A program made the translations under genes and the position numbers. Below are positions 1 to 63,333 of a stretch of 63,333 nt of DNA, piece after piece. This DNA is from a bacterium. GTDB taxonomy: Bacteria; UBP15; UBA6099; JAJRTR01. Every line of letters begins with the position of its first letter. Within the stretch, counting starts at the first letter, position 1. The stretch spans positions 1 to 63,333 of the forward strand of contig JAJRTR010000038.1 in the NCBI GenBank assembly GCA_024278215.1. The letters run 5' to 3'. The notes below the pieces were generated by a model, which did no database searches, had not been told where the DNA came from, and saw nothing but the letters and a program-made list of their open reading frames with translations.

Positions 1-84
1 CGGCCAGGTCCGTTTTCGCGCCGACAACGCAGCTATGGACAATAGCAGCCGACCACAGCAGAATCAGAATTTTGCAATTGGCTC
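1..84 (+). mobile_element. MITE family 1, right part (cut by the window edge)
   Basis: Ends in AATTTTGCAATTGGCTC; internal GCGCCGACAACGCAGCTATGGACAATAGCAGCCGACC matches the 30291-30467 copy. Confidence 0.8.
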
Positions 85-106
85 TTATAGATAAGGGAAG
101 AACCTT

Positions 107-1291
107 TTGAGAGTAATGATAAATGCCGCCTCCGCCAACATGGGAGGTGCCCTGACATACCTGATGAATGTTCTCGCCGAGCTTCCGTCTTTCGCCGGCG
201 GCAACGACCGCTTCATCGTTATCGTGCCGCCCCGCACTCTCGAGATACTCGACACTTTCACGGATAACAACCTGATCGAACTGATTCCTTTCGACGGTGT
301 TTCCGGACAATATATGCAACGACTTTCCTTCGATCATTTCGGCATCCCTTCCCTGCTTAAACATCACAATTGCGATGTGCTATTCTCATCGACCGGCTTC
401 GGAAGCCTGCGCTGCCCGTGTCCACAGATATTGCTCTTACGCAACCTGGTTTACTTCAGTCCCGAGTTTCACAACAGGAGAAACGAATCGCTGAAAACCT
501 TTTACATACGGCGCGCCCGGCGCGCTCTCAGCCTCATGTCTGTAAAGTCCGCGGACATCGTTATGTTCCCGACCGACGCCATGCGGCGGATGGTCGGGAA
601 GAACATCGCCCTGGGCGACAAACCGGCTATACCCATGCACTACGGTTTCTCTCGCGACCGCTTCTTCAACACCGGCTCCGAAAAACCGCAACTCGCCCGA
701 GACATCGACCGCTGGAAGGCCGAAGGCTGCCTCATCATGCTCAATATCGCTTCTTATGCGGTCCAGAAAAATTTTGAAACAGTAATCGAGTCTCTGCCGG
801 CGGTTGTAAACTCGGGTATCAGCCTGAAATTCGTCACAACACTTTCACGCGACATACTCGGCGTCGAGCGCGTGCACTACGACAGGATGCTCGATCGCGT
901 GAAAGAGCTCGGGCTCGAGGACGTACTCGTCAGGGGCGGGCAGTTCGACTATCGGAAACTGCATTATCTTTACACGAGGGCGGATGTATTTATTTTTCCG
1001 TCATTCACGGAATCTTTCGGACACCCGCTGGTAGAAGCAATGTGCTGCGGACTGCCTGTCGTCGCGGCCGACACCGAAGTGAGCAGGGAACTCTGCGGCG
1101 ACGCGGCGATGTATTTCCAAGCCGCGAGTGTGCAGGAATGCGCGGAAACATTGAAAATACTTTTCCATAGTCCGGACCTCAGGGAAGAGATGCGCAGGCG
1201 CGCGAATGCCAGGGGGGAACACTTCTCGTGGACAAATTATACTGCTGAACTAATGAATATTTTCAGGCGGGCGGCGGACATGAAAAAGTAA
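107..1291 (+). CDS. GT4 family glycosyltransferase
   Basis: FIFPSFTESFGHPLVEAMCCGLPVV (GT-B E-x7-E motif). Confidence 0.9.
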   Translation: MRVMINAASANMGGALTYLMNVLAELPSFAGGNDRFIVIVPPRTLEILDTFTDNNLIELIPFDGVSGQYMQRLSFDHFGIPSLLKHHNCDVLFSSTGFGSLRCPCPQILLLRNLVYFSPEFHNRRNESLKTFYIRRARRALSLMSVKSADIVMFPTDAMRRMVGKNIALGDKPAIPMHYGFSRDRFFNTGSEKPQLARDIDRWKAEGCLIMLNIASYAVQKNFETVIESLPAVVNSGISLKFVTTLSRDILGVERVHYDRMLDRVKELGLEDVLVRGGQFDYRKLHYLYTRADVFIFPSFTESFGHPLVEAMCCGLPVVAADTEVSRELCGDAAMYFQAASVQECAETLKILFHSPDLREEMRRRANARGEHFSWTNYTAELMNIFRRAADMKK

Positions 1292-1383
1292 CATTCTTAT
1301 ATCCGTCATATCGAGGAACTATCGCAATCCCGCGAAAAATATTTTATATTTAGTAACGGAGAATATACGGTCATGAGCATAAC

Positions 1384-2868
1384 GTGAAAAATAATGACCG
1401 TTCATACGGAAATAACATTATGAAAGCATTTTTCTATCATCCGTTGTCCAACCCCGACGGCTATTCGGAGCCGCCCCTCGGGCTTGCATATCTCATGCGC
1501 GTCGCGAAGGAAAAGGGCTGGGAATACGAATTCTACGACGAAAACCATCATCGCCATAAGTTTCCGATCGACAATCTTTTCAAACACTTCCGGCCCGATC
1601 TTTTTGTAGTGTCTATGATGACGCCGCAGTACGTCGAGACAAAGAATGCGTTGAAATATTTTAAGAAGGAGTTTCCCGATTCGACAATAATCATCGGCGG
1701 CCCGCACCCGACCGCCCTTCCGGCGCAGACACTCGATGAATTCAGTGAAGTAGACTATCTCGCAAAGGGCGAAGGCGAAAAAACATTTGCCGAATTCATC
1801 GAATTCATGGAAGGCCACCGCGAAATCGACTCGATAAACGGTCTGTTCTTCCGCAGGGACGGCAGGGTGGTTTCCAACCCGCCGCGCGAACTGCTCACGC
1901 GCGAAGAACTCGACGAGGCCGAAGTCGACTATGAAAAACTCTACGAACACGGCCCGTACAAAGTTAAACTCAGCTACACGGATTATGTCGGGCCGGGCTT
2001 CACGTTCATCACGGCGCGCGGCTACCCCAACAAATGCACTTTCTGTGACGAGGGCAATATCTGGAAGGGCAAAGTCCGCATGAGGTCGATGGATAAAGTC
2101 GTCGCGGAAGTCGAATACCTCGTAAAAAACTGGAACGCGAAATACTTCAACATCCTCGACGATACTTTCACGCTTTCGACGAAACGGGTAAAAGAATTCT
2201 GTGAGCGCGTGCGACCGCTGAATCTGAAATTCAGGATCACTTCGACGATAAGGGAAATGAACGAAGAGATGCTCGCTGCGCTTAAAAGCGCGGGCTGCGA
2301 ACTCATCGCCTACGGCGTCGAGTCCGGAGACAACGAAGTCCTGCGGATAATGCGCAAACGCCAGACGACCGACGAGATAAAAGCTACATTCGCGATGACG
2401 AAAAGATACGGCATTATCACATACGCGCTCTGCATGGTCGGCAACATCGGCGAAGACATGGCGGCTGTACGCGAAACCGCGCAACTCATCAAGGACATCA
2501 AAGCCGATCTCATGTCCTGCTCGATCATGATACCCTACCCCGGCAGCGCGAATTACAGGGTCTGCAATGAAAACGGCTGGATAATCCACACAGGCTGGGA
2601 AAACTGGGTGCCCTCGGTGCTGAAAATGAAGAACTTCCAGGGCGTCACACGCACCGACAAGATGGACGCGGACGAGATTCTAAAAGCCTACTACTTTATG
2701 AACCGCACGATAGTCACGACACGGTTCAAGCACAAATACGGAAACCTTTACTACCTTAAACCAGACTTTTATTTTAGAGAGATATTGCCGAGGCTCAAAA
2801 GTATCGGGCTGGCCGCTTTCCTGAAACACGCCCTGCGCATGTTCGGCCACTCGGAAAAATCGGGATAG
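1384..2868 (+). CDS. B12-binding radical SAM protein (first motif Cys replaced by Tyr); start may be ATG at 1420
   Basis: PPLGLAYL, GGPHPT, GEGE, RGYPNKCTFC, GVESG, PYPGS. Confidence 0.85.
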   Translation: MKNNDRSYGNNIMKAFFYHPLSNPDGYSEPPLGLAYLMRVAKEKGWEYEFYDENHHRHKFPIDNLFKHFRPDLFVVSMMTPQYVETKNALKYFKKEFPDSTIIIGGPHPTALPAQTLDEFSEVDYLAKGEGEKTFAEFIEFMEGHREIDSINGLFFRRDGRVVSNPPRELLTREELDEAEVDYEKLYEHGPYKVKLSYTDYVGPGFTFITARGYPNKCTFCDEGNIWKGKVRMRSMDKVVAEVEYLVKNWNAKYFNILDDTFTLSTKRVKEFCERVRPLNLKFRITSTIREMNEEMLAALKSAGCELIAYGVESGDNEVLRIMRKRQTTDEIKATFAMTKRYGIITYALCMVGNIGEDMAAVRETAQLIKDIKADLMSCSIMIPYPGSANYRVCNENGWIIHTGWENWVPSVLKMKNFQGVTRTDKMDADEILKAYYFMNRTIVTTRFKHKYGNLYYLKPDFYFREILPRLKSIGLAAFLKHALRMFGHSEKSG

Positions 2869-2897
2869 CACTTTATAAGGATCACACTGCAATCATT

Positions 2898-3803
2898 ATG
2901 GAAAAACTCCCTGTCAGCGTAATAATACTGACCTTCAACGAAGAAGAAAACCTGCCCGACGCTATCGACAGCGTCAGTGACTGGGCACATGAAATCTTCG
3001 TTGTCGACAGCCTCAGCACGGATAAAACCGTGGACATCGCACTCGCGGCAGGTGCGCGGGTTGTACAGCGACCGTTTAAGAATATAGGTGACCAGTGGTG
3101 CTGGGCTCTGGACATGCTGCCCATCGACCAGCCCTGGATACTGAAACTCGACGCGGACGAGCGCGTAAGCGACGCGCTGCACCGAGAAATCGACGACGTC
3201 GTCAACAACTGCGCCGCCGCCCACGACGGTTACTTTATCAGGGTGCGGCTCTGGTTCATGGGCAGGCCGCTTCATGTTGTCGTCAAAACATGCCGCCTCT
3301 GGAAAAACGGCAAAGGCAGCTTCTCGAACGTCGCTATAAATGAACATGTGCATATCGACGGCTCTGTGGGTACACTCGCCGGATACATCGAACACGTCGA
3401 CAGCCCCAACCTGCACCGCTGGTTCGATAAGCAGAACCGCTATACCACGATCACCGCCGTTCAACACGTCACCGGGCAGGTCTACCCGACGAAACCCAAC
3501 CTGCTGGGCTCGCCGCTCGAGCGCCAGATGTTCTTCAAGAAGATTTTCTATCGCGTTCCGTTCAGGTACGTTTTTCACTGGCTGCACGAGGCATTCGTCC
3601 GCCGCGCGATACTCGACGGCCGCGCCGGGCTTACATGGGTCGCGTTGCGAACCTTTGTGCGGAAATCGGCCCAGTACAAGATCGCCGAGATAAACACGAC
3701 CGGACGGATTCCCGAACTCCCGCCCGTACCAGCGGGCGGCTACGACCCGCGCGTTCTCGAATCGCCGCTCCAGAAGCTGGTTATGCGCAATGATCGAAAC
3801 TAG
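2898..3803 (+). CDS. GT2 family glycosyltransferase
   Basis: VSVIILTFNEE, VVDSLSTDKT, LDADE. Confidence 0.9.
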   Translation: MEKLPVSVIILTFNEEENLPDAIDSVSDWAHEIFVVDSLSTDKTVDIALAAGARVVQRPFKNIGDQWCWALDMLPIDQPWILKLDADERVSDALHREIDDVVNNCAAAHDGYFIRVRLWFMGRPLHVVVKTCRLWKNGKGSFSNVAINEHVHIDGSVGTLAGYIEHVDSPNLHRWFDKQNRYTTITAVQHVTGQVYPTKPNLLGSPLERQMFFKKIFYRVPFRYVFHWLHEAFVRRAILDGRAGLTWVALRTFVRKSAQYKIAEINTTGRIPELPPVPAGGYDPRVLESPLQKLVMRNDRN

Positions 3804-3833
3804 AATAGACGGTTGTAGTTACGCACAGGAATA

Positions 3834-5165
3834 ATGAGCACAAGATACAAACTTAAACAACTCGCGGAACACATTCCCGGCCCCGTCGGGAAAGCGCTCG
3901 CGCGTGTCCCCTATGCGTGGAAGCTCGGCCCGGTTTACAAGAAGACAAAAAAGGAACACGACGAGTTCGAACGGCTGCCTGTTGCGCGAAAAAAAGAAAT
4001 AATCACTCGCCGTGTCCGCAAAATCGCATTATTCGCATATAAGAACATCGAGTTTTATAAGGAACGATACGACCGGGCCGGATTCGCTCCTTCGAGCATA
4101 AGTGATTTCGAGGACATCGCGCGCGCGCCGATATTTACAAAAGGCGATTTGCGTGCGGCAGGTATCGAGAAGCGAACCCACACGGAACCCGGCATGTTGC
4201 AGATAAACACAGGCGGCTCGTCCGGCGAACCGCTCGAATTCCATATCGACCGCCACGCGTTCGCTCGCGAATGGGCTTTCATGCACACGATATGGGCGGC
4301 GGGCGGCTACGAGCCGAAAAATCTGAAAATCACTTTTCGCGGTAAAAATCTCGGCGATGCCCCCATGCGATTCAACCCTGTACACAACGAATATTACATA
4401 AACGCATACTGCACGCCGAACGTGCAGGCCGATGCGATAAAAACCGTCGCCGCCTCCGTTCGACACGTGCACGGCTACCCTTCATCCATATACGAATTCG
4501 TTCGCTTCTGTGCCGTCAACAGGCCGGACGTGCTCGATATCCTTCGCAATAATGTAAGGTCTGTTATGATGGGGTCGGAATTCCCCGCGCCCGTTTACCG
4601 CGACCTGATAGAGGAAAAACTTTGCGATAAAACGATCTCGTGGTACGGACTTTCCGAGATGACTATACTCGCGCCCGAAACGGATAGATACCTGTATGCG
4701 CCGTTCCACTACTATGGATATTGCGAGGCGGTCGACAACGGAGACGGAAGGTTCAGGCTCATCGGCACAAGTTGCGACAACACGGCGTCTCCATTTATAC
4801 GATACGACACCGGCGACCTCGTCGCGCCTGTATACGACGACGGATTGCTCGTCGGCTTTCGTATCGAAGACGGGCGCGTCGGCGAATTCGTAACAGACAG
4901 AAACGGCAACCGCATAGCGCTCACATCACTGATATTCGGTCGCCACCACACGATATTCGGCAGCGCGAAATTTATCCAGATCGCACAGTCGGAACCCGGA
5001 GAAGCGACACTCGTTGTGGTGCCCGTCGATGGCCGGAACATCACTGCGGACGAAGCGCGTGCCGGGTTCGACCTCACGAATGTGGAAATTGATTTCACCG
5101 TGGTAATACGACAGGAACCATATAAAACACCGGCCGGAAAAGTTCCGCTTATCGCGCTGGAATAA
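3834..5165 (+). CDS. Phenylacetate-CoA ligase-like (CapK-type) adenylate-forming protein
   Basis: TGGSSGEP, GYPSS, YGLSE, PFIRYDTGD, GK near C-terminus; lies within a glycosyltransferase cluster. Confidence 0.8.
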   Translation: MSTRYKLKQLAEHIPGPVGKALARVPYAWKLGPVYKKTKKEHDEFERLPVARKKEIITRRVRKIALFAYKNIEFYKERYDRAGFAPSSISDFEDIARAPIFTKGDLRAAGIEKRTHTEPGMLQINTGGSSGEPLEFHIDRHAFAREWAFMHTIWAAGGYEPKNLKITFRGKNLGDAPMRFNPVHNEYYINAYCTPNVQADAIKTVAASVRHVHGYPSSIYEFVRFCAVNRPDVLDILRNNVRSVMMGSEFPAPVYRDLIEEKLCDKTISWYGLSEMTILAPETDRYLYAPFHYYGYCEAVDNGDGRFRLIGTSCDNTASPFIRYDTGDLVAPVYDDGLLVGFRIEDGRVGEFVTDRNGNRIALTSLIFGRHHTIFGSAKFIQIAQSEPGEATLVVVPVDGRNITADEARAGFDLTNVEIDFTVVIRQEPYKTPAGKVPLIALE

Positions 5166-5200
5166 TGTTGAACAAACATTGTCACGATGAATGATCGGAA

Positions 5201-6517
5201 TTGCTCCAGATGAACGAAAAAAAACCAAAAGTCATCATAAGAAAATGCGAACGGTACGACACCGACGCGGTCGAAAGAATCGTCCGCGAGTGTTTTGCCG
5301 ACCTTGCTTTCACGCCGTGCGGCAATGTGCTGATAAAACCCAATATCGTCACTGCCAACAGGCATTACATACATCACTCATATACACATCCGGCTGTAGT
5401 GGGGGGCTTGATACGTGTCCTGAAACATAACGGCATCGACGGCAAAAGAATCACAATCGGCGAATCCAGCGGCTACGGGATACCGCCGGGACTATTCATG
5501 TACGAGTCGGGCTACGCTGCGCTGGCAAAGCGCATGGGAGTGAAGATAGTCGACTTCAACGAGGATGATTCCGAGTGGGTCGACCTGAAACGAAGTAGGG
5601 CGCATCCGGGTTTCAACGTCGCGAAAAGCATAATGCGGGCCGACACGAAAATCTGGGCTACGAAACTCAAATACCATATATGCTGCCAGGTCACAAATGC
5701 TCTCAAACTTAATATCGGCCTCCTGCAACATCGCGACAGGATGAAGTTTCACGACGACAGGCTGAACGAAAAGATTGTGGATATGCTGGAGATAGGATAC
5801 CCGGATGTCGTGGTCACGGATGCGATAGTTATCGGCCACGGCTACGAATCCGCACCGCGCGGTATCGACCTGGGTGTTGTTATGGTCGCCGACGATCCGC
5901 TCGCCGCGGACGCGGTCGCCGCCTTCGCGCTCGGCTATGAACCCGCGGATGTCGTGCACCTGCGAATTGCTGCCGAACGCGGCTACGGCTCTATCAACCT
6001 CGACGACTTCGACATATCCGGCGACACCGCCCTCGACGAACTAAGAGACATCACGCGCGGTGTCGAAAGCGAGTATCAGGACATCCACAAAGTAAAAACG
6101 CCGATAAAATTTTACTGTGGTTATTCGCCGGGCAGGAAAGAATTCTGCTACGGCGGCTGCCTTGCGGCCGTGAAAGGCTGCCTCGGTACGATAGACAAAC
6201 GCAGGCCCGGCTCGGTCGCCGCCGCCCGGCCCGGCGCGATAGTGACGGGCATAAACGATTGCGATGTGATACACCCCGGCCAGACGGTAGTGCTCGTGGG
6301 CGATTGCACAAAGGTCACCGGCAGGCTCGAGGCAGCGAAAGTAAAACGACTGAAAGGCTGCCCCATCGGTACGTCGCAACTGATATTCGGGCTTCCCGGC
6401 AGCTTCGGACTGCCCAGCCCGGCGAGCGATGCGGATGCCGCAGTCAAGTTTGTATACTTCACGCTGAGAAGTTTTTTCCGTAGAATCACCCTGAAAATAA
6501 GATCAATATTTTCGTAG
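5201..6517 (+). CDS. DUF362 family Fe-S protein
   Basis: VLIKPN, THPAVV, IGESSG, KLKYH...TNALKL, D(P)LAADAV; Cys-rich C-terminus (GDC, GCP). Confidence 0.8.
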   Translation: MLQMNEKKPKVIIRKCERYDTDAVERIVRECFADLAFTPCGNVLIKPNIVTANRHYIHHSYTHPAVVGGLIRVLKHNGIDGKRITIGESSGYGIPPGLFMYESGYAALAKRMGVKIVDFNEDDSEWVDLKRSRAHPGFNVAKSIMRADTKIWATKLKYHICCQVTNALKLNIGLLQHRDRMKFHDDRLNEKIVDMLEIGYPDVVVTDAIVIGHGYESAPRGIDLGVVMVADDPLAADAVAAFALGYEPADVVHLRIAAERGYGSINLDDFDISGDTALDELRDITRGVESEYQDIHKVKTPIKFYCGYSPGRKEFCYGGCLAAVKGCLGTIDKRRPGSVAAARPGAIVTGINDCDVIHPGQTVVLVGDCTKVTGRLEAAKVKRLKGCPIGTSQLIFGLPGSFGLPSPASDADAAVKFVYFTLRSFFRRITLKIRSIFS

Positions 6518-6553
6518 TAATATCATCCGTACCATAATCTCCGGAATAATATC

Positions 6554-6858
6554 TTGAACTTGTGCGTTTTTCATAAAAGGTAGTGCCATGTCAAGAAAGA
6601 AAGGATGTAAGACGGGGTAGTGTAAAAACTATAAAAGTGTACGGCGGGGTCACCGTAACACGCATGAACATATTTCTCGCGAAAACGGTTTGTACAGGCA
6701 CAAGTTGAGGCGGGGTACGGTGACCCCACCCTTCCAGCGACATTACAAGCCTGACGTGACAGTAGTCGAATTTCAGGAGATACGGTCCGGAATTGAGGTG
6801 CAAATTCAAGTCGTGTCCCCGAAATTCTCACTTGATTTTGAAAAACGCACAAGTTCAG
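6554..6858. mobile_element. ~305-bp MITE, IS4-family (ISPepr1-like) ends
   Basis: Perfect 19-bp IR TGAACTTGTGCGTTTTTCA (6555-6573 / 6839-6857); direct repeat TAATATC(T) at 6547 and 6859; no transposase ORF. Confidence 0.8.
6643..6733. repeat. REP doublet (family 3) nested in the MITE
   Basis: GGGGTCACCGTA / TACGGTGACCCC inverted pair; the whole unit aligns with 31592-31685 in the opposite orientation. Confidence 0.7.
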
Positions 6859-6898
6859 TAATATCTTGAAAAGTGGTTGAGCGAAGGAGTATCGCCGA

Positions 6899-8086
6899 CT
6901 ACATTTTAAAATGCTTTGGCGACATCAGGACCGGACCGGCGTTTATCAATATGTTCGCCGCCATCTGCAACGCGCGTTTTTGCAATATGCCGTAGTCGGG
7001 TTTCTCTCCCGCCGCCTCCTGCACGAGCTGCACGAGCGGCATCATCTTCGGGGCTAACGGATTCATCAGCCCCATCATGCCGAGCGTCAACTGGCAGCCG
7101 TTGCAGTATGTAACCGCCATGTCGGTTTCTGCCTTGCGCATATCGTTTGTGCGTTGCAGCCCGGCGCTGATCATGTCGTACATACTGTAGCGCCCAACTC
7201 CGGCGGCAAGCCCGCAGCAGCGCGAGTCGTTCCTGTTGTATTGCGCTTCTTCTATACGCGCACCCAGCGCCTCGAGTAGTTTTCTGGGCGATTCATGTAT
7301 ATCCGGTGCCATCATCTTCGCGTGGCACGAGTCCTGCACGCAAACTATTTTGTTCATTTTCTTTTTAAGTTTCAGTGTGCCGGACTCGATGCGCTCGAGC
7401 AGCCAAGTTGCGAGGAACTGCTTCTCGAAATCGAACTCGATGCCGAACTCACGAGGCAGCACATTGGAAATAATGTTCATGCACGCCGCACAGATAAAAA
7501 CCATCTTTTTAATTTTGAAGCGATCCAGTGTTTTTTTCAGTGCGAGACCTGTTTTTTCCGCGTCGTCGAAAAGCCCCATCCGGTAATACATCTCGCCGCA
7601 GCAGTAATCGAGTGAGCCGAAAGGTGACAGACCGTCGAAAATCTCCGATTCGAATATTCGCGGGAACATCAGGGAATTGCAGCCGGTATAGAGCACAACC
7701 TCGGAATCCGGCGGCCCGGCCAGTCTGTCGACAATCTTTTTTTCCTTCGCGGAATACTGTATTTGCGACCTGAAGTTCGGCTCCGAGTGTGGCATCATGT
7801 AGCGGGCGCGCTCGGGCAGTCCTTTTTTGTTATAGCGCATATACCACAGTGAACGTATGAGGGTATAAGGTCTGTTGCCGTTCGGGCAATACGTGTCGCA
7901 GGTCCAGCACCCGACGCACTTGCGCACTACCACACTGCCGCGGCCTTTGCGCATTCGTCGCATCTCGCGGGCGGCCTGTGCGAGGCTGAAGTCCATATAA
8001 GGACAGTGTGTCAGGCATTCACCACAGGCTGCGCATTCGTCGTAATTGTATTGTTCGATAACATTTCCGGGGCCGTCCTTCATCAT
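6899..8086 (-). CDS. Fe-S oxidoreductase with ferredoxin and CCG domains (GlpC/HdrD-like)
   Basis: CAACGECLTHCP, CVGCWTCDTYCP, YCCG, QDSCH, RCCG, YCNGC. Confidence 0.85.
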   Translation of the reverse strand: MMKDGPGNVIEQYNYDECAACGECLTHCPYMDFSLAQAAREMRRMRKGRGSVVVRKCVGCWTCDTYCPNGNRPYTLIRSLWYMRYNKKGLPERARYMMPHSEPNFRSQIQYSAKEKKIVDRLAGPPDSEVVLYTGCNSLMFPRIFESEIFDGLSPFGSLDYCCGEMYYRMGLFDDAEKTGLALKKTLDRFKIKKMVFICAACMNIISNVLPREFGIEFDFEKQFLATWLLERIESGTLKLKKKMNKIVCVQDSCHAKMMAPDIHESPRKLLEALGARIEEAQYNRNDSRCCGLAAGVGRYSMYDMISAGLQRTNDMRKAETDMAVTYCNGCQLTLGMMGLMNPLAPKMMPLVQLVQEAAGEKPDYGILQKRALQMAANILINAGPVLMSPKHFKM

Positions 8087-8112
8087 TCACACAAATCCTT
8101 TCTCATTCTGTC

Positions 8113-8149
8113 GAGCCGCTTGCAGTAGCAGTTATATTGCTGTCGGCTC
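8113..8149. repeat. MITE family 1 miniature derivative
   Basis: GAGCCGCTTGCA...TGTCGGCTC ends. Confidence 0.5.
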
Positions 8150-8166
8150 TGCCGGTCGAGGTATTA

Positions 8167-9072
8167 TCAAGCCATATTTTGCGACATTAATTTCTTAGCT
8201 TTCGGCACGGGCAGCGCCTGGAAGCGCAGGAGCGATTCGAGCGATTCGATACCGGCACGCTGAAGGCGGTCGAGAGCGTGGATAAGCAGTTCAGCCGTCG
8301 CCCATGCGTCGCCGTGGCCGCGGTGTCTCTCGTTCGGGTCGAGGTCGAGGTGCAGCATGTCTATTATGTGATCGAGGCAGTAAGACGGCTCGCCGGGGAA
8401 CACACGCCGCGCGAGTTTTACCGTGCACAGAACATCGTTCTCAACAGGCGGGTGTCCACATCTTGCGAGTTCCGCGTTGATAAAAGCAAAGTCGAACCGC
8501 GCATTATGTGCCACGAAAACGCCGTCTCCAAGGAAATCCAGAAACTTCGGGAATACCTCCTCGATCCTGGGCGAATGTTCGACATGTTCATCGTAGATGC
8601 CTGTGAGATGCGATATCGGCAGCGGTATTTTGCGGTCCGGATTGACCAGCGCCATCATCGAGCCCCTTATGCTGCCGCCGACGGCCCTGAACGCGCCGAT
8701 CTCGATAATGCGGTTGTTTGCGCTTCTGCCGCCAGTGGTTTCGAGATCGACAATTACGAACGGTACGATGTCGAGACTGTTGAATTCACAGTCCACGAGC
8801 CGCCAGCGTCCGTCTTCGCACTCGAAGCTGTCTGTGCCGCCTATGACGTCTTCGACAAGCTTTGCGGCTATCGCGGGCGGAACGGATTTTATGCCCATCG
8901 CGTGGCGCGCCAGTTGCGCGGGTTTCATTCCGTCCGGTTTGCCTCTGAGCAACTCTTTTATTCTTTTTACGAGTCGAATATTTCTATTTCCGTCTTTCAT
9001 CGGGTCCAGCGCATGAGACGAACAACCGCACTGCTGCCCGTCCGAATGTCCTGTGCAATCGCAATCGTGCAT
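8167..9072 (-). CDS. DEDDh 3'-5' exonuclease (DNA pol III epsilon/PolC-like) with N-terminal extension
   Basis: VDLETTG, IIEIGA, HNARFD, HRGHGDA. Confidence 0.85.
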   Translation of the reverse strand: MHDCDCTGHSDGQQCGCSSHALDPMKDGNRNIRLVKRIKELLRGKPDGMKPAQLARHAMGIKSVPPAIAAKLVEDVIGGTDSFECEDGRWRLVDCEFNSLDIVPFVIVDLETTGGRSANNRIIEIGAFRAVGGSIRGSMMALVNPDRKIPLPISHLTGIYDEHVEHSPRIEEVFPKFLDFLGDGVFVAHNARFDFAFINAELARCGHPPVENDVLCTVKLARRVFPGEPSYCLDHIIDMLHLDLDPNERHRGHGDAWATAELLIHALDRLQRAGIESLESLLRFQALPVPKAKKLMSQNMA

Positions 9073-9197
9073 AATAAGGTGACCTGTCTTTCAGCTTTTA
9101 TCGCACCGCAGGCGGCTCGAATGTGTTGCATTCGCTGCCGCGACCATGTCTTGCGTTTCCGCCTGGGACGGTGGGGACGAGTAAAACAATACACCCA

Positions 9198-12100
9198 CTA
9201 CTTTTCCATCATATCTTCAGAGACGACGCGGTTGCGGCCGCCTTCTTTACCGACATAGAGCGCTTCGTCGGCTCTTTTTATAGCGTCTTCTATATTCGCG
9301 CCGGGCGCCCGGACACCGACACCGAATGTCATTGTAATATTGAAAGTGTAATCCTCATATACAATGGTGGTTTCCTGTATCTTCTTCCGCAACTTTTCCG
9401 CAAGTGTTCTCGCGCCTTCAAGGTTGGTTTCAGGGAGCAGGGCGATAAACTCTTCGCCGCCCCAGCGGGCATAGACATCCTGCTTGCGCATTGTGTTCCT
9501 TATGGTTTCCGCAATGGTTTTCAGGACATAGTCGCCGCAGTCGTGGCCATAGGTGTCGTTTACCAGTTTGAAGTGATCTATGTCGGACATAATAATGGAA
9601 ATGGGCTTGCCGGAGCGGTCTGCACGCGCATTTTCGACATCGGCTTTTTCGAGGAAATCGCGGCGGTTGGGAAGTTTTGTGAGCGGGTCCGTTCTGGCCA
9701 TTTCCTCCAGTTGTTTCGTCTGTTTTGTAATGATTGCATTTCTCCGCTCCAACTCCAGCACATGTTTTTCGATCTGTTTCGTACGCTCTTTCACCAGTGC
9801 TTCCAGTTCGATATTGTGTTTTCTCACCGTTGATATGCGTCCTTCATATATAAGGAACAGTACAGCCGCGACAGCGAAGACGACAAGGACCTTGAACCAG
9901 AGTGTCATCCACCATGCGGGCAGGACGGTGATATTGAGAGCAACTTCCGAGTTGCTCATCAATTCGTTGTTGTTGGACCCTTTGACCCTGAAAACATAAT
10001 CGCCCGGCGGCAAACTCGCATAGGAAACGAATCGCCGGGAACTGTCCGTCTCGATCATGTCTCTGTCGAGCCCCTCGAGCTGATACCTGTAACGGTTCCT
10101 TTGCGGCGCGGCATAGCTGAGCGCGGCGAACTCGAATGAAATGATCGATTGCCTGTGGTTCAGCACTATTCTGTCGTCCTGCCCGGTCATCGCCCATATC
10201 TGTTTCTTGAGTACCGAATCGGGACCGACAGGCACTTCCTTGTTCAATATGCGGAAATCCGTCAGCACAACAGGCGGTCTGTACTGATTGCTTTCGATCA
10301 TGTCGGGATCAAAGGAATTGAAACCGTTTATCCCGCCGTAGTACATCATATTATTGTCTTTGTCATAATATGAAGAAAGGAACTCATTACCCTGCAGGCC
10401 GTCTGTGACATCGTAAGTCGCGTGTACGCCTGTATCAGGATTGTATTTTGTAAGTCCTTTCCCGGCGGTGAGCCACAAATTCCCATGCGCATCGAACTGA
10501 ATATTTGTAACATTCCTCGCGGGGAGCGCTCTACCCCTTGTGATGCGCATGTATATCCCGGTGGGCGGGTCCAGAACCGAAAGACCGCATGATGTCCCGA
10601 GCCACAGCCTGCCGTCCGGGGTTCCTTTTATCGAGTTCACTGCTACAGTGACATCTTCATTCAAATAATTAAGAAATGTATCGTTCTCCCTGTCGTACAG
10701 GCTGAGCCCGAGTGGAGTTCCCACCCAGACGAGATTCGACGAATCTTCATATATTGTCAGTATCCTGTTATGGATCAATGTGTTCGCCTGCTCGTTGCCT
10801 GCGCCATAAACTTCGAACTTATCCGCCCCCTTTGCAAGGCGCAGCAGGCCGCCAATATCGGTGCCGACCCACAGGTCGCCGGCGCTGTCGACCATACAGG
10901 AAGAAACATGGCCCTGCGGCAGTTTTCTCTTTTTTGATTGCCTGCTCGCGAATTGATTCACTTTCCCGGTTCCGATGTCCAGACGGTCGAGCCCCTTGCG
11001 GGTGCCGATAAATAAATTGTTTTCTTTGTCTTCGCACAACGCGAAAACGAAGTCGTCGGATAGCCGGTAGCCGGGCGCGGAATCCTGGGTATATGCACGC
11101 CACCGGTGGGTCCCACTATCGTATGCGTTCAGCCCGCCCCCGCTTGTACCTACCCACAGCGTGGCCGAACTCCCCTTTAGAATTGCCGACACCTCGTTAT
11201 TGTTCAGACTGTTGAGATTATCGGGTTCAGCCCTGAAGAGCGCAAACTGCCTGCTCGCCGGATTGTTGATATTGATGCCGGTGCCGCGTGACCCTATCCA
11301 TATCAGACCCTCGCGGTCTTCATAGAACGATATCGCATTATTTATAGAAAGGCTCTTGGGCACACTCGGCACATTCCGGTAATGTATCGCCTCGTCCGTG
11401 TCCGGGTTGAATTTATATATCCCCTGCGAACTCGTGCCGATCCACAGATCACCGTCCGAATCCAGAAACAGCTTCGTCGTATCGCTGAAACACCCGTAAC
11501 GTGTGAAACTCTTTCTCGCCGTATCAAACCGCAGCAGACCTTTCAGGTTGGATGTCAGCCATATAGTTTCCTTTATGTCCATCGTCATGTCGCGAACGAT
11601 AAATCTGCCTTTGCTCTCGAGCGACATGAGACGCGGACTGAACGCTTTGAATGTCTCCGCTTCCGGATCGAATCGGCCAAGCCCTATGTTTGTCGTCAAC
11701 CATATATAACCGCTCCTGTCGGCAAGCACTTTTACAATGACACCGGGCGGAATATTCCCGCTGCCCTGCGAACCCTCATATTCAGTTATTGCTTCAGTCC
11801 GTTTATTGAATTTTATCAGGCCGCCCGACGCGCCGATCCACAGATTGTCCGACTGGTCTTCGACTATTGAAAACAGTTCGTGCGAAAGCAGGCTGCCGCC
11901 GCGCCCACTCTTCTTTACGTAGTGTCTGAAAGTGTCTGTTTCCGGATCGAACCGGCTGAACCCGCCGCGCTGGTAGACGATCCATATTATTCCGTCAGCG
12001 TCCTCATACAGTGCCGCTATACTGTTGTTTGCTATGCTGTCGGCGTTATCCGGATTATTGTTGTAGACTTTAAACCGGTAGCCGTCGTAGCGGTTCAACC

Positions 12101-12320
12101 CCTCGTCTGTTCCTATCCATATAAACCCGTGCCTGTCCTGTATTATGGAAGTGACAACACTGCTGGAAAGTCCGTCGTCGGTTGTGATACTCTCGAAACG
12201 CCCCCCGAGATTTGGAGCCGCATGACCTTCATCTGCATTTTCGGTGGCCGACACGGAAATTACCTGTATCATGAAAAAAAACAGAACAACTGCTGCTCTG
12301 AAAATACTTTTTGTCGGCAT
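9198..12320 (-). CDS. Diguanylate cyclase with extracytoplasmic beta-propeller (Reg_prop) and Y_Y_Y sensor
   Basis: Signal peptide, repeated DxxGxLWIGT units, YRYQLEG/LPPGDY, TM helix, DIDHFKLVNDTYGH, GGEEF. Confidence 0.92.
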   Translation of the reverse strand: MPTKSIFRAAVVLFFFMIQVISVSATENADEGHAAPNLGGRFESITTDDGLSSSVVTSIIQDRHGFIWIGTDEGLNRYDGYRFKVYNNNPDNADSIANNSIAALYEDADGIIWIVYQRGGFSRFDPETDTFRHYVKKSGRGGSLLSHELFSIVEDQSDNLWIGASGGLIKFNKRTEAITEYEGSQGSGNIPPGVIVKVLADRSGYIWLTTNIGLGRFDPEAETFKAFSPRLMSLESKGRFIVRDMTMDIKETIWLTSNLKGLLRFDTARKSFTRYGCFSDTTKLFLDSDGDLWIGTSSQGIYKFNPDTDEAIHYRNVPSVPKSLSINNAISFYEDREGLIWIGSRGTGININNPASRQFALFRAEPDNLNSLNNNEVSAILKGSSATLWVGTSGGGLNAYDSGTHRWRAYTQDSAPGYRLSDDFVFALCEDKENNLFIGTRKGLDRLDIGTGKVNQFASRQSKKRKLPQGHVSSCMVDSAGDLWVGTDIGGLLRLAKGADKFEVYGAGNEQANTLIHNRILTIYEDSSNLVWVGTPLGLSLYDRENDTFLNYLNEDVTVAVNSIKGTPDGRLWLGTSCGLSVLDPPTGIYMRITRGRALPARNVTNIQFDAHGNLWLTAGKGLTKYNPDTGVHATYDVTDGLQGNEFLSSYYDKDNNMMYYGGINGFNSFDPDMIESNQYRPPVVLTDFRILNKEVPVGPDSVLKKQIWAMTGQDDRIVLNHRQSIISFEFAALSYAAPQRNRYRYQLEGLDRDMIETDSSRRFVSYASLPPGDYVFRVKGSNNNELMSNSEVALNITVLPAWWMTLWFKVLVVFAVAAVLFLIYEGRISTVRKHNIELEALVKERTKQIEKHVLELERRNAIITKQTKQLEEMARTDPLTKLPNRRDFLEKADVENARADRSGKPISIIMSDIDHFKLVNDTYGHDCGDYVLKTIAETIRNTMRKQDVYARWGGEEFIALLPETNLEGARTLAEKLRKKIQETTIVYEDYTFNITMTFGVGVRAPGANIEDAIKRADEALYVGKEGGRNRVVSEDMMEK

Positions 12321-12519
12321 CCCGCGCGATTCCTCAATCTGTATCTATGCTGAACTTGCGTATCTGTATATATAATAAGGAAAGAACCATAGTTTCTTCA
12401 ACTCCGCGTCGGATTACCAAATGTATTTTCATATATTCAGCCCTGTCGGTAAATTCTTCGGTTCCCCCATCGGAATGGCAAACAGTTTATGTAACCGTGC
12501 CGAGTGTATAAAACGGTTT

Positions 12520-12549
12520 TAGCCCGGATTTGTGAAATATTCGGGTTAG
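12520..12549. repeat. Family 2 hairpin end
   Basis: TAGCCCGGATTTGTGAAATATTCGGGTTAG; similar to copies at 28477, 38311, 39314, 58336. Confidence 0.6.
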
Positions 12550-12552
12550 TAT

Positions 12553-12643
12553 CAATACCGTTTACTTTAGCAACAATGATGCGCAAAAAAGCCTGTATTT
12601 TCGCGAATATTGATACCCATGCTCTCTTAAGTAAACGGTATTG
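12553..12643. mobile_element. 91-bp MITE, IS4-subgroup-like ends
   Basis: 15-bp perfect TIR CAATACCGTTTACTT; flanks GGGTTAGTAT / GGTTTAGTAT (10-bp TSD, one mismatch). Confidence 0.75.
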
Positions 12644-12756
12644 GGTTTAGTATCTAACTACAAAATCCGTCAGTGTGTCATTCCGGGCAAAGCGACGACA
12701 TCCCGTCGCTTACGGCGAACAATGGGGATAAAGGACCTGAAAGGGTTTTGTCATTT

Positions 12757-12805
12757 GAGCCAGTTGCAGCCGACCGCAGCCGAATCAGAATTTTGAAATT
12801 GGCTC
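12757..12805 (+). repeat. MITE family 1 internal-deletion derivative
   Basis: GAGCCAGTTGCAGCCGACCGCAGCCGAATCAGAATTTTGAAATTGGCTC. Confidence 0.75.
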
Positions 12806-12818
12806 CTTTGAGATTCAA

Positions 12819-13274
12819 TCATTTCCGTTTCAACTCCAGCGCACGGAATGAGACACGTTTGCCATTGTGTAGCAGTGCGCTGCGGGCGGTATATGTGTCG
12901 TCGTCAATTTTAGAGATGAATTCCATGCCGCTGTATTCTTTGCTCGCCGTTTCGTAATTCGACACGATGGAATCCTCGACGAGGACGTATCTTCCATGCA
13001 GGTCGCCGAGTTCGTGATCCACAGATGTCCAGTTGGTTGCTTTTCTGCCCTCAGGCCAGGGATCGATAATATGTTTTTTTCGCACAACCATCTTCTCTCC
13101 GGTTTCGGGAAAAAGGGTCAGCCGGCTGTCAAGGAGCCAGACTTCGTCGCCGTGTGTAATCTCGATAATACCTATGCACGGGATTACCTTTTCGTCGGCA
13201 TCCATAAAAACACCCTTTGCATTCCATATGCCTTCTTCGATTATGTATTTGTGACTCATACGATCAGTCTCCAT
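12819..13274 (-). CDS. Hypothetical protein, probably beta-rich
   Basis: 151-aa ORF with normal composition, co-oriented with neighbours. Confidence 0.7.
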   Translation of the reverse strand: METDRMSHKYIIEEGIWNAKGVFMDADEKVIPCIGIIEITHGDEVWLLDSRLTLFPETGEKMVVRKKHIIDPWPEGRKATNWTSVDHELGDLHGRYVLVEDSIVSNYETASKEYSGMEFISKIDDDTYTARSALLHNGKRVSFRALELKRK

Positions 13275-13324
13275 TCGCCAGAAATAAATTCATAATATTT
13301 TATCACGATTACGATAAAGAACGG

Positions 13325-13696
13325 CTATTTATCAGTGACTTTGATGCTTTTCATTGCTTTGAACCTGTCGACACCTTCGAGGCAGGCTTCGAACGCTTCA
13401 CGCCTGCGGACTGCACTTACGGCGACAACAGCGACAACTTCGCCGACTTCGAGACGCCCGAGCCGATGAACAACTATTATGTCTTCGAGTTCCCACTTCC
13501 GTTTTATTTCATCTGCTGCTTCGGCGAGTTCTTTTTCCGCATCGCCGATAATATCGAACTCCATATAATTCGTGATCCTGTTGCCGGTCTTCCCTCTCAC
13601 GATTCCAACATGAGATACGACCTAGCCAGAATTATTTTTACTGATTCTTTCATATATTTCGTTCGGTTCGATCTTTTCATTTGTAAAGGAAATCAT
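13325..13696 (-). pseudogene. moaE: MoaE-like molybdopterin synthase large subunit interrupted by an in-frame TAG
   Basis: AGGGGG RBS then MISFTNEKIEPNEIYERISKNNSG*VVSHVGIVRG...VHRLGRLEVGE...VSAVRRREAFEAC; TAG at 13622-13624. Confidence 0.8.
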
Positions 13697-13734
13697 GTGC
13701 TGCCCCCTGTGAAAACAAGTGTTGCTGAAAAGAC

Positions 13735-13761
13735 AACCCGCATATCTCATCAGCGCGGGCT
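13735..13761. repeat. Family 2 hairpin
   Basis: AACCCGCATATCTCATCAGCGCGGGCT. Confidence 0.55.
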
Positions 13762-13777
13762 GAAAATCACACTTATG

Positions 13778-13809
13778 AAAAAGCCGGGAACATGTTCATG
13801 CTCCCGGCT
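13778..13809 (-). terminator. Intrinsic terminator after the ABC substrate-binding gene
   Basis: AGCCGGGA stem followed by a U tract on the minus strand. Confidence 0.65.
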
Positions 13810-13859
13810 CATATATTCCTGACGGCGCTGTGTGCGCAGTTGCAAAATTCTTACGATAA

Positions 13860-15074
13860 TTACGGATTAAGCAGGTCGAACTGCTCGTTCCTGACCGTCA
13901 GCATTTCGAGCGAATTTATATCAAGCCCGTTGTGGTCTTCTTTGCTGAAAGTGAAGACGCCGCCGGTGCCGGGGAAGTCCTTGATATTCTCGATAGCGTC
14001 GCGGATGCCCTGCCTGTCGGCGCCCGCGACCTTGATCGCTTCGACAAGTATTGTGAAAGCGTCGTAGGCGTGGCCACCGAATGTGCTGACGTCGCCACCG
14101 TATTTCTTTTCATACTCGTCTTTGTATTTCACGAGCAGTGCTTTTTGCGGGTTGCTGTCGGGAAGTTTGGCCGCGACGAGAAGTCGTCCGGCCGGGAAGA
14201 TGATTCCGTTGGCCGCCGCGCCGGCGTCCCTGACATACTTGATGTTTCCGAAGCCGTGACTCTGGAACAGAACGATGTTGGCCATTTCCAGTGCTTTCAT
14301 TTTCTTCGGGATGACAGACTGTGTGGGCAGAATTGTCCAGTCGACAATGGCCTGAATGTCGCCCGCGCTCTTGACCTTTGTCAGGAGAGTCTCGATGTCG
14401 CCATCTGTGGCGGCGGGCTGGAAGGCTTCTTCGAATGCGACCGTGACGTTGAACTTGGGTGCGAGAGACTTGATCTGTTTGAGACCCTGCTGCCCGAAAC
14501 CGGTGTTGCCGTAGAGCACTGCAATATTTGTGATGCTGTGGTCTTTCATGTAGCTGAGAATCTTTGTCGCTACAAAGCTGTCTTTCTGTGGAGTTTTGAA
14601 AACCCATGGGTTGACGGGATTCACGATAGCCTCGGCGGCGGCGCATGAGATCAGCGGCACTTTCTTTTCGCCCATCATGTCTTTGATCGCCATCGTGTTG
14701 CCGCTTCGTGACGGCCCGATGATAGCGAGCACTTCTTCTTTTTCGATGAGTCTTGCCGCCGCCTGTTTTGTTTTGTCTTCGAGCCCCGCGTCGTCTTCGA
14801 TGATCGCCTTGATCGGTATTCCGTTGATGCCGCCCGCGGCGTTGATCTGTTCGACCAGCATCTCGACCGTTTTCTTTTCCGGGTCGCCGAGGAACGACGC
14901 TTTTCCGGTTACCGAGAATATTGCGCCGATCTTGTATTCGGTGACTTTCGGCGTTCCTTCCTCTTCTCCTCCTTTTTCACCCGGAGGGGTGCATCCGCCG
15001 ATGATCATGGCGAAAGCGGCTACTACCATCAGCGCCAGGCTGATGTGCAATACCTTCCTCAACTTCTGTGTCAT
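13860..15074 (-). CDS. Branched-chain amino acid/aromatic acid ABC substrate-binding lipoprotein (LivK-like)
   Basis: Lipobox IGGC, KIGAIFSVTG, INAAGGING, IIGP, AYDA. Confidence 0.88.
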   Translation of the reverse strand: MTQKLRKVLHISLALMVVAAFAMIIGGCTPPGEKGGEEEGTPKVTEYKIGAIFSVTGKASFLGDPEKKTVEMLVEQINAAGGINGIPIKAIIEDDAGLEDKTKQAAARLIEKEEVLAIIGPSRSGNTMAIKDMMGEKKVPLISCAAAEAIVNPVNPWVFKTPQKDSFVATKILSYMKDHSITNIAVLYGNTGFGQQGLKQIKSLAPKFNVTVAFEEAFQPAATDGDIETLLTKVKSAGDIQAIVDWTILPTQSVIPKKMKALEMANIVLFQSHGFGNIKYVRDAGAAANGIIFPAGRLLVAAKLPDSNPQKALLVKYKDEYEKKYGGDVSTFGGHAYDAFTILVEAIKVAGADRQGIRDAIENIKDFPGTGGVFTFSKEDHNGLDINSLEMLTVRNEQFDLLNP

Positions 15075-15154
15075 TCAACACCTCCTTGGATTTTGAGCGC
15101 TTTATTGGTGGGTGTCAGGTTTATCGCTGCCCCGGCACTCTTATCGTGTATATA

Positions 15155-15583
15155 TTAAACCGAGTATACCTCCTCGGGTGAGAGCAGTCTTATGCCGCCG
15201 CCTTCGAGCGTTTCCGCGGTTTTCTCTTTGTCGTCGACCCTGATGATTACGACGGCGTTGTCTGTTGTTTTCGTGAAATAGGCATAGAGGTATTCGACAT
15301 TGATGCCGTTGTCGCGGAGCTTCTCGAGCAGGTCCGCCAGGCCGCCCGGCCTGTCAGGCACCTGCGCCGCGATTACATTGTTGGCCGTCGCCGTGAAACC
15401 CGCGTCTTTCAACGCGCCGAGCGCTTTGTCCATGTCGTCGCATATCAGGCGCAACACGCCTAATTCCGATGTGTCCGCCACAGCCAGCGCACGTATATTG
15501 ACACCGGCGTCGGATATCGCCCGCGTCGCCTCCGCCATCCTGCCCGACTTATTCTCTATAAAAACAGATATCTGTTTAACCAT
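15155..15583 (-). CDS. Tandem ACT-domain protein
   Basis: QISVFIENKSG, NIRALAVADT, DRPGGLA, NVEYLYA; typical paaK neighbour. Confidence 0.9.
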   Translation of the reverse strand: MVKQISVFIENKSGRMAEATRAISDAGVNIRALAVADTSELGVLRLICDDMDKALGALKDAGFTATANNVIAAQVPDRPGGLADLLEKLRDNGINVEYLYAYFTKTTDNAVVIIRVDDKEKTAETLEGGGIRLLSPEEVYSV

Positions 15584-15624
15584 CGTTTTCCTCCCTTTTT
15601 CACCGGATGCACTTTCTCTTTATA

Positions 15625-16932
15625 TCAGATATTCCTTTTGTCGACAATACGAACAGCTTTTCCTTCGCTTCTCTTGATGGTTTTTGGTTCGACGAGTTTG
15701 ATCTTCGTGGAGATCAGGAGCGCGCTGTCGAGTTCGCTCTTGATCTTGCGTTCTAGTGTTTCGAGGCCCTTGATCTCGTCGCTGAAAATCTTTTCGGAGA
15801 CTTCGACCCAGATCTCGAGCGTATCCATGGATTTCTGCCGGTCCACCACTATCTGGTAGTGGGGTTCGACATCGTCGATGGCCACGAGCAGGCTCTCGAC
15901 CTGCGAGGGATAGACGTTGACGCCGCGTATTATCAGCATGTCGTCGCTGCGGCCCTTGACACGCTCCATGCGCACTGATGTGCGCCCGCACGCGCATTCG
16001 CCGGGGTGCAGCGATGTGATGTCCCGCGTTCTGTATCTGAGCAGCGGGAACCCTTCTTTGTCCAGAGTCGTGAAAACCAGTTCGCCCTCTTCGCCGGTTG
16101 CGACAGGCTCGAGGGTTTCCGGGTCGATGATCTCGGGCAGGAAGTGGTCGTCGAACACGTGCAGATATTTCTTTTCGAGGCATTCGCTCGCCACGCCGGG
16201 TCCGATGATCTCGGTAAGGCCGTAGATGTCGATTGCGTTGATGCCGGTTTTCTTTTCGATCTCCCGGCGCATCGCCTCGGACCACATTTCCGCGCCGAAG
16301 ATGCCTGTATGCACCTTCAGTTTGTCGATGTCGACGCCGGCTTCGGCGGCTTTCTCGAACAGCAGCAGCGCGTATGAGGGTGTGGCGCACAGTGCGGTCG
16401 AGCCGAAGTCCTGCATGATAAGCAGTTGCCGTTTAGTGTTTCCGCCGCTGATCGGGATGACCGTCGCGCCGAGACGCTCGCCGCCGTAGTGCGCGCCGAG
16501 CCCGCCGGTGAACAATCCGTATCCGTAGGCGTTCTGGATGATGTCGCTGCTTGTGAGGCCGGCGCAGGTGAATGTGCGCGCCATGACTTCCGCCCACATC
16601 TTTATGTCGTTTTTCGTGTAGCCCGCCACCTTCGGCTTGCCGGTCGTGCCCGACGACGCGTGGACACGGACGATCTTTTCCATCGGCTCGGCGAGCATTC
16701 CGAACGGATAGTTTGCCGCGAGGTCTTCCTTCGTGGTGAACGGGAATTTTGCCAGGTCTTCGAGTCTGTTCAGATCGCCGGGTTTCACGCCCGCCGCGTC
16801 GAATGATTTCCTGTAATGCGGAACCTTTTCGTAAAGTTTTGTTACGAGTAGCTTTAGCTTTTCGAGTTGCAGTTCTTTTCGCTTACTTTCTGTGAGACAC
16901 TCGTTTTCCCTGTCCCATATTATTGCCGCCAT
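15625..16932 (-). CDS. paaK: Phenylacetate-CoA ligase
   Basis: [44 protein letters not shown]. Confidence 0.93.
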
Positions 16933-16951
16933 AGGTCAAACCTCCTCTATC

Positions 16952-16997
16952 GAGCCAATTGCAAAATTCTGAACGAACCTAATTTTGCAATTGGCTC
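16952..16997. mobile_element. MITE family 1 minimal copy
   Basis: Perfect 17-bp IR GAGCCAATTGCAAAATT; flanked by TATC/TATC. Confidence 0.8.
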
Positions 16998-17062
16998 TAT
17001 CTCCATCACTGAAGATGCGCCGCGAAGCGCATGATATATTTTATTCGTTTCACAGGCCTGTG

Positions 17063-17653
17063 TCAGCTTTTCCCGACAAGCTCCATGCCCGCTTCCAACG
17101 CCTTTAGATTTATATCGACGAGTTTCTCTTTGACGAACTTGCGATACATCTTTCCCCAAACACTTTTCTTCAGTGGCAGCAGGGCCGCAAGGCATCCCAC
17201 CAGCACCGAATTTGTCACACGCTCGGTCCCCAGTTCCTTCGCGATGCTGTTGGCGTCCAGCGTGATGATCTTTTTTGTTTTCTTCCGTATTTTTTCCAGC
17301 ACGTCCGCCGGATATTCTTCACGACCGATCGCGACGGACGGCGGGTCGCTGCGCAGCGTGTTCAGGATAACGGTGGTCTTTCTCGACGCGTAATTGAGGT
17401 AGCGCAGGGTTTCGAGCTGCTCGAAAGAGAGAATGAAGTCCGCGTCTGTTTCCGGTATCAGAGGCGAGTATACTTTCGCGCCCGCGCGCACATGGGCCGA
17501 CACCGCACCGCCGCGCTGCGCCATGCCGTGCACTTCGCTCTGCTTCACATCGTAGCCCTCGGCCACGAACGCTTCGGAGATTATCTTTCCGGCCAGTATA
17601 TTGCCTTGGCCGCCCACGCCTACTATGAGTATGTTGCAGTCCTGTTTTTCCAT
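17063..17653 (-). CDS. iorB: Indolepyruvate:ferredoxin oxidoreductase beta subunit
   Basis: GVGGQG, SEVHGMAQRGG. Confidence 0.92.
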   Translation of the reverse strand: MEKQDCNILIVGVGGQGNILAGKIISEAFVAEGYDVKQSEVHGMAQRGGAVSAHVRAGAKVYSPLIPETDADFILSFEQLETLRYLNYASRKTTVILNTLRSDPPSVAIGREEYPADVLEKIRKKTKKIITLDANSIAKELGTERVTNSVLVGCLAALLPLKKSVWGKMYRKFVKEKLVDINLKALEAGMELVGKS

Positions 17654-17709
17654 TATTATACCTGTCCGTTCGCTGTTTCTTCGCGCGCCGCGTCGTGCGC
17701 CGCCGCGTT

Positions 17710-19440
17710 TTATTTCTTAATAACCTTAATCGCTTTCTTCGGGCAAATCTGTGCGCAGACAGTGCAGCCGTTGCACAGGAAAGTATTGATGGAGGGTTTG
17801 CCGCCTGAACTGGTGATCGCCGGGCAGTTTATGCGCAGGCAGCCGCCGCATTCGTTGCACACGGCCTCGTCGACAAACATGGGAGTGTGCCGTATCTTCG
17901 CGCGAAGCGGGCAGGGCGCCGTCGAGATCAGTACCGAAGGTGCGTCTTTCGCAAGCTCGCGCCTGATGACCTTGCGGGTTTCCCTGATCTTGAACGGGTC
18001 CACTCTGAAAGTATTTTTTATGCCCAGCGCTTTGCAGACCTCGACCAGGTCGACGGCGTTTGTGTCGTCGCCCTGGAGTGTGCGGCCCGTGGCGGCATGT
18101 TCCTGCCCGCCCGTCATGGCAGTTGTCCTGTTGTCGAGGATAATAACAGTATTCAGACCTTTGTTGTAGGCCATCTCGAGTACGCCCGTGAGCCCCGAGT
18201 GCAGGAAAGTCGAGTCGCCGAGCACACCCACACACTTCTGAGCGTCTTTGCCCGCGGCTTTCGCGTATCCGTGCGACACGCCGATGCTCGCCCCCATGCA
18301 CACGCACATGTCGTGCATACTCAGCGGCGGCAGCACACCGAGCGTGTAGCAGCCGATGTCGCCGAAGACGATAGTTTTAAGTGGTTTCAGAGCAGTGTAC
18401 GTGCCGCGATGCGGGCAGCCCGCACACAGGTTGGGCGGCCTCATCGGCAGCCCGCTCGCATCTTCCACAGGGTGCGGGCGGCGCCGGCGCACCAGCGCGT
18501 TCTTTATGATGTCCGGGTTCAACTCGCCGCACACGGGCAGCTTGCTTTTCCCGATCACTTCTATTCCCAGCGCCTTTATCGAATCTTCGAGGAACGGTTC
18601 GAGTTCCTCGATTACATATATCTTTTTAACACTTTTCGCGAATTTTCTTATCAGTTTTTCAGGCAGCGGGTTGGTCATGCCGAGTTTAAGAAAACTCGCG
18701 TCCGGGAACACTTCCTTCGCATACTGATATGCCACGCCGCTGGTGACGACGCCGATTTCCTTGCTACCTTTTTCGATGAAATTAAGAGGTGACTTTTCGC
18801 TGTATTCCTTCAGGTGCGCTGTCCGCTCTTCGACAAATTTATGTCTCTTTCTGGCAAACGCCGGCACCATGACGTACTTGGGCGGGTTCTGCACGAACGG
18901 TTTTTGCTTAACCCTTTTCCTTCGTCCTGTATTGACAATCGTGCGCGAGTGGTTGACGCGGGTGGTGGTGATCACCAGCACGGGCGTGTCGAAATTCTCG
19001 CTTATATCAAAGGCAGTCTTGACGGCGTCGAGCGCTTCCTGGCTGTCGGAGGGTTCGAGCAGCGGCACCTTTGCCAGCTTCGCATAGTAGCGGTTGTCCT
19101 GCTCGTTCTGCGAACTGTGCATCTCGGGGTCGTCCGCGCATATCAGGACAAAACCGGTCGGAGTGCCGGTATAAGAGAATGTGCAGAAAGGGTCGGCGGC
19201 GACATTGAGTCCGACATGCTTAAGGGATACGATGGTGCGGCGGCCTGCCATTGCCGCGCCGATGCCCACCTCGAGGGCCACCTTTTCGTTCGGTGCCCAC
19301 TCGGCGTATATTTCCTCATACTGCGCGAGATTCTCTGTGATTTCCGTGCTGGGTGTGCCGGGATACGCGGCGGCGAAAGTCGCGCCCGCTTCCCATGCTC
19401 CCCTCGCTATCGCTTCGTTGCCTGTTAAAAGCTGCTTCAT
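17710..19440 (-). CDS. iorA: Indolepyruvate:ferredoxin oxidoreductase alpha subunit
   Basis: GNEAIARG, YPGTPSTE, KHVGLNVA, CAGCPH, GDIGCY, GDSTF, C-terminal ferredoxin. Confidence 0.95.
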   Translation of the reverse strand: MKQLLTGNEAIARGAWEAGATFAAAYPGTPSTEITENLAQYEEIYAEWAPNEKVALEVGIGAAMAGRRTIVSLKHVGLNVAADPFCTFSYTGTPTGFVLICADDPEMHSSQNEQDNRYYAKLAKVPLLEPSDSQEALDAVKTAFDISENFDTPVLVITTTRVNHSRTIVNTGRRKRVKQKPFVQNPPKYVMVPAFARKRHKFVEERTAHLKEYSEKSPLNFIEKGSKEIGVVTSGVAYQYAKEVFPDASFLKLGMTNPLPEKLIRKFAKSVKKIYVIEELEPFLEDSIKALGIEVIGKSKLPVCGELNPDIIKNALVRRRRPHPVEDASGLPMRPPNLCAGCPHRGTYTALKPLKTIVFGDIGCYTLGVLPPLSMHDMCVCMGASIGVSHGYAKAAGKDAQKCVGVLGDSTFLHSGLTGVLEMAYNKGLNTVIILDNRTTAMTGGQEHAATGRTLQGDDTNAVDLVEVCKALGIKNTFRVDPFKIRETRKVIRRELAKDAPSVLISTAPCPLRAKIRHTPMFVDEAVCNECGGCLRINCPAITSSGGKPSINTFLCNGCTVCAQICPKKAIKVIKK

Positions 19441-19514
19441 TTTTTCAGTTGCCTTTTCGTTTCAATATAATGCGCGGTCCTTCTATATTCAGACATTCGG
19501 ACCGTCGCAATGCC

Positions 19515-19532
19515 TTGTGATTGTTTACACAA
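19515..19532. promoter_or_regulatory. Putative Rex (or CRP-like) operator upstream of iorA
   Basis: TTGTGATTGTTTACACAA vs Rex consensus TTGTGAA-N4-TTCACAA. Confidence 0.55.
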
Positions 19533-19810
19533 GTGTTGAATTTTATCACTTTTTATATCAAAAATCCACAGTCTTTTTGTATATGTGGTGTGCGATAAAA
19601 ACGTGGATTTCGAGTGTACAGTATTGAAAATGCGTGAAAACAGAGTTGCTTGTGTCATACACTGCCAAAAAAGGGCTGGGCTCGATTGTTGTTTTTGACT
19701 GGAGTTTTCAATTTCATTTGTGTAAAATTGCGAAATCGTATGATTTCAATTTTTTGACTTTTTAATCTGTTGTCGCGATTGTTTTCTATTTTGAGCCGGG
19801 TAAACCATAA

Positions 19811-20863
19811 ATGGTATCAGTTGAATTCGAAAGTGTGGTAAAGCGATTCGGCTCGACGGTCGCTGTGGACCGTGTATCGCTGAAGATAAACGAAGGCGAG
19901 CTCTTTTTTCTGCTGGGGCCGTCGGGTTGCGGAAAGACAACCTGTCTGCGCATGGTCGCCGGTTTTATTTCGCCCGACGGCGGTTGCCTTACATTCGACG
20001 GACACGATATCGGCAATATGCCACCGCATCGTCGCAATGTCGGCATGGTTTTCCAGACTTACGCGCTTTTTCCTCACATGACGGTCGAACAGAATGTTGC
20101 ATACGGGTTGCGTTTCCGCAAGGTAGGTGCTGCCGACAGGAAAAGGAGAACGGCGGAGATTCTCGAACGAACCCGGCTCGAGGGGCTCGGAAAACGGCTG
20201 CCCGCGCAACTTTCCGGCGGACAGCAGCAGCGTGTCGCTCTGGCCCGCGCTCTCGTGATACAGCCCGATGTTCTCCTGCTCGACGAGCCTCTCAGTAACC
20301 TCGACACGCGGCTCCGCATCGAGGTGCGCGAAGAGATAAAAAAGATACACGAAGAGTTTCGGATAACTGCGCTGTATGTCACCCACGATCAGGACGAAGC
20401 GCTTTCACTGGCGGACCGGCTCGCAGTGATGCGCGACGGCCGCATCGAACAGATGGGAACGCCCGAAGATATTTACGCGCGGCCCGCAAACGCTTTTGTC
20501 GCGGGCTTCGTGGGCGACACCAATATCTTGAGTGCGGCCCCCGCCGTGCGTGATGGCACGTCCGGCATCGACACGCCTGCGGGCTGGGTGCCGATTGGCG
20601 ACAACGCCGGTTACGCGCTGCCGGTAGGTGAGTTCGACATATCTGTGCGGCCCGAATCAGTGAAGCTCGCCGACCCGTCGGAGTGCGACGCGGCGGGCAC
20701 TGTGCGCAGCATCGACTTCTTCGGCAGCACAGCGCGTATCATTCTGGAACTGGACAACGGCCTGGAGTTGAGCGCGCTGGCCGTGGGGCCGTCCACGCGC
20801 TGGAAAAAAGGAAGCCGCGCGGGCATCAGGCTGGAGGCGGGCGATGTCGTTATCCTCAAGTGA
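19811..20863 (+). CDS. ABC transporter ATPase (Fe3+/polyamine class)
   Basis: GPSGCGKT, LSGGQQQR, LLLDEP, HDQ; C-terminal TOBE-like region. Confidence 0.92.
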   Translation: MVSVEFESVVKRFGSTVAVDRVSLKINEGELFFLLGPSGCGKTTCLRMVAGFISPDGGCLTFDGHDIGNMPPHRRNVGMVFQTYALFPHMTVEQNVAYGLRFRKVGAADRKRRTAEILERTRLEGLGKRLPAQLSGGQQQRVALARALVIQPDVLLLDEPLSNLDTRLRIEVREEIKKIHEEFRITALYVTHDQDEALSLADRLAVMRDGRIEQMGTPEDIYARPANAFVAGFVGDTNILSAAPAVRDGTSGIDTPAGWVPIGDNAGYALPVGEFDISVRPESVKLADPSECDAAGTVRSIDFFGSTARIILELDNGLELSALAVGPSTRWKKGSRAGIRLEAGDVVILK

Positions 20864-22541
20864 GCGCCCTGCGGCAGGCACATACGCGGGCACAGCGGCG
20901 ATCGTGGCCTTCTTTCTTGTTTTCCTTTTCTATCCGCTCCTTTATGTGTTCAGAAAATCGTTCATCATCGACGGCGGTTTTTCCATGACGTTTTTCAGGC
21001 AGCTTCTGGAAAACCCGGTGATGCGCGAAAGCATCGTCAACAGCCTTGTGATCGGGGCGACTGTGACGATAATTTCAGCCGGCCTCGGTTTTCTTTTCGC
21101 CACGCTGATGGTAAAGACCGACATGCCGTTCAAAGGTTTGTGGGGCAACATGCTGCTCGCGCCGATTATCCTGCCGCCTTTCGTCGCGGCGATCGGCGTA
21201 AAATATATATTCGGCAAATTCGGCATGGTCAATTCGCTGCTCATGCAACTGGATATGATCGAACCGCGCCACCCTATCGACTGGCTCGGACAGCCTTTCT
21301 GGGGCGTTGTTATACTCGAGGCGCTCCACCTGTTTCCCATAATGTACCTCAATATAGTCGGCTCGTTTTCGCTTATAGACCCGTCGCTGGAGGAAGCCGC
21401 GCGCGGACTGGGAGCGAAAGGGCTGTCTCTTTTCCGCTCCATAACGATGCCGCTGCTCGCGCCGGGTTTTTTCGCGGGCTCTTCCATCGTGTTTATCTGG
21501 GCCTTCACCGATCTGGGCACACCGCTGCTGTTCGAGTACCGCGCGGTGGCGCCGGTGCAGATTTTAAACGCGGTGCAGGCGGCCCAGGTGAATCCCATAG
21601 GCTATGCGCTGGTCGTCGTGGTACTGGCGGTGACGGTGATATTCTTCGCGGCTTCGAAATTCATGTTCGGGCATCGTCGGTTCGAGATGGCGGCGTTCGG
21701 TCGCACTTCGGGCACGCTGACGCGACTTTCGCCGCTCGTAAAATTGTTGCTGGTTGTCTTCATGACGGCATTTGTGCTCGTCTCGATTATCCCGCATATA
21801 AGTGTTGCCTTGGTCTCATTCTCACAAGATTGGTTTATGACTGTGCTGCCGGATGCCTGGACCACCGAGTTCTACGCCAAAGTGTTTTCCCACCCCATTG
21901 CCGCGTTGTCAATGAAAAACAGCATGTTGTTCAGCAGTCTGAGCGTGATACTCGTGCTTGTGATGGGTGGCGTCATAGCGTACTACCTGGCAAGGAAGAA
22001 GTTCAGGGGTAAGGAAGTGCTCGACGCATGCGCCATGCTGCCGCTTGCAGTGCCCGGTGTTGTGCTCGCGTTCGGCTATGTGCAATGTTTTTTCGGCACG
22101 CCGATAGACCCACGAATGAACCCGGTGGTGCTTCTGGTGATCAGCTATGCGGTGCGGCGACTGCCGCTCGTCGTGCGCGCACTGTACGCGGGCTTCCAGC
22201 AGTCGAGCGTCACACTCGAGGAAGCGTCTCAGTGCCTCGGCGCGTCGCCGGGCACCACACTGCGCCTGATCACGTTTCCGCTCATCCGGGCCAACTTCCT
22301 CGGCGCGGCAATTCTCGCATTCGCATTCAGCATGCTCGAAGTCAGCGACAGCCTGATACTCGCCATGCAGGAGAAGTTCTACCCGATGACAAAAGCGATA
22401 TACATGCTTGCGGGCAGACTTGGCGACGGCGGCTACATCGCCAGTGCGATGGGGATGTTGGGGGTGCTGCTGCTCGCAGGAGCCATCATGATCGCCCAGC
22501 GCCTCATCGGCAGCCGCATGGGCGACCTCTTCAGAGCCTGA
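20844..22541 (+). CDS. Iron(III)-type ABC permease (duplicated)
   Basis: Many TM helices with two EAA motifs (LEEAARGLGA, LEEASQCLGA). Confidence 0.9.
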   Translation: MSLSSSERPAAGTYAGTAAIVAFFLVFLFYPLLYVFRKSFIIDGGFSMTFFRQLLENPVMRESIVNSLVIGATVTIISAGLGFLFATLMVKTDMPFKGLWGNMLLAPIILPPFVAAIGVKYIFGKFGMVNSLLMQLDMIEPRHPIDWLGQPFWGVVILEALHLFPIMYLNIVGSFSLIDPSLEEAARGLGAKGLSLFRSITMPLLAPGFFAGSSIVFIWAFTDLGTPLLFEYRAVAPVQILNAVQAAQVNPIGYALVVVVLAVTVIFFAASKFMFGHRRFEMAAFGRTSGTLTRLSPLVKLLLVVFMTAFVLVSIIPHISVALVSFSQDWFMTVLPDAWTTEFYAKVFSHPIAALSMKNSMLFSSLSVILVLVMGGVIAYYLARKKFRGKEVLDACAMLPLAVPGVVLAFGYVQCFFGTPIDPRMNPVVLLVISYAVRRLPLVVRALYAGFQQSSVTLEEASQCLGASPGTTLRLITFPLIRANFLGAAILAFAFSMLEVSDSLILAMQEKFYPMTKAIYMLAGRLGDGGYIASAMGMLGVLLLAGAIMIAQRLIGSRMGDLFRA

Positions 22542-22597
22542 TCGAGTTCCAACGCCTGATTCGGCACAGTCGAAACTCGGAATTCGATAGTTTTATC

Positions 22598-25500
22598 TCA
22601 CCCGGAGAAATCGACATTGCGGATTAGTTGAAGTGTGCATTGTTTGTCGCGGAGGCGGCGGATCATGGCTTCGTTGACGACTTCGCCCTCAGCCGCGAGA
22701 ATATTGCCCTCCGAGTCGGCGACATCTTTTTTCAGGCGCTTGCCGATGAGGTAGGCGAGTCGTTTGATGTGGGTGTCTTCGAGCTGGCTGCGGGTGGGAC
22801 CTACGCCGGAACCGCGTGCTGTGCTGCGGCTGGCGATCTTCAGCGGATTCTCCGGTCTCTGCCCGCCGAACAGACTGCTCAGGATTCCGCCTCCTGCGAA
22901 CATGCTCTCGAGGTCTGTCCTGAAGCCCTTGCTCAGGAGCTTTTCCATATTCTTGAGAATCGCTTTGAAACCCTTTTCCATTTCGATGTCGCGCCTGTCC
23001 AGATGGTCCTCGATGCGCTCGACGTAGTTGTCGATGACGTCGCCGACACGCGCCTCGATGCGTTCACGCAACCTGTCCATGTCCTTCATGCTCGCAAGTT
23101 CATTAAGTCCCGCATCTAGTGATTCGCGCACACTTTCGCGCAACTGTTTGAGCGTCTTCTCGATGTTTTCGTTCGAGCGCTTGATGGCCCATGCCTGATC
23201 CGATAATTTTTCGGACATCTTTCTGTCTATATCATCGCTCAGGCTGTCATGAAGTTCGGCGCTTTTTTCAGCGATTACCTGCCGCAACTGCCGGAGTGTT
23301 TCTTCCGGGTCGCCACCTGCGGCACCGATCATTTCTTCGATGCTGTTGCGCAACTCATTTATTTTATCGGCGTTGTTTTGCGTCACATCGTTCGCCTTCG
23401 CGCCGACTTCGTCGATAATCCTGTCGCGGACTTCGTCGAGCCTGCCCGGCAGCCCGCTGATTATTTCCTTTGTCGCGTCGTCATCTGCCGGTGCCGTCTC
23501 CGAGAGTTTGCTTTCAATTTCCGACATCAGCCTGTCGGCATTTTCCTGCGTGAATATTTTCATGCTGTCGAGTTTTTCACCTGTTGTGCTGTTTATGCCG
23601 CGCCCGAGGTCGTCCAACTGCGATGAAATACGGTCGCTCAGTTGCGTAATGTCATCACTCGACGCGGCTCCAGCGAATTGGGCACCCTGTGAAAGAAACT
23701 CCCTGATGCCTGCCGCCATATCAGAATACCCCGACACGCTCTCTTCGAGCCGTTCGCGCAGGCCGCCCGTCAGCGCTTCGGTTTTCGTCTCGAGTCGTCC
23801 CGCCGCGTCGTCGATTTTCGACAGTAGTTCGGTTTTAATATTTTCGAGATCGGCGGTTGTCGCGCCGCCGGATTTCTGCAACGCGCCGGCAATGCTTTCA
23901 TCAATCATCCGGGCTATTTCAGCGACGCCGGGCAACGATACTTCTTCAGTTACCGCCGCGCTTTCCAGAAGGTCGCCGACTGTTTCAGTCACCGCGGCGG
24001 CGAGTTCTTCGCGCAACGCGCCGATCTGCTCTTCCGTAATCACTGCCGTCGCTTCGCCGGGGGCCGCACTGCCTGTTCCCGCCGCGATTTTCGATATTGC
24101 CTCCTCGACGGATTGTTTAAGTTTCTCGACTTTCCCGGTAAGTTTCTCGTCCAGTGTTTTCAACTGTTCACGGTTGTCCAGAGTGAGTGTATTCAGTACG
24201 TCGACGACAGTGTTGATCTCATCGACGAGTGATTCTGTGATGTTTTCCGTATCTGCGCTGTTGCCGTCCGGCAATTTCTCCGCGAAGTTTTGCATCAATT
24301 CTCTAAGCCCGTCTATGTCTTCGGATTTCGCTGAGGCCGCCGTCGCATCCCGTACAGCCTCGATAAGTTCGGCTTTCAACTTTTCGAGAGTTTCCGCATC
24401 GACCGCATCGCCCTGCGCCGACGACGGACCGGCGGGCTGCGCATCGTCCGCGCTTTCTTCCGGCGCGATATAACCCATTATTTCCTGCTGTATCTTTTCA
24501 ATATCTTCAGACTTCAGCATCAATTCCGTCATCGACTTGAGGTCTTCATGGAAAGCGCTTATCTTTTCAACGATAATGCCTGCCGTCTCTTTATCTTCCA
24601 TGTCGGATTGCGTTGCAGAATATAGTGTCGTTTTATCGAGCCAGCCGCGGATAACCTCGAGGTCCTGCTTGCGCAAAGCGCCTTCTCCAAACTCTGCGAA
24701 TTGTGCCAGGAGATCATTTTTCAGTGATTCGAGATGCTCGATTCCTACACCAGCCGGAGTCGGCGCGCCGGTCGCGGTTTTTTCCATCAATTCGTCGATC
24801 CGGTTCCTTATGGATTCGAGGTCATCCTTCCTGATAAAGTTGTCGAGGTACATCTCCAGCCTGCCGATTATCTCCTGTTTCGCTTCTCCCAGCAGTTGCT
24901 CTGTCACGGTGTTTTTCGAGTCTGTGTTTTCCAGTGACTGCCGCACTTCGCCCAGTATCTGCCTTATTTCCGCAAGGGCGTCCGCACCTGTATTGTTGTC
25001 GCCGCCTATCGCAGCAATCATATCCGCCAGTTCGTTTCTCAGGTTTTCGATGTGCGATACTTTCACAGAGTTTTCGTCTTCGACAGGCTGCGCGGGCGCG
25101 TACTCCGCCAGCCACTGCCGTATCACAGAAAGGTTTTCCTCTTTAAGACCTGTTTCGGACGCAACGCCGACAGCATCAATAATTTCTGTTTTAACCTTAT
25201 CGAGCAGTTCCTCTATATCAGGCTTACCGGCATCTTTTTCTTCAGCGCCGAGCGCAAATTCATCTATCCATTGCCGGACCGGAGCAAGGTCTTCTTTCTT
25301 CAGAACGGATTCGGAAATGTCGGAAATAATGCTTTCGATCTTTTTTATTTTTTCGTTCAATTCAGCAGCATGTTGCGCTTCGAGTTCCATGCGATGCGCG
25401 ATGCGCGATTCGAGCAGATTCCTTATCGAGTTTTCGATTATTGTTTGCTGATCGTCAATGTCCTGGGCAAGTTTGTTGTGCCGTTTTTCAGCGTTTTTCG

Positions 25501-27190
25501 CCATGTTGTCGAGCTTGCTGCCGAGTTCGAGAGCGTATGTCTTCATGTTTTCCATCAACCCGGCCATCAACCCGGCGAGTTCTTTGCCGCTGTTGCTTTC
25601 GACAGCATTTTTGAGTTCTTCCATCGTCTTGTTCTGCGTCTGGAACGCTTCGGAAAGTGTGTCGACAACAGCGTCGACCGCGCCTTCGTTTTCTTCGTCC
25701 ATTTTGCTCGCGAGTGAACGGATTTCGCCGATAATATTTTTCGACACGCCGCCGAGGGCTTCATCTTTAAGCCCGGAGATGATCTTTCCAGCAAGGTCGT
25801 CGAACATGATGGCTGCTGTGTCGGAATCCAGTAGTTGAGACGCGCCGTCGGCTGCACCAAGTGCACCGGCGATACGGTCCAGCTCGGATGTAACCATCGA
25901 ATTTATTGCCTTCGTCCGCTCTTCGTTCCTGTTGCTGAAATCGAGAAGTTGTTTCTTGAATTCTTCGGTCGTTATAGCTTTGTCCTCGAAGTTTTTCACT
26001 ACCTCGATAACAGGCGCGGCAAGTTCGGCGGCCAGTTTCTCCGGGTCCGGTCGTTCTTCCTCAAGTTTCTGTTTCACAGCATCGACTGTTTCGTCCAATT
26101 TCCGTCCGAGCGATTCGGCAATCTCCTTTATCGGGGCGGTATCAATCTGCGGGGCTTCCTGTCCGGTCGCGGCAAGTTCGTCTGTTTTTTCTATCAGCTT
26201 ACTCAGCATGGATTCAATGTTCGCAAGCGATTCCTTAACATTGTCGATGGGAGCCGTCGCGCCGATCGTGATCTTTTCCTCGAGCAGCATCTCCATGGCG
26301 CGTGCTTCCTGGTCGAGTTCATCTTCATCGACGGTTTTTTCATTTTGTGCGCGGAGCGCATCGAGTATTTCCTCCTTGAAGCTTTCCAGCGACTGCGCCG
26401 GGGCAAAGTCACTTATCCGCTCGAGCATTGCGCCCGACATTTCCTCGAACAATTCCCTGACAGCGCCTTTTATATCGTCTGTCGTGGGCACCTCCGGCAA
26501 CTCGATTCGGGGCATCAACGGCGCGGGGATTGTTTCCGGCGCGTGATGCGTGGCCTGCATGGACGAGCTTTCGGGCATTGCGGCAACTTCAGGTTGTGAT
26601 GTTGTCGTAGCAGTCGGTGTCGCCTGCGTGGGCTGTTCGACAGGTGAGGTAGCAGGGGCCGGCTGTTGGGCGGGGCGAGGAGGTGCAGGCGCTTCAACAG
26701 CATCGTCGTCGTCGATTTTTTCTGTGAGTGCGTCTGCGTTGACGATGATCCGCTCCTGCGTGATTTTCATGATGTGGCGACCGGCGACCTTTTCCACATC
26801 CTTGTCGGGTATCAGCGAAAGCCTTTCGATCACACCGTCTTTTTCACTTATTGCGAAATCATGCACCGTTCCCATCAGCATTCCCGTGTCGGTGATAACC
26901 TGTGCTCCGGCGACTGCTATGTCTTTGAGAAAAGTGTTCAGAAGCTCCGGGACATCGGACAACTTCAACGGCGATGACAGATTCTCGGTGATTACGGCGT
27001 TCGAATAGACACTTTTAACATAAGAATACGGAACCACATCAAGCGAACTCTGCCCCTCGGCGGGTGCGAGTATGAAAGCTGTCACCCGCTTCTCGTCGGG
27101 CTCGATCACATAACCCTTGATCTGCCCCATCTTTTCGTTCTTGTCCGAATTGATTACCGGTTTGTTCAGCAGTACGAGACTGTAAACCAT
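22598..27190 (-). CDS. ~1530-aa PRC-barrel protein with long acidic coiled-coil body
   Basis: ATG at 27190 with GAGGGG RBS; two N-terminal PRC-like units (PVINSDKNEKMGQI; QVITDTGMLMGTVHD), Pro-rich linker, helical repeats, C-terminal LIGKRLKKDVADSEGNILAAEGE. Confidence 0.75.
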   Translation of the reverse strand: MVYSLVLLNKPVINSDKNEKMGQIKGYVIEPDEKRVTAFILAPAEGQSSLDVVPYSYVKSVYSNAVITENLSSPLKLSDVPELLNTFLKDIAVAGAQVITDTGMLMGTVHDFAISEKDGVIERLSLIPDKDVEKVAGRHIMKITQERIIVNADALTEKIDDDDAVEAPAPPRPAQQPAPATSPVEQPTQATPTATTTSQPEVAAMPESSSMQATHHAPETIPAPLMPRIELPEVPTTDDIKGAVRELFEEMSGAMLERISDFAPAQSLESFKEEILDALRAQNEKTVDEDELDQEARAMEMLLEEKITIGATAPIDNVKESLANIESMLSKLIEKTDELAATGQEAPQIDTAPIKEIAESLGRKLDETVDAVKQKLEEERPDPEKLAAELAAPVIEVVKNFEDKAITTEEFKKQLLDFSNRNEERTKAINSMVTSELDRIAGALGAADGASQLLDSDTAAIMFDDLAGKIISGLKDEALGGVSKNIIGEIRSLASKMDEENEGAVDAVVDTLSEAFQTQNKTMEELKNAVESNSGKELAGLMAGLMENMKTYALELGSKLDNMAKNAEKRHNKLAQDIDDQQTIIENSIRNLLESRIAHRMELEAQHAAELNEKIKKIESIISDISESVLKKEDLAPVRQWIDEFALGAEEKDAGKPDIEELLDKVKTEIIDAVGVASETGLKEENLSVIRQWLAEYAPAQPVEDENSVKVSHIENLRNELADMIAAIGGDNNTGADALAEIRQILGEVRQSLENTDSKNTVTEQLLGEAKQEIIGRLEMYLDNFIRKDDLESIRNRIDELMEKTATGAPTPAGVGIEHLESLKNDLLAQFAEFGEGALRKQDLEVIRGWLDKTTLYSATQSDMEDKETAGIIVEKISAFHEDLKSMTELMLKSEDIEKIQQEIMGYIAPEESADDAQPAGPSSAQGDAVDAETLEKLKAELIEAVRDATAASAKSEDIDGLRELMQNFAEKLPDGNSADTENITESLVDEINTVVDVLNTLTLDNREQLKTLDEKLTGKVEKLKQSVEEAISKIAAGTGSAAPGEATAVITEEQIGALREELAAAVTETVGDLLESAAVTEEVSLPGVAEIARMIDESIAGALQKSGGATTADLENIKTELLSKIDDAAGRLETKTEALTGGLRERLEESVSGYSDMAAGIREFLSQGAQFAGAASSDDITQLSDRISSQLDDLGRGINSTTGEKLDSMKIFTQENADRLMSEIESKLSETAPADDDATKEIISGLPGRLDEVRDRIIDEVGAKANDVTQNNADKINELRNSIEEMIGAAGGDPEETLRQLRQVIAEKSAELHDSLSDDIDRKMSEKLSDQAWAIKRSNENIEKTLKQLRESVRESLDAGLNELASMKDMDRLRERIEARVGDVIDNYVERIEDHLDRRDIEMEKGFKAILKNMEKLLSKGFRTDLESMFAGGGILSSLFGGQRPENPLKIASRSTARGSGVGPTRSQLEDTHIKRLAYLIGKRLKKDVADSEGNILAAEGEVVNEAMIRRLRDKQCTLQLIRNVDFSG

Positions 27191-27453
27191 GAGACCCCTC
27201 TTTTGCATGCTGATGCTTCCGGGCGTTTTGCATTCTACCGGAAACTCACGTTTCTGATGCGGCGCGAAAACCGCCCCTGTTCCTGCTCGAACTCCCCGGC
27301 TCGTGCATCGGGACTTTCCGGGCACGCAAATATAACAACGGCATTCCTGCCGGATTCCATTATAATATAGTATCCCTCACTTATGAACAACAGTTGTATT
27401 AACTTATTAAGATTCGCATAGCGCCCGAAGTAATTTGTCGTTTATGTATTCAG

Positions 27454-27921
27454 ATGCCGAATTTCCGTTTTATCCCCATTGCAGGTATAATCGGGATGGA
27501 CATGGAAAACAAACATAAAGACCGCTTCTGCCGCAATTGCGGCACAGCCCTTTCGGCCACATTCATCTTCTGCCCCGGATGCGGCAGGTCAATCGGGGCC
27601 GGCGATGCCGTTGCTGAAAAGCCGGTAGCTTCCGACGGCAGCGTGCCGGGTGGCGAAAAAAGACTGTCTCCCGATGCCGAAATGGTTATGCGGGAATTCG
27701 ACATGAAATTCCGGAAGCTGAAGGCGGACATGCAGAATCCCCTGCGAAACGGCATCCCGTTTATTACTCGTTCTCCTTTCAGCTACATCAAGGACCAGCG
27801 GATTGTTTTGTGGCTGACAGTATCTTCATTTGTGATCTTTTTCGCAATGATCGTCGGCTCTTATTACCTGATCGTAAGGTTTTTCTTACCGTACATAATG
27901 AGTATGCAGGCGATAGATTGA
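27454..27921 (+). CDS. Zinc-ribbon membrane protein (start probably 27496 or 27502)
   Basis: FCRNCG...FCPGCG; C-terminal TM helix. Confidence 0.75.
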   Translation: MPNFRFIPIAGIIGMDMENKHKDRFCRNCGTALSATFIFCPGCGRSIGAGDAVAEKPVASDGSVPGGEKRLSPDAEMVMREFDMKFRKLKADMQNPLRNGIPFITRSPFSYIKDQRIVLWLTVSSFVIFFAMIVGSYYLIVRFFLPYIMSMQAID

Positions 27922-27954
27922 TTCAACTATTAAATTCAGCAACAACACCTGGAG

Positions 27955-28416
27955 GTGCGAATCATGAAAACTTCGAAATGCTTTATCATTATCCTTTCAC
28001 TATCGGTAATCCTGTTTGCCGGATGTTCCGGAAAGAACAGTTCCGAGGCAAAAAATCTGCTTCGTGAAGGAATGAAATGCCATAATGCCGGCGACCTCGA
28101 ATGCGCAATGAAGAAATATCAGGCCGCACTCGATATTGAGGAAACCGCCGAAACATGGAACCTGCTCGGCATGGTCTACAGGTTCAAATATCTTAAAACG
28201 CAGAACGGTGAATGGCGCGACAAAGAGATAGAAGCATTCAAAAAGGCTGTCGAACTCGACGAAAAGTATGTTGTCGCTATAAAAAATCTCGGCGTGACAT
28301 ATTATCAGATCGGCGAAAAAACAAAAGCAGCCGGGCTTTTTCAGCGTGCTCTCGAACTCAATCCACACGACCCGGAAAAGGAACAACTCGAAAAGATGAT
28401 TTCAGAAGGAAAATAA
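27955..28416 (+). CDS. TPR lipoprotein (start probably 27964)
   Basis: Lipobox FAGC; WNLLGMVY, KNLGVTY, ALELNP TPR motifs. Confidence 0.85.
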   Translation: MRIMKTSKCFIIILSLSVILFAGCSGKNSSEAKNLLREGMKCHNAGDLECAMKKYQAALDIEETAETWNLLGMVYRFKYLKTQNGEWRDKEIEAFKKAVELDEKYVVAIKNLGVTYYQIGEKTKAAGLFQRALELNPHDPEKEQLEKMISEGK

Positions 28417-28476
28417 CACTTCGAGGCGCTGTTGATAAAGTCCGGTTTCCCTGAAAATAGCGTGTTTGAAACGGGT

Positions 28477-28503
28477 TAGCCCGCATATTTCACCAATGCG
28501 GGC
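28477..28503. repeat. Family 2 hairpin
   Basis: TAGCCCGCATATTTCACCAATGCGGGC. Confidence 0.65.
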
Positions 28504-28551
28504 AGGAATCGCTATGTTTGTTTTACGGTTGAATAACGGGTAAGAACAGAA

Positions 28552-29514
28552 ATGACAGGCACACTTTCACAATACATAGAAGGCCTGCTGGTCAGGAACG
28601 GTACCGCCTACCAGGGGCTGATAATATACCCGATCTGCCTGATAGCGCCTGAATTCGAGGTCACAGTCGGGGAAACGGCATCGCTCGGCGAAGCGCTGAA
28701 AAGAGGCTCGATTCACGTGTTGGAAACGGGTGAGATGGACAACATAAGAATAATAAACCGACGTGGCCGGACGGTTATTATCGACGGCGAGACATTGATC
28801 GGAGGCGCGCAGAACAGGATGATAAACGCCGGGGCCGTATTCGACGGAAAAGAAGAATCCGAGATGCCGTCGAGCTGTGTCGAAGTGCACAGGTGGGAAT
28901 GCGGCGGCGACAAAACGATTTTGCCCGGCAAGCGGCTGTTCCGTGATACGGATGTGGTATTCGGAAGCCTGAAGAGGCTGAAAATGACGGAATCCGTCCG
29001 TTCCCTGCACAAAGACAGGGCTATAAGCATCGACCAGCGCAAAGTGTGGAAACACATAGCGGAAGTTTTCGGTGTCAGCGGCGCGAAAACGAAAACACTC
29101 GATATGCACGATCTTTATGAATTCTGGGATAAGCCCCTGCATATTTTATCGAGACGCTTCACATTCACACGGCGGCAGGTAGGCACAATTTCATTTCTGG
29201 ACAAAAAAACGTGGTTTATCGACATATTCATGAATTCGGATATGCTGATGAAGAATTTCCGGAAAATCGTCCGCGCGTATTCTTTCGACGCGCTGATACA
29301 GGTCGAGCGCGGCAGATCGACCGAATATCTCAAAATGCCGTCGGTGCAAGACGCGCGGCAGGTGTTGAAAAGCCTTCGGCTCGCCAGGCTGCATGTGTTC
29401 GATGTGGACACTGCCGGTCGGCGCAAAAATCACTTCTTCTCCACAAACCGCTACTGCGGCACCGCCGTCATCGAAGGCGAAACCCTCATTCACCTCACAG
29501 CCTGCTCGAAGTGA
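28552..29514 (+). CDS. ARPP-1 / DUF6569-like protein
   Basis: DGETLIGGAQNR, SCVE..RW, QRKVW motifs. Confidence 0.7.
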   Translation: MTGTLSQYIEGLLVRNGTAYQGLIIYPICLIAPEFEVTVGETASLGEALKRGSIHVLETGEMDNIRIINRRGRTVIIDGETLIGGAQNRMINAGAVFDGKEESEMPSSCVEVHRWECGGDKTILPGKRLFRDTDVVFGSLKRLKMTESVRSLHKDRAISIDQRKVWKHIAEVFGVSGAKTKTLDMHDLYEFWDKPLHILSRRFTFTRRQVGTISFLDKKTWFIDIFMNSDMLMKNFRKIVRAYSFDALIQVERGRSTEYLKMPSVQDARQVLKSLRLARLHVFDVDTAGRRKNHFFSTNRYCGTAVIEGETLIHLTACSK

Positions 29515-29559
29515 AGTCGTTGTATTCCGGCGCTTCTCGCAATTCTATTGTTGCCGCGG

Positions 29560-30297
29560 TCAATTTACTGTAGCGTCGAAAACAATCGCGCCGGTCGCTC
29601 CGGCGGCAATATTGGGGATGAGGCAGTTTACGGATGCCGTAGCGGACAGGTAGCCGCAACCGTCTGTGTGGTCGTCATCGTTTGTAGTTGTCGTGTCGTT
29701 AGTTATGATCTCGATGGAACCGGAATAATAAGTCATGTCCGATGGTATCGGGTCGTCGACCACAGCGTTTCTGGCCGCCTCGCCTTTGTTCTCGAATTCG
29801 AGTTTGAAGGTGATACGCGAGCCCGGCACAACATCGTCGGGGTTTCCGTTGTAGCCTGTCCCCGTCGGCGCCTGTATGTCGATTATGGATTTCGTCGCTT
29901 CGAGAACAGACACGATACCGGATATGTAGCCGCCCTCGAGCCGGTAGTTTGCGCTGCTCATATCCGTGTAGCCCGCGGGCTGGGCCGCGCTGAACACCAG
30001 CCAGTAGCCCGCGCCCACCAGCCCCGGCGCGCCCGCCGCCGTAAGCGAGCCGTGCCCTATCTCGTAGCTGGTTCCCGCCGCGCCGGCACATGCGACCACT
30101 GCGCTGAACAATACTATAAACAACATTGCCGCCGGTATTGAAAATAATTGGAGTTCCGTTAGTTTTCTTTTTTGTTTCAAATGCACTCTCACCCTGATTA
30201 TATGGTACCGCACATGCCGTAATGCGTCAATTGAAACACAGTATAATTCATACCGGAAATTGCAAAAACGTGGAAAGTCTGATAAGAATAGAGCCAA
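29560..30297 (-). CDS. Secreted DUF11-domain protein (true start probably near 30186 or later)
   Basis: Signal-like hydrophobic stretch; PGSRITFKLEFENKG...VVDDPIP...YYSGS. Confidence 0.7.
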   Translation of the reverse strand: MALFLSDFPRFCNFRYELYCVSIDALRHVRYHIIRVRVHLKQKRKLTELQLFSIPAAMLFIVLFSAVVACAGAAGTSYEIGHGSLTAAGAPGLVGAGYWLVFSAAQPAGYTDMSSANYRLEGGYISGIVSVLEATKSIIDIQAPTGTGYNGNPDDVVPGSRITFKLEFENKGEAARNAVVDDPIPSDMTYYSGSIEIITNDTTTTNDDDHTDGCGYLSATASVNCLIPNIAAGATGAIVFDATVN

Positions 30298-30467
30298 TTG
30301 AAAATTATGTTTGTAGCGAGGTCGAGCGAAATTGTTCAGAGCAAGGCGGAGGTGTAAAATCCTCGCAGGTGTACTTGCAAAGTACGTCGAGGACGATTTC
30401 GCGCCGACAACACAGCTATGGACAATAGCAGCCGACCGTAGCAGAATCAGATTTTTACAATTGGCTC
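30291..30467 (+). mobile_element. MITE family 1 full-length copy (177 bp)
   Basis: TIR GAGCCAATTG; AATA/AATA 4-bp direct repeat; internal CAAGGCG...CAACACAG core. Confidence 0.85.
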
Positions 30468-30509
30468 AATAAGGAAAACAATCAGACAGGATCGGGAAAC
30501 TACGTAATT

Positions 30510-31487
30510 GTGAAGTTTATTGAAGCGACCATATATGTTCTTTTGCTTGCGCTTGCGGTGTCGTTTTCGCTTGCGCCGCAGGTTGACAAGCGTGTGCTTA
30601 TCGCCTCGGACGACCACAACGCCGAATACCCCACTACAAAAGGTCTTTATAAGATAAAAGAAATAGTGGAGCGCGAGACAGGCGGTGCGCTGAAGGTCGT
30701 CGTGCGACACAGCGCGCAGCTCGGCTCCGAGAAAGAAACCATCGAACTGACGCAAATGGGCATCATCGACATCAACCGGGTGTCGTGTTCGCCCATGGCC
30801 AGTTTTTCACCGAACATGGGTGTGTTCAGCCTTCCCTATATCTTCCGCGACTCCGGACACGAATGGAAAGTGCTCGACGGCGCCATCGGCCGGGAACTGG
30901 GCCGGGAACTCGAGCGGGTCGGCATGGTGACGCTGGCGTATTACGATTCCGGCGCGCGAAGTTTCTACAACAAGCGGCGCCCGATAAACAAGCCGTCCGA
31001 CCTCGAGGGCCTGAAGATTCGTGTGCAGAAAAACCCCGTGATGATCGACCTGGTGAACGGGCTCGGCGCATCGGCGACTCCGATGGCGTTCGAGGAGGTG
31101 TACAGCGCGATACAGACGGGCGTCATCGACGGTGCGGAGAATAACCCGCCGAGCTATGTGACTACAGGCCACTACGAAGTGGCGAAGTACTACTCGCTCG
31201 ACGAACACACGCGAATTCCGGAAATAGTACTGTTCAGCAAAAAAGTGTGGGACCGTCTGCCGGAGAGCGAGCGGGAGATCGTCGCCCGCGCGGCACGTGT
31301 GTCGCAGGACTACCAGATCGAACTGTGGAAGGCGAAAGAAGAAGCGGGAATGAAGGCGGTGCGTGAAGCTGGCAACAAGGTGAATGTGCCGGACAAGCAG
31401 CCGTTCATCGACGCTGTGCAGCCCATTTATGATAAGTATGCCGCGGACCTGGGCGGCCTGATAAAACGAATACAGGCGGTGAAGTAG
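30510..31487 (+). CDS. dctP: TRAP transporter substrate-binding protein
   Basis: AQLGSE, DLEGLKIRV, EVYSAIQTGVIDGAEN. Confidence 0.92.
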   Translation: MKFIEATIYVLLLALAVSFSLAPQVDKRVLIASDDHNAEYPTTKGLYKIKEIVERETGGALKVVVRHSAQLGSEKETIELTQMGIIDINRVSCSPMASFSPNMGVFSLPYIFRDSGHEWKVLDGAIGRELGRELERVGMVTLAYYDSGARSFYNKRRPINKPSDLEGLKIRVQKNPVMIDLVNGLGASATPMAFEEVYSAIQTGVIDGAENNPPSYVTTGHYEVAKYYSLDEHTRIPEIVLFSKKVWDRLPESEREIVARAARVSQDYQIELWKAKEEAGMKAVREAGNKVNVPDKQPFIDAVQPIYDKYAADLGGLIKRIQAVK

Positions 31488-31502
31488 GAAAGACAACAAG
31501 TC

Positions 31503-31880
31503 TGGAAGCTGGAGCTTCCATTGCCCGGTGTTCCTACATGGTGGACCATAGTGTCGTGTCAACGATGAAAAGACGTAAAACCGATAAAAGGGTAGACAAG
31601 GGCGGCCCGCCTCAACTTTTGCTCGCACAAATAGTTATGCGTAATATATGCTCAGGCGCGGGACGATGACCCCGCCCTTGTCTACACTCAATATGTCAAT
31701 ACAAAGTTGACACGACACTATAAACAAGCAGGGGAATGAGCAGGAAATTACACATCAAGCATGAATTGTTGATTTGTATATGTAAACCATAATAAACTGC
31801 TATAAAGTTGAATAGTAATAAGTTTTGCGGATGCGGGAGCGTCCAGTCGTTACATTCCCGCTGTGGACGGTGGGAACGAG
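31503..31880. repeat. Nest of REP-like elements: family 4 at 31503-31520 and 31829-31880, family 3 doublet at 31592-31685
   Basis: TGGAAGCTGGAGCTTCCA; GTAGACAAGGGCGG...CCGCCCTTGTCTAC; TTCCC...GGGAACGAG. Confidence 0.65.
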
Positions 31881-31914
31881 TAATAAATGACGGGTAGACG
31901 GATGATTCGGAGTA

Positions 31915-32481
31915 TTGGATCGTATGTGCAAAAAGATAGATTTCAAGACGTTGGGAGAGAAGCTTTATTGGATATACGCAAATATCGCAATGGCACATGT
32001 TGCATTGGACCATAATCATAGTAAATATCAACGGCTTGACTATATGGTGCGTGCTAGACTGTATAAAGGATTATGTACCGGCACAATGAGAATCGGAACT
32101 TTATATGATGACGAAAAGGAAAAGCTTGGTAATGATATATGTTGTTACTGTGGGAGCGGAGACAAATTGACTCTTGATCATCTGATCCCAAGAAAAAACG
32201 GTGGTACTGATTCTGGGGATAATATTGTTTATGCTTGCAGGAAATGTAATTCTTCAAAAAGTTCTACTGATCTTATAGAATGGATGTTACGGAACGATAA
32301 ATTTCCACCATTATTGATACTCAGAAGATACATGAAAATTGTTATATCATTTTGTGAAGTTAATGATTATATGGATAAAGATTATACAATGTTTGAAGAA
32401 CTTGATTTGCCGTTCAGAATTGATCTTTTGCCATACCGTTTTCCGAACCCTGGAGAGTTGAGATTAAGAGCCGCTAACTGA
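31915..32481 (+). CDS. HNH endonuclease
   Basis: CCYCG...TLDHLIPRKNGG.D...NIVYACRKCNSSK; AT-rich compared with flanks. Confidence 0.88.
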   Translation: MDRMCKKIDFKTLGEKLYWIYANIAMAHVALDHNHSKYQRLDYMVRARLYKGLCTGTMRIGTLYDDEKEKLGNDICCYCGSGDKLTLDHLIPRKNGGTDSGDNIVYACRKCNSSKSSTDLIEWMLRNDKFPPLLILRRYMKIVISFCEVNDYMDKDYTMFEELDLPFRIDLLPYRFPNPGELRLRAAN

Positions 32482-32483
32482 AG

Positions 32484-33017
32484 ATGAAAGCTTACGAAGC
32501 ACTATTAAAAGCAATCTCGAAGCTCGTGGAGTTTGTGACCTGTGCGCTTCTGACTGCCCTTGTGCTGATAATCACATGGCAGGTTTTCTCGCGCTACGTG
32601 CTGGGCACGACACCGTCATGGTCTGAAGAAATATCGGTAATACTTGTCGTGTGGTTCGGTATGCTGGGAGCGGGGCTGGGAGTGCGCGACGGAAGCCATC
32701 TGGCAGTCGAGTTCATTGTGCGCGGCATGAGCGCGGGGCCGCGCATGTTCTTCCATCGGCTTTCCTTCGCGCTGATAATCGCGTTTTCAGGACTAATGGT
32801 TATCGGCGGCTTCAGGCTCGTCAAATTTGTTATGGACAACAACGAGATCAACCCGGCAACAGGAATACCCGTAGGATATACATATCTCGCGCTGCCTCTT
32901 GCGGGCATTTTTATTTTCATGCACGCGCTCAAGCATCTTCTGGACCTCTTCGCGGGCCGGGAGCCCGCAGTTGAGGACCTGTTTGCAGAAACGGGAAAGG
33001 GGGCGGACGCAGAGTAG
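32484..33017 (+). CDS. dctQ: TRAP transporter small permease
   Basis: QVFSRY, WSEE, HLAVE; four TM helices. Confidence 0.9.
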   Translation: MKAYEALLKAISKLVEFVTCALLTALVLIITWQVFSRYVLGTTPSWSEEISVILVVWFGMLGAGLGVRDGSHLAVEFIVRGMSAGPRMFFHRLSFALIIAFSGLMVIGGFRLVKFVMDNNEINPATGIPVGYTYLALPLAGIFIFMHALKHLLDLFAGREPAVEDLFAETGKGADAE

Positions 33018-33019
33018 AT

Positions 33020-34324
33020 ATGGACCCGGTGAATGTCGCAACCTTTCTGCTTATAAGCACGTTTTTCGTGCTGCTGCTCGTGCGGGTACCCATAGCATTC
33101 GCGCTGGGCATAGCCTCTTTTGTCACGATATCGTATCTCGGGCTCGAACCCATGGCGGTCGTTCTGAAGATGGCCGACGGGATCGACTCGTTCGCGCTGC
33201 TGGCTATCCCATTCTTTATACTTGCGGGACAGATCATGGCCGACGGCGGCATAGCGAGGCGGATGATCAACTTCGCGAATATATTCGTCGGACGCATCAG
33301 GGGCGGTCTGGCGATGGTCAACATACTCGCCAGCATGTTCTTCGGCGGCATCTCCGGTTCGTCTGTCGCGGACACCGCTTCCATCGGCTCGATCCTTATC
33401 CCGATGATGAAGAAAAAAGGATACGATACCGACTATTCAGTAGCTGTGACTATAACATCGTCCACACAGGGCATCATTATTCCCCCGAGCCATAATGTGA
33501 TCATTTACGCGCTTGCCGCCGGAGGCGCGGTGTCGATCGGCAAGCTCTTCCTCGGCGGCGTGATCCCCGGCGTGCTGGTCGGCATCACTCTCATGATCGT
33601 ATCCTACATCATCGCAGTGCTGCGCAATTATCCGAAAGGCGAAAAGATCGGGTTCGGCGAGGCTCTCAGGATCACTATCGACGCATTCTGGGGCCTGATC
33701 ACGGCGGTTATTATCGTCGGCGCTGTTGTTTTCGGCGTTGCCACCGCGACGGAATCGTCGGCCATCGCGGTAGTATATGCGTTCCTCGTGACATTCCTTA
33801 TCTACCGCGAGATCGGCATCGGCGAGTTCGGAAAGATTCTACTGAATTCGGTAAAGACCATATCTATGGTCATGATGCTGATAGCGACGGCATCGACATT
33901 CGGCTTTATGCTGGCTTATCTCGGGGTGCCTGCAAAGGTGACTGCGCTTCTCGCGGCGGTTACCACAAACAGGATAGTACTGCTGCTGCTGATAAACGTG
34001 ATGCTGCTCGTGCTGGGCTGCATCATGGACATGGCACCGCTGATACTGATAGTGACACCGGTTCTGCTGCCGGTGGTAACAGGCCCTGCAATCGGGATGG
34101 ACCCGGTTCATTTCGGCATCATGCTCATGCTGAACCTGGGCATCGGGCTCTGCACGCCGCCGGTGGGCAGCACGCTTTTCGTCGGCTGCGCAATAGGCAA
34201 CATCAGCATCGAGAAAATGGCGAAATCGCTCTGGCCGTTCTACCTCGCCATGCTATTCGTTCTCCTGCTTGTTACTTATGTCGCTCCGGTCACCTTATGG
34301 CTCCCCTCGCTGATTATGAAGTGA
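33020..34324 (+). CDS. dctM: TRAP transporter large permease
   Basis: LAIPFFILAG, FGGISGS, IIPPS, TPPVG. Confidence 0.93.
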   Translation: MDPVNVATFLLISTFFVLLLVRVPIAFALGIASFVTISYLGLEPMAVVLKMADGIDSFALLAIPFFILAGQIMADGGIARRMINFANIFVGRIRGGLAMVNILASMFFGGISGSSVADTASIGSILIPMMKKKGYDTDYSVAVTITSSTQGIIIPPSHNVIIYALAAGGAVSIGKLFLGGVIPGVLVGITLMIVSYIIAVLRNYPKGEKIGFGEALRITIDAFWGLITAVIIVGAVVFGVATATESSAIAVVYAFLVTFLIYREIGIGEFGKILLNSVKTISMVMMLIATASTFGFMLAYLGVPAKVTALLAAVTTNRIVLLLLINVMLLVLGCIMDMAPLILIVTPVLLPVVTGPAIGMDPVHFGIMLMLNLGIGLCTPPVGSTLFVGCAIGNISIEKMAKSLWPFYLAMLFVLLLVTYVAPVTLWLPSLIMK

Positions 34325-34335
34325 TTTGAAGAAAA

Positions 34336-34414
34336 TTCGGAGTTCGGAGTTCGGAGTTTTTACTCGTTCCCAGGGTCCGCCCCGGGAACGCGGAAACTGG
34401 AAGCGTCGGCTTTC
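34336..34414. repeat. (TTCGGAG)x3 heptamer followed by a family 4 REP-like double hairpin
   Basis: CTCGTTCCCAGGG...GGGAACGC...GGAAGCGTCGGCTTTC; reverse-complement match to 41837-41889. Confidence 0.65.
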
Positions 34415-34458
34415 GTCATAATTGTATCGGCAGGCCTTCCGGGTTTTTCGTTCAATCG

Positions 34459-34950
34459 TTACTTTACTTTTTTATTTTTCCTGGGCTTCCTCTTTTCACT
34501 TTTCGGTTCAAGGAAAGAAAAACGCAGGAACATAAAATCTACTATGTGGTACAGTGTGCCTTCTGTGGGGATAAATCGAAACGAACCGGCAATCTGGGAT
34601 TTTATATTATCCGGGAGTCTCGCCGCCACGAACATGCCGAAAATACCACCGAAAAAAGAAAAGAAAATCCCGTAGCCGATAGCCTTCGGAACTATTACAT
34701 AATTAATTATGTTGGTGTAATAAAAAACAGCCACAAAAAAACAGATCATTCCAAATATCATGCCCTTGATGCGTGCTTCCATCTCGACATCGCTCACCAC
34801 AACTCGCATACCATAAGGAAGGTTACTGCCGATGACCTTTTTGTTTTTTTTCCTTATGGCAGCCCAGTCGAGTTCCGCGCCACAACCGGTGCAGAATTGT
34901 TTCTCGTGCAATTCAAGCATTTTTCCACAGTTCGGACAGTTCATTATCAT
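34459..34950 (-). CDS. Zinc-ribbon membrane protein
   Basis: CPNCG...FCTGCG; two TM helices. Confidence 0.75.
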   Translation of the reverse strand: MIMNCPNCGKMLELHEKQFCTGCGAELDWAAIRKKNKKVIGSNLPYGMRVVVSDVEMEARIKGMIFGMICFFVAVFYYTNIINYVIVPKAIGYGIFFSFFGGIFGMFVAARLPDNIKSQIAGSFRFIPTEGTLYHIVDFMFLRFSFLEPKSEKRKPRKNKKVK

Positions 34951-35053
34951 CCTTACTTCCCGGAAATCGACAACTTTCAGGGAAAAACCACGCTAATGAT
35001 AATTATCATTACAAAACAGAAAAAAATGACCGGTTGAGTTAATCGCAAAATTA

Positions 35054-35467
35054 TTACTCCATCGGTTCATCCTGTACTGCCTTCGGTGGCTTGCCGCCCG
35101 GCGGCACAACAGATATTCGCTCGATGACGAATTTCCATTCACCGGATTTGTCCATCTCATAGTCGCGAAAAACATAAGTCAGCACAGGTTCCTCTCCGCA
35201 TTCCATGTATGCGGAACCTGAAAACGTCGGTCTCAACAGATATGATAGCGAGGAAAAAAGACTGTTTTTTAAATTATCCGGCATTCCGATAGTACTTCCT
35301 TTTATCTCGCATTCTTCTCTTTTTTCTATTTCTGCTTTTGCCTTCAGCGCAGAAACGGCCGCTCTGCTTTTTATGTTGAAGTTGACTATGAGAACTCCCG
35401 AAACCAACAGTGAAACAACTATCATGATTACAACTGTTTTCGACATATTTACATTGTTTTTTTTCAT
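35054..35467 (-). CDS. Hypothetical membrane-anchored protein
   Basis: N-terminal TM segment; 137 aa. Confidence 0.65.
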   Translation of the reverse strand: MKKNNVNMSKTVVIMIVVSLLVSGVLIVNFNIKSRAAVSALKAKAEIEKREECEIKGSTIGMPDNLKNSLFSSLSYLLRPTFSGSAYMECGEEPVLTYVFRDYEMDKSGEWKFVIERISVVPPGGKPPKAVQDEPME

Positions 35468-35485
35468 AATACGTCCCTAACCATG

Positions 35486-35574
35486 TTTGGAGTGCGGTGT
35501 TTCATCACCGCTTTGTCTTAGTCCGGGAATTAATTCCCGACGATGAAAGCGACAATGAATTGTCGCACTCCAAA
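35486..35574. repeat. GGAG-type REP doublet (REPIN-like)
   Basis: TTTGGAGTGCGGTGTTTCATCACCGCTTT and inverted TTTGGAGTGCGACAATTCATTGTCGCTTT around the palindrome CGGGAATTAATTCCCG. Confidence 0.8.
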
Positions 35575-35579
35575 TCGCC

Positions 35580-36110
35580 TTATATCGGTTCGTCAAAATT
35601 CCTGCGAGGTTCCTCCTTCAGAAAGGCGCTCCAGTCTTTAATGTTTTTCATATCAGGCACTGGTGTTTCGACGAGTGGATCATGGGCGAAACCGCAATGT
35701 GCCGCCGCGCTGCTCCATGGCCAGTCTTCCGCGCTGTCCACCAGACCCGCCCGCACCGGAAGCGTCTCGACATATCTCGCGGCTTCACAGACGGGTAAGC
35801 CGTCGAGTGTGCAGCCGACGAGTTCCCGCTTCCATGAGACCGTGTTACCGTTCTTCTTTCCCATGTATCTTGAATACATAGTTTTCAGCATTCGCACTGT
35901 ATTTTTAACAGATTCCTGTTTCGACGGCGTCGCCACAAGATGCAGGCTGTCCGGGAATAGGCAGTATGCAGTTACATTCAATCCGTACATGTCGCAATAC
36001 TTCGCCAGATATTCCAGGAACCGGACCCGGTCGATCACCGCGGGCAGCACATTCGATCCGTCATGTGAAACCATCGACAGATATATGGGACGCTCTTTCA
36101 AATATTTCAT
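35580..36110 (-). CDS. Degenerate REP-associated tyrosine transposase (RAYT, Y1 HUH fold)
   Basis: AYCLFPDSLHLV (normally YCLMxNHxHL), RYVETLPVRAGLV...WPWSS; the track ORF extension to 36242 runs through a MITE. Confidence 0.75.
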   Translation of the reverse strand: MKYLKERPIYLSMVSHDGSNVLPAVIDRVRFLEYLAKYCDMYGLNVTAYCLFPDSLHLVATPSKQESVKNTVRMLKTMYSRYMGKKNGNTVSWKRELVGCTLDGLPVCEAARYVETLPVRAGLVDSAEDWPWSSAAAHCGFAHDPLVETPVPDMKNIKDWSAFLKEEPRRNFDEPI

Positions 36111-36133
36111 AATATAACCAGACAGGTTTTCGG

Positions 36134-36311
36134 GAGCCGCTTGTAAAAGTCCGTTCGTAGCGAGGTCGAGCGAAATTGATTCAGAGCAGGGCGGAAGCGC
36201 TAAATCCGCACATACGCACTCATAAGAGTACGTTGAAGACAATTGCGGCGGACAACGCAGCTCCGGACAATTGCAACTGATCGCAGTAGAACAGAGTTCT
36301 GCAAGCAGCTC
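36134..36311 (+). mobile_element. MITE family 1 full-length diverged copy
   Basis: GAGCCGCTTG / CAAGCAGCTC ends; GTAGCGAGGTCGAGCGAAATTG shared with the 30291 copy. Confidence 0.8.
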
Positions 36312-36412
36312 TTTATGTTATACCTCGCGTTTACGGTAGTCAATGCGGCTGCCGGATTCATCGACCGGCTGCATACAAACGATCATACAGGCGACTATGT
36401 CGATTTCGAGAA

Positions 36413-38251
36413 TTATCTTTTCAACTGGTACAGACGGAAATCATCGAGAAACAATTCCGAATCCGGCGCTCCGGTGATGACAAGTGTTCTGTCTTTCGCC
36501 TGGTCGAGATGGAAACCCGACGACATAAGGAAGTTCCAGTTGCCCGGACTGTACCGCTGGGAAAACTGATAGATGTCGCCGTTGGTGCAACATGAGCCCG
36601 TTGCGGGGACGATATCGATCCGGGCGCTACCTGTTTTGACGAGAGCAAAGCCTGTCAGGTGAAAAATGAGCTTATCATCATAAGCATCTTTTACAGGTAT
36701 CGGTATCACGATTTTTCCGCCCTGGTGCCCGAATTTGATATATTGCGCTTTCCTGCCGCTTGCGACAAAATTGTGCATATCCGTCAGCGCGGTCCCCGCG
36801 GCGCCCGTAACAGTCCAGCCGTCCGCGACCCCGTCGCTGTCTGCATCTTTCTCGAAATCACCGTTTTCAAGGAACTGTTTTTTATGGTAAACAAGCGATC
36901 TGAAAGGCTCATTCAATGGGCAATATTTCTTTTTCAGGATCAGCCTGCCGTCCGCCGGCACCGGGTTCCTCATCCTGATCTTATCCAGAGTGAAACTCTT
37001 CCTGTTTTTTCCCTTTTGAAAAATGATCGATTTATTGTTTATCCTTATCCTTTCGGGTGGCAGATACCACAGTTCCGGGGTGGCCATCTTCCTTGCGCAA
37101 CGGCTCCAGGGCAGCGAGTATTCATCACTGTAACAAAATGAATTCCCCGGGTTGTTATCGAAAATCCCGACTGCAATATTCTTAAAAAGATATCTTGGGT
37201 TGATGTAGTATCCTTCAAGTCTCTTTATTGAATCTTTATATGGCACATATCCCATCGACTCGACCTTGCCGTTTACCAGCGCCTCGTGCATTTCAAACAC
37301 ATTCGCCGGTTTTGCGCCCACTGTGTAGTAAACACTGAACGTCGAATCGAAAGCGACCCACTTGTTCATCGACCTGACGAATATTTCTTCAAACACATGT
37401 GTGTCTCCCCAACTGCTGAAATTTATATCCACCATTCGTGGGGTGAAACCATACTTGCGCGCCAGCCGGTAAAGTTCTAATGCGTGTCGACCGCAACCGG
37501 CATTTCCCCCGTAAGCATCGTATCCCATATTAGTTATTGTGAATATCTTGGAGAAATCATCGGCCATTCCATTTTTCGCGTTTTCGACAAAAGTCAACGC
37601 TCTGCTTCCGGCTGAAGCGACGACCTTTCCCTCATCATTCATCCCTGCGGCAATAACATTGAAGTACTTGTAAAGATGGAGATCCTTCCGCGGAATAACA
37701 AGTTCTTTTCGATTCCCCGCGGCCGCCCCGCCTCTGAACGATGCCAGTCTGATCTTTGTTCCGATGGGCTCGAGGGCATAGACGTTAATACTTTTGATCC
37801 GGCTTCCACTCCACTCGATACATATATGATCTTCCTTTTCGAGAGAAATCACCGAATAGACGCTGCCCGGTGCATCCAGCAACGGATTCTTAACCTGCGT
37901 GGTTTTCAACTCGCCGCCGCCGCACAGTTCGTCGATGATGATTGTTACGGGTTCTTTTTTATCGGTTCGAGATGTCGCTGAGCCGGTAGTGAATTCCTGT
38001 GTTGGCGTTGTTCCCGACCGCTGCGCTCGGGCCGCAGAGTCGACACTCTTTTTTTCGTCCTGTTTTGTGCCGGTTCCTTCTTCTTCCGAATTGGACAACT
38101 TGATTGACTGCGCATCCTTTTTCTTCGCCGCGGCGGCATTCCCGCCGGACCCGTTGCCCGGTCCGCTGCACGAGTTCACAACAAATAACACGCAGGCTGT
38201 CAAAACGGCTATCGCCGTAATACGCAATAATGTCATGTTTTTCCAATTCAT
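36413..38251 (-). CDS. Lipoprotein with transglutaminase-like domain and C-terminal CBM-like domain
   Basis: Lipobox VNSC; AGCGRHA...THVFEE...KWVAFDST (C-H-D); LENGDFE...DGVADGW. Confidence 0.65.
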   Translation of the reverse strand: MNWKNMTLLRITAIAVLTACVLFVVNSCSGPGNGSGGNAAAAKKKDAQSIKLSNSEEEGTGTKQDEKKSVDSAARAQRSGTTPTQEFTTGSATSRTDKKEPVTIIIDELCGGGELKTTQVKNPLLDAPGSVYSVISLEKEDHICIEWSGSRIKSINVYALEPIGTKIRLASFRGGAAAGNRKELVIPRKDLHLYKYFNVIAAGMNDEGKVVASAGSRALTFVENAKNGMADDFSKIFTITNMGYDAYGGNAGCGRHALELYRLARKYGFTPRMVDINFSSWGDTHVFEEIFVRSMNKWVAFDSTFSVYYTVGAKPANVFEMHEALVNGKVESMGYVPYKDSIKRLEGYYINPRYLFKNIAVGIFDNNPGNSFCYSDEYSLPWSRCARKMATPELWYLPPERIRINNKSIIFQKGKNRKSFTLDKIRMRNPVPADGRLILKKKYCPLNEPFRSLVYHKKQFLENGDFEKDADSDGVADGWTVTGAAGTALTDMHNFVASGRKAQYIKFGHQGGKIVIPIPVKDAYDDKLIFHLTGFALVKTGSARIDIVPATGSCCTNGDIYQFSQRYSPGNWNFLMSSGFHLDQAKDRTLVITGAPDSELFLDDFRLYQLKR

Positions 38252-38291
38252 AAAATCAACCCGGTTTTATATAAATCAACAGCTCTATTAT

Positions 38292-38338
38292 AGGCCTTCT
38301 CCCGATTTTGAACCTGTATTGGTGAAATATGCGGTTAA
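38292..38338. repeat. Family 2 end fragment
   Basis: AGGCCTTCTCCCGATT...GTATTGGTGAAATATGCGGTTA; matches 63103-63141. Confidence 0.6.
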
Positions 38339-38341
38339 AAA

Positions 38342-39016
38342 TTAATTAATAATCTTCCAGAGTTTGTCTTTGTTGAAACTCATATAGTAGGCGAGAGCCT
38401 CGAGTTTTGTTGTGAGATCGACAGACAGGATGCGGATATCGTCTTCGGCCTTGAGAGTTACAGGCGCGAAATTGAGAATCGCCTTGATGCCTTCCGCAGC
38501 AAGTGTGTCCGCTACATTCTGGGCATGTTCGGCGGGCACGGCGATAATAGCCATCTCTATTTCATTTTCCCTGATAAAATGCTCCATCTCGTCGACATGT
38601 TTGATAGGAATGCCGTCTATATCGGTGCCGACTTTTTCAGTATCCATATCGAATATGGCCTTGATGGAGAAACCGCGCATATCGAAGCCGGGGTAGCGGG
38701 ATATGGCGAGTCCAAGATGTCCCGCGCCGACAACAATCACCGGCCACTCGCGGTCGAGACCCAGGATATAGCGCAGTTCCTTGAGCAGATAGCGCACATC
38801 GTAGCCCATGCCGCGTTTGCCGAAATATCCAAAATAGGAAAGGTCTTTGCGTATCTGCGAAGATTTTATGTTCAGCTTATTGCCCAGTGCTTCGGAAGAA
38901 ATGGTGTCTATGCCTCTTTTGGCCATTTCTTCGAGTGCTCTGAAGTAATATGAAAGTCTTTCGACCGTTGTCTTTGGGAATTTGTATCTCTTTCTTTTTG
39001 AACTGCTCATCGCCAC
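38342..39016 (-). CDS. rex: Redox-sensing transcriptional repressor Rex
   Basis: RLSYY, ISSEAL, QIRKDLSYFG..GKRG.GY, GAGHLG, AILNFAP. Confidence 0.96.
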   Translation of the reverse strand: MAMSSSKRKRYKFPKTTVERLSYYFRALEEMAKRGIDTISSEALGNKLNIKSSQIRKDLSYFGYFGKRGMGYDVRYLLKELRYILGLDREWPVIVVGAGHLGLAISRYPGFDMRGFSIKAIFDMDTEKVGTDIDGIPIKHVDEMEHFIRENEIEMAIIAVPAEHAQNVADTLAAEGIKAILNFAPVTLKAEDDIRILSVDLTTKLEALAYYMSFNKDKLWKIIN

Positions 39017-39025
39017 TCCCGGCGC

Positions 39026-39043
39026 ATGTGAATTTTTTAACTT
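39026..39043. promoter_or_regulatory. Putative autoregulatory Rex operator
   Basis: ATGTGAATTTTTTAACTT immediately upstream of the rex start. Confidence 0.5.
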
Positions 39044-39094
39044 GTCGGCTCAAAAAAAATCGAGTGTACTGTCAATGTCGTTCCAAGTCGATAA

Positions 39095-39181
39095 TGCCGA
39101 AGCCCGGACTTGAACCGGGACGCGAATATTTTCGCACTAGCACCTCAAGCTAGCGTGTCTACCAAATTCCACCACTCCGGC
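39095..39181 (-). tRNA. tRNA-Leu(GAG)
   Basis: GCCGGAG acceptor stem, CTAGC-TTGAGGT-GCTAG anticodon arm, long variable arm, GGTTCAAGTCC T arm; no encoded CCA. Confidence 0.95.
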
Positions 39182-39272
39182 TAACGCAGTTTATAATTAT
39201 AGGGGCGATCCCTCTTATGTCAATATTTTCTTGATTTCTTCATCATCACTCCCGGAACTACACTTCTTTTAC

Positions 39273-39342
39273 CGCCGCTGCAACGCAGTAGAATAGACGT
39301 TATCGCGATTTTCTGGCCCGCATTGATGAAATATGCGGATTA
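39273..39342 (-). repeat. Family 2 partial copy
   Basis: Reverse complement matches 62975-63010 (AAAATCGCGATAACG...TTCTACTGCGTTGC) plus the terminal hairpin. Confidence 0.7.
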
Positions 39343-39511
39343 ACGATAAAAATGACTCGGATTATGTTATTGTCAAACCCGGTTCGAAACAAAACCTACA
39401 GATTCTGTGATAGAGTCTTCATTTCCAACACGTTGCCGGTTAGAATTGGTATCAACAAAACTCAAGAGTCGTAATCCGCTTTTTAGAGAAAGAAGCACTG
39501 GAGGGAAAATA

Positions 39512-41785
39512 ATGTTCAAAAGATCAGCCGGCCTGTTTGTTGCTTTTATTGTAGTCGCGGTTGTTTCTGTTTCTGTCGCGGTTCTGCCCGCTGTGGCGGC
39601 GCAGGTGCCGTCGGATGTGGCGCGTATGAAACCATTCCGCAGCGGACTCGGTGTACGCATCGAGAACTGGCGCGCGAAAAAGGGCGAGCACCCGCAGGCG
39701 CTGAAGCCCGGCTTCGACGACTCGGGCTGGAGGCCGGTGGCGGTGGGCCGGAGTTGGAAGGGGACGAGCACTTGCTGGTTCCGCACTGAATTCACTGTGC
39801 CGGAAGCTGAAGCGGGCAAGGCGTTGTTTATCGAAGTCGGCGTGGACGATGCCGGAATTGTATATGCGGACGGCGAGCAGCTTATGCAGTTCAACGGATT
39901 CGGGAGCGCGCTGCTGACGAAGTCGGCTGAAGCAGGTCGGACTTATACGCTGGCGATACGCGCTATGAACATGGGCGGCGTGGGAGCACTCACTGTCGCG
40001 TCGTACAGGGCGCTGGCGTCGGAAAAACTCATCTCCATCGAAAACGCCCTCGCCGGACTCGACAGCTTGCGCAGCATAGATACCGTAAAAATCGATGACT
40101 GGATTTTTAATTCCTCCGGCGGCAAGTCCAACGCGAAACCACACGTCGAAACGGACGACTGGCAGAAGATTTTCCTTCCACACAAGATTCCAGGGCAGAA
40201 GGCTTTCGGGTGGTATCGCACTGAATATACGATTCCTGAAACGGTAAACGGTTTCGAGTATTACGACAAACCCGCATACCTGGACATAAGCGTCAGGACG
40301 ACCGGTGTCCTGTACGTCAACGGAAAGAAGATAAAAAGTTTCAAAGAAGATCTGAAACTTAACATTAAGAACAAGTTGAAACCCGGTGAAAAAGTAGTTC
40401 TGGCTGTTAAGGTGACGGACCTGAGCAGCCGGGGAGGCCTGCGGAGCGCTGTGCTCAGGGCATCAAAATTGGGGCCTGTCGTCGAGCTTGCAGACAAACT
40501 CACCGAAAAACTTAAAAGGGCGAAACTCCTTATCGAGCAACACCCCGAACCGCCGTCCGAAATACTCGACGCGGTTGATGAAATTGCCGGAGGACTCACG
40601 TCACTCGACGGCAAAACCGACGCGAAACAGGTAATGGCCGCCCTTAATGTCATGCTCCGTTCCGTCGAGCCTCTGGAAGGCTATCTGGCGCAATACCCGA
40701 TCTTCCACCAGGGACCCTACCTCCAGAACTCGAAGCCCGACGGCATGACGATAATGTGGGAGACACTTGTGCCTGCGAGGGCGGCTGTCTACTACGGCAA
40801 AGACGGTCTGACGAATGTCGTCGAGGACAACGAACTCAAGACAGTACACGAAATAGTTATCACCGGCCTCGAGCCGGAAACCGAGTACAAATATATGGCA
40901 GTGTCCAACAAACTGGCGGCCCCGCAGAGTACGTTCAAAACGTCGATCAAGCGCGACACGCCGTTTGTATTCGCTGTCTGGGGCGACAACCGCACGGATT
41001 CGAAATCACACGAAAGTGTTATCGACGTGATGATCCCGTACCACCCCGCCATCGCTCTTAACGTCGGCGACGTGGTCACTTCCGGCAGCAGCTACAGCCA
41101 GTGGAGCAAGGAATACTTCCTGCCCATGCGACGCCTCGCCATCGACACTCCCACATATATCGCCATCGGCAACCACGAGTACGGCGGCTACGGCTACGGC
41201 AATCGCGTGCTGTGGTTCGAGCAGTTTGTGTCGCATCCCGAGCCGAACGATTATTACTATTCGTTCACTTACGGCAACAGCTTTTTCATGATTCTGAACC
41301 CACAGGATGAACCCGGGGCGCATAACGTGCGCAAGGGAACGGAGCAGTATGACTGGATGATAAAGCAATTCGAGTCTGAAGCATATAAGAACGCGGCGTT
41401 CAAGTTTATATTTTTCCACGAGCCGCCCTATTCCGAGTGCTGGTCGGGCGGCTACTATGACGGCGAGCCTGCAATCCGGGCAAATCTTGTGCCGCTGTTC
41501 GAGAAGTACAAGGCAGACATTATTTTCTCAGGCCACACGCACGACTACGAGCGCGGCCAGTGGCCCATACCCGGCGGCCCCTACTATATCATCACCGGCG
41601 GCGGCGGCTCGTCGCTCGACAACACCAAGTACAAAGAGTGGGAGCAGATACAGTACTATGCTTTTAAATACCACTTTATAAATGTGACAATTGACGGCGA
41701 CCACCTGTCGTTCGAGGCTATCGACCGCAACGGGAAGGTATTCGACAGTTTCGAGATGACGAGCAAGCTAACGACAAACCGTTAG
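39512..41785 (+). CDS. Secreted purple-acid-phosphatase-like metallophosphoesterase with two N-terminal galactose-binding-like domains
   Basis: Signal peptide; FDDSGW, WFRTEF and WYRTEY; GPYLQ, GDNR, GDVV, GNHE, HEP, SGHTH. Confidence 0.85.
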   Translation: MFKRSAGLFVAFIVVAVVSVSVAVLPAVAAQVPSDVARMKPFRSGLGVRIENWRAKKGEHPQALKPGFDDSGWRPVAVGRSWKGTSTCWFRTEFTVPEAEAGKALFIEVGVDDAGIVYADGEQLMQFNGFGSALLTKSAEAGRTYTLAIRAMNMGGVGALTVASYRALASEKLISIENALAGLDSLRSIDTVKIDDWIFNSSGGKSNAKPHVETDDWQKIFLPHKIPGQKAFGWYRTEYTIPETVNGFEYYDKPAYLDISVRTTGVLYVNGKKIKSFKEDLKLNIKNKLKPGEKVVLAVKVTDLSSRGGLRSAVLRASKLGPVVELADKLTEKLKRAKLLIEQHPEPPSEILDAVDEIAGGLTSLDGKTDAKQVMAALNVMLRSVEPLEGYLAQYPIFHQGPYLQNSKPDGMTIMWETLVPARAAVYYGKDGLTNVVEDNELKTVHEIVITGLEPETEYKYMAVSNKLAAPQSTFKTSIKRDTPFVFAVWGDNRTDSKSHESVIDVMIPYHPAIALNVGDVVTSGSSYSQWSKEYFLPMRRLAIDTPTYIAIGNHEYGGYGYGNRVLWFEQFVSHPEPNDYYYSFTYGNSFFMILNPQDEPGAHNVRKGTEQYDWMIKQFESEAYKNAAFKFIFFHEPPYSECWSGGYYDGEPAIRANLVPLFEKYKADIIFSGHTHDYERGQWPIPGGPYYIITGGGGSSLDNTKYKEWEQIQYYAFKYHFINVTIDGDHLSFEAIDRNGKVFDSFEMTSKLTTNR

Positions 41786-41836
41786 TCTCTTTATTTCGCC
41801 GTAAGCGACTGGATGTTGTCTCCAATAATATTATGA

Positions 41837-41889
41837 TGGAAGCCGGCGCTTCCAGTTTCATGCGCTCCAAAGGTGGCCCCTGGGAACGC
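41837..41889. repeat. Family 4 REP-like double hairpin
   Basis: TGGAAGCCGGCGCTTCCA...CCCTGGGAACGC. Confidence 0.6.
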
Positions 41890-41891
41890 AC

Positions 41892-41922
41892 AAAAAAACC
41901 GACCGGTTTTCTGGCCGGTCGG
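41892..41922 (-). terminator. Intrinsic terminator of the S8 protease gene
   Basis: CCGACCGG stem plus U7 on the minus strand. Confidence 0.75.
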
Positions 41923-41991
41923 CAGATAATTTTATGTGAGCTCTATTCCGTTGGAATCGAGATGTGTATATGTATATGTAATATATCCGTC

Positions 41992-44523
41992 CTACTTCTT
42001 GAATCTCAATCTTGAAGGATTCGCAACACGCGAAGCGCTTGATATCGTAGCTTTCGAGACAGAGAAATTGATGCTCTTCGTAAATGTCTGCCCCGTGACG
42101 GATACCGCGTCGGGATCGCTTATCAGCGGATATAGGCCGCAGTAGTCCTGGTCCTGATCGCAGATATAATCGTCGTTGTTGCAGTCTGTTCCGGCCACGA
42201 CATAGTGCGAACCTGCGGGAATCTCGAAGACGGAGTAGTCGCCGCCCGAGATCGAAACCTCGTCTTCCGCTGAAGCATAGCAAGTGTCTTCAGTGCACTC
42301 GTTTTCATCGAAAGTCATAATATAAATAGTTGTGTTGGTGCAATCTGAAGGAGGCGTGGGTGCGGGCGCGTCGACCTGCATAGTGATCGCGATAGTGGCG
42401 GTGCCGCCGGTGGATTCAATGCCGATACTACCCGTGTATGATCCTGCGGCAAGACCTGTACGGTCGACTGTCAGAGTCAGAGTTATCTTGTCCGTGTCTG
42501 TTTCGGTGGAGGTCGACAACCAGTTGCCGCCGCTGTTTTCTGTGTCGAACACACTTGTGAGCGAGAGGGTTCCCGAACCTGTGTTGGTGATGATGACGGT
42601 TTTGCTCGTTTCTGTGTATGCGAAACTGACATCGGTAGATGATAGCGCGATGACCGGCGTGGTGGGCTCTGTCGGAGTCTCCACGAGCTTCTTCGCTTCG
42701 AGAACCGCCTTGTAGGCGTTGATGAGACCCGCGCCGAACACATCGTCGGTGCCGGATTCGCCGAGGTCGGTGGCCGTCTGTGTCATTATCGTTACTATCT
42801 CGGAAGGGGTTATCGCCGGGTTTGCCGCTATCATGAGGGCTGCAAGCCCTGTGGCGTGCGGCGTGGCCATCGATGTTCCCTGCATGGTACCGTAATCTGT
42901 ATCAGAGTTCGTAGCATCGTTTCGAACTGTACTGAGAATACCGTTATCCATGTCTGAATACTGTTCGCCGCCGGGAGCGACAAGCGTGAGTTCCGAACCT
43001 GTATTCGAATAGTACGCGTGATTCATATCCTTTCCCACAGCCCCCACAGCCACAATGTTATTGCAAAGGGCTAAAGGATTAAGATGTCCGTTTCCGCCTT
43101 CATCATACTCGTTGCCGGCCGCTACGAAAATAGCGACACCGGCGTTGAAAGCAGTGTCATAGACATCCTGCCATGACGAAGGACAGGTGCCCGGAGGGTT
43201 CGAACCGAGGCTGATGTTTATAACTCTGGCTTTTTCCGCCGGAACCGTGCCCGAATCGTTGGTCTGGCCTGCCGCGTAAAGTATCGCCTGGAGTATTCCG
43301 TAATCGTCGCTGCCGACACGCACCGGCATGATCTTTACATTCCAGTTCACACCTGCGACACCGATGCCGTTATTCGTCTCAGCGCCGATCGTGCCCGCTA
43401 CATGTGTGCCGTGATAATGCGAAAAATTAGCCGGGGAGACCGGGCCGCTCGCGCATCGCGAGTCAGATACATCCTCGGGATTGCTGTCGAATCCGTCGCC
43501 GTCGCAGCTTTCTTCCGCCGCCGCGAAGTCGTAGCCCGCCGTCAAGTTTCCGTCAAGGTCTGCATGTCCGGACACGATGCCCGAATCGACCACGGCGACG
43601 ACAACATCCGCGCTTCCCGTCGTGATGTCCCACGCCTGCGGGAGATTCATCATCGGATATTGCCACTGGCGGCTGTAGTATGTGTCGTTGGGAACGGTGG
43701 ACATGTGGCTCCTGATTCCGTTCAGTTCCGCATATTTCACTTCCGCGGCGTTATTGAGTTCTATACATTTTTCGACGGTACGCGCCGCAGCCGTTTCGTT
43801 GTCAAGGCCATCGACATCAAGGACGACAAGGGCCATCCCGCCCGGGCTCTGTTTCTTCACCGCGAGGCTGCGTGCTGCCGCGAAATCCGCGACCGGGCCT
43901 CCCGATTTAAGTTTCATTATCAGTTCGCCTGACTTGAAATTTTCCGTATCACACGCCTGCGGGACAGGCGCCCTGTTGCTGAACCGCACTTCACGCGACA
44001 GATCGCGCAAAGACGGCGCCGCTATCTTCAGCGGACTCGAGAGCGTATTGCCCGAAGAGGTCGGACCCTGCGCCGCCGCAAGACGCGACGAAGATGCCGT
44101 CACCGAGACCGATCCCTTTACCGCGCCCTCTGTCGCGCTTGCTCCGAAGCAGGTTATCTTCATCGTCGAGTTTACCTGCCCGCCGCGCCGGTCATTTACA
44201 TTTACTGTTATCTCATATTCACCTGTCTTGGTCGTTGAAAATGTATATTGCGTATCGGAAACCTTCACGAGTGTTCCGCCCGTGTTGCTCCATGTATAAT
44301 ATAATGTATCATTGTCCGGGTCGCTCGCGCTGACGGTGATTGTCGTTTGTTCGCCGTCTGATAATACAGCTGTTTTCGACGCGCTGAAGTTTGAGATTGC
44401 AGGCGTATTGTTCGGTGCAGTCGCCGCCGGCACGCCGCCGCTGCCTCCTCCTCCTCCGCATCCCGCAGACCACACTAATCCTGCACACACCAGACCTCCG
44501 ATAATACTTTTGAATCCCTTCAT
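41992..44523 (-). CDS. Subtilisin-like S8 serine protease lipoprotein with Ig-like/BACON domains
   Basis: Lipobox SAGC; VVDSG, HGTHVAG, AAGN, GTSMATPH. Confidence 0.92.
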   Translation of the reverse strand: MKGFKSIIGGLVCAGLVWSAGCGGGGGSGGVPAATAPNNTPAISNFSASKTAVLSDGEQTTITVSASDPDNDTLYYTWSNTGGTLVKVSDTQYTFSTTKTGEYEITVNVNDRRGGQVNSTMKITCFGASATEGAVKGSVSVTASSSRLAAAQGPTSSGNTLSSPLKIAAPSLRDLSREVRFSNRAPVPQACDTENFKSGELIMKLKSGGPVADFAAARSLAVKKQSPGGMALVVLDVDGLDNETAAARTVEKCIELNNAAEVKYAELNGIRSHMSTVPNDTYYSRQWQYPMMNLPQAWDITTGSADVVVAVVDSGIVSGHADLDGNLTAGYDFAAAEESCDGDGFDSNPEDVSDSRCASGPVSPANFSHYHGTHVAGTIGAETNNGIGVAGVNWNVKIMPVRVGSDDYGILQAILYAAGQTNDSGTVPAEKARVINISLGSNPPGTCPSSWQDVYDTAFNAGVAIFVAAGNEYDEGGNGHLNPLALCNNIVAVGAVGKDMNHAYYSNTGSELTLVAPGGEQYSDMDNGILSTVRNDATNSDTDYGTMQGTSMATPHATGLAALMIAANPAITPSEIVTIMTQTATDLGESGTDDVFGAGLINAYKAVLEAKKLVETPTEPTTPVIALSSTDVSFAYTETSKTVIITNTGSGTLSLTSVFDTENSGGNWLSTSTETDTDKITLTLTVDRTGLAAGSYTGSIGIESTGGTATIAITMQVDAPAPTPPSDCTNTTIYIMTFDENECTEDTCYASAEDEVSISGGDYSVFEIPAGSHYVVAGTDCNNDDYICDQDQDYCGLYPLISDPDAVSVTGQTFTKSINFSVSKATISSASRVANPSRLRFKK

Positions 44524-44694
44524 TCACACACTCCCCTTTTATGAATTTGACTGTAGCTACGGTATCATACTTGCATCAACTACGCATGTAAAGCTCTGTT
44601 TATTGCCGATCTCTTGATTTTCTTTCTATGATATATATCACAGTTCAGGTCCTTTAGCCCGGATTTCTTTGTGAGAAATGCAGATTACGTCCGC

Positions 44695-46161
44695 TTACGG
44701 CACGTGCTTGCTGGAGATGAAATAGCGGAGGTTGTAGAAGAAAAAGGGGTCGCGCTCTTTCAGGGCGTTGATAAAAAGAAGCAGGTTATTGATAGCGAAA
44801 GAAGTGGGCCAGTGCCGGTAGAGCTTTTTCCTGATAAGAAAAGCTATCCATTTTCGCGGCAGCAACAAGATTGAAGAAAAGAAAACAGCGAAATGGGGGA
44901 TAGCCGGGTCGGGAGGCGAAGCGCCGCCGCCGCTGTAACGGTGTCCGCCCTGTCCGCGCTCGATATTCCGCCTGTCTTCTTCCGAAATGCAGCCTCGTTC
45001 GCGTGCGATCTGCACAATCTCGGTGCCGGGATAATATGTGAGCCAGAAAGTGAGCAGGCGGTCGGGGCGCAGATCGTTGTAGAATGAAGCGGCCCTGCTG
45101 AGAATCGCCTCGTTGTCGCCGGGTATGCCGATGATGTGATCGACAGAAACTTGTATGCCGCGCTTCTTGAGCATCTCGACGGTTTTTCGAGCGCGGTCAT
45201 TCCGGTATCGTCGGTTGAGCACCTCGCGGCGCTGTTTTTCGTCTACCGACTGGATGCCTATTGTAACATAAACGCAACCGCTCTCTTTTATCAGGTCCGC
45301 GCTTTCCTCCGAAAGGGCGTTAGGGTGTGTGTAGCAGAAGTAGGGCAGGCCGACACGCTCGCGGTAACCACAGGTGAATTCCTCCAGCCATTTCTTTTGG
45401 AGAGTGAAAACATCGTCGCGGAAAACTATCATTCGGGCACGTCCCCGAGCGGCGACCGGCTCGAGTTCGTCGAGCACATTGCCGGGACTGCGGCGGCGGA
45501 TAAGTTTTGTGCCGGGCGGGAAGTAGTGCGACAGGCTTTTGTAGCAGTAGGTGCAGTTGTACGGGCAGCCGCGCGCACTCATAATCATGTAGTGGCGCTC
45601 GAGCGCGGGGACTTTATCGTAGAAAAGTTCTTTTGCCGGGAAGGGCAGTGTATCCAGATCTTCCACAGGCGGCGGCGGAGCGCCTTTGAAGATCGCACCG
45701 TCATCTCTGAGCCATACGCCGTCTATTCTGCCGGGCCGGCCCGCCTCCCACTCAGCGAGCAGCGCCGGGAACGATGTGTCTGCTTCGCCGACTGCAATTG
45801 CGTCGATACAGTCCTCGGCAACCACATGATCGGGCACTGCGCTAACATGCACACCGCCGAAAACGGTTTTGATTTCGGGCATTCTTTTTTTTATCTCGCG
45901 GGCGATTTCCAGCGACCAGAGATAACTGCCACTGAAACATGAGAAAGCGGCGACATCCGGTTTTTCTCTGATAATTCTTTCGATAATCTTCGGGCGCAGG
46001 TCGAAATGTTTCGCAAGAGAAGGGATGTCCCACATGAGGTGACCGCCGAAAATGCAGGGGTCGAAAGCGAGCTCGACCCGGTGCCCCGCCGCGCGCACCT
46101 CTGCCGCGAGGTACTCCACCCCGAGGTTCTCCGTTCCCATGTAGATAAAAAGGACTTTCAT
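44695..46161 (-). CDS. B12-binding radical SAM protein
   Basis: GGVHVS, GEAD, RGCPYNCTYC, GIQS, YYPGT. Confidence 0.9.
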   Translation of the reverse strand: MKVLFIYMGTENLGVEYLAAEVRAAGHRVELAFDPCIFGGHLMWDIPSLAKHFDLRPKIIERIIREKPDVAAFSCFSGSYLWSLEIAREIKKRMPEIKTVFGGVHVSAVPDHVVAEDCIDAIAVGEADTSFPALLAEWEAGRPGRIDGVWLRDDGAIFKGAPPPPVEDLDTLPFPAKELFYDKVPALERHYMIMSARGCPYNCTYCYKSLSHYFPPGTKLIRRRSPGNVLDELEPVAARGRARMIVFRDDVFTLQKKWLEEFTCGYRERVGLPYFCYTHPNALSEESADLIKESGCVYVTIGIQSVDEKQRREVLNRRYRNDRARKTVEMLKKRGIQVSVDHIIGIPGDNEAILSRAASFYNDLRPDRLLTFWLTYYPGTEIVQIARERGCISEEDRRNIERGQGGHRYSGGGASPPDPAIPHFAVFFSSILLLPRKWIAFLIRKKLYRHWPTSFAINNLLLFINALKERDPFFFYNLRYFISSKHVP

Positions 46162-46203
46162 AACTGTTACTAACTATATCAGGGTGCAGGCTTTTGTTCT
46201 ATG

Positions 46204-46285
46204 GAGCCGATTGCAAAATTATTTTTGTAACGAGACCGGGACAATTGCAGCCGGGTGCAGCAGAACATAATTTTGTAATTGGCTC
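46204..46285 (+). repeat. MITE family 1 internal-deletion derivative
   Basis: GAGCCGATTGCAAAATT...AATTTTGTAATTGGCTC. Confidence 0.75.
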
Positions 46286-46346
46286 TTTCGTCTTTTCATC
46301 GTTGACACGACACTATTGGACTACAGGAGAATAGGTGCCGGAATAT

Positions 46347-46376
46347 AAAAAGGGACCGCTTTTGCGGCCCCTTTTT
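46347..46376. terminator. Bidirectional intrinsic terminator
   Basis: AAAAAGGGACCGC-TTTT-GCGGCCCCTTTTT. Confidence 0.75.
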
Positions 46377-46421
46377 GTTCTTGTCTTTTGCTTCTTTATA
46401 TCTTAATTTACGTTCGCGAAA

Positions 46422-47525
46422 TTACTTCACAGCAAAGTAGGTGTCTTCCGTGAAGTGTGTGGTGGTGACACGTGTGTTGTCGTATACGGTACCGTCGATG
46501 GGATCCGGGAAATTGGTGATCGTGGCGCCGAGGGAAATAAACTGGTACAGTCCGCTGTCGTTGATTCCGACAGCTTCCCGACTCACTCTGAAAATCAGAT
46601 GGTTTCTCTTGTTGACACATACAACTGCTGTGTCGTCCTGCGTGAACTCTCCGCCTTGCTGGTAGCCGTAGAAGCAGGGTTTGACCATGCCGCCGGCCAT
46701 CTCGGCGAGTGGCGCGTGTACGAGAACTCCACCGGCATCCAGCAACTGTTCGATATCCGTGCCGCTCCCGACTTTGTCTTCGTCAATAATAACACCGACA
46801 TAAGCGTGAAGATCGGTCGGATTCATTGTTCCCTGTGAAATCTTGCCCTGGACAGCTATGTCGATGTAGAAGTAATTTTCATCATATCCGATGCGGTGGT
46901 CCAGAATATCGAAGTCGTCCGGGATTTCGTCTTCCTCGTCGTCGATAGGTTCTTCGTCCACGGCCATTCTGATCATGCAGCCCCGGGGCATTATGTCTTC
47001 ACATGCGCTCAGGTCGTCGCCCGAGTTCACACAGTCGCTCTTGCCATAATCGTTATTGAATTTTTCTCCGTCCAGCACTTCGCCTTCCATGAGCATGCAC
47101 GGTACGGTTGTGTACACGTTCTCGGACGAGTCGATAGCATGTACGAGATAGATAACTTCCGTGCCGCTGTCGAAGGCGGGAAACTCTCCATACCACACTT
47201 TATCATCATCTGTTTCAAGTTCGATCTGTTCCCATGTTTCCCCGAAGTCAGTCGAGTACATAACGTAAACAGTTGAAGTTTCATCTGAAGTTATATCCTT
47301 CGGGTTGTAAATTTCCACCTCGATATTGGTGGGTTCACCGGCAACAGGCTCTTCCGGGTCCAGCGTGATGCTGTGGAGTTCCGGCGGGAATCTTGTGGCG
47401 ATCAGGTCTTCGACCCTGTCCTGCAGGTCGCCGGGCAACATGCTGAGGTCAACGGCTCTTGCCGTGGTTCCAGCCCCCACCAGAACAAAAAGTGCAACTA
47501 ATAGTACTGACAGCATTCTACGCAT
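46422..47525 (-). CDS. Secreted acidic hypothetical protein
   Basis: Signal peptide; Asp/Glu-rich with several Cys. Confidence 0.8.
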   Translation of the reverse strand: MRRMLSVLLVALFVLVGAGTTARAVDLSMLPGDLQDRVEDLIATRFPPELHSITLDPEEPVAGEPTNIEVEIYNPKDITSDETSTVYVMYSTDFGETWEQIELETDDDKVWYGEFPAFDSGTEVIYLVHAIDSSENVYTTVPCMLMEGEVLDGEKFNNDYGKSDCVNSGDDLSACEDIMPRGCMIRMAVDEEPIDDEEDEIPDDFDILDHRIGYDENYFYIDIAVQGKISQGTMNPTDLHAYVGVIIDEDKVGSGTDIEQLLDAGGVLVHAPLAEMAGGMVKPCFYGYQQGGEFTQDDTAVVCVNKRNHLIFRVSREAVGINDSGLYQFISLGATITNFPDPIDGTVYDNTRVTTTHFTEDTYFAVK

Positions 47526-47623
47526 ACTTCTCTTCCTCCTTCAAGATTTTTTCGCATCCAATTATATAAAATTATGGCAAAAAGTAAAGCCGCCTTACAC
47601 ATAAACCGCATTTTGCAATCGGC

Positions 47624-48727
47624 TCATAAATTTTTGATTCCCGATTCCACTTTCATGTCGCGTTTTGCGAGTTCGACAAGGAAAAGTTCGACAGGAACGC
47701 AGACTTCCGGCGCGACCACGCCACGTGCTTCGATCTGTTTTCCGGCAAGCAGCAATGTTCCGATGGAAGCCGGAATGCCTGTGAGCCGGTTCATGTTATC
47801 GACACACGTACCCGTATACATCACTTTTCTGCCGTCCTTTTCGCCGAGCACTCTCACGTGAATACCTGAAATCGGCCTGTGTTTGCTCTTGAACAGTGCG
47901 GGGCCGACAGCATGGAAGAAGTCTGCGCCCCAATTGCGTTTTTTGGGCGTGTTGGTCAGTCCCAGGGCCGCGAGCGCCTTTGCCATGGGGTTCACCCATT
48001 CAGGTGTGCAGGCACCCTTGAGCGTAACGACATCCAGTCCGGGAATGAAATGAGGAATAGTAACAGGTTCGGGATGCCCGAGGTGGTAGACGCTGATTTT
48101 GCCTATGGGTTCGGGAAACTCGACTCTCTCACGACCACTGCCCGCTGGTATTTTTGTCCAGCGCCCACCCTTGAAAGTGGGCACTTCGCCGGTAAAAATG
48201 TGGAGCGTATGCTTGATAACGGCGATACCCTCCGAGTCGTCCGCGCCGCCGGCCCAGGCCACATGCACCTCGCTTGCTTTGTCCATGCTTTCGATGCCCT
48301 GCCGCACCAGCACGTTGGACAATCCGGGCGTCCAGCCCATTCCACACAGGACAGCGATCCCTGCGTTTTTCGCCTGCTTATCCAGCGACAGAGCTTTCTC
48401 GACCGCGTCGTAATCGTCGCAGATGCTCACATAAGACCGCCGTGCGTCGATCGCCGCACGGATCATCTTCTCTTCATAAGTGTAGAACGGCCCGATGCAA
48501 CTGAGGGAAACGTCGGACTGCTTCATTATTTCCACAATCGCATCATGGTCGTTCGCGTCGCAGAAGGCGGCTTCCACACGGTCGTCCTCCAGCTCGGACA
48601 CCAGTTTGCGCGCGGCGGTTTTGTTGTAATCGGCTACAATAAGGTGTTCAACATTATCTGCCTTGACGAGGTCTCTGACCGCCTCGCTACCCATGTCGCC
48701 GGCACCGCCGAATACCGTTATTCTCAC
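47624..48727 (-). CDS. Saccharopine dehydrogenase-like oxidoreductase
   Basis: GGAGDMG, CIGPFY, GMGWTPGLSN, HPEP. Confidence 0.88.
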   Translation of the reverse strand: MRITVFGGAGDMGSEAVRDLVKADNVEHLIVADYNKTAARKLVSELEDDRVEAAFCDANDHDAIVEIMKQSDVSLSCIGPFYTYEEKMIRAAIDARRSYVSICDDYDAVEKALSLDKQAKNAGIAVLCGMGWTPGLSNVLVRQGIESMDKASEVHVAWAGGADDSEGIAVIKHTLHIFTGEVPTFKGGRWTKIPAGSGRERVEFPEPIGKISVYHLGHPEPVTIPHFIPGLDVVTLKGACTPEWVNPMAKALAALGLTNTPKKRNWGADFFHAVGPALFKSKHRPISGIHVRVLGEKDGRKVMYTGTCVDNMNRLTGIPASIGTLLLAGKQIEARGVVAPEVCVPVELFLVELAKRDMKVESGIKNL

Positions 48728-48780
48728 CGTTCATCACTCCAATCTCATCTGGACTCAATAAAACACTGTTGACACCCTGT

Positions 48781-48810
48781 GAGCCGATCATAAAATTCTA
48801 CAATCAGCTC
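48781..48810. repeat. MITE family 1 miniature derivative
   Basis: GAGCCGATCATAAAATT...CAATCAGCTC. Confidence 0.5.
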
Positions 48811-48904
48811 CTTGCATATATCCTATCACAATTCCACAGAGATAAATAAATATTTTTGAAATAATGCGATATATTTTCCTCGCATCGAGGGGCGGTTCGG
48901 GAAG

Positions 48905-51457
48905 TCATTTATAGAAATTCCGGAAGAAGTCCAGCCTGTTCTTCATGGGGCGAATCTCCGGCCTGAAATCCTCCATTCTTATCGGGCATATCTCGCTGTC
49001 GCCCAGGACATCCACATATAACTGCCTGTATCCATAGCAATAATCATTCAGGGAACAGTCGGTGCAACAGTCGTTTTTATACATCCGACCGCTCACCCTG
49101 TGAAGATCGGGATAGCAGCGAAGATCGCCGCCGAGGGCGCAGGGCGGCGCGCCGCAGAAACCCGAGAATCCAGCAAAAGGAATTTTATTCCGATAACACT
49201 TTTCAACGGCTTCTATGACATGGCTTCGGATATCCGGGAATACAGGCACAATCCCCTTGTACAACAGTTGAGTATTGTGCGGCGCGGCAACCGAGAAAAC
49301 AATCGGTATGCCCCCGAGTCTGCCGGAAACGTATTCCACGAAATCAGGCAGCATTGTGCAGTTCATCGTATTGATAACGTGGCTGATATAAACGAAAACT
49401 CCACATTCGATAAGGTTGTCGATGCCCGCAATCGTTTTTTTAAATGCGCCTTTCATACCCGTGAGCAGATCGGATACCTGCGGATCGTGCGAATGCAGGG
49501 ACACGAAAGCGCTGTCGAGCCCGTTCCTGACAAGCGCTCTTGTTTTCTCCATGTCGTGGAGCAGGACAGCGTTCGTCTGAAGGCTTAGCTCCTCCGCTTT
49601 CACATCGTGCAGGAGGCTGACATATTCAGGGAGCCGTGGGTTCATTGTCGGTTCGCCACCGGTTATCGAGATAATATTTATCCGCCGGGCGGAATCGCGT
49701 AGCGCATTGATCTCCGCGAGTATCTGTTCATGTGTCGGATCGGGACAGGAGGTGTCGATGTAGCAGAAAAGGCATTTCTGGTTACACTTGAACTTCACCC
49801 TTAAAAGTACATCGTCGATGATCGTGTCGCCGTCGGAGCCGGTCTTCTCGGCTTTGACCACCAGGTTGTCCCGGCTGAACTTCATGCCCTGTTCCGCGTC
49901 GAGAAAAGAAGTGGGTGAAATTTTCTGTGAATACCTCAGGATCGCGCTCGCCTGATGTGTGTTGACGTTGTGCGCGACACCTGTGTGGAAAAACTTCCTG
50001 TACTCGGGCCGCAGCCCGAGACATATTGAATTGAAAGAGCAGTTGTTGCAGACATTGAACTTATCGAACATCGTTTCAACAGGATGGTCTACAGGCGGGA
50101 AATTGAAAAAGGAGAGCATTTTCTCGATGTTATTGAAAAGACACGGCGGCGGCGCTTCGAACGGGGCAAACGTGATAAGCACATCGCCGCCCACGCGGCG
50201 CTCGGTGATCCCTGTGAGCATACTCTCTATTTCCGCCGGCCCGAGCGGAAAATCTTCACCGGAGAAAATGGGCTGCAACTCGATCCTCTCGATGCCGGGG
50301 AATTTCCCGACGAGATATTCGATGTGATCGGTCAGGCCGAAAAATGTTGATCTCAGCAGTGGAATAATAACGAAAACATCCAATCCGAGTTCGAGCGAAT
50401 TGCCTATGGCCTCGAGTGACGCTTTGCATATACCTTTGCTCCGGCCGGCCTCGTCGCATTTTTTGTCGATGTGGCTTATCGATAGTACCCTTATATAAGA
50501 CAAACCCGCCCGGGCCAGTTTTTCGACATAGTTCATGTCGGCGAGTTGTATGCCGTTTGTCCGGATGCCCACCGAACGGAACCCCAGTTCCTTCGCAGTG
50601 GAAATGTATTTTATCAGTTGTTTGTTGACTGTCGGTTCGCCCCCGGTGAAAGTCACAGTGGGCGAAATAGTGCCTTTGATTCTCGCGATGTCGGACATGA
50701 TTTCCCTGGAACTTCGCTCCATTACCGTATCACCCTGCATGGGGCAGCAGAAGCAGCAGTCGATATTACACTTTTGTCCGAGATAGACCGAGCAGGGTAC
50801 AGCGCCGTCCGACACATCCGCCTTCCCGAAACACAGGTCGAAAGCTTTGTTGCCGAGTGTCGACTTTTGTTTCGCACCTGTCGGCGACACGGCTTCATCG
50901 GCGCATGTCTTATCCTGTACTTTCGCCTGTTTGTATCTTTCGATCTCTTTTTTTACACGTCGCTCATAGTCAACTGTTTTTTCGCAATCCGCCGAGCACG
51001 GAATATGGGCAATGTACTGGAAACGGCTTCTGGCGACTTCAGCGTTCATCGACTCCAGGCCGCACGAATCCAGTTTTTTCACGCAACACGCCGGGTACCC
51101 CAGAAGAATGCCGACGCTGCATGTATCATTTTCATAATCGGCCTCCATAAGTTTTTCCACATCCGCGCGGTCACGCCCGATGTAGAAAAGAAACTCGTTC
51201 CTGTAGTTTCGCAGGGTATCGTGTTTTCGTTCTTTACGTATCTTATTCAGTTGCGCGGCAGTGATCATTTTATAAAACAGGCCGTTTCTCTGAAAAAAGT
51301 CTTCGTATGCCGGGATATCCGGCTCCGCCACTTCGATTATGCCCGCGGGCCGTAGTCCACGCAACACTGTGAATATCTCCGACCAGAAATTGTTCAACAC
51401 GTTTTCGGCTTCGTCAGATGTCATTGTTGAATACACCTCCAGGGTGTGTCCACTCAT
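48905..51457 (-). CDS. DUF483-like domain fused to two radical SAM domains
   Basis: GILLGYPACC and HIPCSADC; CNIDCCFC/TGGEPT; CNQKCLFC/TGGEPT; CxxCx5CxG after each domain; ATGA overlap with the upstream gene. Confidence 0.85.
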   Translation of the reverse strand: MSGHTLEVYSTMTSDEAENVLNNFWSEIFTVLRGLRPAGIIEVAEPDIPAYEDFFQRNGLFYKMITAAQLNKIRKERKHDTLRNYRNEFLFYIGRDRADVEKLMEADYENDTCSVGILLGYPACCVKKLDSCGLESMNAEVARSRFQYIAHIPCSADCEKTVDYERRVKKEIERYKQAKVQDKTCADEAVSPTGAKQKSTLGNKAFDLCFGKADVSDGAVPCSVYLGQKCNIDCCFCCPMQGDTVMERSSREIMSDIARIKGTISPTVTFTGGEPTVNKQLIKYISTAKELGFRSVGIRTNGIQLADMNYVEKLARAGLSYIRVLSISHIDKKCDEAGRSKGICKASLEAIGNSLELGLDVFVIIPLLRSTFFGLTDHIEYLVGKFPGIERIELQPIFSGEDFPLGPAEIESMLTGITERRVGGDVLITFAPFEAPPPCLFNNIEKMLSFFNFPPVDHPVETMFDKFNVCNNCSFNSICLGLRPEYRKFFHTGVAHNVNTHQASAILRYSQKISPTSFLDAEQGMKFSRDNLVVKAEKTGSDGDTIIDDVLLRVKFKCNQKCLFCYIDTSCPDPTHEQILAEINALRDSARRINIISITGGEPTMNPRLPEYVSLLHDVKAEELSLQTNAVLLHDMEKTRALVRNGLDSAFVSLHSHDPQVSDLLTGMKGAFKKTIAGIDNLIECGVFVYISHVINTMNCTMLPDFVEYVSGRLGGIPIVFSVAAPHNTQLLYKGIVPVFPDIRSHVIEAVEKCYRNKIPFAGFSGFCGAPPCALGGDLRCYPDLHRVSGRMYKNDCCTDCSLNDYCYGYRQLYVDVLGDSEICPIRMEDFRPEIRPMKNRLDFFRNFYK

Positions 51458-53217
51458 TTTTTCAGAACCAGGAACCACTGATTGGCGGTATCCGGCGTGA
51501 CCGGCGAATGATGGACTGTTTTAAAATCGTGTACGCTGCGAATCAACCGCAGGGCGTCTTCGGAATAGTGGTTTCTGAAATGCTCATATACAGGTTCACG
51601 AGGATTCGCGGGCGGGTCCTCCGCGACATCTTTTTTGAGATTGGCGAAGATGCCGTTTTCAAAGATGTAAAGAGTGCCGCCCGGCTTCAGCAAATCGACA
51701 ATCCTGCGGACGACATACACAGGATCGCGAAAATGGTTGTAGCTTCGCAGCAACAATACGTGATCGTATACGTTGGGTGCGCTTTCAAAATCTTCGAAAT
51801 TCCTGTTGATAATGTCGAGGCCGATTCCTTCGTGCGGCCTGCTGTCGACGCCCGTATATTCGATCTCTCCGTTGCGCACCTTGCTCTCGAACAGGTCAAG
51901 CAGCACAGGGGTCCCACATCCGATGTCGAGCACTTTCCCCTCGAGCTTCCCGAGGAGTGCTCTTTCCTTTTCAACAACCCCGGCGTATACATTTCCCCCG
52001 ACCGGCACAAAAACGCACGAACACACTCCCGCCCTGTCGCACTCATGGCATCCTTCATGCAGTACAATCCGTTTGAAGGCGGTTCGGAAGTCCAGGTTTC
52101 TCGTGTGGCCCGCTGTGTTGAGATAGAGCTGTTCGCGCTCGAACTTCACCATCTTCATCACCGGACAACTGTAAATATCGTTCGCGACTTCGAAGATGTC
52201 AAGATTCCCATCAACGAGAACCGCCGTTTCCCTGTAACGATGGTGCCTGCCGCAGAAACTGGCCCCGCCGGGACATTCGCCCTGATCACCCACAGGATAT
52301 GAGCGTGTGAAATCGTAGCCGAGACTATTCGGCATACGTTCGCAAAAAGGGGTCGCATTTTCCGCGGAAACCCGCGCGTTCGCGCCCGGACAGTTCAACT
52401 GTTGCGAACAATGGAGACATTCTTTGAAATACTTTCCCGGTGTCGCTTCATAATAAGCCGGGCCATCTTCATCAGCCACACATGCAGACAGTATCTTTTC
52501 TGCGCAGAAATCCGTTCCCGATTGCCTGTGGGCGGGCATCACACAGGGAATAAAGCTGCTGCGGCTGAAGGTGATCTTTCTGCCGGGTACACACCTGTAC
52601 AGGTCTATTGCAGCGTCCACCGCGGCGGCGGCGGCAGCGACATCCGGGAAATACAGCTCCCTCATTTTCGCATCGGCGAAGTCATTTTCGGGCAGTGAAA
52701 ACATTATCTCCGAATCTGCCCGGATAGCGCCCGCGAGAGCGACGATATGATTCAGGTACTCGATATTGACCCGTGTTATTACAGTATGAAACTTCAGGGT
52801 TTTTACGCCCGCGGCAATGTTGCGCAGTCCCGCGACAGTCTGTTTGAACGAGCCTGCGACACCGGTCAACGCGTCGTGTATCTCTTCATTGTGCCCCGGC
52901 AGGAGCACCTGAACGTATTCCGGCTCATAACCGACGAATCTTTCAGCGAAACTTTTATATGCGAACATCCTGCAGTTGGTTATCAAGCCGATATTCATGC
53001 CGTGTTCTCTGATACTGTCGGCGAGCTGCCGGAAGTCTTCGCGTATTGTCGGCTCTCCACCTGCCAGGATCACTGTTGAAAAACACATTTCTTTCAGGAC
53101 CCGGATATTGTCCGCTATGTCCTGTGTCGACAACCGGGGCGCTTCGCGCTCCATAGTGAGCGCACAGAAAACACAATTATTGTTGCAACTATGTCCAACC
53201 CTGAGGATAGCTCTCAC
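51454..53217 (-). CDS. Radical SAM (HxsC-like) fused to a class I SAM methyltransferase
   Basis: CNNNCVFC, AGGEPT, HDALTGVAGSF, CLHCSQQLNCPG, CHECDRAGVCSC, VLDIGCG, LKPGG. Confidence 0.85.
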   Translation of the reverse strand: MRAILRVGHSCNNNCVFCALTMEREAPRLSTQDIADNIRVLKEMCFSTVILAGGEPTIREDFRQLADSIREHGMNIGLITNCRMFAYKSFAERFVGYEPEYVQVLLPGHNEEIHDALTGVAGSFKQTVAGLRNIAAGVKTLKFHTVITRVNIEYLNHIVALAGAIRADSEIMFSLPENDFADAKMRELYFPDVAAAAAAVDAAIDLYRCVPGRKITFSRSSFIPCVMPAHRQSGTDFCAEKILSACVADEDGPAYYEATPGKYFKECLHCSQQLNCPGANARVSAENATPFCERMPNSLGYDFTRSYPVGDQGECPGGASFCGRHHRYRETAVLVDGNLDIFEVANDIYSCPVMKMVKFEREQLYLNTAGHTRNLDFRTAFKRIVLHEGCHECDRAGVCSCVFVPVGGNVYAGVVEKERALLGKLEGKVLDIGCGTPVLLDLFESKVRNGEIEYTGVDSRPHEGIGLDIINRNFEDFESAPNVYDHVLLLRSYNHFRDPVYVVRRIVDLLKPGGTLYIFENGIFANLKKDVAEDPPANPREPVYEHFRNHYSEDALRLIRSVHDFKTVHHSPVTPDTANQWFLVLKK

Positions 53218-53597
53218 AATATTTCATTAACTCCGCAAAATGACGTCAAACAACAGGAACCGCTGAAACTTTTGACTGAAAATCATTATAACACAGTAAT
53301 CGTCGCGATGTGTGAAGGGGGAAAGGCGCGGTGTTTTTCCTGGAGTGCAACGACAGTGTCGTTACAAAAAATGTTGTATTAATATCTAATGAAGCGCCCC
53401 GGAGCAAACTCCGGAGTATCAAAATACTTGAGACAACTTCCGACACACTATATTTCTCTATCCATACCAAAAAGCGAAGAGCCGTATTTTGATTCGCGCT
53501 ATGCTGTATGATATAATTATTCTGCGTATTCCGGGCACATATTATACCGGTAGAAGCAGGTTTTCGTTCAGCCACGAATTACACGACAGGTGAATGA

Positions 53598-54734
53598 TTG
53601 ATGAGCATCCAACTGGTTCTTCTGTTTACCCTTCTGACAGCGGCGACGGTTACGGACATGAGAACCAGCAAAGTCAAAAACCGGACACTCTTGTTTTTCC
53701 TGATGCTCGGACTTGTTTTCTACGGTGTGCTCACGGCAAAAGCGCTGTTGACGCACAACGAAGCGATTATCTGGGAATTGAAAATAACAGGAGTTAACTT
53801 TTTGCTGGCTTTTCTCGTATCGTTCATGCTGCGAAGCATGAAGATATGGCCTGCGGGAGATGCCAAGACGTTCGCTCTCTGCAACCTGTTCATACCTCTC
53901 CATTATTACAAACACGTGTATTACAAATACTTTCCCGGCTTTACATTACTCATAAACATCTTTGTAATAGGCATTATCTATATCCTGCTGAAAGCGCTGG
54001 CGTATATGTGGATAAACCTCGAGATATTTTCAGGGACCGGGAAACTAAGGTCGGTCATCACGGAAAACTTCGGTAAGTTCAAAACCGGCTGGCCGGATTA
54101 CCTGAAGCTCTTTTCCTCATATCTCATGATCTTTCTTGTAATGAGTTTTTTCTATTATTACTTCGCGGCGGCCATAGAAAAATACCTGCGCATCAGCCCC
54201 GAATTCATAATTATTATTGTCTTCATCATTATGAAGCCGGTGGGCGATGTCATCAATAAGAACCTCGGGGGGATCAACCACGGTCTTTTCTACATATTTT
54301 ATTTATTGCTTGTTTTCTATGCGTCGGGCTGGTCGCTTGCGGAAGCTCAGTATACCCTGACGAGGGTTCTCGCAAGCTCGATTAAATTCATGGCGCTGTA
54401 TGGTATCGTCAACGGACTGGTTAAGTATTACATAACGAACACGCAGGTGGTTGTAAAAAACGTTGACGAACTCAAGGAAGGCGATCTCCCGATCCGGGAG
54501 TCGCTCGGCATTCTTTCGCACGAAGCGAGAGCGATGCTGGAGGTACCTTCCGAGGGCCTGACCGCCGAGAACATCGCCGTTATCCGGCATGACATCGCAA
54601 ACAGGAACGCCGGCGACAATTTGATTCATATTTATGAACCGATCCCGTTCATACCGATTATTTTCGCGGGCGTTGTTTTTACTGTCGTAACAGGAGTTTC
54701 TTCCGTAGTATATTTAAAAAATCTTTTCTTCTGA
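53598..54734 (+). CDS. A24 prepilin/preflagellin peptidase (FlaK/EppA-like, long form)
   Basis: TDMRTSKVKN (first Asp), AGDAK (second Asp), many TM helices, ELKEGD..., EGLT..., IPFIPIIFAG C-terminus. Confidence 0.8.
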   Translation: MMSIQLVLLFTLLTAATVTDMRTSKVKNRTLLFFLMLGLVFYGVLTAKALLTHNEAIIWELKITGVNFLLAFLVSFMLRSMKIWPAGDAKTFALCNLFIPLHYYKHVYYKYFPGFTLLINIFVIGIIYILLKALAYMWINLEIFSGTGKLRSVITENFGKFKTGWPDYLKLFSSYLMIFLVMSFFYYYFAAAIEKYLRISPEFIIIIVFIIMKPVGDVINKNLGGINHGLFYIFYLLLVFYASGWSLAEAQYTLTRVLASSIKFMALYGIVNGLVKYYITNTQVVVKNVDELKEGDLPIRESLGILSHEARAMLEVPSEGLTAENIAVIRHDIANRNAGDNLIHIYEPIPFIPIIFAGVVFTVVTGVSSVVYLKNLFF

Positions 54735-54755
54735 AGAATTACGCGAAAGAGAACT

Positions 54756-56318
54756 ATGTCACCGATTGAATTCATGGCAATGATCGAGCAACACACGCAG
54801 GCCGCCAGAGCGCCGTTTGCGGCCATTACCCTTTCCGTGGTCATATATTGCATATTCGCACTTTGGAAAAATGATAAGGATATTATTTCCGGCATTCCCC
54901 GAAAGTACATATACGGTCTGGCGCTCACCTTTGTGGTCGCATTCGTTATCCGGGTAGTAATCTACCCGCATCACGCGGGAATGATGAATGACGATTTTTA
55001 TAATATGCAGCACGCGAAAATGATACTTGATCCGAATTTTCATCCTTTTAATCCGTTCGAGAAATCTATCGGCTGGCCGTTCCTCCTGTCGATCCTGTTC
55101 TGGCCGCTGGGGCTGAATCAGTACACTGCCTACTTCGCCAATTCGATCTTCGGCGCACTTACGGTAATCCCGCTTTTTCTGCTTGCAAAAAGAACAACCG
55201 ACTCCAATGTGGGAGGCATCCTGGCAGCTTTTGTTTTCGCGGTGCATCCGCTTCACTCGATGTGGTCCATCTGCGGTGAAAACAATGTTGTCTCCATCTT
55301 TTTCATGGTTATCGCTCTCGCGGCGCTTTTCGGCTTCTTCATTCACCACACACACGAATACATTTATTTGTCGTTATTCTCCGCTTCTTTCGCCGCGCAA
55401 ACCCGGGTCGAGCATTTCATCCTTTTCCTGTTCATTCCCATAGGGATATACTTTCTGTGCAGAGCGCTTTTTTCTTTCAGGCGAATCGTTGCCGTAATGT
55501 GGATACCCGTCGCGCTCGCGATCCCCAACCTGCTCCACGAGATAGTGTTGAAGATGTCCACAAACTGGACTCTCAACGATACTAAAGGGGCTGTCACGGG
55601 CGCGAACGTGTCTCTGGATAACCTGGTGTCGAACCTCGGCAGCGAAATGATGCGAATCAGGAGCGGCGACAGTTTCTCCTCGCTGATTGTACTACTTGCC
55701 CTGGTGGGCATAGTCGTCGGCTGGAAATACCATAAAAAGATAATCGTATTTTTCGGGGCGCTGGGAGCGACGTATTTCGTCATGATCAGCCTGCTCTGGA
55801 AAACACTCGCTTGCCGCGAACGATTCTTCCTTTATACCGATGTCTGCCTGGTCCTGATAGGGTGCTTCGTGCTGAAATATCTTGTCCGGAAATATAAAAA
55901 GCATGAAAAAATAATCGTGCCGGTACTCTTATTGCTGATAGCTGCGTTCTCCCTGCATTTCCACGTTAGGAATATCGACCCGGGTTACGATTACTTCTAT
56001 TACGGACGAAAAATGACGGATGCGTTTCAGCAAATAATCGCGAAATCATCTGAAAACACAATCATAGTTGTCGGCGACCCGGCTCCGATACAGGCGCTGT
56101 CGGATATTATGGTGATGCTCCCGGATGTTGCGCTGGACAATATCGAAAAACTGGGAGATCATGAGGACCTTTACTACCTGTGTTATATACCGGGGGACCC
56201 TTCTTATGAAAGAATCAGGCAGGCATTCCAGATGCAGATAATCATGCCCCTGAAACTCGGCGTGGAGCTAACCCCCGACTCTTCAAGATTCGGGTACTAT
56301 AAAATCATACCAAGATAG
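54756..56318 (+). CDS. GT-C membrane glycosyltransferase (PMT/ArnT-like)
   Basis: NDD acidic motif after an early TM, GWPFLLS, N.IFGALT, AVHPLH, TRVE; about 12 TM helices. Confidence 0.72.
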   Translation: MSPIEFMAMIEQHTQAARAPFAAITLSVVIYCIFALWKNDKDIISGIPRKYIYGLALTFVVAFVIRVVIYPHHAGMMNDDFYNMQHAKMILDPNFHPFNPFEKSIGWPFLLSILFWPLGLNQYTAYFANSIFGALTVIPLFLLAKRTTDSNVGGILAAFVFAVHPLHSMWSICGENNVVSIFFMVIALAALFGFFIHHTHEYIYLSLFSASFAAQTRVEHFILFLFIPIGIYFLCRALFSFRRIVAVMWIPVALAIPNLLHEIVLKMSTNWTLNDTKGAVTGANVSLDNLVSNLGSEMMRIRSGDSFSSLIVLLALVGIVVGWKYHKKIIVFFGALGATYFVMISLLWKTLACRERFFLYTDVCLVLIGCFVLKYLVRKYKKHEKIIVPVLLLLIAAFSLHFHVRNIDPGYDYFYYGRKMTDAFQQIIAKSSENTIIVVGDPAPIQALSDIMVMLPDVALDNIEKLGDHEDLYYLCYIPGDPSYERIRQAFQMQIIMPLKLGVELTPDSSRFGYYKIIPR

Positions 56319-56351
56319 AGCCGGTTGCAATAATATGTTCGCAACGAGACT
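56318..56351 (+). repeat. MITE family 1 left-end fragment overlapping the stop codon
   Basis: GAGCCGGTTGCAATAATATGTTCGCAACGAGAC. Confidence 0.5.
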
Positions 56352-56402
56352 GCCGGCACGAAAAAGCTGGTGTCGGAGTCAGGCAGATAAGACGGTGAAA
56401 TA

Positions 56403-57965
56403 GTGTCCCGGAGAAAAACAACAAAGGACCAACACGCGTTCCTCTTTGGATTGCTCTATTGGACAGCGACCCTCGCACTCGTGTTTTTTATTCTCAATAC
56501 GGTTTCTTCCCATATTCTGGGAAAACAGGAAACTTCTTACTCGAAATACGACATTAAAGCCATCACCAATAACGGCGATGTCGACTACCTTGTCTGCGAC
56601 GAAGGCGGAAACAACTATTACTTCGATTTCTATTTCCACATCGTCAAAGACGCTTATGCGAAAACTATAAATATCGGCCCCGAGATTATCGACACAAACG
56701 AACCCGTGAAATGTGTGCGCCACAACTTCGATGCAACAAAAATAATGACCGAACTGCCTGATCCCGGACCACCCGGTCGCGACGAAAAACGCATCGTTTT
56801 CATCGGTGACTCATTCACTTACGGCGAAGCTGTTCCGGCAGGCATGGCCTATCCCAACGCCATGAACACCTACCTCGAACTCCGGGGCAATCCGAATAAA
56901 TGGAATATAATCAACTATGGAATCATTGGCGCGGACCTGCCGTTCATTTATAATGTCAATTTCAAACAGGCTCTCAATGTGTCGCCCGACACAATCGTCT
57001 ACACCTGGATTCCCAACGACACACCTTACCATGGCAAAAGAGCCGAATTCCTTGAATTGTACGATTTGATAAACAGGCGCAATCTCCGCTTGAGACTCAG
57101 GGGAATCCCTTTCGTCAAACTCATTCGTCTGCTCCTGGAAAACCGTCGGCTGACTTCTCAAACGCTGAAATGGTATCGCGATATACACGGCCCGGACAAC
57201 AAACAGGGGATGGCGGAACTCAGGGAATTATTTGCAAAAATGAAGGAAGAATCGAACGCGATTTCCGCGGATTTCAGAGTCGCTCTCTTTCCTCTTCTCA
57301 TCGGTCGGCCCGGCGATTATCCACTCGCCGGCGTCCATAACTCCGTCAAAGAAATACTCGATGAAGAGGGGATAAAGTTTATTGATCTAACCGACAAAGT
57401 ATTGGTTGAGCCTGCAAACGAGCTGTGGGTACACAATGCGAATCATCACCCGAATGTTAAGACACACAGGCGGGCGGCAAAAGCGCTCTTAGATTACCTC
57501 GGCATCGCAAAAACCGGCATCGAAAACGGCGGAGACGGGAAAACAGACGGCCCGGACATTTCGGAAAACTCGACAGCGCTGCCTCCCGTGTGCGTTGCTC
57601 ACGCGATGGGCGCGGCAGACTACGCTTCCATGCTCGACGCACTTACCACGGAACTGAAAGAATATCCTGCCGGCACCCGTTTCATCACCAATTCGGCGGT
57701 AGTGTTCGACATCGTAAGAAACAGGCTCTCGGGCAACATCTTTTTCGACGACGGCAACCTTACAGAAACAGAAACAGGCGGTTCGATCTTACAATGTATC
57801 TACCTGTTTTACATGGTGGTCAACCGCGACAATGTCAGGTTGGATTTCGCACCCGATTACATGAGTAAAATGACCTTTCCCGAAGGCTCGCTTTTCGTGA
57901 TACCCGTTAACCGCATCTTTTACATCCCCATTGCACATGAACAAAACGAGTGCGCCCACAATTGA
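56403..57965 (+). CDS. Membrane-anchored SGNH/GDSL hydrolase-fold protein
   Basis: IGDSFTYG, INYGIIG, PND, NHHPN. Confidence 0.8.
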   Translation: MSRRKTTKDQHAFLFGLLYWTATLALVFFILNTVSSHILGKQETSYSKYDIKAITNNGDVDYLVCDEGGNNYYFDFYFHIVKDAYAKTINIGPEIIDTNEPVKCVRHNFDATKIMTELPDPGPPGRDEKRIVFIGDSFTYGEAVPAGMAYPNAMNTYLELRGNPNKWNIINYGIIGADLPFIYNVNFKQALNVSPDTIVYTWIPNDTPYHGKRAEFLELYDLINRRNLRLRLRGIPFVKLIRLLLENRRLTSQTLKWYRDIHGPDNKQGMAELRELFAKMKEESNAISADFRVALFPLLIGRPGDYPLAGVHNSVKEILDEEGIKFIDLTDKVLVEPANELWVHNANHHPNVKTHRRAAKALLDYLGIAKTGIENGGDGKTDGPDISENSTALPPVCVAHAMGAADYASMLDALTTELKEYPAGTRFITNSAVVFDIVRNRLSGNIFFDDGNLTETETGGSILQCIYLFYMVVNRDNVRLDFAPDYMSKMTFPEGSLFVIPVNRIFYIPIAHEQNECAHN

Positions 57966-57967
57966 AA

Positions 57968-58096
57968 GGCTGTGCGACACAAAAGTGCTTTTTTGCGAAA
58001 AGTGGGACAGGTACCGCAAAAAACAGCGTTACCAGTCCCTGTTTTTCGCACATTAAAAATGTGGTTGTTTTTAACCCACTTTTATGTCGCACACCC
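57968..58096. mobile_element. 129-bp MITE, IS256-like ends
   Basis: 20-bp IR GG(C/G)TGTGCGACA(C/T)AAAAGTG; flanks CAATTGAAA / CGATTGAAA (9-bp TSD, one mismatch). Confidence 0.75.
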
Positions 58097-58202
58097 CGAT
58101 TGAAAAACCGGTTTGCCAACGGGATATGAAAAGGTATAATATGAAAGAGCCATTAACATGTTGTCTCTTATGGTAAACCGGGGGCATAAATCGAGCGCAA
58201 TC

Positions 58203-58275
58203 GGCCGCGTACCCGAGTGGCTTCAGGGAGGGGTCTGCAAAACCTCTAACATCAGTTCGATTCTGATCGCGGCCT
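58203..58275 (+). tRNA. tRNA-Cys(GCA)
   Basis: GGCCGCG/CGCGGCC acceptor stem, CTGCAAA anticodon loop, TTCGATT T loop, U73; no encoded CCA. Confidence 0.93.
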
Positions 58276-58335
58276 TAGTGTTTTAAGAATGAAATTCTGC
58301 GTTTCGTAGAGTTCGCGAGTGGTCACAAAGCCCGC

Positions 58336-58363
58336 TATCCCGCATATTACACCAATGCGGGTA
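58336..58363. repeat. Family 2 hairpin
   Basis: TATCCCGCATATTACACCAATGCGGGTA. Confidence 0.6.
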
Positions 58364-58502
58364 AAAATACATTCAGCCACTTCATTTTCCCATCACCATT
58401 ATATGTAGCTCACAGCACTACCATGTCGCAGGTTTTTATGTCAGAATAAGGATATTATCCTAAAAAGGATTTTTTGAATCTTTGTTGCGGACAGGCAGTT
58501 AA

Positions 58503-59609
58503 ATGAATATAGCCCTCGTACACGAGTTCCTGGTCACCTGGGGAGGGGCCGATCTTGTGTTGCAGAAATTCGGCGAGATATACCCCGACGCGCCCATGTT
58601 CACGGCTGTCTATGACCGTGCCCGCATGGAGAAATATTTCGCCGGCAAAAATATATTCACCAGTTTTCTCCAGAAACTGCCTCTTTCGACGAAGAAGCAC
58701 CGGCTGTTCATGCCCTTTTTTCCGCTCGCGTTCGAGAGTTTCGATCTGACGGCTTACGATGTCGTTCTGAGCAGCCACCACATGGCGGCTAAAAGTGTTA
58801 TCACGACATCCGAAACCTGCCATATATGTTTTGTGCATACGCCGATGCGGTTTGCCTGGGAATTCTTCCCGCGGTACATGTCGGAATTCGGGCCGTTGAC
58901 GAGGCCGCTGATGCGACTGTTTTTTCATTATCTGCGGATGCACGATGTCGCCGCCGCCAACAGGGTTGATTACTACATTGCCAATTCGCAAAACACGGCG
59001 CGCCGGATAAAAAAACATTACCGGCGCGACGCGACTGTTATACATTCGCCGGTCGTCGCGGACAACTTCCACGTCGCCGACCGTGTTGACGACTACTATC
59101 TTGTCCTTTCGCGGCTCGTGCCGTACAAGAGAGTGGACCTCGCGGTGGAAGCATTCAACAGGCTTGGCCGGAAGCTGGTCATTGTGGGCGACGGGCCGGA
59201 GATGCGACGGCTGAAGGATATGGCCGGGCCGAACATAGAATTCGCCGGTTTTGTGCCTCCCGACAGGGTGGCGGATTACTACGCCGGTTGCAGGGCGTTC
59301 ATTTTTCCCGGCGAAGAGGACTTCGGTATCACGCCGCTGGAGGCGCAGGCGAGCGGCAGGCCGGTGGTAGCTTATGGTGCGGGCGGCGCGCTCGAAACAG
59401 TGGTGGAAGGTAAAACGGGAACTTTTTTCGATGAGCAGACACCGGGATCACTTGCGGCAGCGGTCGATAAATTTGACGAAAAAGCTCTGGACCCGTCTGC
59501 TGTCCGGCGTCACGCCGAAGAGTTCGATGTTGAAGTGTATAAAAAGAGAATACAGAAATTCGTCCTTGAAAAATATAATGAATTCCGGTTGGAAGGTGGC
59601 TTGAAATGA
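58503..59609 (+). CDS. GT4 glycosyltransferase (WbaZ-like)
   Basis: IALVHEFL...GG, RLVPYKRVD, EDFGITPLEAQASG. Confidence 0.92.
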   Translation: MNIALVHEFLVTWGGADLVLQKFGEIYPDAPMFTAVYDRARMEKYFAGKNIFTSFLQKLPLSTKKHRLFMPFFPLAFESFDLTAYDVVLSSHHMAAKSVITTSETCHICFVHTPMRFAWEFFPRYMSEFGPLTRPLMRLFFHYLRMHDVAAANRVDYYIANSQNTARRIKKHYRRDATVIHSPVVADNFHVADRVDDYYLVLSRLVPYKRVDLAVEAFNRLGRKLVIVGDGPEMRRLKDMAGPNIEFAGFVPPDRVADYYAGCRAFIFPGEEDFGITPLEAQASGRPVVAYGAGGALETVVEGKTGTFFDEQTPGSLAAAVDKFDEKALDPSAVRRHAEEFDVEVYKKRIQKFVLEKYNEFRLEGGLK

Positions 59610-61009
59610 GACGCCGAAAACTGTCGGCACCTGTTTTTTGCGTAGCTTTCACGGCTGTGTATCTTGTTGTTGATATTCTCATTTCCTTTGCATCCATAGA
59701 AATAGCGTATTTTGTGCGGCTCGATCTCTTTGCTCCCGGTCTCTACAGGCCTTCAAAAGAAAACTACCTTATCCTCGAAGCGATATTCACGATCCTGATC
59801 GTCTATTTCAATAAGCAGAATGGGCTCTATATGCCCCAGCGGGGCCAGGCGGCAATCGACATTGTGTTCAACGTGTTGAAATCCGTCTTGTACAGTTCGC
59901 TGGCGCTGCTGGCGCTGCTCTTTTTCTATCGCGAGTTTTCCTACGCCCGGCTCATCATGCTCGCCGGCGTGTTGTTCGCTGTGATTCTTATCAGCCTCGG
60001 CAGAATAGTTGTCGGCTCGATAGAAAAGGCCATGCTGCGCAGGGGCCACGGCCAGAAACGGCTTCTGATAATTGGCACGGGCGGCGCGTTCAAAACCATC
60101 GTGGCCCGGCTCGCCCACAACCCGGAACTCGGCTTCCACGTGGTCGGCTACCTGGAAGAAGAATCCGGCAAAGAACTGGCAAACATTCCGCTTGCCGGCA
60201 ATATCGACGAAATAGAGGAGCTGATTATCCTCAAAGATATTGATATTTTGATTGTCACGCTCGAGCCTGAATACCATTACCTGATGAAACAGATAGTGGA
60301 CCTTTGCGACAGGCGGCGTATCGAGTGCATGCTTGCGCCCAATATGATGGAACTGCTCGTGGGGCCGCGCATGTACGAGGAAGTGTGCGGCGTGCCGCTC
60401 ATCAGGGTACACGGCATCCGCATGCGCGGCGTCAACGCCCTGGTGAAGAGAGCAATGGACATTGTGGTATCGGCGGCGGCGCTGATAATCCTTGCGCCGC
60501 TGTTGCTGATTATCGCTGTCATTATCAGAATCGAGTCTCCGGGTCCTGTTTTCTATTCGCAGAAGCGGGTGGGGCTGGACGGCAGCATTATATGGATGAT
60601 AAAGTTCCGCTCGATGCGCACCGACGCCGAGACGAACGCCGGCCCCGGCTGGTCTGCCGAAGGTGATGCCAGGGTAACGCGCTTCGGCAGCTTTTTGAGA
60701 AAATTTTCGCTCGACGAACTGCCCCAGTTCTTCAATGTGTTCGGCGGCGGCATGAGCCTGGTGGGGCCAAGACCGGAGAGACCTTATTTTGTCGAGAAGT
60801 TCGACAGGGATATCCCCCGCTACATGGAGCGCCACAAGGTAAAATCGGGCATGACCGGCTGGGCGCAGGTGAACGGCCTGCGGGGCGACACTTCGATCGA
60901 GGAGCGTGTCCGCTACGATCTCTACTACATTGAAAACTGGTCCGTGTGGTTCGACATCAAAATTATGATACTCACTATTGTGGACATATTCGGGGAACTG
61001 CGGCGATAA
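59606..61009 (+). CDS. Undecaprenyl-phosphate hexose-1-phosphate transferase (WcaJ-like)
   Basis: KRAMDI, KFRSM, DELPQ, MSLVGPRPE, GMTGWAQVNG. Confidence 0.92.
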   Translation: MRRRKLSAPVFCVAFTAVYLVVDILISFASIEIAYFVRLDLFAPGLYRPSKENYLILEAIFTILIVYFNKQNGLYMPQRGQAAIDIVFNVLKSVLYSSLALLALLFFYREFSYARLIMLAGVLFAVILISLGRIVVGSIEKAMLRRGHGQKRLLIIGTGGAFKTIVARLAHNPELGFHVVGYLEEESGKELANIPLAGNIDEIEELIILKDIDILIVTLEPEYHYLMKQIVDLCDRRRIECMLAPNMMELLVGPRMYEEVCGVPLIRVHGIRMRGVNALVKRAMDIVVSAAALIILAPLLLIIAVIIRIESPGPVFYSQKRVGLDGSIIWMIKFRSMRTDAETNAGPGWSAEGDARVTRFGSFLRKFSLDELPQFFNVFGGGMSLVGPRPERPYFVEKFDRDIPRYMERHKVKSGMTGWAQVNGLRGDTSIEERVRYDLYYIENWSVWFDIKIMILTIVDIFGELRR

Positions 61010-61059
61010 GGATAAAGTGTGGTACTTAAACTTCAATCCGGACAGGAGCACAGAGTAAG

Positions 61060-62949
61060 TTGGCAGATCAGCATTTCGGACATTTCCAGATGAAGGGCAA
61101 GCTTGGGCAGGGCATACTGTCCACTGTCTACGAAGCGACAAATCTTAAAAACGCAGGCACTGTTGCGCTGAAAATCATTCGCCCCGAATTCGCCACGAAA
61201 AAAGACATCTCCGACCGCTACAATTCTTCATCGCAGATATTTTCAACTTTCGATCACCAGGGCCTTGTGCGGGTCCGCTCGACCGGGGTGGTCGGAAACT
61301 ATGTATATATGGAACAGGATTTCATCGAAGGAAAAACCCTGCACTCAACGCTGAAAGAAAACGGTCCGCTACCTGCAAAGCGAGCTATGGAGCTTGCCCT
61401 GCAGGTGGCGACGGCGCTCGAATACTTGCACGCCGAGCCGGGCGGCCGGGCACACGGAGCAGTGGTGCCGCGCAAGATAATGCTTGTTAGACGAATGGGA
61501 CAACAGCCGAAGGTGATACTGCTCGACGGATGTTCCTTCTCAGCGATTCCTATTGAAGAAACAATCGTCGAAGCGGCCGCGAGTGTGGATACCGTACTGA
61601 TATATTCCGCTCCCGAGCGGATCGCCGGCGCGCCCGCCTCACAGGCTTCCGACATATTCCAGTTCGGCGCGATGCTCTATGAAATGGTCGCCGGCGAACC
61701 AGCCTTCGATCCTGCCGGGTTTCAGGAAACAGCTCATGCTGTGTTAAAAGAGTCCCCGAAACCACTCAGGGAGATAAACCCGGACATACCGGCCGGTCTC
61801 GACCAGTTCGTCGCGCGCTGCATGGAAAAGGACCCCGACAAACGCATAAAAAATGCAACAGTAGCAGCTACTTTTCTCAGATCGACAATTGCGAACATGA
61901 ACCGCAAACCGGCGAAAAAGAAATCAGCGCCGCCGCCCAAACCGAAAACGCCGCAGGTGCCGCCACCGCAACCACAGGCGCAAAATCCAAACGTCGCCGC
62001 AACCACAGATGCTGTCGCTGAGCAGCAACAGGCAGCCCGGTCTCAACCCGAGCCCCGGCAGACCGCTCCGCAGTTTGCAGAGCAGCAGGCGTCATCAACG
62101 ATGCCGACAGTTTCAGACACGCGGAAACAGTCCGCGCCGCCCGAAGAAAAAGACCGCCCACAGAAAAGTTTCCTGAAAGCGAGTATGCACAGAATCGAAT
62201 TCTCCGGCTTCAAACCATCCCTGATACTTGTGCAGAATTTCGGCAGCGACGATCTCAAGTGCGAGGTGCTCACAGATGCGCGCTGGGTCAGGGCAGACCC
62301 CGTCGAATTCACTATTCCCGCGGACAGCCACCAGGAACTTGTGCTTCAGGCCGGCGGCTATCCTTCGCCGAACAAAAATACGGCAACACTGGAAATCAAA
62401 TCCGACGGCGGCAACGATTCCGTCGTTCTTGTTGCCGACTGGAAACAGATATTCAATCGCATCGCGCAGCTTAAATCGTTTGCCGTATCGTTTGCGGTGC
62501 TGCTCGTCGCGGTCATGGTGTCGTGGGCGCTGTATTCAGGGCGTCAGGCTATCGCTGATAATGGCTATGCGCCGTACTCCGAATGGACGCCTTTGATAAT
62601 ACTTGCGCTGGGAATTATTTTCTTTGCCGGTGCAGTGGCGACGAGGGATTCCGGGGTTTCACTTACAGGAGCGGTGTTGGTCATATTCTGCCTGTGGCAC
62701 ATCTTTTTCACAGCCGGATTCGACCTGTTGCTGATAAGTATTCTTGTGGTGATTCCGCTGCTCGCACCGTTTGCGGCGTATCTTATTTCAGGAGTTATTT
62801 TTTCCCGGAAACCGTCGTTATGGTACATGGCAGTCATCGTGCCGATAGTTTTATGCGCAATCTTCGGATTTATCGCAATGTTTGTGGATACATCTCTCGG
62901 CGCATCCGGCGAAGCACTCATCTGGCATTTGTATCCGTTCACCAGCTAA
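61060..62949 (+). CDS. Hanks-type Ser/Thr pseudokinase with Pro/Gln linker, BACON-like domain and C-terminal TM bundle
   Basis: LGQG, VALK, SAPE, SDIFQFG present; catalytic loop reads HGAVVPRKI and DFG reads DGC. Confidence 0.82.
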   Translation: MADQHFGHFQMKGKLGQGILSTVYEATNLKNAGTVALKIIRPEFATKKDISDRYNSSSQIFSTFDHQGLVRVRSTGVVGNYVYMEQDFIEGKTLHSTLKENGPLPAKRAMELALQVATALEYLHAEPGGRAHGAVVPRKIMLVRRMGQQPKVILLDGCSFSAIPIEETIVEAAASVDTVLIYSAPERIAGAPASQASDIFQFGAMLYEMVAGEPAFDPAGFQETAHAVLKESPKPLREINPDIPAGLDQFVARCMEKDPDKRIKNATVAATFLRSTIANMNRKPAKKKSAPPPKPKTPQVPPPQPQAQNPNVAATTDAVAEQQQAARSQPEPRQTAPQFAEQQASSTMPTVSDTRKQSAPPEEKDRPQKSFLKASMHRIEFSGFKPSLILVQNFGSDDLKCEVLTDARWVRADPVEFTIPADSHQELVLQAGGYPSPNKNTATLEIKSDGGNDSVVLVADWKQIFNRIAQLKSFAVSFAVLLVAVMVSWALYSGRQAIADNGYAPYSEWTPLIILALGIIFFAGAVATRDSGVSLTGAVLVIFCLWHIFFTAGFDLLLISILVVIPLLAPFAAYLISGVIFSRKPSLWYMAVIVPIVLCAIFGFIAMFVDTSLGASGEALIWHLYPFTS

Positions 62950-63170
62950 CCCGGATTTCTTTGTGAGAAATCCGGAAAATCGCGATAACGCCAATTCTAC
63001 TGCGTTGCGGCGATTCGGGATCGGTCACATACCTGCATTTTGCGCAAGAGGCCGGCTGGCCGGCTGCTCCCTCACAACTCACTTGCTACGCCTTGTTATT
63101 ACAGGCATTCTCCCGATATTTGGCCCGCATTGGTGAAATATACCCGCATGTCTCACGAAAAAAATCCGGG
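62947..63170. mobile_element. Family 2 element, longest copy (~220 bp)
   Basis: TAACCCGGATTTCTTTGTGAGA ... TCTCACGAAAAAAATCCGGG inverted ends; internal CTGCGTTG...CGCCTTG core; left end also at about 44656. Confidence 0.7.
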
Positions 63171-63203
63171 GGGGTACGCGACACTTTTTAATATTCCACG
63201 ATT

Positions 63204-63333
63204 GAGCCAATTGCAAAATTCTGATTCGGCTACGGTCGGCTGCAATTGTCAACAGCTGCGTTGTCGGCACAAAATCATCCTCGACGTACTCTACAAGTAC
63301 GCCTGCGGGGATTTTGCACCTCCGCCTTGCTTC
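63204..63333 (-). mobile_element. MITE family 1 copy (cut by the window edge)
   Basis: GAGCCAATTGCAAAATTCTGATTC...; reverse complement of 30340-30467. Confidence 0.85.

Follow-up and report, generated by a model that had tools for sequence, protein, structure and literature searches.

The five genes considered here lie on a single contig (C6) of 63,333 nucleotides, which is referred to below as the window. Two genes on the minus strand encode three radical SAM domains, a methyltransferase and a DUF483-like part, and face away across a divergent intergenic region from three genes on the plus strand, which encode an A24-type membrane peptidase, a GT-C fold glycosyltransferase and an SGNH-like protein (Table 1). 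The original prediction had named these genes and domains from the DNA; all five open reading frames are present and all of the domains are seen, the DUF483-like and SGNH domains under their family cut-offs. Its coupled minus-strand pair and shared 380-bp divergent region also stand: the TGA stop of gene 1 overlaps an in-frame ATG of gene 2 as ATGA, and because of this overlap the ATG at 51457 is the more likely start of gene 2, in preference to the GTG. The TTG start of the peptidase gene is followed by an ATG at 53601, and a sigma-70-like site lies on the plus strand at 53489-53517, where 10/12 positions and a TG extension agree as a consensus match only. Genes of the GT4 and Bac_transf families lie directly downstream in the window.

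Table 1. Genes, domains and intergenic region at the locus
Feature	Position	Strand	Remarks
Gene 1, 587 aa	51454-53217	-	ORF list; Radical_SAM and Methyltransf_23 (Pfam)
Gene 2, 857 aa from GTG	48905-51478	-	ORF list; two Radical_SAM stretches and a DUF483-like part
DUF483-like domain, gene 2 residues ~25-208	50855-51406	-	
Radical SAM domain 1, gene 2 residues ~225-520	49919-50806	-	CxxxCxxC at 237
Radical SAM domain 2, gene 2 residues ~555-857	48908-49816	-	CxxxCxxC at 565
Divergent intergenic region, 380 bp	53218-53597	none	Between the two operons
Long A24-type GxGD aspartyl membrane peptidase, 378 aa from TTG	53598-54734	+	
GT-C fold membrane glycosyltransferase (PMT_2/ArnT-like), 520 aa	54756-56318	+	
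Membrane-anchored SGNH/GDSL-like protein, 520 aa	56403-57965	+	N-terminal hydrophobic segment, GDS block

The absence of precursor and pilus genes from the window, also foreseen by the prediction, was borne out. There is no credible small open reading frame in the divergent region and no precursor-like one in the gaps of the window, and on the contig neither a His-x-Ser repeat ORF, an (H-x-S)x3 ORF nor an Hxs leader motif was found. The pilus genes T2SSE and T2SSF are found neither here nor on contig C205 of the same genome, no window protein passes the HxsB cut-off (TIGR03978, 370 bits), and HxsD (TIGR03976, cut-off 50 bits) has no match on the contig.

Domains encoded by the two operons

Gene 1 matches Radical_SAM (67.7 bits) and Methyltransf_23 (45.6 bits) in Pfam, and its product consists, in order, of an N-terminal HxsC-like radical SAM domain (CxxxCxxC, residue 11), a middle region rich in Cys and a C-terminal methyltransferase of the class I SAM type (residues ~423-569). 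In the product of gene 2 a DUF483-like Cys4/His domain is joined to radical SAM domains, two in number; it matches Radical_SAM (PF04055) with 123.6 bits in two stretches. These proteins had been described as SPASM/HxsC-like; the resemblance is there, but the scores for HxsC (TIGR03977), 113.3 bits for the whole of gene 2 and 77.1 bits for gene 1, stay well under the cut-off of 267.9. HxsC is nevertheless among the best-ranked families for both genes, residues 561-817 of gene 2 aligning to model positions 31-288 of 292, and domain 2 is HxsC-like along its full length, with a C-terminal CxxCx5C. HxsC4 (NF038332, cut-off 500 bits) reaches 135.5 bits in gene 2 and, as the top NCBIfam match of gene 1, 87.6 bits. 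Among solved structures domain 1 comes closest to GDGT-MAS, a tetraether lipid synthase (7tol, E 5.7e-18), and it also matches the NCBIfam family Tes (115.7 bits).

In a domain tree whose backbone is unresolved, the window domains pair with a paralogue on contig C30 and not with the HxsC-like core genes on contigs C205 and C37, domain 1 grouping with its orthologue from the related genome G003 and the C30 paralogue. The nearest paralogues of both radical SAM genes, on C30 and C196, lie beside genes for nitrogenase-like, GT-C/YfhO and GDSL proteins, with neither peptidase nor precursor in these two neighbourhoods; a paralogue on C47 adjoins an LPG_synthase_TM protein.

The name DUF483-like denotes a resemblance only: with a cut-off of 25, DUF483 (PF04467) scores 16.3 bits in the window and 24.2 bits in the C37 paralogue. 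Seven aligned sequences (alignment A3) share the motifs LGYP-CC and HIPC---C, in which G116, L119, G120, Y121, P122, C124, C125, H151, I152, P153, C154 and C158 are invariant, and in relatives this part forms an ORF of its own (177-192 aa), whose stop codon lies just before the double radical SAM gene. A fold search with its predicted structure (pLDDT 75.4) returned nothing at E<=0.001. By hmmsearch there are only two such genes in this genome, one in the window and one in the Hxs cluster on C37; others occur in 18 further peptidase-linked loci from other phyla, and radical SAM-methyltransferase fusions are present within a true Hxs cluster of another genome (G008, locus L027).

The GT-C protein resembles the PMT_2 protein O-mannosyltransferases in its match to that family (PF13231, 29.8 bits, cut-off 26.1), and the candidate substrates described below are Ser/Thr-rich. 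Its closest solved relative is TMEM260 (9rql), a weak sequence match (E 4.8e-4) from which it is very distant; any corresponding donor and acceptor are putative. An acidic DD pair, which may be the GT-C loop-1 motif, follows the second hydrophobic segment. The SGNH-like protein scores 28.4 bits against Lipase_GDSL_2 (PF13472), under the cut-off of 32.9; its GDS block is visible, no Asp can be made out for the last DxxH block, and a sequence comparison with the PDB gives E 0.63 at best. Orthologues of the GT-C gene (30-37% identity) adjoin the peptidase in L034, L035, L114, L115, L116 and L118, and those of the SGNH-like gene (36-38%) occur in L034, L035, L114, L115 and L118.

The long A24 family and the conserved cassette

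The peptidase matches Peptidase_A24 (PF01478) with 36.5 bits, or 40.1 bits in the genome search, over a cut-off of 26.5, and keeps both of the predicted catalytic aspartates of A24, D20 and D88. The context of the second, A86-G87-D88-x-K90, is invariant or nearly so in 22 sequences, and across the window protein and 21 members aligned at full length D20, N28, N67, G87, D88, K90, P100, F112, P113, N120 and F351 are invariant. A score over the A24 cut-off, both aspartates with the second in G-D-x-K, and a C-terminal PF-P helix motif are shared with PilD, TadV/CpaA and FlaK, and FlaK (3s0x) is the best PDB match of the predicted structure (pLDDT 82.6; prob 0.97, E 0.29). Unlike the prepilin peptidases, the window protein has some 210 extra residues, folded into additional helices and a small soluble domain and inserted before its last helix; it has no pilus genes nearby and, as Pfam reports no other domain on it, no PilD-type N-terminal domain.

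A profile of the long family, built with the window sequence included, gives 407 bits for this gene and 378 bits for one on C205, the only two long A24 genes of the genome, whereas the canonical A24 genes, one inside the Tad locus on C199 and a PilD-like one on C201, go unreported even at E<=10. Judged by sequence, the window gene belongs to a family of its own, about 380 residues long, and is not a pilus peptidase, and the separation from ordinary PilD on which the original prediction depended is thereby upheld. The family numbers 722 cluster representatives at E<=1e-30.

A degenerate-pattern scan of species-representative genomes gave 259 relatives of the peptidase. Among the best 80 of these 259 loci, 72, from many phyla, have one or more HxsC-like radical SAM genes no further than 10 kb away, and in 56 there are three or more; HxsB-like genes are present in 17, ORFs with a leader and HxS in 15, GT-C genes in 5 and SGNH genes in 2. 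A radical SAM gene is likewise present in 38/43 metagenome loci of at least 8 kb, and in the window three such domains lie 380 bp from the peptidase, divergently transcribed. Expanded HXS clusters with a long A24 gene (HxsA4/HxsC4-type, NF038313, NF038332) are found in Omnitrophota, Patescibacteria, Myxococcota and others. The window shares with them the same peptidase family (full-length matches at 22-28% identity), the proximity of HxsC-like radical SAM genes, a recurrent DUF483-like module and an occasional GT-C gene; these clusters, however, usually hold 3-9 separate radical SAM genes, often with HxsB and a precursor, in cis and on one strand, whereas the window has neither precursor nor HxsB, carries its radical SAM domains fused in two genes of the other strand and adds an SGNH-like gene.

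The layout of the window, in which the double radical SAM and radical SAM-methyltransferase genes diverge from a peptidase followed by GT-C and mostly then SGNH, is repeated in the loci L034/L114, L035/L118, L115, L116 and L117 of relatives. We count these as five distinct other versions, since L034 and L114 (98%) and L035 and L118 (100%) are nearly or wholly the same. Their peptidases are 42-44% identical to that of the window and 53-100% identical among themselves, and the five versions span three lineages at a peptidase identity of 42-56%. Gene 1 has an orthologue of 34-40% identity in 5/5 of them; L117 breaks off within the peptidase gene, L116 gives no SGNH match, and in L115 the SGNH gene is on the opposite strand. 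The GT4/Bac_transf genes downstream and the genes upstream are not kept with the cassette in relatives, and HxsA, HxsB and HxsD are absent from the +-10 kb flanks of its orthologues. Since the divergent layout is kept in five other versions, the arrangement, as read from these loci, is not due to chance; homologues of the radical SAM pair and of the A24 gene occur together in relatives, and their prediction as one conserved unit is supported.

Hxs cores and candidate precursors of the same genome

The HXS system was reportedly first described in silico by Haft and Basu in 2011, and its canonical form is HxsD-HxsB-HxsC-HxsA (NCBIfam TIGR03976-03979). According to Li et al. (Nat Commun 2026, PMC13128918), the four-gene system is antiphage in E. 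coli, 99.7% of the known systems belong to Pseudomonadota, with four genes, and the N-terminal cleavage of HxsA in E. coli is non-canonical, with no protease identified. The locus is tied to this named system, and the original claim of a wholly undescribed one falls. Like canonical HXS, the window has HxsC-like radical SAM domains, contigs C205 and C37 of its genome encode true HxsB together with HxsD-like and His-x-Ser repeat proteins, and an N-terminal part of the substrate needs removal. Unlike it, the window is without HxsA, HxsB and HxsD, its radical SAM domains are under the family cut-offs with two of them fused in one protein, and a methyltransferase, a DUF483-like module, a GxGD peptidase, a GT-C and an SGNH-like protein are added. 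As it holds no substrate, HxsB or HxsD, the cassette is not the single self-contained pathway originally proposed.

Exactly two HxsB genes of the genome exceed the cut-off of 370 bits, on C205 (499.3-499.5 bits) and C37 (471 bits), and matches to HxsD (TIGR03976) are weak and all under 50 bits (38.1 on C37; 32.7 and 21.3 on C205). On C205 the long A24 peptidase comes after HxsB, HxsA4 (69.7 bits, cut-off 55) and three HxsC-like genes and before PMT_2 genes; HxsC4 scores of 161.5 and 149 bits there are also under the cut-off of 500. The HxsD-HxsB-HxsA cluster of C37 encodes three periodic poly-His proteins of ~277 aa with a conserved leader, and has neither a peptidase nor a GT-C gene.

The scan for leaders and His-Xaa-Ser repeats that the prediction had suggested leads to C37 and C205, where His-x-Ser repeat ORFs are present; across the genome the leader motif gave four HxsA-like genes, one implausible ORF on C78 and nothing else. 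In the likely substrates a short hydrophobic segment comes after an N-terminal leader, and His-x-Ser repeats are present. Of the pilin-like RiPP substrate first envisaged, the loosely prepilin-like leader and the repeats remain, but nothing links the system to pili. The ~277-aa candidates are Ser/Thr-rich with about 25 invariant His and, unlike in canonical HXS, a peptidoglycan-binding domain was not seen in them. Their leader (invariant P29, Y38, F39, E42, E43, A44, K45, G54, G62 and P67) resembles that of HxsA4.

A predicted complex of the peptidase with precursor residues 20-85 scored 0.61 (runs 0.59, 0.61 and 0.63), against 0.00 for the best of three controls; by a rough calibration that used own alignments, the 0.61 mark is reached by 58/80 solved complexes and 2/110 mismatched pairs. 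No less than 69% of contacts are common to the runs, which have a partner pLDDT of at least 58 and place the interface at D20, residues 78-91 (with G87, D88 and K90) and residues 346-352. The model supports binding of a C37-type leader by the long A24 peptidase; it does not separate C37-type from HxsA4-type leaders, and close cousins pass too.

A possible accessory arm of an expanded HXS system

The reading that we favour, at a probability of roughly 0.55, is that the five genes, which come without a precursor, act in trans as an accessory arm to an expanded HXS maturation system, and, with like confidence, that this arm would modify, leader-cleave and glycosylate HxsA-like proteins encoded elsewhere, the poly-His proteins of C37 being the best candidates. 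In its favour are the tie of the peptidase family to Hxs-like clusters and the place of its C205 member in a true one, the C37 cluster with HxsB and a DUF483-like gene but no peptidase or GT-C, the likeness of the C37-type and HxsA4 leaders, the complex model, the DUF483-like genes and radical SAM-methyltransferase fusions of other Hxs-like loci, and the non-canonical cleavage of E. coli HxsA. Two related genomes, G003 and G012, pair a window-type peptidase, their sole long A24 gene, with C37-type precursors, which adjoin their sole HxsB over the cut-off; no HxsA4 was found in either. All 3/3 genomes of the order that have the cassette also carry C37-type precursors, a co-occurrence count that is weak, the relatives being few and related.

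Against it stand the window and the flanks of its orthologues, devoid of HxsA, HxsB and HxsD, the low HxsC and HxsC4 scores, the nearness of domain 1 to a lipid enzyme, the pairing of the window domains with a C30 paralogue and not with the C205 and C37 cores, the C30 and C196 paralogues that sit without peptidase or precursor, the rarity of GT-C and SGNH genes in the best 80 of the 259 loci and the blindness of the complex model to leader type. Moreover, C37-type precursors are present in G007 (92% complete) and G009 (67% complete), which have neither a long A24 gene nor a double radical SAM orthologue, and the cassette is therefore at most optional.

We consider it unlikely that the radical SAM/methyltransferase, GT-C and SGNH-like proteins instead produce or modify a small molecule, for example a lipid of the envelope or a polyprenyl-linked glycan, with the A24-like protein separate or structural. 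The affinities of domain 1 to 7tol and Tes, the neighbours of the paralogues (nitrogenase-like reductases, GT-C/YfhO and GDSL on C30 and C196, LPG_synthase_TM on C47) and the GT4 and Bac_transf genes just downstream would suit it, but those downstream genes are not kept in relatives, the peptidase gene, with both aspartates invariant in 22 members, is the anchor of the conserved unit, and DUF483-like and radical SAM-methyltransferase genes are found in true Hxs clusters. Somewhat more doubtful still is a self-contained pathway for a non-Hxs substrate, perhaps a pilin-like protein or another with a leader, whose gene lies elsewhere: the peptidase family is overwhelmingly found in Hxs-like clusters, the pili of this genome have their own A24 peptidases, the leader scan offers no other plausible gene and the only other DUF483-like gene is in the C37 Hxs cluster, even though no Hxs precursor lies in cis in any of the six versions, the radical SAM subtypes are unlike the core HxsC-like pairs, and cassette and C37-type precursors are not always together. 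That the two operons are neighbours by chance, with no common function, is most improbable given the divergent layout kept across three lineages.

Under the accessory-arm reading, the precursor would be modified in the cytoplasm by all three radical SAM domains, which are HxsC-like, by the methyltransferase fused to one of them and by the DUF483-like Cys4/His module, on top of the modifications made by the core HxsB and HxsC. The precursor would enter the membrane by its short hydrophobic segment and lose its conserved leader to the long GxGD peptidase; on the outer face the GT-C protein may O-glycosylate the Ser/Thr-rich core from a polyprenyl-phosphate sugar, and the SGNH-like protein may then edit the glycan or an acyl group. 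That a peptide would be methylated, glycosylated or acylated is here read from domain types. What would be particular to the window is the precursor-less form of such a system, with GT-C and SGNH-like genes.

Gene content and conservation of the divergent cassette

The open reading frames, domains and strand layout of the original prediction, together with its 380-bp divergent spacer, were all confirmed at the cassette, whose genes are listed in the table with the other features discussed here. If translation starts from the ATG at 51457, the pair on the minus strand shares an ATGA overlap; both of its products are soluble Fe-S/SAM enzymes. The products of the plus-strand operon belong to the membrane, the protease and the GT-C enzyme being polytopic and the SGNH-like protein membrane-anchored. 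The sole solved sequence relative of the GT-C protein is the protein O-mannosyltransferase TMEM260 (E = 4.8e-4). For the DUF483-like domain no fold match was found at E<=0.001, the best being 2guk and NleE, both weak, and a search of the protein Atlas gave no usable match.

Features of the window and of related loci, with positions where these apply
Feature	Location	Strand	Description
Divergent cassette	window, 48905-57965	both	The five genes in the next five rows
857-aa protein		-	DUF483-like N-terminal part (16.3 bits, below cut-off); two radical SAM domains
587-aa protein		-	One radical SAM domain and a class I methyltransferase
A24 peptidase homologue		+	36.5 bits, above cut-off
PMT_2 GT-C protein		+	29.8 bits, above cut-off
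GDSL_2-like (SGNH-like) protein		+	28.4 bits, below cut-off
1575-aa ORF	window, 22598-27325	-	Weak PRC-barrel match only; apolipoprotein-like repeats
S8 subtilase	window, 41992-44523	-	N-terminal PKD/Big_9 domain; downstream of the radical SAM pair on the same strand; 49%-identical paralogue on contig C31; does not accompany the cassette in relatives
367-aa acidic protein	window, 46422-47525	-	Secreted, very acidic; no Pfam or NCBIfam match; 8 paralogous tblastn matches on other contigs of the genome
C37 precursors	L032:8016-10894	-	Three tandem ~277-aa proteins between HxsB and HxsC-like genes
C30 paralogues	L006:702-8071		With C196, closest paralogues of both window radical SAM genes; adjoin nitrogenase-like genes
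C196 paralogues	L007:1-10877		As for C30

The neighbouring genes in the window encode a saccharopine-dehydrogenase-like protein, the secreted acidic protein, a B12-binding radical SAM protein, the S8 protease, GT4 and Bac_transf proteins and a Ser/Thr kinase, and in relatives these outer neighbours do not accompany the cassette. B12-binding radical SAM paralogues are very numerous in this genome, the window's 488-aa protein matching more than 20 contigs by tblastn.

The divergent cassette is also found in two related genomes, G003 and G012, and on five metagenome contigs. Because locus L034 is nearly identical to L114, and L035 is the same as L118, these copies amount to five distinct versions by peptidase identity, which fall into two lineages besides that of the window. 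The window peptidase shares 42-44% identity with every other version, and between the two other lineages the identity of the peptidases is 53-57%. In the relatives the DUF483-like part has its own ORF, of 177-192 aa, and in the window it is fused to the double radical SAM gene; a flag for an internal TGA in this gene of G003 and G012 had raised the possibility of selenocysteine, which was rejected, the TGA being the stop of the separate DUF483-like ORF. The SGNH-like gene lies downstream of the GT-C gene in L034, L035, L114 and L118, has the opposite orientation in L115 and gave no match in L116, the contig of L117 being too short to show it. Since the divergent layout is conserved in relatives and metagenome loci, chance adjacency of two operons is rejected, and the cassette is real and conserved. 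What is distinctive here is its precursor-less, HxsB-less, fused and divergent form, with methyltransferase, GT-C and SGNH-like genes, which is conserved across three lineages of one uncultivated order. In the kinship table the 12 nearest genomes are all of the same order and the next nearest only of the same domain; the lineage seems to be an isolated order-level group among the genomes compared.

A family of long A24 peptidases and its genomic company

There are four A24 matches in the genome, those of the window and of contigs C205, C199 and C201. The C199 gene lies in a Tad-type locus, adjoining T2SSE and T2SSF genes, and that of C201, which is higher-scoring (73.8 bits) and is undetected by the long-family profile, is presumably PilD-like. 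The window and C205 proteins are about 380-410 aa in length, and in a 22-member alignment of this long form D20 and G87-D88-x-K90 are invariant and a C-terminal PF-P motif is present. Even at E<=10, the profile of the long family detects in this genome only these two proteins (407 bits for the window, 378 bits for C205). An AlphaFold model of the window peptidase (pLDDT 82.6) gave no fold match at E<=0.001, its best match being the GxGD protease FlaK (probability 0.97, E 0.29). A word-seeded search for relatives returned just 19, and an exhaustive profile search returned 2668 cluster representatives at E<=1e-3, of which 722 remain at E<=1e-30; nearly all are of 350-430 aa.

Scanning species-representative genomes turned up 259 relatives of the long peptidase, the best 80 of which belong to Omnitrophota, many Patescibacteria, Myxococcota, Planctomycetota, Elusimicrobia, Spirochaetes, Clostridia and others. 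When the loci were annotated by tblastn with proteins of the window's genome, 72 of these best 80 had at least one HxsC-like radical SAM gene within 10 kb on either side of the peptidase gene and 56 had at least three (median 4, maximum 9). Within the same distance, an HxsB-like gene (E<1e-50) was present at 17 of the best 80, an ORF with the leader motif plus (H-x-S)n at 15, a GT-C gene at five and an SGNH gene at two, which are orthologous. Several of the eight loci that lack a radical SAM gene are short or end at a contig end. A metagenome scan with a single protein recovered nothing; with the alignment as query it recovered loci of which 61/80, and 38/43 of those of at least 8 kb, carry a radical SAM gene. 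From these neighbourhood counts and the long-family profile, the proposed association of radical SAM enzymes with an A24 peptidase distinct from the pilus type has held: the two are widely found together, and the peptidase stands apart from those of pili.

In Patescibacteria (Saccharibacteria, Moranbacteria, Colwellbacteria and others; L040, L046, L052, L096), arrays of 6-9 HxsC-like radical SAM genes stand directly upstream of the long A24 gene, a large investment for such small genomes.

His-Xaa-Ser loci and the search for a substrate

The cassette had been proposed to mature a pilin-like peptide. No pilus ATPase or platform gene (T2SSE, T2SSF) is present on the window contig, and a precursor in cis was rejected, six-frame scans having found no precursor-like ORF in the intergenic gaps from 41.8 to 58.5 kb or in the window-type loci of relatives, and a whole-genome scan for (H-x-S)n and the leader motif having found nothing on this contig.

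Elsewhere, the genome holds two Hxs cores, and of its two long peptidases one is part of the C205 core, the window holding the second. The C205 cluster, which is conserved in the related genomes G008 and G010, comprises an HxsD-like gene (weak), HxsB (499.5 bits, above 370), HxsA4, three HxsC-like genes (below cut-offs) and the long peptidase, followed by two PMT_2 genes; its HxsA4, of 100 aa (69.7 bits, above 55), has a leader, a hydrophobic segment and a C-terminal (H-G-S)n-W. The C37 cluster comprises an HxsD-like gene (weak), HxsB (471 bits), the three tandem precursors, two HxsC-like genes, a DUF483-like gene and a further radical SAM gene, and has no peptidase or GT-C gene. DUF483-like genes occur in this genome only in the window and on C37, and also at 18 peptidase-linked loci in other phyla. 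In an alignment of 14 C37-type proteins from five genomes, the leader residues P29, Y38, F39, E42, E43, A44, K45, G54, G62 and P67 are invariant, as are some 25 histidines, regularly spaced in H-x-S/N/T units, and the proteins end in H-x-S-H-x-S-W. Triplets of this type are also found in G003, G007 (two triplets), G009 and G012.

The sole long peptidase of G003 and of G012 is of the window type, the sole HxsB above cut-off in each adjoins C37-type precursors, and HxsA4 was not found in either. All three cassette-bearing genomes of the order possess C37-type precursors; G007 (92% complete) and G009 (67% complete) have them too, yet without a long peptidase or an orthologue of the double radical SAM gene. 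In the other eight genomes of the order the cassette and any strong C37-type match are both lacking, G002 giving one weak match only. As these genomes are kin, the pattern of co-occurrence is only suggestive.

A complex model of a window-type peptidase with precursor residues 20-85 scored 0.61 (runs 0.59, 0.61 and 0.63), and the best of three controls scored 0.00. In the benchmark 0.61 was reached by 58/80 solved complexes and 2/110 mismatched pairs, counts that hold only roughly because our own alignments were supplied. At least 69% of contacts agree between runs, the pLDDT of the partner is at least 58, and the modelled interface involves D20, 78-91 and 346-352 of the peptidase and 34-70 of the precursor. 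The model supports a predicted binding of the leader by the peptidase, with the caveat that close cousins of a true partner pass likewise.

Possible roles of the cassette

A small-molecule role for the cassette, in lipid or glycan metabolism, is kept in consideration as an unlikely reading because of the radical SAM domains themselves and the contexts of their paralogues. All of these domains score far under the HxsC and HxsC4 cut-offs, the nearest solved relative of domain 1 is the tetraether lipid synthase 7tol and, in a domain tree, the window domains pair with the C30 paralogue; the backbone of that tree is too poorly resolved to place them relative to the core HxsC-like genes. The nitrogenase-like sets beside the C30 and C196 paralogues consist of a NifH-NifD fusion with a NifD/K-like gene, or of NifH with two NifD/K-like genes; GDSL, YfhO-like and PMT-like genes are found there as well, and peptidase and precursor are absent. 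Other fused double radical SAM paralogues lie in unrelated contexts, on C112 with EamA and a PLP decarboxylase and on C47 with an LPG_synthase_TM protein. That the cassette acts on some non-Hxs protein substrate we consider quite improbable.

The products of the two operons divide by location, and the order of events that we propose is modification of the precursor in the cytoplasm, its insertion into the membrane, cutting of the leader by the GxGD protease and, outside the cell, glycosylation followed by editing of the glycan. A more far-reaching reading, to which we assign a probability of roughly one in four, is that the cassette may be an arm that exports and processes envelope proteins of a new class, chains of ~270 aa with ~25 invariant, regular histidines. 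A dedicated GxGD intramembrane protease would cut their prepilin-like leader; the PMT-like GT-C and SGNH-like enzymes would then glycosylate the radical-SAM-modified poly-His protein and edit its glycan at the cell surface, where it might serve as a phage-DNA or metal-binding barrier.

The HXS system itself is already known, and was shown only in 2026 to block the entry of phage DNA (PMC13128918). According to that paper, cleavage of E. coli HxsA requires HxsB, HxsC and HxsD and is not ordinary signal-peptide removal, and the protease is not identified there (PMC13128918). We found no paper tying HXS to A24 peptidase, GT-C or SGNH genes, although the supplements of the HXS paper, which lay outside this search, might list variant gene orders. 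PADLOC, with a library of 2023 that predates the HXS paper, gave only generic viperin-like radical SAM matches and nothing for the peptidase, the GT-C and SGNH-like proteins or the precursors.

The cross-phylum GxGD family inside expanded Hxs clusters (722 representatives at E<=1e-30) is a concrete candidate for the HxsA cleavage step. If the export-arm reading is true, it would name the type of protease that makes the so far unexplained cut at the N-terminus in HXS-type systems, and the poly-His product would be the first radical-SAM-matured protein of such a type to carry a glycan. In the window the peptidase travels with GT-C, SGNH-like and extra radical SAM/methyltransferase enzymes and without a substrate, and such a substrate-less cassette implies a modular, trans-acting tailoring of His-rich envelope proteins.
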